From positions 1 through 32,263 of the forward strand of contig RBNJ01000359.1 in NCBI GenBank assembly GCA_003990765.1: a stretch of DNA of 32,263 bases, written 5' to 3'. This DNA is from Jimgerdemannia flammicorona. Lineage: Eukaryota. The notes beneath the pieces are model-generated. The model was not told where the DNA came from. It saw only the letters and a program-made list of their open reading frames with translations, and did no database searches. How positions within the stretch are numbered: the stretch's first letter is position 1; every line of letters starts with the position of its first letter. Position numbers and translations under genes: made by a program. Shown one piece after another: positions 1-32,263 of the stretch.

Positions 1-310
1 TCTCATTATTCATGTCGATGACGATTGATTCTTCGGATTGTGCCCGGGCGATTCCGACCAAGGTTTTTTCGGTGTCACTTTTGAATGGGCGGACCGGTGG
101 AGCCCCAGCGGCGGTGGCGCCACCAACTGTGGATGCAATTGTTTTCACCGATCCAATTGTCATAATATGCTGCGTGACAAGGGTGTGGTCTTCGATAGGA
201 GTGTGCGGGTCGACCTCCTCTGTGGATATGACGATTGGTTCTTCGGTGTCGATGATCTCTTCTTCTGTGGCGTAGGGAAATTCCTGCGTCTCGAGACCTG
301 GGTCGGCCAT
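1..310 (-). CDS. 5' end of a third TRP-like channel paralog (copy C), runs off the left edge
   Basis: ATG at 310 opens MADPGLETQEFPYATEEEII...PVRPFKSDTEKTLVGIARAQSEESIVIDMNNE, open to base 1. This matches copy B (PVRPFKSDTEKTLVGIGRIQSEEPIVIDMNE). Upstream DNA at 311-1750 is homologous to 8160-9680. The first ATG of copies A and B is GTG here (338-340). Confidence 0.85.
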   Translation of the reverse strand, partial: MADPGLETQEFPYATEEEIIDTEEPIVISTEEVDPHTPIEDHTLVTQHIMTIGSVKTIASTVGGATAAGAPPVRPFKSDTEKTLVGIARAQSEESIVIDMNNE

Positions 311-546
311 GGCTTCTTCTGGATTTGTGGTTATAGTCACACTTTGCTACCAAAGCAACGAGCTGAGTGTCTTGCTGTATGGTGGGATGCAATCCGGCAA
401 GGTTTCATTAGAGAATCGTCGGATGCGCGACTGAATCTGGTAACGATTGGTGTTGGTTTGAAATCTCACCTTGTAAGAAACGTGATGGAACTCAAATATT
501 CCTTCGGTTTAAGTGATATTTCCTGTTACAAGAGGTGGTTGCGGGA

Positions 547-582
<36 letters not shown>
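547..582. repeat. (AAT)12 microsatellite
   Basis: Perfect AAT run upstream of copy C. Confidence 0.95.
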
Positions 583-2129
583 TAAAGGAGGCTCATCAGG
601 AAGACGACGATGTTAGCTACAAGTGCTACTTACGGTGTAAGGGTCGGATGTATCCAAATCTGTTGCCAGTTTGCAATTCCCAGTAATGGGTATAAGCACT
701 CAATTGCCTCAGTATTTAACGTGATCCGCGAATTTGAATTAAGCAGAACGCGTTATAGTGTCCAATACACTTCCGGTCCACATCTTACAAACCCTAATTG
801 TGTATATATATCGATCAACGATATGCAGGTGTCAAAATGGGGGAAATTGGGAGCGCGGGTCCAGCGCTTACGCCATAGTCGAATATAATCCCCGACACGG
901 AATTGAACAAAAAAGCTTCCGCAAATTGACCACGGATCGACTGCGATGTAAATCCCTTCCCAAGTTGTTAGGTAGCATAGCAGTTTGTTTTTCCTTTGTT
1001 TACATATTTGTTTATAGAAAGAGTCAAAACCGTAATGATTGGATTGAGTGTACCACTGCCTTACGTCGCTTCAAGGTGTACGACTTCGCCTTTTTTTTAA
1101 AAAAAAAGTACCCTGTGCTGCAACCCTGAATTCAAGGTTTCGATCAGAAGGTGTCCTAATGTCTGATATTATTTACCAAAGGGAAAATGACTGTTTTCGG
1201 TGACCGAAACCCTTGGTTTGCCTCCCCCTTCTCAGAGCACGACAATGACAAAAATTGACCCCATCCGTGTAACAAGAGATAACGATTGACAGAAAGCGAA
1301 CAAAAGTGCCTCTTACAGGTGTAGATCGAAAGGTTAAGGGCGACTGTTGTGAGAGGATTGGTTACGATGACACCTGCAGAAGTTGGACAGAGCAAGTGTC
1401 GCACTTGCTATCCGTAACTCCGTCGGTCATGCTTTAAGGTCGCCTAAATATTTATCTGCACTCTTTTCATCACATTGTCCATTAATGGGGACAGTCTGCA
1501 CCTGTTAGGACGATTGAATGTTGTCCGAAACATGACATAGATTGGTTGTGTTATGAATATCAATCAATGCGATCACATTAGCTTGCCCAGAAGCTCTGGT
1601 CAACCCCATTGGGCCCAGCCTGTACTTACATCCCTAGTTGTACCTAACCCCTGGGAGCTGGAGAAATTCATCGGTTACGTGGGGTTTATCTACTGCAGTA
1701 TTTCCCGACCGAAACCAGCGATGCTTGTTTGTCTTTCGTAAGTTGGGAAAGAGACAAGGAGTTGTTCTGCCAATAATCGTCGTCGTTTTATCAACACTTT
1801 TATAAGTTGTAACAGGTTAGGTCCGACCCGTTCGGAGGATTAAAATTCTTTTTCCATTTACACGGGTATTGCAACCTTGTACATTTGTTGACCTCATGTG
1901 GGAAGGCGGTTTTGCCCCTGCTAAAGGGGCTCGTTAGTTGGCTTCTAGAACTACCAAAACCGGCAGGGCTACCTGTTTGCGAGGACAGTTAGTGGATTAC
2001 TTTAATGTGCTAGCTGGAAAAATTCAAATTCCGACATAACCGAATGTGTGTTCAACTTTCATATTTTTGTAAAAGCTTCCGGTACAATTTTGCCTTTTCT
2101 TTTGCATCATCGTAACATTGCACTGCAGT

Positions 2130-2345
2130 TTAATTGTCGTTCTGAGGATAATTGTCGTTCTACTTTCTGTGTTTATTTAGCGTGTTACGTTCTGTAATTG
2201 TCCTATTATGTTCTGCGGTAATTCTTTGTTGTGCGGATTATCGTCGTCAGTTCGTCGTTCTACACTTAATCATTGTTCTACAGTTAAAAGTCGTTTTACA
2301 ATTAATGGACATTCTACAATTAATGGACATTTTACTGTTAATCGT
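2130..2345. repeat. Degenerate ~18-bp minisatellite in the TRP 3' flank
   Basis: Units ttaatcattgttctacag, ttaaaagtcgttttacaa, ttaatggacattctacaa, ttaatggacattttactg. A related tract lies at about 13595-13765. Confidence 0.55.
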
Positions 2346-2557
2346 TAATCCCCCGTTATTTTAATAAATAGAAGAAAATGCCTATCAAGATTTTGAATAT
2401 GTAGCCGCAAAGGGAGCCCAAGTATTTTAGAAACAAACTAAATCACAAGAAAAAGAACACCAAACGGCATCCGCCAAAATCATTCAGACTCACTGCACGG
2501 TCATCCTATCTAACACAATGAACATTAATCTGGCCCGCTCCAAACCCTTTTTACCGC

Positions 2558-5500
2558 TCAACTATCGACCGAAATGTCATCCAACTTCAACTTCTTCCAC
2601 ACCATGTCCTTCAGCTCCGAAGCCTCGACACCTGAAACACCATTCAAAGCCAAAATCGAATCCACAAGCCAAGTCGTCCTTTCGGCCAGACCCTTATTCT
2701 TGACATCCTCGGCATTCTTGACAGCCTTGGCAACCTTGGCATCCTCGGTATCCTTGGCCTCCTTGGCCTCCTTCTCCGCATCAGGCCACTCTCCCAACGG
2801 CCACCTTAACGGGTAGTAATTGAACTTTACGGCTGCGTCCTTCTTCTTTACGATATTCCTTTCCATTTCCTCCTTTTCGAGCTTAGCACTATGGCTATCA
2901 TTGTATTGTTGAATGGTGTCGGTATGAGCTGTACAATAAGAATAAAAACATTTCAATTCATATATTTAGATTATGAAGAAATGGCGCAGAGATCACAACT
3001 ATCTTTACTGAACGAGGTCACAATTACCGTAGTATACAACATAGCGTGGGAACCATATCGGGTTGCGGCGCTGGTAAGGCAACATCAAAAACTGTTCAAT
3101 TTCCGCTTCAAGATAAGCCATATCCTATATTGTGGGTGGTGATTGATAAATAGTTAACACTTATCCATACACTATACATATATGAAGAGAAATGTCCCGA
3201 ATCGCAATCGCAAAAAGCATACCATAATCCAAGTACGTTGGGCGTCATTAAGCGTGTCAGTGTAGACGTTGTTCTACAAAAATTAGATTAAACATCAGCT
3301 TATCGATTTACGCGTGCATATATCCACAGCTCAAAAATGAAACGAGATACTTACGAGAAGTGCAATGAGAATATTCAATAGGACGATAGTGGTCACGAAT
3401 GCAAATAAGATACGGAGGAACTCCATTGGGGTGTACTGGCTGTAACCCGGTCCGAAAATTTTAAGGGAATCGTCATCCCCACTCAGGAGGAGAAAGACGC
3501 TGTTCATCGCATTCTCCATGTTCGTGAACGAATTTGTATCGTTAGTAGAGTTGTCAGTAGGAATGCCATTGTTAAGGAGAAGAAGTAATGCGTGCGCAAA
3601 TCCGACGATCATGATCAGGAGAGCGATGAGGAAGGGGCCTGCCTTGATAAAAATTTCAATGGCGACGACGATGAAGACACCAAGCTTTCGGAAGACGCGA
3701 AGCTCCATTAGCAGATGTATCCACTGCCCGAGGATCGCGTAACTAGCAATCCAGATTGGCGGGGGAGTTAGGGGATATATCAAGTCCCACCAGGCGTACG
3801 TGAGAGTGAAGCCGAGCTGGACGGCGTCGATATAGTTGTACGCCGATTTTAAGTAATCGAGCCGCCGAACTAACAACTGATGCACCTCATGCAACGTGAA
3901 CAGGGAGCCCAATGCGACCGTAATGATGAGCATTGAAAAGCGAGATTCGTCCGAGACAAAAGGATCGGCATCGGTGGATTTAGCAGACGCCACGGAGAAG
4001 GCGATAAAATAGAGGACGAAAAGGGTGAACCTAGCCCAGAACCGACGGCCGGCGAAGGCAACCCATTTGTAATTCACGACCGCTTCGAACATCGGCTCGG
4101 CGAGATCACGGTGCTGGCTATTTGAGATCTTGATGAATGGACTGCGCGGAGCGACGTAGGTCTTGTAGATGGCCTTAAACATCCCCCAGGAACCGTCAAA
4201 GCTGATGGGATACTCCCTGTATACACATAGGTCTTGCAGTGGGACGTAGCATAGCATGGTAGCACGCCATGGTACAAAACCCGTTAATGACTGGATCGAG
4301 GTGTTGAGAGCTCGGAAGCCCTTAACACCCAAAGATGAGAAGATTCTCCGATAATGCTCCTTTGACCAATTATGCTCGATGAAGGTGTTCACAAAAAGGC
4401 GCGTGAGGAAATGTGAACCATGGGGCGACCAATGGACGTGAATGCACGGATGCAAGTGGCTGTAGCGTGTGAAGGTCACACCAGGTTCGAGTTCCGAGAC
4501 CCATTCGTTGTGGCGGCTCGCCATGGGGAAGATGGAGTGATTGTATGGGACGTACGAAAAATTCTGGGCAATGTAACTTGCCAACTCTGGATGCTTGTTC
4601 TGGATTTTGTGAAGTACCTGGACAAGAGTCGCGGATAGACTAGATTCCGGTATTTCTCCTTCGGCAATAGTGCTAGCTGGTTTTGCCACCTGTTCCACAA
4701 TGTATCGAGTCATCAGCCGAAGGATGTCTTGATATTGCGTGTTGATGGATATTGTCAGCGGACTTTTCCTGCTTTTTTCATCCAGGAAGAGAGGTATCCA
4801 TTTTTGGCGTGACAATACTACTCGAACAATCTTCATGATTTTGTCTAGATTATGAGTGTCAGACTTATACGCAGCCACCCCTGCAAGCCGTACGAGTAGT
4901 TCCATCGGATTTCGTCCATCAACAATAATATTGAACAACTCTGGTTGTTCTCTTGCTGCTTCGTCGAAAATCGAAAGAGTGAAATCCACATACAGTTTGT
5001 GTGCTTTCAAGTTGATGGTAGGTCTATCGAATTGTGGATCCAGTTTCCAAAGATAACGGTGGTATTGCAACAATTGTTCGATACGCTGAGGCCATCGCTG
5101 GCGGCCATCCACCTTGCCGTTCAAGATAGGAGGTTTTTGCTCGTCAGATTTCGGTAAAAGTCCGAGTCGTACCAGATCTGTGCCGACTCGTGCGAAAGAT
5201 GCGACGCTAATGTCGATCTTTTCATCTTCTTTAGCGTAAATCATCCAATCGCATAGTTGTGCGGTGACGTCATTGACTCCTTCCACGACAGCGTGCCAAA
5301 ACGTAACGTGCGTGAAATACTTCCAGTCGCGTTTATCAACATGAAAGGTGGTGTCGAATTCGATCCTGTTGTCGCTGGTGTACGCGATGACGAAATTTAT
5401 GTCGCTTCCATTCCTCCGAAAACTGGTGGAAGTAATTTGGTGGACTTTGATGCCGAGATTGCATTTTATCACACAAGCCGAAGGTGGATTCATCGACGAG

Positions 5501-8187
5501 CCATGGCGCTCCCGGGTTGGAGGATCGACATCGACGTAGAGCGAATCAGTTAAGAGGAATTGATTCTCAGAGCCTGATGTCAGTTTTACGCTTTCGAGCA
5601 CGGATTCGTCTATTTCATCGAGCGTGAACGTCCTTGAGAATATATCTCGGTCGCTAGAATAAAGTAATCTACCAACTTCAACGCCCTCATGCGCCGCCCC
5701 CTGTACATTATCCAATTCGATACGGTGAGAATCAACCAATATTCCAGTGTAAGGATCAAAACATTTGTACAGAGCGAAAGGCGGGGCACCATGTTTGTTT
5801 GAGACTGCGGTAGTTGCGGTGTCAGCCGAGACGATCTGGACGTTAAAGGCCGGGAGGAGTAGCAAGCCGTTCGATATCGGGTCTTTGAGTTCTCCAATGC
5901 TGATGTGTAATCTGATCCACGACTCGATCGCTCGAGTAGGTGAATGCGAAGACAACAAATCTCGCGGTACATACGTGAGATGCTCGAACAATATCGTTCC
6001 TGTTCCAACAGATATTCCTGTAACGTAGTGTTTATCCTTTTTCAGTCGTAACATCAAAAGCACTGAGCAGAAGATCGTCTTTACTACACCAAAAAACTTT
6101 GGCGCTAAATCGTCTTCTTGATTTTGGTCGTGAATGGTGATTTTAGCACTATGTCCTTCAATCGGCCATATCGTCAGTGGTGCGGTTTGCGTTTTGGTGT
6201 GGAAGAGGCCGCTTTTGAGTAGAGGTTGCAAGGATGACTGCTGGGGGTAATATCTGACATTGAATCTTTTTTTGCGTCGCCAAGTGGTGGCGTCGAATGT
6301 AACGATGACTTCGTCGTTGTAAATGACGAGGTACTTCCCGTCGTCGGTGAAAACCGCACCGCCGTAGAGCCCCTTCAAGCTTTTTGGCATTTGGAACTTC
6401 GGGGCGTTCTGGGTGGCAATCAGAGTGACTTGTGCGTCAGCGTTCAGTGTCTCATGTTCCATTTTATCATTTAACGACGGTTCGAATCCCGAGCGGAGGT
6501 CTGTCCAGTAGGGAAACATGGTTGATGGTGGAAGTTCAAACCGACCCTCAAATTCATACGGTTTGTTGCGCCCCAAGCACCATTTCGACAGCGCGATGTA
6601 TTCACCCTTACGAGATATTGATATCATATTGTAGATATTGGCTGGATTTTCCTGCTGTGCGGTTCCAGTCCAGGATTTTGAGCCTTCCGGGTATTTCCAT
6701 GTGGCAGAGCTGCCATCGCTGTTCAACGTCGCAAAGTGTTCGCCATCACCAGAAATGTCAACGGCGACGATCGTCGTCGGCTCAGTGTTGACGGACTTCA
6801 TGTTGACGGCAATTGAGTCATTGGGCTGTGCCCGGCCAACTTCGATTAAGGTTTCTTCAGTGCCATATTTAAATGGGCCGACTGGTCGAGCCTCAGTGAC
6901 AGCGCTACCAACTACGGCTCTCTCCTCGTTCATTTGGGTTAGGAAGGCATTAGCGGACAACTGCAAGGCTGCCTTCAACTGCTGGTTTGCATTGTTTTTG
7001 TTGCCGGTTGTGGTCTTTGGCAGGTACGTGTCAACATTTCCTGGGGATGGCATTGTTGTCACCGATTCGCCAACTACGGCGTCGACGGTTCTCAGTTGGT
7101 TTAACGGCTGGTCTGCATTGTTTTTGTTGCCGGCGGCACCCTCGTTGGACCGGTTCAGATCCTCAGCCTGTCTCGGGACTGGAGTTGGGGGCAGGTATGT
7201 GTAATTACGCCGCTCTTCGAAAAAATCTATTTCCGGTACGACCTCCTCTGTGGTTGTAGAGGTTGGCTCTTCGCTGACGAAGGTCACTTCTTTGTTGGAC
7301 GTGTTCAGATCCTCGGTCCATCTCGGGACTGCATTACGAAGGTCGGCCATGGCTGGATCTGAATCCGGAGTTATGGGCGGATATGTGTACATACGCCGCT
7401 CATTGAGGTTTTCGAAATCTATTTCCGGCTCGCTCTCCTCTGCGGTTGCAGAAGTTGGTTCTTCGTTGACGAAGGTCACTTCTTTGTTGGACGTGTTCAA
7501 ATCCTCGGCCATGGCTGGATCTGAATTCGGAGTTATGGGCGGATATGTGTACATACGCCGCTCATTGAGGTTTTCGAAATCTATTTCTGGCTCGCTCTCC
7601 TCTGCGGTTGTAGAAGTTGGTTCTTCGTTGACGAAGGTCGCTTCTTTGTTGGACGTGTTCAAATCCTCGGCCATGGCTAGATCTGAATTCGGAGTTATGG
7701 GCGGATATGTGTACATACGCCGCTCATTGAGGTTTTCGAAATCTATTTCCGGTTCGCTCTCCTCTGCGGTTGTAGAAGTTGGTTCTTCGTTGACAAAGGT
7801 CACTTCTTTGTTGGACGTGTTCAGATCCTCGGCCATGGTTGGATCTGAATTCGGAGTTAGGGGCGGGCGTGTGTAATTACGCCGCTCATTGAGGTTTTCG
7901 AAATCTATTTCCGGCTCGCCGTCCTCTGCGGTTGTAGAAGTTGGTTCTTCGTTGACGAAGGTCACTTCGTTGAACGTGTTCAAATCCTCGGCCCGTCTCG
8001 GAATGTCGGCCAGAGCCGGGTATGAGTACATACGCCGCTCGTCGAGGGTTTCAAAATCTATTTCCGGTTCGCCCTCCTCTGTGGATGGTTCTTCGCTGAC
8101 GATGATCTCTTCTGTGTAGAAGGTAATTTCCTGGGTATCGAGCTCCTCGTCGGCCATGACTTCGTCTGAATTTGCGGCTGTAGCCAT
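2558..8187 (-). CDS. TRP-like cation channel, copy A (about 1783 aa; exons 8187-3355, 3273-3223, 3124-3028, 2928-2558)
   Basis: The 1618-aa ORF has WD40-like strands (VAVDISGDGEHFAT, ISISRKGEYIAL, AVFTDDGKYLVIY), pre-S1 FEAVVNYKWVAF, six hydrophobic helices, pore LSGD and S6 LLNILIALL. GT-AG splicing joins in-frame exons NNVYTDTLNDAQRTWIM, DMAYLEAEIEQFLMLPYQRRNPIWFPRYVVYY and AHTDTIQQ...stop. Intron positions are identical in copy B. Confidence 0.9.
7150..8100 (-). repeat. Coding tandem repeat of ~162 bp / 54 aa, six units, in the copy A N-terminus
   Basis: Consensus EDLNTSNKEVTFVNEEPTSTTAEESEPEIDFENLNERRMYTYPPITPNSDPAMA. The anchor atcctcggcc recurs at about 7501, 7663, 7825 and 7984. Confidence 0.95.
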
Positions 8188-11100
8188 GATTTGGTACCAA
8201 ACGATACGGGCTGAGTGACGTGCTGCATGGTATGATGTAATTCGGCAGGGTTTTATTAGAGAGAACTGTCGGATACGCAGCTAAATTTGGTACCGATTGG
8301 TGTTAGTTTGGATGCTCACCTTGAAAATTTTCTCAAATGTGCCGAGGTGTCGTTAAATTCCTCGGTTTGGGTGATATTTCCTGTTACAAGATGTGTTTGG
8401 GAAAATAATAATAAATAAATTGAAATAAATACTTTAACGGCTGCTCATCAGGGAGAATGAATGACACTAGTTACAAGCACTACTTACTGCGTAAGCGATT
8501 CAATAGATATATCCAAATGTGTTGCCAGTTTGCAATTCTCTTCACTGCGCCAGTAATGATGTAGGGTGCAAGTTCCTGAGTATTTAACGAGATCCGCGAA
8601 TTTGAATTAAGCAGAACGCGTTATAGTGTCCAATACACTTCCGGTCCACATTTTACAAACTCTAATTGTAATTATATATCGATCAACGATATGCAGGTGT
8701 CAAAATGCGGAAATGGGGAGCGCGGGTCCGGGGCTTACACCTAGTCGAATATAATCCCGACACGGAATTGAACAAAAAAGCTTCCGCAAATTGACCACGG
8801 ACCGACTAGGGGTTTTGCGCCTGGATCTGCGACGTAAATCCTTTCCCAAGTTGTCAGGTAGCACGGCAGTTTATTTTTCCTTTGTTTACATATTTGTTTA
8901 TGGAAAGAGTCAAGACCGTAATGATTGGATTGAGTGTACCACTGCTTTACGTCGCTTCAAGGTGTACGACTTCGCCTTTTTTTTTTTTTTTTGTAAAAAA
9001 AAAACAAAAAACAAAAAACAAAGTACCCTGTACCGCAATCCTGAATTCAAGGTTTCAATCAAAAGGTATTTCAGTGCACGAATATTTATTATAAAGGCTG
9101 TCCAAAGGAAAAGGACTGTTTTCGGTGACCCCCATCCGTGTAACAGGAGAACAGGAGATAACGATTGACAGAAAGCGAACAAAAATGACCAGTGATTATG
9201 TAACAGGAAATGATCACTTATGTGTTGACCCTCTTGCAGGTGTAGATCGAAAGGTTAATGGCGACTGTTGTGAGAGGGTTGGTCACGATGACACCTGCAG
9301 AAGTTGGACAGAGCAAGGGTCGCACTTGCTATCCGTAACTCCGTCGGTCATGCTTTAAGGTCGCCTAAATATTTATCTGCACTCTTTTCATCACATTGTC
9401 CATTAACGGGGACAGTTTGCACCCGTCAGGACGATTGAATGTTGTCCGAAATATGACATAGATTGGTTGTGTTATGAATATCAATCAATGCGATGACATT
9501 AGCTTGCCCAGAAGCTCTGGTCAACCCCATTGGGCCCAGCCTGTACTTACATCCCTAGTTGTACCTAACCCCTGGGAGCTGGAGAAATTCATCGGTTACG
9601 TGGGGTTTATCTACTGCGGTATTTCCCGACTTCTGCTTAACGAAACCAGCGATGCTTGTTTGTCTTTCGTAAGTTGGGAAAATCGGACGGTTGGATCAAA
9701 TTTCGTGCCCTAAGTTGGGAAAGATAATTACATACTTGGTTGGATCAAATGCGTCAACAGCTGATGGGAGATAAATCTGTTTGGAAAATGTCCGATCTGC
9801 AATCGACTATCCTTTATTGCAGAACCCAGAAACTGCCATTACACAGACGGAGGTGCATCACAAATTCTGGTACCATACATTGAGTACCTGTGCCATACAT
9901 CATGTGTATATACCAAGTATGCCATGTAATTATATGACAAAACGTCACCCTTTTTTTTAAAAAAAAATTCGCAGTCACATTCAAGAGCTAGGTTGGCATG
10001 TAATTATATATATACTAAATCAATCTGGTGCTGTTCTGCTGCTAAAGGCATTGCCCACACCGATATTAACGTCCTGGCTTCAAAACCCCACGCCCGATTT
10101 ATCACAAACACGCGATTGTCGGAAATTCAAGGGACCGACCTCTTTTATAACAGCCTAGTTTTCCCATCCAAAGGATCCAACTTTCAGCATAAGACAATGT
10201 TTTCGTTGCTTTAGTTCCGAGACTCCGATCCTACATTTCCATCGGACGTTACGTCAAAGCTTTCTTTATAATGCCGGAATATCAAAATTAGTGAAAGCTC
10301 CAGTGTTGCAGGTGGAGATTGCACTGATGTCGATTCCACTTAGGCATTTCTCTTTTCCAACTGCCCTGGACAAGCAGTGTCTACCGAAAAGCTTGCTACA
10401 CATCCTGCCAGCAAGAATAATTTCAGCCCATCTCTTGGACCTTTGCTTAGATCAAGGGTTCCCGACAATCTTTGTCCGCATTATGTGGGATCGTCGCCTT
10501 TCTGTATTTTCGCCGGGGGCGGATAATTTGGTTGATGGCGGTGGCTAGGTAACGCCAAAAGGATTGCAAAGCTGATGGAGATGGATGGAGTGCGGAGAGT
10601 TGGAATTCAGACTTTGGGTGTCTGAGTTGGGCGGGGAGGCGATGGGCAATGGTTTTAAGGGAACCCCAATCTGTGAGGAGGGAGATGGATCGTTTTGCAT
10701 TGGGATGCTTTCATACATTTATATTTATGTTTCTAATTGATCTTTTATTCAATAGCACTACAAACGCCAAAGCGGAATCTCTTATAATCCGATACTCCTA
10801 ATCCCGAATCGCAACATGGTTCTCTATAGACGTCCCTCACGTTCGACATCCTTGTCCGTCCAAGGCTGGGAGTCATTTCGTGCCAGATTTGGCTGTGGTA
10901 AGGAGTGCAAGAGCGGAACATAGATGGTGGATGCATTGTACGAGGGCCGAAAGTGACTAGTAACAGTAGAAACAGTAGAAACAGTAGATTGCGAGAGCCA
11001 CCGACTGGTAGATGGAGAGATAAAAACAGAACATAAAATTTCCCATCGTCAGTGAGAAATAAATTAATTACAGAATAAGATTGTCTTACGAAACCACGCC

Positions 11101-11311
11101 ACCTTGCTATGTGAGCAAGTGACCTCTGCCTACCCATTGAAGAAAAAAAAAACCCCCCTCTATTCTCTATCCAACATCCCCCCTTTCTCTTACCACATAA
11201 ACGAAATAATGAAAGGCACGCACGCCGAGTGTCCTACCCGCCACCATTATGCTCCAAGCACCTCGCAAACGCCCTTGTAAATAAAGTATCGTCAACACAA
11301 CCCCCACGTCC

Positions 11312-11833
11312 TCACGAGACCAGTGTCTCGACATACCCTCCCGCCTCCACCCCCGCGACACTGGCCGCCTCCTCCTCCGCCCCACTCCAAACACCCTCCC
11401 CCTTCCCTCTCCCTGCGATACAGCGGCGGCCCCGCAACGCGCGCTTCTTCCGTCGGCTGCTCTCCATCCAAGAACACAGGTTTAACCTTTCTCCTGCCCC
11501 CTCCACGCAAGCAAACAGGCCTATAAATCGCTTGCTCGTTCTCGACATTAGCGATCTCGAAGGGCACGGCCCACGCGAGTGGCGGGTCCCCTCTGAAGTT
11601 CCGGCGCGTAAACGTCGCAGTCCGGTGGAAGAGAAGCGAGTAGGTCCCTGAAACACCCGGTGAGAGGGGAGGATAAAGGTCGTGTGGGCCAGGGAGGCTG
11701 TAACGAGGCGCGGGGGTGGGGAGGGTGTAGGGGTGTCAATCCGGAAACAAAGGTCGACGGTTAGGTGGCGGATTGTGGTCGAGCCGAGGCCCCAGGGTGA
11801 GATCAAGAGACGTGGTGTCGCCTGAAAAGAGAC
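11312..11833 (-). pseudogene. Alpha-arrestin last-exon fragment carried by the duplication
   Basis: Homologous to 21799-22430 (GDTTSLDLTL, VPFEIANVE, GGYVETLVS-stop) but with deletions and frameshifts, and with none of the upstream arrestin exons. Confidence 0.85.
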
Positions 11834-13995
11834 CGGGAGATGTGCAGCCTGAAATTGTTACATCTAGAACGATGCGTACCCACCAAGTAAAGCGTCCTAG
11901 AGCCACCGGGGAGCTTGAAAAGCGACCTATCGTGCGCGGATTCCTTACTTGTGAATGCAGACGGATCCATTGCAGTTTGGCGAACATCCGCTATTTATAA
12001 ACGATTTCACTGACTAATGCTATAAGATATATAAGAAAGCCCATGAGTAATTCTTTCACACAATTCTTCCCGAGGTCCTTGTAAGCGGAGAGCCCAGCGG
12101 ACTTTTTTTCGTTAATGTCTAGGTCGTCGTTCGATTTAGGACGCGTCGAATTTGGAACACATACCCATACAATAAACACGCGTGAAGGCCATCTTACAAA
12201 AGACCACGAAAACAGTCTTAGTGAAGCATCGCAAGACAACCTGTCAAGCTTGAAAAGTGACCCTGTATGCACATATTTTTCTAACAGCGCGCTTGTTGCC
12301 TAAATGTAAAGGCACACATGTGTAAGCCTATGGAAGGGTCTCGAGGATATGCAAACCTTTCAGCTTGCATAGAGTTGCAAATTATCCTCGCGCCATTGTT
12401 CAAAGTCCACCAGACACAGATCCTCACCAGACGCAGATGCAGATGCCTGTGACAGATACTGGATTGTACTCAGATTTAGATGATTTTGTTGAAATTCTTA
12501 TTATTATGCATCTCGATAATGTGGCTTAGACACGTGATTCTTAGAACTACGTCATCCTTGAGCTACGTCCCTCGACGCGTAAAAACGCGAGCAATCAATA
12601 AACAACGCTGCTGCTCTTCTCCACTCCATATTCCCAACAAAGTCACAACAGATTTTAATATGGATACAGATGTCAGCCGATGTAAATACGAGATGCCCTC
12701 GATGCAGATATTGGATGTCCCCAGATGTCATGGATGTAGAATGCACCAGGTGAGATTTCCTCATGATAGCTCATTTTCCAAACAAAATGATATGGCGGGA
12801 CGCGGAAATCAATATGGGTTTCATAAAAATGATACCAAATGCAATTCATCTTCCTCCTATTCCGCGGTCTATTTGATGGCAGCAAGCTTGATCCAAGAAA
12901 AAGTGCTCCTTCCGAGTCGCGTGACGACACATTGAAATTATAATTATGGGGTGGCCAATAACTTTAGAACGACGAGGCATCTCTCGAGCCACGGATGCGT
13001 CTTGACATCACACGCGAATGAAGTAATCAAGTCGGTACACACGTACATGTACCTCGCAGCGGCGGCCTCGACCTTCAAGACCTCTATAGTACTATGGCTG
13101 AAAAAGTACATTCAGGAAACGAAACGGCGATTTTGAAGAACGACTTGGAACCACAAATTCGTCAGGTCGATGCTAAACTGTCGAAGCAACCAAAGGCAAT
13201 GGCAGCATCCGGTGCCATATCTCAAAGCCTCATCCAGTACCACACGCCAATTCGAATCGACAACGAGTTGTTCTGCCAATAATCGTCGTCGTTTTATCAT
13301 CACTTTTACAGGTTGAAACAGGCTAGGTCCGTCCCGTTCGGAGGATTAGAATTTTATTTTCCATTTATATACAACCTTGTATATATATATACATTTATTA
13401 ACCTTATGTGGGAAAGGGACCGCGTGCGGCTTTGCCCATGCTAAAGGGGCTCGTCAGTTGGCTTCTAGAACTACCAAGACCGGGCAGGGCTAAATTCCGA
13501 CTGAACAGAATGTCTGCTCAACTTTCATGTTTTTGTAAAAGCGTCCAGTACAATTCTGCCTTTTTATTTGTATCATCGTGACATTGCACTGCAGTTTAAT
13601 TGTCGTTCTGAGGATAATCGTCGTTCTACGTTTTGTGGTTATTTATCGTTCTATGTTCTGCGGATGATTGTCGTCAGTTCGCCGTTCTACACTCAATAAC
13701 TGTTCTACAGTTAAACGTCGTTGTACAATTAATTGTTTAATTTTCATTTTACTGTCAATCGTTAATCTCCCGTTTTTTGAATAAATAGAAGAAAAGCCCG
13801 TCTAGATTGTCAATATATAGCCGCAAAGGGGCGCAAACATAGAGTAACAGAACCCAAGTATTATAGAAGCAAATTTAATCATAAAAAAAAGAACACCAAA
13901 CGGCACCCGCCAAAATTATTCAGACTCACTGCACGTCATACTATATAACACTTCAAACAAACATTAGCTGGCACGCTTCAACCCCCTTTTACCGC

Positions 13996-16900
13996 TCAAC
14001 CACCGACCGAAATATTATCCGCCTTCAACGTCGCCCACATCAGGTCCTTCAGCTTTGTAGCTTGGGCATCTGAAACACTATTCAAAGCCAAAATCGAATC
14101 CAAAAGAGAAGCAGTCAGACCCTCATTCCCGGCATCTTTGGCATCCTCGGCATCCTTGGCAGCCTTAGCGTCCTTGGCATCCTTGTCAACCTTGGTCTCC
14201 TTGGCCGCCTTGGCGACCTTGTCCGCATCAGGCCACACTCCCAACGGCCACATTAACGGGTAGTACGTGAACTGTACGGCTGCATCCTTTTTGGCTATAT
14301 TCTTCTTTTCCCTGCTTTCCTTTTTGAGCTTGGTACCATCATCGTATTGATGAATGGTGTCAGTATGAGCTGTACAAGAAGAATAAAAATATATTTAGAT
14401 TATGAGGAAATGGCGCAAGAATTTCAACTATATGCAGAATACGGCACAATTACCGTAGTATACAACATAGCGTGGGAACCATATCGGGTTGCGGCGTTGG
14501 TAAGGCAACATTAAAAACTGTTCAATTTCCGCTACAAGGAAAGCCCTATCCTATATTGTGTGTGGTGGTAGAGAAATAGTTAACACCTATCCATATGTGA
14601 TATATATACCAAGAGAAATTTCTCACAAAGTGGATACCATAATCCAAGTACGTCGGGCGTCCGTAAGCGTCTCATTGTAGACGTTGTTCTGCAAAATTAG
14701 ACGAAACATCAGCCTATCGATTTACACGTGCATATATCCACAGCTCAAAAATAAAACATATATCCCACAGCTCAAAATGCACCGAAATACTTACGAGAAG
14801 CGCAATGAGAATATTCAATAGGACGATAGTGGACACGAATGCAAATAAGACACGGAGGACCTCCAACGAGTGATACTGGTTGTAATCCAGTCCGAAGTTC
14901 GAAAGGGAACTGTAATCCCCGCCCAGGAAGAGAAAGACGCTGTTCATCGCATTCTCAATGGTCGCGAACGGATTTATTCCAGACGCGCCATTAGGGTTGT
15001 CAGTAGGGTTGCCATTATGAAGAAGAAGAAGCAATGAGTGCGCAAACCCGACGATCATGATTAGGAGAACGATGAGGAAGGGGCCTGCCTTGATAAAAAT
15101 TTCAATGGTGACGACGATGAAGACACCGACGTTTCGGAAGACGCGAAGCTCCAGTAGTAGGTGAATCCACTGTCCGAGGATCGCGTAACTAGCAATCCAG
15201 GTTGGCGGGGGAGTTAGGGGATAGATCAGGTCCCACCAGGCGTACGTGAGAGTAAAGCCGAGCTGGAGGACGTCGATATAGTTGTACGCCGATTTTAGGT
15301 AATCGAACCGCCAAACTAACAGCTGATGCAACTCATGCAACGCGAACAGGTTGCCCAATGCGACCGTAATGATGAGCATTGAGAAGCGAGCTTTGTCCGA
15401 GATAAAAGGGTTGGCATCGGTGGATTTAGCAGATGCCACGGAGAAGGCGATGAAATAGAGGACGAAAAGGGTGAACCTAGCCCAGAACCGACGGCCGGCG
15501 AAGGCAACCCATTTGTAATTCACGACCGCTTCGAACATCGGCTCGGCGAGATCACGGTGCTGGCTATTTGAGATCTGGATGAATGGACTGCGCGGAGCGA
15601 CGTAGGTCTTGTAGATGGCCTTAAACATCCCCCAGGAACCGTCAAAGTTGATGGGATACTCCCTGTATACACATAGGTCTTGCAGCGGGACGTAGCATAG
15701 CCTGGTGGCCCGCCATGGCACAAAACTCGTTAATGACTGGATCACGGTCTTGAGAGCTCGGAAGCCCTTAACACCCAAATATAAGAAGATTCTCCGATAA
15801 CGCTCCTTTGACCAATTACGCTCGACGAAGGTGTTCATAAAAAGGCGCGTGAGGAAATGTGAACCATGGGGCGACCAATGGACGTGAATGCACGGATGCA
15901 AGTGGCTGTAGCGCGTGAAGGTCACACCAGGTTCGAGTTCCGAGACCCATTCGTTGTGGCGGCTCGCCATGGGAAAGACCGAATGATTGTATGGGACGTA
16001 CGAGAACTTCTTGGCAATATAACCTGCCAACGCTGGATGCTGGTTTTGGATCTTATGAAGCACCTGGACAAGAGTCGCAGATAGACTGGATTCTCGTATC
16101 TCTCCTTCGGCAATAGTGCTAGCTTGTTTTGCCACCTGTTCCACAATGTATTGAATCATCGCTTGAAGGATGTCTTGATATTGCATGTTGATGGATGTTG
16201 CCAGCGGACTTTCCCTGCCTTTATCATCCAGGAAGAGAGGTTTCCATTTTGAATTTTGACTTGATACCACTATTCGAACAATCTTCATGATTTTGTCTAG
16301 ATTGTGAGTGTCAGATTTATACGCAGCCACCCCTGCAAGCCGTACGAGTAGTTCCATCGGATTTTGTCCATCAACAATAATATTGAACAACTCTGGTTGT
16401 TCACTTGCTGCTTTGTCGAAAATCGAAAGAGTGAAATCCATATACAGTTTGTGTGCCTCCCAGTTGATGGTAGGTCTACGGAATTGTGGATCCTGTTTCC
16501 AAAGATAATTGTGGTGCTGCAACAATTGTTTGATACGCTGAGGCCATCGCTGGCGGCCGTCCAACATGCCGTTTAAGATATGAGGGTTTTTTTCGTCAGA
16601 TTTCGATAAAGAATCCCTCCGAAGTCCGAGCCATACCAGATCTTTGTCGACTCGTGCAAAAAAAGATTCGACGCTAATGCCTTTGCCGGATCCATCCATA
16701 ATATCTTTGCCGGCTCCATCCATAATGTCTTTGCCGGCTCCATCTATAATATCCATAATGCCTTTGCCGGCTCCATCCCCAATGTCTTTGCCGGCTCCAT
16801 CCCCAATGACTTTGCCGGCTCCATTCCTAATGTCTTTGCCGGCTCCATCCCTAATGTCTTTGCTGGCTCCATTCCTAATGGCTTTGCCGGCTCCATATCT

Positions 16901-19144
16901 AATGACTTTACCGGCTCTATCCCTAATGGCTTTACCGACTTCATCCATAATGGCTTTATCGGCTCTATCCTTAACGTCAGACCCATCCTCGTAAACTATC
17001 CAATCGCATAGTTGTGCAGTGACGTCCTCGTCTCCATCTACGACAGCGTGCCAAAACGTGACGTGCTTGAGAAACTTGAAGTCGCGTTTATCAACATGAA
17101 AGATGGTGTCGAATTCGATACTGTTGTCGCTGCTGTACACGATGACGAAATTAATGTTGCTCTCATTCCTCCAAAACCTGGTGGAAGTAATTTGGCGGAC
17201 TTTGATGCCGAGATGGCATTTTATCACGCAAGTTGAAGGTGGGTTCATCGACGAGCCATGGCGCCCCGAGCTTGAAGGATCGACATCAACATAGAACGAA
17301 TCAGTCAAGAGGAATTGCTCCCTAGGGCCTGATTTTGTCGGTTCTACACTATCGAGTTTGAATTTCGTTGTTTCATCGAGCGTGAACGTCCTTGAAAACA
17401 TATCCTCGCTGCTGGAATAAAGGAATCCACCAACTTCAGCGCCCTCATTTGTTGTCCCTTGCAGATTATCCTCGATAAGGTAAGAATCAACCAATATGCC
17501 AGTGTAGGGATCAATACATTTGTACAGAGCGAAGCGCGGAGCATTTGAGACGGCGGTAGTTGCCGGGTCGGCCGAGGCGATCTGGACGTCAAAGGCCGGG
17601 AGTAGCAAGCCGTGCAATATCGGGTCTTTGAGTTCTCCAATACTGTTGTGTATTCTGATCCACGACTCGATCGCGTGAGTAGGTGAATGCGAAGACAACA
17701 AATGTTGCGGTACTTCCGTAAGACTCTCGAACAATATTGTTCCTGTTCCAACAGATATTCCTGTAACGTAGTGTTTACCCATTTTCAGTCGTAACATCAA
17801 AAGCACCGAACAGAAGGTCGTCTTTACCACACCAAAAAACTTTGGCGCTAAATCGTCTTCTTGATTTTGGTCGTGAATGGTGATTTTGGCACTGTGTCCA
17901 TCAATCGGCCAAATCGTCAGCGGTGTGGTGTGCGTTTTGGTGTGGAAGAGGCCGCTTTTGAGTAAAGGCTGCAAGGATGACTGCTGGGGGTAATATCTGA
18001 CATTGAATCTTTTTTTGCGTCGCCAAGTGGTCGTGTCGAATGTAACGATGACTTCGTCGTTGTAAATGACGAGGTACTTCCCGTCGTCGGTGAAAACCGC
18101 ACCGCCGTAGAGCCCCTTCAAGCTTTTCGGTATTTGGAAGTTGGTGGCGTTCTGGGTGTCAATCAATGTGACTTGTGCGTCCGTGTTCAGTTCGTTGTGC
18201 ATCCCCTCATCATTTAGCGGCAGCTCGAAGCCCGAGCGGAGATCTGTCCAGTAGGGGAACATGGTTGATGGTGGAAGTTCAAACGGACCTTGGAATTTGT
18301 ACGATTCGCTGCGCCCCAAGCACCATTTCGACAGCGCGACGTATTTACCATTGTGAGATATTGATATCATATCGTAACGATTGGTTGGATATGTCTGCTT
18401 TGCGTCACCAGTCCAGGTTTTTGAGCCCTCCGGGTATTTCCATGTGGCGGAGCTGCCATCGCTGTTCAACGTCGCAAAGTGTTTGCCATCGCCTGAAATG
18501 TCGACGGCGATAATCTTCGGTTCGGTGTTTAACAGCCTCTGGACAAACTTTTCATTCATGTCGATGACGATTGGTTCTTCTGATTGTATCCGGCCGATTC
18601 CGACCAAGGTTTTTTCGGTGTCACTTTTGAATGGGCGGACCGGTCGAGCCCCAGTGACAGCGCTACCAACTACGGCGACGACGGCTCTCTCCCCATCCAG
18701 TTGGGTTCGGAAGGCATTACCGGACGGCTGGTTTGCATTGTTTTTATTGCCGGCGGCGCCTTCGTTGGACGTGTTCAAATCCTCCGCCCATCTCGGGACT
18801 GCATTACGAAGGTCGGCCATGGCTGGATCTGAATTCGGAGTTATGGGCGGGAATGTGTAATTGCGCCGCTCATTGAGGTTTTCGAAATCTATTTCCGGCT
18901 CGCCCTCCTCTGCGGTTGTAGAAGTTGGTTCTTCGTTGACGAAGGCGGCCCGTCTAGGAAAGTCGGCCAGAACCGGATGTGAGTACATACGCCGCTCGTC
19001 GAGGGTTTCAAAATCTATTTCCGGCTCGCCCTCCTCTGTGGATGGTACTTCGCTGACGGTGATCTCTTCTGTGTAGAAAGTAATTTCCTGGGTATCGAGT
19101 TCCTCGTCGGCCATGACTTCGTCTGAATTTGTGGCTGTAGCCAT
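13996..19144 (-). CDS. TRP-like cation channel, copy B (about 1623 aa; exons 19144-14795, 14688-14638, 14550-14454, 14369-13996)
   Basis: The 1476-aa ORF is paralogous to copy A and has the same three GT-AG introns, giving NNVYNETLTDARRTWIM, DRAFLVAEIEQFLMLPYQRRNPIWFPRYVVYY and AHTDTIHQ...ISVGG-stop. Confidence 0.9.
16673..16969 (-). repeat. Coding 24-bp / 8-aa tandem repeat (about 12 units, DGAGKDI[M/R/G]) present in copy B but not copy A
   Basis: DRADKAIM DEVGKAIR DRAGKVIR YGAGKAIR NGASKDIR DGAGKDIR NGAGKVIG DGAGKDIG DGAGKGIM (DII) DGAGKDIM DGAGKDIM DGSGKGIS. Copy A has only KEDEKIDIS here. Confidence 0.95.
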
Positions 19145-21798
19145 GATTTGCTACCAAACGATACGAGCTGAGTGACGTGCTGCATGGTATGATGTAATTC
19201 GGCAGAGTTTTATTAGAGAGAACTGTCGGGCGCGCAGCTGAATTTGGTAACGATAGGTGTTGGTTTGGATGCTACCTTGTAAAATATGTGATGAAAGCTC
19301 GAATGTACGAGGTATCAGCTCGTCGAATTCCTCGGTTGGGTGATATTTCCTGTTGTAAGAGGTGTTTCAAAAAAAAAAAAAAAAAAAAAAAAAAATGAAA
19401 TAACGATGTTAGCGGCTGGTCATAACGGGGACTGAAAGGTACCAGTTACAAATAATTACCACTTACTGTGTAAGCGATATTGCCGGAGTCAATAGACGTA
19501 TGCCAATTCGCTTCACTGAGCTACGGGACGCCAGTAATAAAATACTGTAGGGTGTAAGCACTCAATTGCCTCCGAAGTATTTAACGTGATCGATTAATGA
19601 TATGCAGGCGTCAAAATAAGGAAATCGTGAGCTCGGGGCCTGCGCTTACACCATTGTCCCCGACACGGAATTAAACAAAAAAGGTTCCGCATTGACAATG
19701 GATCGACTGGAGGACTTTTATGCCCAAGTTGTCAAGCAGCACGGCATATTTGTTTACAGAAAGAGCCAAGGCCGTAATGATTGGATCGAGTGTACTACTG
19801 CTTTACGCCGCTTCAGGGTGTACGACTTCGCTTTTCTTTTATTTTTTTTAAAAAAGGTACTCCGTGCCACTCACGTCAGCAATCCTGAATTCAAAAGGGA
19901 TTTAGTGCACGAATATTTATTATAGAGGTTGTCCTAATTGTCTTATATTAAACTGTTTTCGGTGACCAAAAAACCTTCCTCCTTAATGACGAAAATTGAC
20001 CCCCTGACCGTGTAAAACAAGGGATAAATATAGAAAAAAGGCTGTAACAGGGAATGGTCACAACCAGATATCGAAAAGGTTAAGTAAGAATGACTGTTGT
20101 GGGAGGGGTTGGTCACGATGGTACCTGCAAAAGTTGGACAGAATGAGGGTCGCACTTGCCATTCGGGTCACCTAAATATTCCCATGGTGTCCAAAATGTG
20201 CCGTGCCTTTTGCATAGATTAGGTGTTACGAATATCAACGAATGCGATCGCATTAGCTTGCCCAGTCCAGATACTCGGGCCAACCCTTACGGATTTGGGA
20301 CTTGACAGTTGGATCAGATGACGCCAAGAGCTGACGGGAGATAAATCTGTTTGGAATGTCTGATCCGCAGGGACCGGGTATGTACAATCAGAATTGGAAT
20401 TGGTGGTTTTATTATGAGGCTAGAGTCCGAATCGGCCATCCTTTTTTGCAGAATTCAGAAACTGCCATTACATAGAGGGAGGTGCATCACAAAGTCCTGG
20501 TACCATACATTGAGCAATTACAAGTATTCCATGTAATTTATGTGACGTAAATTTTATGATGTATCCATTTCGGGCTCACAATTTCGCAGTCACACCTAGA
20601 ATAAAGGTGTGCCATTGAGTTTAAAGGCATCCCCCATCACAAACACGCGTGTCGGAAACTCGCAAGGGCCCGACCTTTCAGAACAGCCTAGTTTTCCCAC
20701 CAAAAGCACCCAACTTTCAGCATAGAACAATATTTTTGCTGCTTATAGTTCCGAGGCTCCGATCCCACAATTCGATTTCATTATAATGCCGGAGCATCAA
20801 AATGGTTGAAAGCTCTAGTGTTTGAATGTTTTTGCAGGTGGGGATTCGATTCCACTTAGCCATTTCTCTTTTCCAACGACCCTGGACAAGCAGTGTCTAC
20901 CAAAAAGCTCGCTGCACATTTTGCCAGTCAGAAGAATTGCCAGTATGCGGGATCGTCGCCTTTCGGTATTTTCGCTGGGCGGGATAATTTGGTTGATGTC
21001 TCAATTGCCGGTGGCTAGGTAACGTCAAAGCTGATGAAGCTGGCTGGAGTGTGGAGAGTTGGAATTCAGACGTTGGATGTTTGAGTTGGGCAGGGAGGCG
21101 ATGGGCAATGGTTTTAAGGGTAACCCAATCTTTGAGGAAGGGTTTTGCATTGGGATGCTTTCTTATATATTTACATTTTATAAACTTTTATTCGATAGCA
21201 CTACAAACGCCAAAGCGGAATCTCTTATCATCCAATATTCTCTAATCCTGGATCGCCGCGACACTCTTTGCTACATCTTCGACACGTGTACATCCTTGGC
21301 AACACAGCACCCTCCCAAGAACGTCCCTCACATTCGACACCCTTGTTTGTCCAAAGCTGGGAGCCATTTCGTGCTAGATTTGGCTGTGGCAGGGAGTGCA
21401 AGAGCGGAACATAGATGGTGGGTGCATTGCACGAGGGCCGAAAGTACGAGTAAACAGTATGAACAGATTTCGAGAGCCATCGACTGGTCGGTGGGTCGCA
21501 GGATAGGAGATGGAGGGATGGGAAAAAAACATAAAATTTCCCATCGCAAGCGAGAAATGATAAATTACAGAATAAGATTGTCTTGCGAAACCACGTCACG
21601 TTACTATGTGAGCAAGTGACCTCTGCCTACCCATTGAAGAAAAAACCCCCCATTCTCTATCCAATACCCCCTTTCCTCACCACATAAACGAAAGAATGAA
21701 AGGCACGCACGCCGAGTGTCCTACCCGCCACCATTATCCTCCACGCACCTCGCAAACGTCCTTGTAAATAAAGCATCGTCAACACAACCCCCGCGTTC

Positions 21799-23559
21799 TC
21801 ACGAGACCAGTGTCTCAACATAACCTCCCGCCCCCGCCCCCGCCCCCGCCCTCGCCATCGCCACCGCGACACTGGCCGCCTCCTCCTCCGCCCCACTCCA
21901 AACACCCTCCGGGATCACGCTCCCTTCTCTCTCCCTGCGATACGGTGGCGGCTCCGCAACGCGCGCTACTTCTATCGGTTGCTCTCCATCCAAGAACACC
22001 GGTTTAACCTTCTCCTGCCCCCTCCACGGCAAGCAAACAGGCCAATAAATCGCCTCCCCGCTCTCGACATTCGCGATCTCGATGGGCACAGCCCACGCGA
22101 GTGGCGGGTCCCCTCTGAAGTTCCGGCGCGCAAACGCCGCGGTCCCGCAGAGTTGGTAGGAAAGTATACGTGCGTGCGTCCGGAAGGTCGGGAACGGGAG
22201 CGTCGTGGGAAGGTGGAAGAGGAGTGAGTAGGTCGCTGAATCACCTGGTGAGAGGCGAGGATAAAGGTCGTGTGGCTTTTTGGCCAGGGAGGTTGTAACG
22301 AGGCGCGGGGGTGGAGAGGGTGCAGGGGTGTCAATTCGGGAGTGAAGGTCGACGGTTAGGTGGTGGATTGTGGTCGAGCCGAGGTTTTTCAAGGTGAGTT
22401 CAAGAGACATGGTGTCGCCTGAAAAGAGACGGAGGTAAAGGGATGAATTGAATTCGGGTGGAGGATGAACCAAAATGGAATGATCGCAGAAAATAAAGGC
22501 AAGAGAACAAACCCAAAATAAATAAATAAATAAATAATACGTTACCCGCGCACCACACCTCTCTCGGCATTCGCACCGTGACCTGTGCCAAACAGTCCTT
22601 TACAACTCCACCTCCGCCCTTCTCAACGCCCCTCTCCCTATCCCTCTCTGCATCTGGCACCCTGGTAATCAAAACGCACGCCTCTCTCATCGGCGCGATG
22701 ACGATGGGCTGGAATTTGACAAATACATCCTCAGCCTTCTTCCACTCGGGCCGTCCAACGATGTCGATGTACGCCGTGACGACGTACCGAATGAAGTTGG
22801 AAGGCGGATCATCCACGGACTCGGCGACGCGCTGCGAGAAGTGGACGTAACGCGGGGTGGGTGGCGTGAACGGGTAGGGCATGAGGAGGAAGGAAGGAGA
22901 CGTGTTGGGTACCTCGAGTGAGGGTGGGTAATTGATCGCGGGGAGTTTGATCTTGAAGGGATAGGACAGCGAGCCCGTGTCTAGGGAGATTTTCGACGGG
23001 AGGCGGGAGCCTTTGGGGAGAGGAGGGAAAGGAGGGAAGAGATGGGGAAGGTGTGAGAGAGAGAAAGAGGGACGGATGTGGGAATGTGTGGAAGAACGGA
23101 AAGAAGCATGTATGTTTATACCTCCGCCTAATGAGCCGACGACGGCGGACTCGACGTCGAAGAAGGTTAGCTTTGTGGTACCGGTGCGTTCCTCACCGTA
23201 GATTCTAGCGTGGTATGTGCAAGCGAAGGAAGGTAGTGAGACCTCTGGTGTATATACTACATGACCGGCGGGTTGCAGAAGGTTACCTCACACGGATGGC
23301 CCGCACGTATAACGTCTCAGCGAGGACCAGCAAGACGCGGCCTGTCCCCCAGGAAGATAAAAGATAGCGGGACAAAAATCAAAATGCTGACGAGAATTCA
23401 TAGTATCTTTGATCACAACCCGTTCGTTGTGGATAACCGAGGGAACGGACGGACGGACATAGTTCCTCCCGAAAGAGGCTCACCAGAGATGACGTCGCTG
23501 GGGCGAAAGCATCCGACGGACTTGTCGAGGTCTATCTCAAACTGTAGGATGCGCCACAT
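21799..23559 (-). CDS. Alpha-arrestin (arrestin-related trafficking adaptor), about 405 aa; exons 23559-23484, 23341-23287, 23204-23122, 23010-22913, 22831-22546, 22418-21799
   Basis: The spliced translation MWRILQFEIDLDKSVGCFRPSDVISGRVLLVLAETLYVRAIRVRIYGEERT...YPFKIKLPAINYPPSLE...FIRYVVTAYIDIVGRPEW matches Arrestin_N motifs. GDTMSLELTLKN...VPIEIA is Arrestin_C-like, and there is a PPPY motif in the tail. All introns are GT-AG and phases are consistent; the 81-nt intron 22832-22912 is in frame and stop-free. Confidence 0.85.
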
Positions 23560-24031
23560 TGGTGTGGGATGTCGGTTCTTGGGGAAAGGTGCAAAGGAAA
23601 AGAGGGCGTCCGGAAGAGGGGAGAAACAAGTGCGCGCCGATTGGGACGGAAACTTGTGTAACCGGGGGAGATGCGGGTATGGGGGCGCACGTGTGGGCTC
23701 TCCACCTCACCTTTTGTTTGTTGTGGGGGTAATAATTATGAATATCTTAGTACGTGCATAAACAAATGTCACCATCGCCTTGTCCTCCCAGCTGTTTCCC
23801 GTGGTGAAGGTATATATATACTCAGTCAGTCACCCGAGACAATAGGCCCGTTTGTATATATGGAATGTTAAATCATTCACCCTGACTCAGCCCGAACAAA
23901 CAAACAACCTGATTACGTATACCTTTTGCCGAAGAAAGGAGGGGGGGATGGCGACATAGATGACGCGGAGGCGTGCTCCGGAGGAAAAGGTATAGCGCCA
24001 AACCAGGTGCCGCAGACTTGACTGGCGCAAA

Positions 24032-25367
24032 ATGTCTCAAAAACAGCACAGTAAGCGGCCTGTGGCGCAGCTCTATCCCGACAAAGTCACCAGAACCGCG
24101 TTTCCCCACCATGGCGCAGCCCCAAGCAGTCAAGCACGCTCCACATCAGCCTCTTTCATCCCCCAACCAACCATCCCACAAGTCCTCCCATCTCTACAAT
24201 GGCTCCGGACACTCTTTGGCAACCCCGATGACGCAAAGCTCTACATGGTCGACTCCCGCGGCGAGGACAAGGCTTGCTTCGGGACGCTCGACATTGCAAC
24301 CCACAAGTTCGTCCCGCTTGCGCTCCACCGGCCGACGCACGGGCCACTGGCTTATCAGATGAACTACCACTTCAAGTCATACACGCCACTCTCCGATTCC
24401 GTGCACGTCGACTTGAAAAACTCGCTGCCGTGGCGGGCGAGGGGGGGCGAATAGGAAGTCGCGTCACGGTCGAGCGATTCACGCGTATGGACAGTGGAGG
24501 TGAACAAGGCCGATAGGCCGACAGAGATTTTTTCGTATGAGAGGGACGAGGGGAGGGCCAGGTTCCTGTTTTCCACTCGCCCCACGGTCTTCAGCAATAA
24601 GTGGGAACTCGCAAAGTTGAGGTGCGTCGAGATCGTGGCGAGGGGATGGGCTCGTTTTGCAGGCGTTATTACTATTCCGAAGGATAATGAGGATCCGGAA
24701 AGGCCTGGTAAGACGAAGGCGCCCGGGGCGGTGGTGTTGAACGTGCATGGTGGGCCGTGGTCAAGGTGAGTTACCTCAATCTATTTTATTTTATTTATTT
24801 TATTTTATTTTATTGAGGACAACTTGGAGGTTTGTGAAATTGACCCAATCCCTAACCGTCCCACATACTTAACACCCGAACGAACGCAGGGACGACTTTG
24901 GCTTCAACCCATATTCCACCAGTTCTGTGCGTCGCGCGGGTACGCAGCACTGTCGGTCAACTTCCGCGGCTCGACTGACTTCGGCAAGCGCCACCTCAAT
25001 CTAGGCAATGGGCAGTGGGGCGCTACCATGCACGAGGATCTACTGGGTATGTCGTGGGTGTGGGAATGTGGGGGTTCATAGTGCAGGCCGAGTGGTACGT
25101 TTTCTAACGACATCGTGCCGTCTTTTTAAAAATTTGAATTCGCAGACACTATCCAGTGGGCCACCAGTCAGGCATTGCCGACAAGTATCGCGTTGCTATC
25201 CATGGCGGTAGCTATGGCGGGTACTCTGCCCTTGCCGGTATGTTTCTTTTCTTCTGTCCTTTCTCGTTCCTTTCCCACACCCCTCAGCAGCGTCCAACCT
25301 AGTGACGCTCCTCCGCTCGATCTCGGACTACTGGGGGGTAGAAGGAGTTTTGGTGGTTGATATTGGA
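24032..25367 (+). pseudogene. S9 family (prolyl oligopeptidase / acylaminoacyl-peptidase-like) serine peptidase pseudogene
   Basis: Motifs LFGNP, LYMVDSRGEDKA, VLNVHGGPWSR, SRGYAALSVNFRGST, GQWGATMHEDLL, VAIHGGSYGGYSAL (catalytic Ser) and SNLVTLLRSISDYW. Introns at about 24766-24889 and 25047-25145. Frameshifts near 24642, 24910 and 25171, internal deletions, and no catalytic Asp/His region found. Confidence 0.85.
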
Positions 25368-25749
25368 GGTTGGGTGTGCACATGCGGATATCGCACACGC
25401 TTTCACAAAAAATGACAAATAATTATATTGAATATACCCGATCTAACCATGCATTTTATCTTGGTTTGTCTTGTCCTTTTTTGATCTCCTTGCTTCCACG
25501 CATCAAGCTTACACGCTTTGTCATAGCAACTATCCGTGTGGTTTGACTCCCTGCAATTGTCACAATCATTGAAAAAAAGACGTGTTTCTCCCTCTATCCA
25601 CCCTGTGGTGTCAATTTTTTTTTTTTTTTTTTTTTTTTGAGGCAATCGTCATTATGATGACGGAAAGGACGAGTTGCTCGAGGTCGTAGAAAATAGAAGC
25701 TGCTGGGTAGCGTAACGCGTGACGTTGTCTTTCTGGTGATGTCACAGCT

Positions 25750-25850
25750 TAATCTGACACCTACATTGGAACCTATACATTCCTTTATCAAACCTCACAT
25801 TAGTAGGCTCCCATGCCAACCCTTTTAGGCTGACTCTTGGTGGGTAACGA
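25750..25850 (-). ncRNA. Putative decayed omegaRNA scaffold / element right end
   Basis: Lies directly 3' of the RuvC-III motif. Minus-strand stems: GTCAGCCT/GGGTTGGC (25815-25834), GGAGCCTA/TAGGTTCC (25804-25811 with 25768-25775) and an alternative CCTAC/GTAGG (25803-25807 with 25760-25764). Positional inference only. Confidence 0.4.
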
Positions 25851-26260
25851 AGGAGAATGTTGCGAGCGCCATTGAAATCGCAGTCAAGCTTCGTCTGACA
25901 TGCTGGACAGTGAAACACTTTGGACCCACCTAGGCCATGGTGGAGATATTCACAGCACCACATATCTTGGAAGTGTACTCTTCTGTACAGAGAATGACCT
26001 AATACCATGGGTGCTTGTGTGCATTGTGCATTAGATGCTGCTGAAAATGAAAGTGTGACCATGTACACATTATATGTACAGTTTTAGAATAAATATGACA
26101 TTGTCCTCATCTGACCATTTCTTGTATGTAAAACTCTGGTAGGAGAATGATATAATAGTTCTCATACAGCCACTATGTAAGCTTGTGATGGCAGTTATCC
26201 ATCAGGTATTGAATTTGTTTGTAGATATATAGCATGATATGCTATAATCTATAAATAGCA
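25800..26260 (-). pseudogene. tnpB: Fanzor2 / IS607-type TnpB RNA-guided nuclease, C-terminal remnant
   Basis: Hand translation through stops: YRL*HIMLYIYKQIQYLMDNCHHKLT*WLYENYYIILLPEFYIQEMVR*GQCHIYSKTVHIMCTWSHFHFQQHLMHNAHKHPWY*VILCTEEYTSKICG, then a frameshift, then CEYLHHGLGGSKVFHCPACQTKLDCDFNGARNILLRY. This covers the RuvC-II region, zinc finger and RuvC-III (DxDxNGAxNI). Confidence 0.88.
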
Positions 26261-26469
26261 ATTTTGCATATAAGTTTGCATAAGTAAATAAAATACTTCA
26301 GCAAAAATAATACTTACTCAAATTCAATCTTATATATGCTAAACTATTCCAGACTGACCTATAGTACTTATGTTCAAAGTTTTCAAATATCTTTCTTCTA
26401 TACAATTTATGTTACACAAAACTTCAAACAACAGTTTTCGACATAACTAGGAGAAAAGATACTATTGTT

Positions 26470-28500
26470 ATGGCATCAAGCAAGAGTTCTGATGGGTATA
26501 CTGAGTCAGGGAGATCAGGGGCTTTCAGCTGGCAGAATGTGGGAAGGGGTTATGGCCTGGGAATGGAGGTCTTTGGAGGGTCAAGAAGCAGCAAGGGCTC
26601 TGGAGGAGATCTGATATTGGGTGGTAATGGGGGGTGGACTGGCCCCTCAAGCTTTGTAGACAAGATAAAGGGAAGTAGATGGCCAGCTGGCAACAGGGCT
26701 GGTGCTGCTGTGGGGAAGAATAAGGTGAGCCTTGGGAGGGAGAGAGGTCCTCAGGCTAGAGGTAGAAGTATAGGGTCAGAAGGAGTTGTGGCTAGGAGTG
26801 GGACTGCTGATGGAGGTGTGACAGGAAATCAGGAAAAAAAAAGAGATATGATGGCTGATGGTGGAGTGGGGCTGGGGCTACTGATTCGGAAGGGGGATCT
26901 AGCCAATGGTGTAATAGAGCTAGTGGTGGCACTATTACTCAAGAAGTCAGTTTTGGAGTTCATGGCTACCTTATGCTTCCAGGACTTAGTGGTGATGGCA
27001 AGAATAGTTCTGAGGCTTATCTTGCAGCAGGTGGCTGGGGCAGCCTCGGTGAAGTTTCTGAAGGGGCTGGAGAGAGTAGAGGTGGGCTTTGAGGAGGTGG
27101 ATCTATTGGATGAGGTGATGAAGACTGGAGTAGTGGTTGGTGAAGTGATGGTCCTTATAGTATGCTGCCTTAGGTGAGACTCCAGGGTGGTACAGTTACT
27201 AGTCAAAGGAGTACCTATGGTAATGAAGGTTGAGACTAGGAGGAGGGTTGAGGAGGTGGTGGTAGAGTATGGCAATATAGTAGATATCAGATTCTGGGTA
27301 TGGGAGGGGATAGCAATCAGAACAGGTGATGTGGATGTCAGGATTAGACTGGTGGAGAAGGAGGCCACTGGAAAGATAAATGACTGACCTTCAGTGCTGA
27401 TGTGGGGAGCTATTATCTATAGGGTATTGAGAGTGAAGGGGAGTGAAGAGGAGGAGGAGAACTTGTTAGAAGTACTGGAGGAGTTGAGTGGTGTAGTGGA
27501 ATGGAGGGCGAAGGCCTGGAAGCTCTTTGAGGAGATAATACATCTGGAGGTTATGGAGAAAAAGTGGGTCCGCATGGATAAGAGGCAGTGGGAGCAGGCA
27601 CAGAAGTGTAAGAGGCAGAGAGAGCTGTTGGCGAGTATGAACATAGAGGCAAAGAAGAAGGCAGAGGGGGCTGAGGTGACTGGGGGCATCAAAGCCAGTA
27701 TCTGGGCTGGTAAAGGAGAGGGGGAGATAGAGGCAGGCAAGGAAGGAGCTGGGAAGGTACCGAGCAAGGACTTCTATACCAATGGCACTTTTGAGGTCTG
27801 GGAGCAGAAATTGGATACTACCCCCCTTCCTCTTATCAGGAGGGACCTGGCTGTGAAGAGAAGGATGACAGAGGATATACTGATGAAGGGGGCCCAGCGA
27901 GTGCAATTTGGGGTCCCTGATGTGGTAGAAGGGGGCTAGGTGGTGGCAGTTAGCGAGGATGAGCTAGTGGATGTCCCTGAGGAGGAGTGGGATGAGGCTG
28001 CCAGTATAGGTGCTGACACCATGATGTTGGATACAGGACAGCCAGGGACTCTGAGTGGGAAGGAGGTGGGGAACCTGCTGTGGATGAGCAAGGTGATGGA
28101 CAACCTTGTGGCTGAGGCTTTGAGAGAAGTGGACCTGTGGGCAATATCTGATAAGCATTGAGTATGGATGCTGTGCAGAGATAGAGTGGTGGAAGCACTG
28201 AGGACAGAGATTCTTGCGATCTTCCTGAAGGAAGAGAGATATGAGGTTGATGAGGTGAGGAAGGCAGAGCTGATGGTGGTTGCAGATGAGAGGGCAGCCT
28301 ACTGTTGAGCTGAGCATCATAGTTTGCAGCTCTGGAGGGAGGCCTGTCTGGAGTATTGTGAGGACTTTGAGGAGAGAGAAGATGGGGCAATGGTAGTACT
28401 TCTGGATGGGTTGGATGCATGGAAAGCTGGGGATAGGGAACTGGCTACTGAATATGTCTTGGACTTGGTGCAGGAGGAGCAGAATGTGGACTTGTAGAGG
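26470..28500 (+). pseudogene. LINE ORF1 remnant (RRM-like middle region)
   Basis: Frame fragments 26470-27177, 27187-27387, 27394-27939 and 27940-28161 are separated by stops. VKGVP...VVVEYGNIVDIRF...IRTGDVDVRIRL resembles L1/Tx1 ORF1. Confidence 0.7.
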
Positions 28501-28528
28501 ATGGGATCACTATTTAACATTATTTCTT

Positions 28529-31500
28529 ATGAACAGTACAACTAACATTTTCTCTTTGAATGTGAATGGGTTGAGGGGATCTGGGTGGTATAAGAACATT
28601 TTTACTTAGCTCAAGGGATTGGAGGCTGATCTCTTTTTACTACAGGATGTTTGATGTGAGGATGAGGATAATCAGATAGAGTGGACTAGGGAATGGGGTG
28701 GGGCTACTGCTTTGTTTAGTAAAGTGGTGATTCTGGTGAGGAAGGGTAGAGGAGACTTGGAGGGAATCAGAAGCTGAAGTGATCACTTAGTCTGGGGAGA
28801 TTGGCAGTGGCCAGGGTAGGAGTCAGTGAGAGTTGGCTCCTGCTACTGCCCTGCAGTTAGGGGTGAGAGGATTGCATGAATTAAGAAGCTGCTGGAGGAG
28901 AGTATTCTCTTGGAGGAAGGGGTCAATATTCTTGGTGGGGACTTTAATATGGTTCGGGTTCAGCATCTGGACAGAACTGATGGAGGGAGAAGTGCAGGGG
29001 GGAGAAGTGGAGGTCTGAACACATAGGAGGAGGTGGAGAAGTTGAGCTCCTTAGGGGATATGGGCAGAACATAATGGGGCAATGCCAGGGTCTACACACA
29101 TTGAGTGAATGGCTTAGGTACAAGAATTGATTGGATTCTGATGGTAGAGTATTGGGGTTCTGATGTTTGGAAGATGTTGGAGGTGGAGTGGTGTCCATGG
29201 TCTGATCACTGGGGACTGTTGGGGCAGAGGCAGTTTGGGGGGAGTGGAGATGGACCTAGATATTAGCACCTTAACTCCTCTCTGCTGACTGAGAAGGGGT
29301 TGTGGGACTCATGGGTGGAGGACATTCAGGTGAAAGTTCTTGTCTGGAGGCATGAGGGTTTGTCTGTGGGTGTCCAATGGATGAGATTGAAAGAGGCAGT
29401 GAGGGTCTATTGGGGGAGAGCGGGTAGAGATACTGGGAGGCAGAGGAGGGAGCACATGAGGTGTGCTTCCAGCAGATTGAGGAGACTGCAAATAGATTGG
29501 ACAGATTTGCTTACTACTGATGGAGTGGAGGATTGGAGGATAGAGCAGGCTAAATTGGAGATAGTGGAACTGCAACAGATATTGAGAGAAGAGGAGGAGA
29601 CCCATATGCATGGAATGGCTGCTAGTCTACAGTAGCAGAGGCTTGAGGAGGGTGAGCGGCCTACTAGGTACTTATCAAGACTCCTCAAAGCCAGGAGGGT
29701 GCAACATTGGTGGGATGAGATCTTAGATACTGAGGGGAATATGGTGCATGGCATACAACAAATCTTGGAGTTTTGAAGGAGAGATGGCAGAGTTTGTAGA
29801 GTGAGGGGGAAGGGGGTGTTGATGGGGCAGTGATTGCTGATATACTAGGGGAGTGGGAGCCACTGCAAGTAGCTGGACTGGGTGACTTGATCTTACCAGT
29901 GCAAGGAGAGGAGATCTAGAGTGTCCTTGTGGCAACTAAGCTGGGAACAGCACCTGGGGAGGATGGGTTACTATGGGACTTCTAGAAGATGATGGTAAAG
30001 GTCTCCAGCATTTTGGGTGAGATGACTGCTCTCTGTAACCATGTTCTTCAGAGTGGTGAGTGGGTTGGAGGGCAGGATCTTAGGCTGGTGGCCTTGTTGT
30101 ATAAAGACAAGGGGAGGAGAGAAGACTGGAAGAACTGGAGGCCAATCATGCTTCTGGATATGGATAGGAAGATAGTAACTAAGGTGATTGTCACAAGGCT
30201 GCAGAAAGTTGCCCAACAGGTACTGGGGGAGGAGCAGCAGAGCTTTGTTGGAGGCAGACTTATAAGAGATGGAACTGCATGAGTACATGGTGTTATTGAA
30301 GGGGCCCAGGCTTGTGGACTGGATGGAAGGTTGGTCTTTTTGGACCAGGAGAAGGCCTATGACCATGTTCGATGTATCTGGCTGGGCAAGGTGTTGGATT
30401 GAATAGGTGTTCCCCTAAGATTTCAAGCATCTATGTTGAGTCTGCTTGAGAGCAGTCAGGCAGCACTGATGTATAATGGCCACTGAGGTTTAGCATTCTC
30501 CTTGGGTAGAGGAGTTCCTCAGGGGGACCCTCTGTCTCCTATTCTCTATACCCTTTTATTGGAGCCATTGATGGATAGGATTTGTAGAAAAGTGGCAGAG
30601 CTCTCTATTTATAGTATAGTGTGGAAGATAGAGGCCTTTGCAGATGACATAGTGGTTGGACTTGGGTCTGTGGTAGATGTTGAGGTACTTAAGAAGACAG
30701 TGGAATGGTATGAGGCTCACTTGGGGGTGAAGCTCAACTGGCATAAGTGTGAGACAATAGTGCTCAGTAATGAGGTAGTGGGTGGGACAATTGTCCCTAC
30801 TGGTGAGGTAGTGTGGTATCTGGGCATCTTCTTTTCTGTATATGGTTCTGTCTTTCCATGAGTGTGGTAGGAGAATCAGATGACTATATGGGGAGAGGCC
30901 CTTCAAAGTTGGGGAGGCCACCATATCTCTCTGGCAGGGTGGGTGACAATCCTGAATGTATACTGGTTCTCCAAGCTGTGGTATGTGGCCTATCACCTTG
31001 ATTTCTCAGCTTGAGTGGTGAAGAGGCTGACAAAGATGGCTAGAGATTGGATCTGGGTAGGGAGGAGGTCTCAGATAGGTTGGGATACTCTTGCAACACT
31101 GGTGGTCAGGAGAGGTCTGGGCCTTGTGGACTTCTCTAAGAGGCTGCACTGCTTGTGAGCCTGGTGGTTGAAGAGAGCTGCTGAATTGCAGAGAGAGGGT
31201 TGGGTGCCACTGCTGAGGAAGGTGTGGAAGATGAGGACCTCCCCTCAAGGGTCCTCCAGAGATCTGCTCTCTTTGGTGGGGCTGAATGGAACTTGGCGGC
31301 TGCAGTTTAAGGATTTTTGGTGGGGGATGGTAGATGGAGCACACCACATTGACCTGTGCTGGCAAGGCAATGAGGGGGAGGTGGTTTGGGGGCCTAATAT
31401 ATAGTAATGGGATAGATTGCTCCTGGGGGGTACTCTACTTGATATATTTAATTTTGAAGATAGAGTGGAGTATCAGCAGAGTCTTGGCCAGGATCTTTGG

Positions 31501-32080
31501 CCCAGTGGCTGGCAGATGGCAGGGATCAGTGAGAAGTAGGACTGGGCAGGTATCTGGTCTTGGAGTGCTGAGGTGCGGAAGTGGCTTCCTTCCAAGTTCT
31601 GGGTGGTATGGTGGCGAATGCTACAGAGGAATGTTATGTTAAACTTTCACACTGGGCATCTGGTGGATGGTGGCCATTATGATTGTGAGGAGTGTTATAA
31701 TATAGGACAAGCAGGGGGAATTGTGCAGATGCCAGAACATTGGCTGGAGGAGTGTGAGGTCTTGGGAGACTTTTGGGTAGAAATAGGGGTTAGATTAGAT
31801 GTAGGGCAGAGGCTGGTGGGTGTGGGAGGCTGCTGGGAGGACTTGAGGTCTTGGCTAGTGGGCAGAGTAGGGGATAGCTAGCTCACTGTAGGGTGGGTGT
31901 TGGCAGTGTAGGTGGAACTGGTGGGATATTGACTCTTTGTATTTGAGGAGGGATGGTAGATGGGGCTGTGGGAAAAGATTTCCCAGTGGGAGGAGCTGAT
32001 GGGGGATCTGTTGACTGGATGGTGGGTGGGTTGGGGTCCTCAGAGTGGGCAATGTCGCAGTTTAGTGGTAAGGATATGTG
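28529..32080 (+). pseudogene. LINE ORF2 remnant: APE endonuclease, reverse transcriptase and C-terminal zinc finger
   Basis: SLNVNGLR, LFLLQD, GDFN, RIDWIL and SDH (APE). WRPIMLLDMDRKI, QQSFVGGRLI, LDQEKAYD, GVPQGDPLSP, FADD and YLGI (RT). CEEC...EHWLEEC zinc finger. Many stops and frameshifts; the 3' end is approximate. Confidence 0.92.
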
Positions 32081-32263
32081 CACAGAGTGGAGGGAGGGTG
32101 GAGATTGTGTTAGACAAAGTAGTCTTTCATTAAGAAGAGGTAGAGAGGGAGGACCCCTCTAGGGGGATTGGATAGGAGGAGGTATTACTGTATTTATATG
32201 GGATAGATGGGCATAATAAAGGAAGGAAGTCCAAGTAACTATAAAAAAAAAAAAAAAAAAAAA

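Follow-up and report, generated by a model that had tools for sequence, protein, structure and literature searches.

A decayed Fanzor2 gene remnant and the right tip of its transposon in Jimgerdemannia flammicorona

We analyzed a stretch of 32,263 nucleotides from Jimgerdemannia flammicorona (GenBank assembly GCA_003990765.1, contig RBNJ01000359.1, positions 1 to 32,263), hereafter called the window, and found on its minus strand, from 26253 to 25757, the decayed C-terminal third of a Fanzor2 gene together with the right tip of its transposon. This stretch of about 500 bp is very probably the dead right-hand end of a eukaryotic IS607-type DNA transposon carrying Fanzor2. A whole element of this kind would carry, in order, a serine-recombinase gene (tnpA), the gene of the TnpB-like nuclease Fanzor2 and a short non-coding right end. 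Judging from IS607 TnpB and from the viral Fanzor2 ApmFz2, TnpA would move the element in intact copies, and the 3' end would give rise to a guide RNA whose scaffold stops at the right end, the flanking DNA serving as the guide. Fanzor2 with this RNA would then cut matching DNA beside a short motif. The 5' part of the present copy would have been lost either by insertion of a LINE into the element, the rest then lying past the window's end, or by deletion.

The fossil gene and its copies in sequencing runs

We first compared a 99-aa read-through piece, with its stops written as X, to 1.84 billion representative proteins using phmmer. As many as 1590 proteins matched at E≤1e-3 and 338 at E≤1e-10, the top match reaching an E-value of 2.5e-30 with 58% identity. 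Sixteen of the matches were scanned against Pfam. Among the 13 with a length of at least 400 aa, PF07282 (Cas12f1-like TNB) was present in all 13 and HTH_OrfB_IS605 in 12, one of these below the Pfam cut-off, and OrfB_IS605 matched weakly in most of the scanned proteins. In the window, PF07282 was found on the ORF at 25745-26083 (27.3 bits for a cut-off of 26.3, E 4.1e-6), which is the TnpB/Fanzor profile match on which the original prediction had staked its call. The frame-2 read-through scored slightly below the cut-off (25.8 bits), and neither of the two frame-3 read-throughs had a Pfam match.

Using 99 full-length relatives (380-799 aa) as tblastn queries against the window, we observed that each of the 198 aligned pieces fell at 257xx-26253 on the minus strand, so that no more of the protein than its last third remains. 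The best query, a protein of 426 aa (P0151), reached an E-value of 1.4e-44 and aligned at 57.6% identity over residues 265-363 and at 76.3% over residues 364-401. In the same searches, the N-terminal two thirds, comprising the RuvC-I aspartate and the WED and REC domains, had no match anywhere in the window. These domains are missing because the pseudogene is truncated, not because the fold differs. The homology covers 497 nt in total (25757-26253, minus strand). The homologous stretch is thus a little wider than the interval proposed at the outset, 25800..26260.

The TnpB/Fanzor C-terminus amounts to about 137 codons on the minus strand. As had been described from the letters alone, it is read through four stops and one frameshift, and we recovered all five of the peptide motifs quoted for it. 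The frame from 26298 gives ILLPEF, then SKTVHIMCTWSHFHFQQHL, then TEEYTSKICG, and the frame from 26299, one base out of register, gives LGGSKVFHCPAC followed by DCDFNGARNILLRY. The four in-frame stops are TAG at 26244-26242, TAG at 26175-26173, TGA at 26109-26107 and TAG at 26001-25999, and alignment to intact relatives places a 1-nt deletion in the reading frame at about 25956-25960. The pseudogene fragment proper (25844..26253, minus strand) corresponds to residues ~265-401 of a Fanzor2 (TnpB-like) protein of ~426 aa. It includes the helix before RuvC-II, a Pro at the column of the canonical catalytic Glu and the relocated catalytic Glu in TEEYTSK.

Bao and Jurka (2013; PMC3627910) give the C-terminal motif of the TnpB/Fanzor superfamily as [TS]-[TS]-x-x-C4 zinc finger-x(5,50)-RD. 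In the fossil it reads T-S-K-I-C...C...C-P-A-C...D-C-D. All four zinc-finger Cys codons are retained, and the RuvC-III D-R-D motif has become D-C-D, the R of RD being now a TGC codon. The fragment is followed at 25802..25843 (minus strand) by the remnant of the C-terminal tail and the start of the 3' non-coding region, where net deletions come to ~66 nt compared to intact relatives. Past LLRY, we counted deletions of 5, 4, 2, 3, 8 and 44 nt and a 1-nt insertion. This copy cannot work as an RNA-guided nuclease, nor can it itself yield one, because RuvC-I, WED and REC are gone, the reading has five breaks and ~66 nt are missing from the guide-RNA region.

Other copies were sought in the contigs of two sequencing runs with the same organism label (X1 and X2), whose RNA type was only guessed. 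Contigs of host genes from both runs showed few or no differences to the window. A 1841-nt contig of X1 differed from the fossil by 13 letters and 4 gaps over 322 nt, and contigs of X2 by 42 letters and 12 gaps over 386 nt and by 29 letters and 10 gaps over 253 nt, which corresponds to copies ~95% and ~86-89% like the fossil. Since these contigs differ from the fossil, other, less decayed copies exist under the same organism label. The earlier suggestion that this genome hosts a Fanzor2 family is supported only by the diverged contigs of the two runs with that label. From 26221 to 28000, the window had next to no cover by contigs of X1 and X2, which is uninformative either way. A search for longer and closer proteins gave 4 among 15 candidates, none above 60% identity, which is a weak negative.

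The intact element, its right end and the surroundings of the fossil

The layout of the whole element could be read from 13 metagenome loci coding for proteins closely related to P0151. Of these, five (L002, L003, L004, L006 and L007) are 99.6-99.9% identical over 2.06-2.2 kb and have unrelated flanks, and so represent distinct insertions of one young element of ~2.2 kb. In L006, an ORF with a MerR-type HTH and a Resolvase domain (Resolvase E 3.5e-13) lies upstream of the Fanzor gene. More generally, an IS607-type recombinase gene (tnpA) was found upstream in 12 of the 13 close loci, and this gene was also detected in 29 of the 80 prokaryotic and 44 of the 78 viral loci; in the window, tnpA gave 0 matches. 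The tnpA gene of L006 is split by 66 nt that start with GT, contain TACTAAC and finish with AG. TACTAAC is a fungal branch-point consensus. In the one copy read, we take this 66-nt gap to be a probable spliceosomal intron, and the corresponding gap was absent from the more distant loci L010, L014 and L015. One flank of the L006 element is formed by a Tc1/mariner transposase.

The layout of these relatives matches the IS607-type architecture given for Fanzor2 by Bao and Jurka (PMC3627910), who present elements with a TnpA serine recombinase and without terminal inverted repeats or target-site duplications as a mark of Fanzor2. A repeat scan of 24500-27000 in the window turned up no terminal inverted repeats, only short AT-rich pairs that look like chance. 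The membership of the window copy in the IS607 type rests on its relatives, because tnpA, the left end and RuvC-I are missing from the window.

The last 45 nt of the element (25757..25801, minus strand) are conserved: from 25801 to 25757, the window is 82% identical to six relatives, compared to 66-69% in the coding part. The window and these six relatives, which are independent insertions, all diverge past one base, 25757, and loose ends of X1 and X2 contigs fall at 25760. The guide-RNA scaffold of ApmFz2 is reported to span -205 to 0 and to finish at the right end (PMC11832414; PMC10530073). By analogy, we infer that the right end of the present element is the 3' end of a putative guide-RNA (omega RNA) scaffold. 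Folds predicted for the terminal 210 nt of L003 and L001 scored no better than shuffled sequences (z -1.35 and -0.76), and the same held for 149 nt of the window (z -0.21). A terminal hairpin was predicted in L003 and L001, and its left arm falls in the 44 nt deleted from the window. Scans of the window returned 0 Rfam matches at gathering thresholds and 0 tRNA genes. To our knowledge, neither a guide RNA nor a TAM has been described for this Fanzor2 family.

The decay of the fossil is marked at CpG. The observed/expected ratio of CpG was 0.25 in the fossil (5 CpG in 497 nt) and 0.06 in the adjacent LINE, compared to 0.99-1.19 in five stretches of host genes, 1.02 in the flank beyond the right end (25400-25756) and 1.05 in the homologous part of the intact L003. 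Taking as consensus-Arg positions those with Arg in at least half of 29 relatives, we counted 16, of which the window retains Arg at 4. The other 12 now read TGA, TAG, TGT, TGC, CAT (three times), CAC, CAA, CAG and TAT (twice). Where the D-R-D motif of the window has TGC, position 25882 is a G in the run contigs, which restores CGC (Arg). L003 has 23 CpG sites with an aligned position in the window, where 2 remain CpG and 14 read TG or CA, compared to 1 of 5 in the reverse direction. Changes overall between A/T and G/C are balanced between the window and L003 (66 vs 61). These counts bear out the CpG decay at Arg positions that the original prediction had read from the codons. The CpG-specific decay is limited to the element and the neighbouring LINE. 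It stops at the transposon edge, because the host flank just past the right end (25641..25756) is CpG-rich, with 9 CpG in 116 nt as counted by eye. This pattern fits a putative methylation-driven change of C to T at CpG in silenced repeats.

On the truncated side, the Fanzor homology breaks off sharply at 26253 and is followed by an AT-rich spacer (26254..26470, 25% GC), in which we could detect no resemblance to the upstream region of the element. Compared with the upstream 1.6 kb of L003, both 26254-26480 and 26481-26800 gave shuffle-level scores, in a comparison where a control segment scored 82 vs 23.6±4. The spacer possibly belongs to the neighbouring LINE as its 5' untranslated region. 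This decayed LINE-type retrotransposon (26471..32263, plus strand) adjoins the truncated 5' side of the fossil, with an endonuclease domain at ~28553-29149, a reverse transcriptase at ~30127-30771 and a poly(A) at 32244-32263 that is also the window's end. On the other side of the fossil lies a peptidase S9 gene, whose introns are skipped (GT..AG) by the run contigs. A large host ORF in the window has its closest relatives in Funneliformis and Endogone, at 25-30% identity. From proteins at this level of identity, the host would appear to be a fungus of the Mucoromycota/Glomeromycotina type. The fossil thus lies in a eukaryotic genome, flanked by host genes with introns skipped at GT..AG.

A neighbouring LINE and a missing 5' part also suit a processed pseudogene, i.e., a 5'-truncated, LINE-mediated retrocopy of a Fanzor2 transcript, whose tail would be the run of 27 A at 25640-25614, downstream of the fossil on the same strand. 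However, the homology does not reach this run: it stops 117 nt short of it at 25757, the base common to the six independent insertions, and the run contigs likewise break off at 25760. Moreover, the 116 nt between the right end and the A-run are CpG-rich and the fossil is CpG-depleted, so that the two stretches have different histories. With the homology stopping at the canonical right end and a CpG-rich stretch of 116 nt in between, the A-run is no sign of retrocopying, and we consider such an origin highly improbable. The remnant of a DNA transposon remains our preferred reading.

Subtype and affinities of the nuclease

The original prediction had assigned the fossil to the Fanzor2 (IS607-type TnpB) subtype. 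This assignment is backed by fingerprint columns, by profile matches to PDB sequences, by the tnpA gene upstream in the relatives and by a tree. Yoon et al. (2023; PMC10711439) describe two fingerprints of Fanzors and cyanobacterial 'pro-Fanzors': a D-P-G motif in RuvC-I, and a relocated catalytic Glu that has shifted from ~50 residues before the zinc finger to six before it. We scored these columns in an 80-row alignment of the fossil, 33 family proteins, 16 cyanobacterial, 21 viral and 9 canonical prokaryotic TnpB rows. At the canonical Glu column, we observed a Pro in the fossil and in 31/33 family, 16/16 cyanobacterial and 21/21 viral rows, compared to a Glu in 9/9 canonical TnpBs. At the relocated position, the fossil and all family (33/33), cyanobacterial (16/16) and viral (21/21) rows have a Glu, and the canonical TnpBs have Pro or Arg (9/9). 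The P of D-P-G, missing from the fossil by truncation, is present in 32/33 family, 16/16 cyanobacterial and 20/21 viral rows and is replaced by V, M, A or L in 9/9 canonical TnpBs. In an alignment of the fossil's relatives (A2), D-P-G, Pro303 and Glu355 are invariant in 32/32 rows.

The profile built from this alignment matched 26 PDB sequences at E≤1, including 9b0l (E 1.2e-48) and ISDra2 TnpB (E 4e-16); no chain of 8GKH was among them. According to PMC11832414, 9B0L is the complex of the Acanthamoeba polyphaga mimivirus Fanzor2 (ApmFz2) and 8GKH is a Fanzor1.

The tree was a quick maximum-likelihood search on 80 rows, namely the fossil, the 33 family proteins and 46 loci, with no Fanzor1 row. 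The 46 loci came from 53 chosen for near-full coverage among 158, seven having been removed for internal stops. The canonical TnpBs branch off at a support of 100, and the cyanobacterial group forms its own clade apart from the eukaryotic family, also at a support of 100. The fossil, which fills 35% of the columns and was flagged for odd composition, lies within a 20-row family set (96), where two proteins each from Diversispora epigaea and Gigaspora margarita are its neighbours (SH-aLRT 91). Within this set of rows, which has no Fanzor1, it clusters with viral and cyanobacterial IS607-type relatives. The closest prokaryotic loci are mainly cyanobacterial: the best 17 of the 80 kept are cyanobacterial or Oscillatoriales-type, at 34-48% identity. 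Taken together, these results support a fossil that is probably of Fanzor2 type, as judged from sequence comparison.

Fanzor2 genes are enriched in giant viruses (Nucleocytoviricota), and the remnant could accordingly stem from an endogenised segment of such a virus rather than from a cellular transposon. Among the viral-contig stretches matching the pattern, 126 of 150 encode relatives (26-57% identity), and the 38-row clade with the fossil's family also includes four viral rows. However, no viral gene was found among the window ORFs scanned, and with P0151 as the query, 0 of 13 pattern-matching viral-contig stretches encoded a relative. The nearest rows are proteins on fungal assembly contigs of 381 kb to 1.3 Mb, and the closest intact elements are multi-copy with varied flanks, the Tc1/mariner transposase among them, and with a tnpA intron in the copy read. 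A viral segment is therefore very unlikely, and a cellular IS607-type transposon is favoured. A Fanzor1, or a canonical prokaryotic TnpB brought in by contamination or recent bacterial transfer, is hardly credible: Pfam alone says merely that the domain is a TnpB-like TNB and the tree had no Fanzor1 row, but the Pro at the canonical Glu column and the relocated Glu are both present, canonical TnpBs split off at full support, no 8GKH chain matched the family profile at E≤1, the relatives sit in the IS607-type elements that Bao and Jurka (PMC3627910) describe for Fanzor2, and the flanks are host genes with introns that the run contigs skip.

Significance and comparison with known systems

Fanzor2 in eukaryotic IS607-type elements has been known since 2013, and thousands were catalogued in 2023, as reported in PMC3627910 and PMC10530073. 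The fossil is a broken member of this known kind, and many unannotated relatives of its lineage are already in public data. It points to the invasion of a fungus-like genome by an IS607/Fanzor2 lineage common to arbuscular-mycorrhizal fungi. In the literature searched, no paper was found that treats Fanzor and Glomeromycotina together, although the 2023 surveys may list such genes in their supplementary tables. In addition, the fossil shows cleanly how CpG decay can be confined to repeats, ending sharply where the transposon ends. It also leads to intact, near-identical soil-metagenome relatives, which are candidate compact eukaryotic nucleases. If intact copies exist in the organism, compact (~420-450 aa), eukaryote-adapted Fanzor2 nucleases would be on offer, together with a serine-recombinase transposon active in a fungal nucleus. 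That the fossil marks an IS607/Fanzor2 lineage which is widespread, and possibly still mobile, in Glomeromycotina-type soil fungi is a tentative suggestion that we consider rather doubtful. This suggestion draws on the ~95% and ~86-89% run copies, on at least five near-identical soil-metagenome copies and on the tnpA intron in one of them.

Among prokaryotes, the nearest relatives are the cyanobacterial 'pro-Fanzor' IS607 TnpBs described in PMC10711439, which share D-P-G, the Pro at the canonical column and the relocated Glu in 16/16 rows. They differ from the fossil's family in being prokaryotic and in forming a clade apart from it (support 100). The best solved relative of the family is ApmFz2 ('TnpB-like protein L79', PDB 9B0L), which was matched by two family proteins at 2e-24 (P0004) and 1.3e-21 (P0151), a kinship graded by E-values only, identity being low. 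ApmFz2 and the family have in common the D-P-G of RuvC-I, a residue other than Glu at the canonical position, a Glu before the zinc finger and the D-R-D of RuvC-III. ApmFz2, too, is described from an IS607 element that has TnpA and whose non-coding 3' end is conserved (PMC11832414; PMC10530073). In contrast, ApmFz2 is a viral protein of 520 aa, compared to ~420-450 aa for the nearest intact relatives of the fossil, and the window copy, unlike ApmFz2, is a broken C-terminal third.

The nearest named relatives are Glomeromycotina proteins, as indicated by 65% identity to one of them (P0188) over 108 columns, by their place as neighbours in the tree and by the same Pfam domains. They include Glove_242g146, Glove_184g52 and Glove_267g56 of Diversispora epigaea and 11196_t and 14009_t of Gigaspora margarita, as well as CAG8775942.1 of Gigaspora rosea and RclHR1_00600021 of Rhizophagus clarus. 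Their annotations go no further than hypothetical or transposase-like, several of the proteins are incomplete, and none is identical or nearly identical to the fossil. Finally, the soil-metagenome element (L001-L013; P0151 and P0160-P0163) resembles the fossil in its coding DNA (66-69% identity) and more so in the terminal 45 nt (82%), and shares its right-end base. The metagenome copies are intact or nearly so, with a CpG observed/expected ratio of ~1.0-1.1, whereas the window copy is old, truncated and decayed. It is this element that supplies the whole layout: tnpA with its putative intron, Fanzor2 and the right end.

Peptidase gene and LINE on either side of the fossil

On the peptidase side of the Fanzor2 fossil, we observed a peptidase S9 gene with introns on the plus strand (window ~23900-25400), recognized by a profile match to its catalytic domain. 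Only positions 8-80 of the 213 of this profile were matched, the GGSYGG serine motif was found in the gene, and the later part of the catalytic domain gave no match in the window up to 25800. The transposon block may have cut off the 3' part of the gene, or it may lie inside an intron. Between the gene and the transposon right end, 117 nt past the latter, we detected a minus-strand run of 27 A (T on the plus strand; 25614-25640).

The LINE is decayed and near full-length (26471-32263, plus strand), with an endonuclease (~28553-29149, plus strand), a reverse transcriptase (~30127-30771, plus strand) and a poly(A) that forms the end of the window. Its CpG loss is extreme (observed/expected 0.06, 17 CpG over 5.8 kb), which fits methylation decay. 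The LINE is also strongly strand-biased, with a GC skew of +0.32 to +0.52 per kb, and symmetric CpG decay does not account for this skew.

Large paralogous ORFs

Two large intron-less ORFs on the minus strand, of 1649 aa (3331-8280) and 1478 aa (14714-19150), are paralogues of each other. Both have acidic repeats at the N-terminus and a membrane part at the C-terminal end; the ion-transport domain PF00520 occurs in distant relatives of this membrane part. Since pieces of their flanks also appear to be repeated (the ORF translation at 743-1129 resembles that at 8755-9168, and the one at 11115-11857 resembles that at 21772-22599), the sequence suggests a segmental duplication. Within the second ORF, short tandem peptide repeats with GAGK-type units (16584-17011, minus strand) result in long open frames on both strands.

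Metagenomic relatives and viral-collection loci

Among the soil-metagenome loci encoding close relatives of the fossil, five IS607/Fanzor2 insertions of ~2.2 kb (L002, L003, L004, L006 and L007) are 99.6-99.9% identical to one another and have different flanks. Taken together, this near-identity and these flanks suggest a very recent transposition of the element in some soil eukaryote. The Fanzor gene of the L006 copy presents an apparent frameshift near 3030. In the same copy, the serine-recombinase gene (tnpA) contains a 66-nt intron (L006 1981-2046, GT...TACTAAC...AG), which has no counterpart at this position in L010, L014 and L015, loci that are more distant.

In the maximum-likelihood tree, L101 and L102, two loci from the viral_contigs collection, were placed within the clade of cyanobacterial IS607 TnpBs; instead of eukaryote-infecting viruses, these could be cyanophage or cellular contigs that were misfiled.
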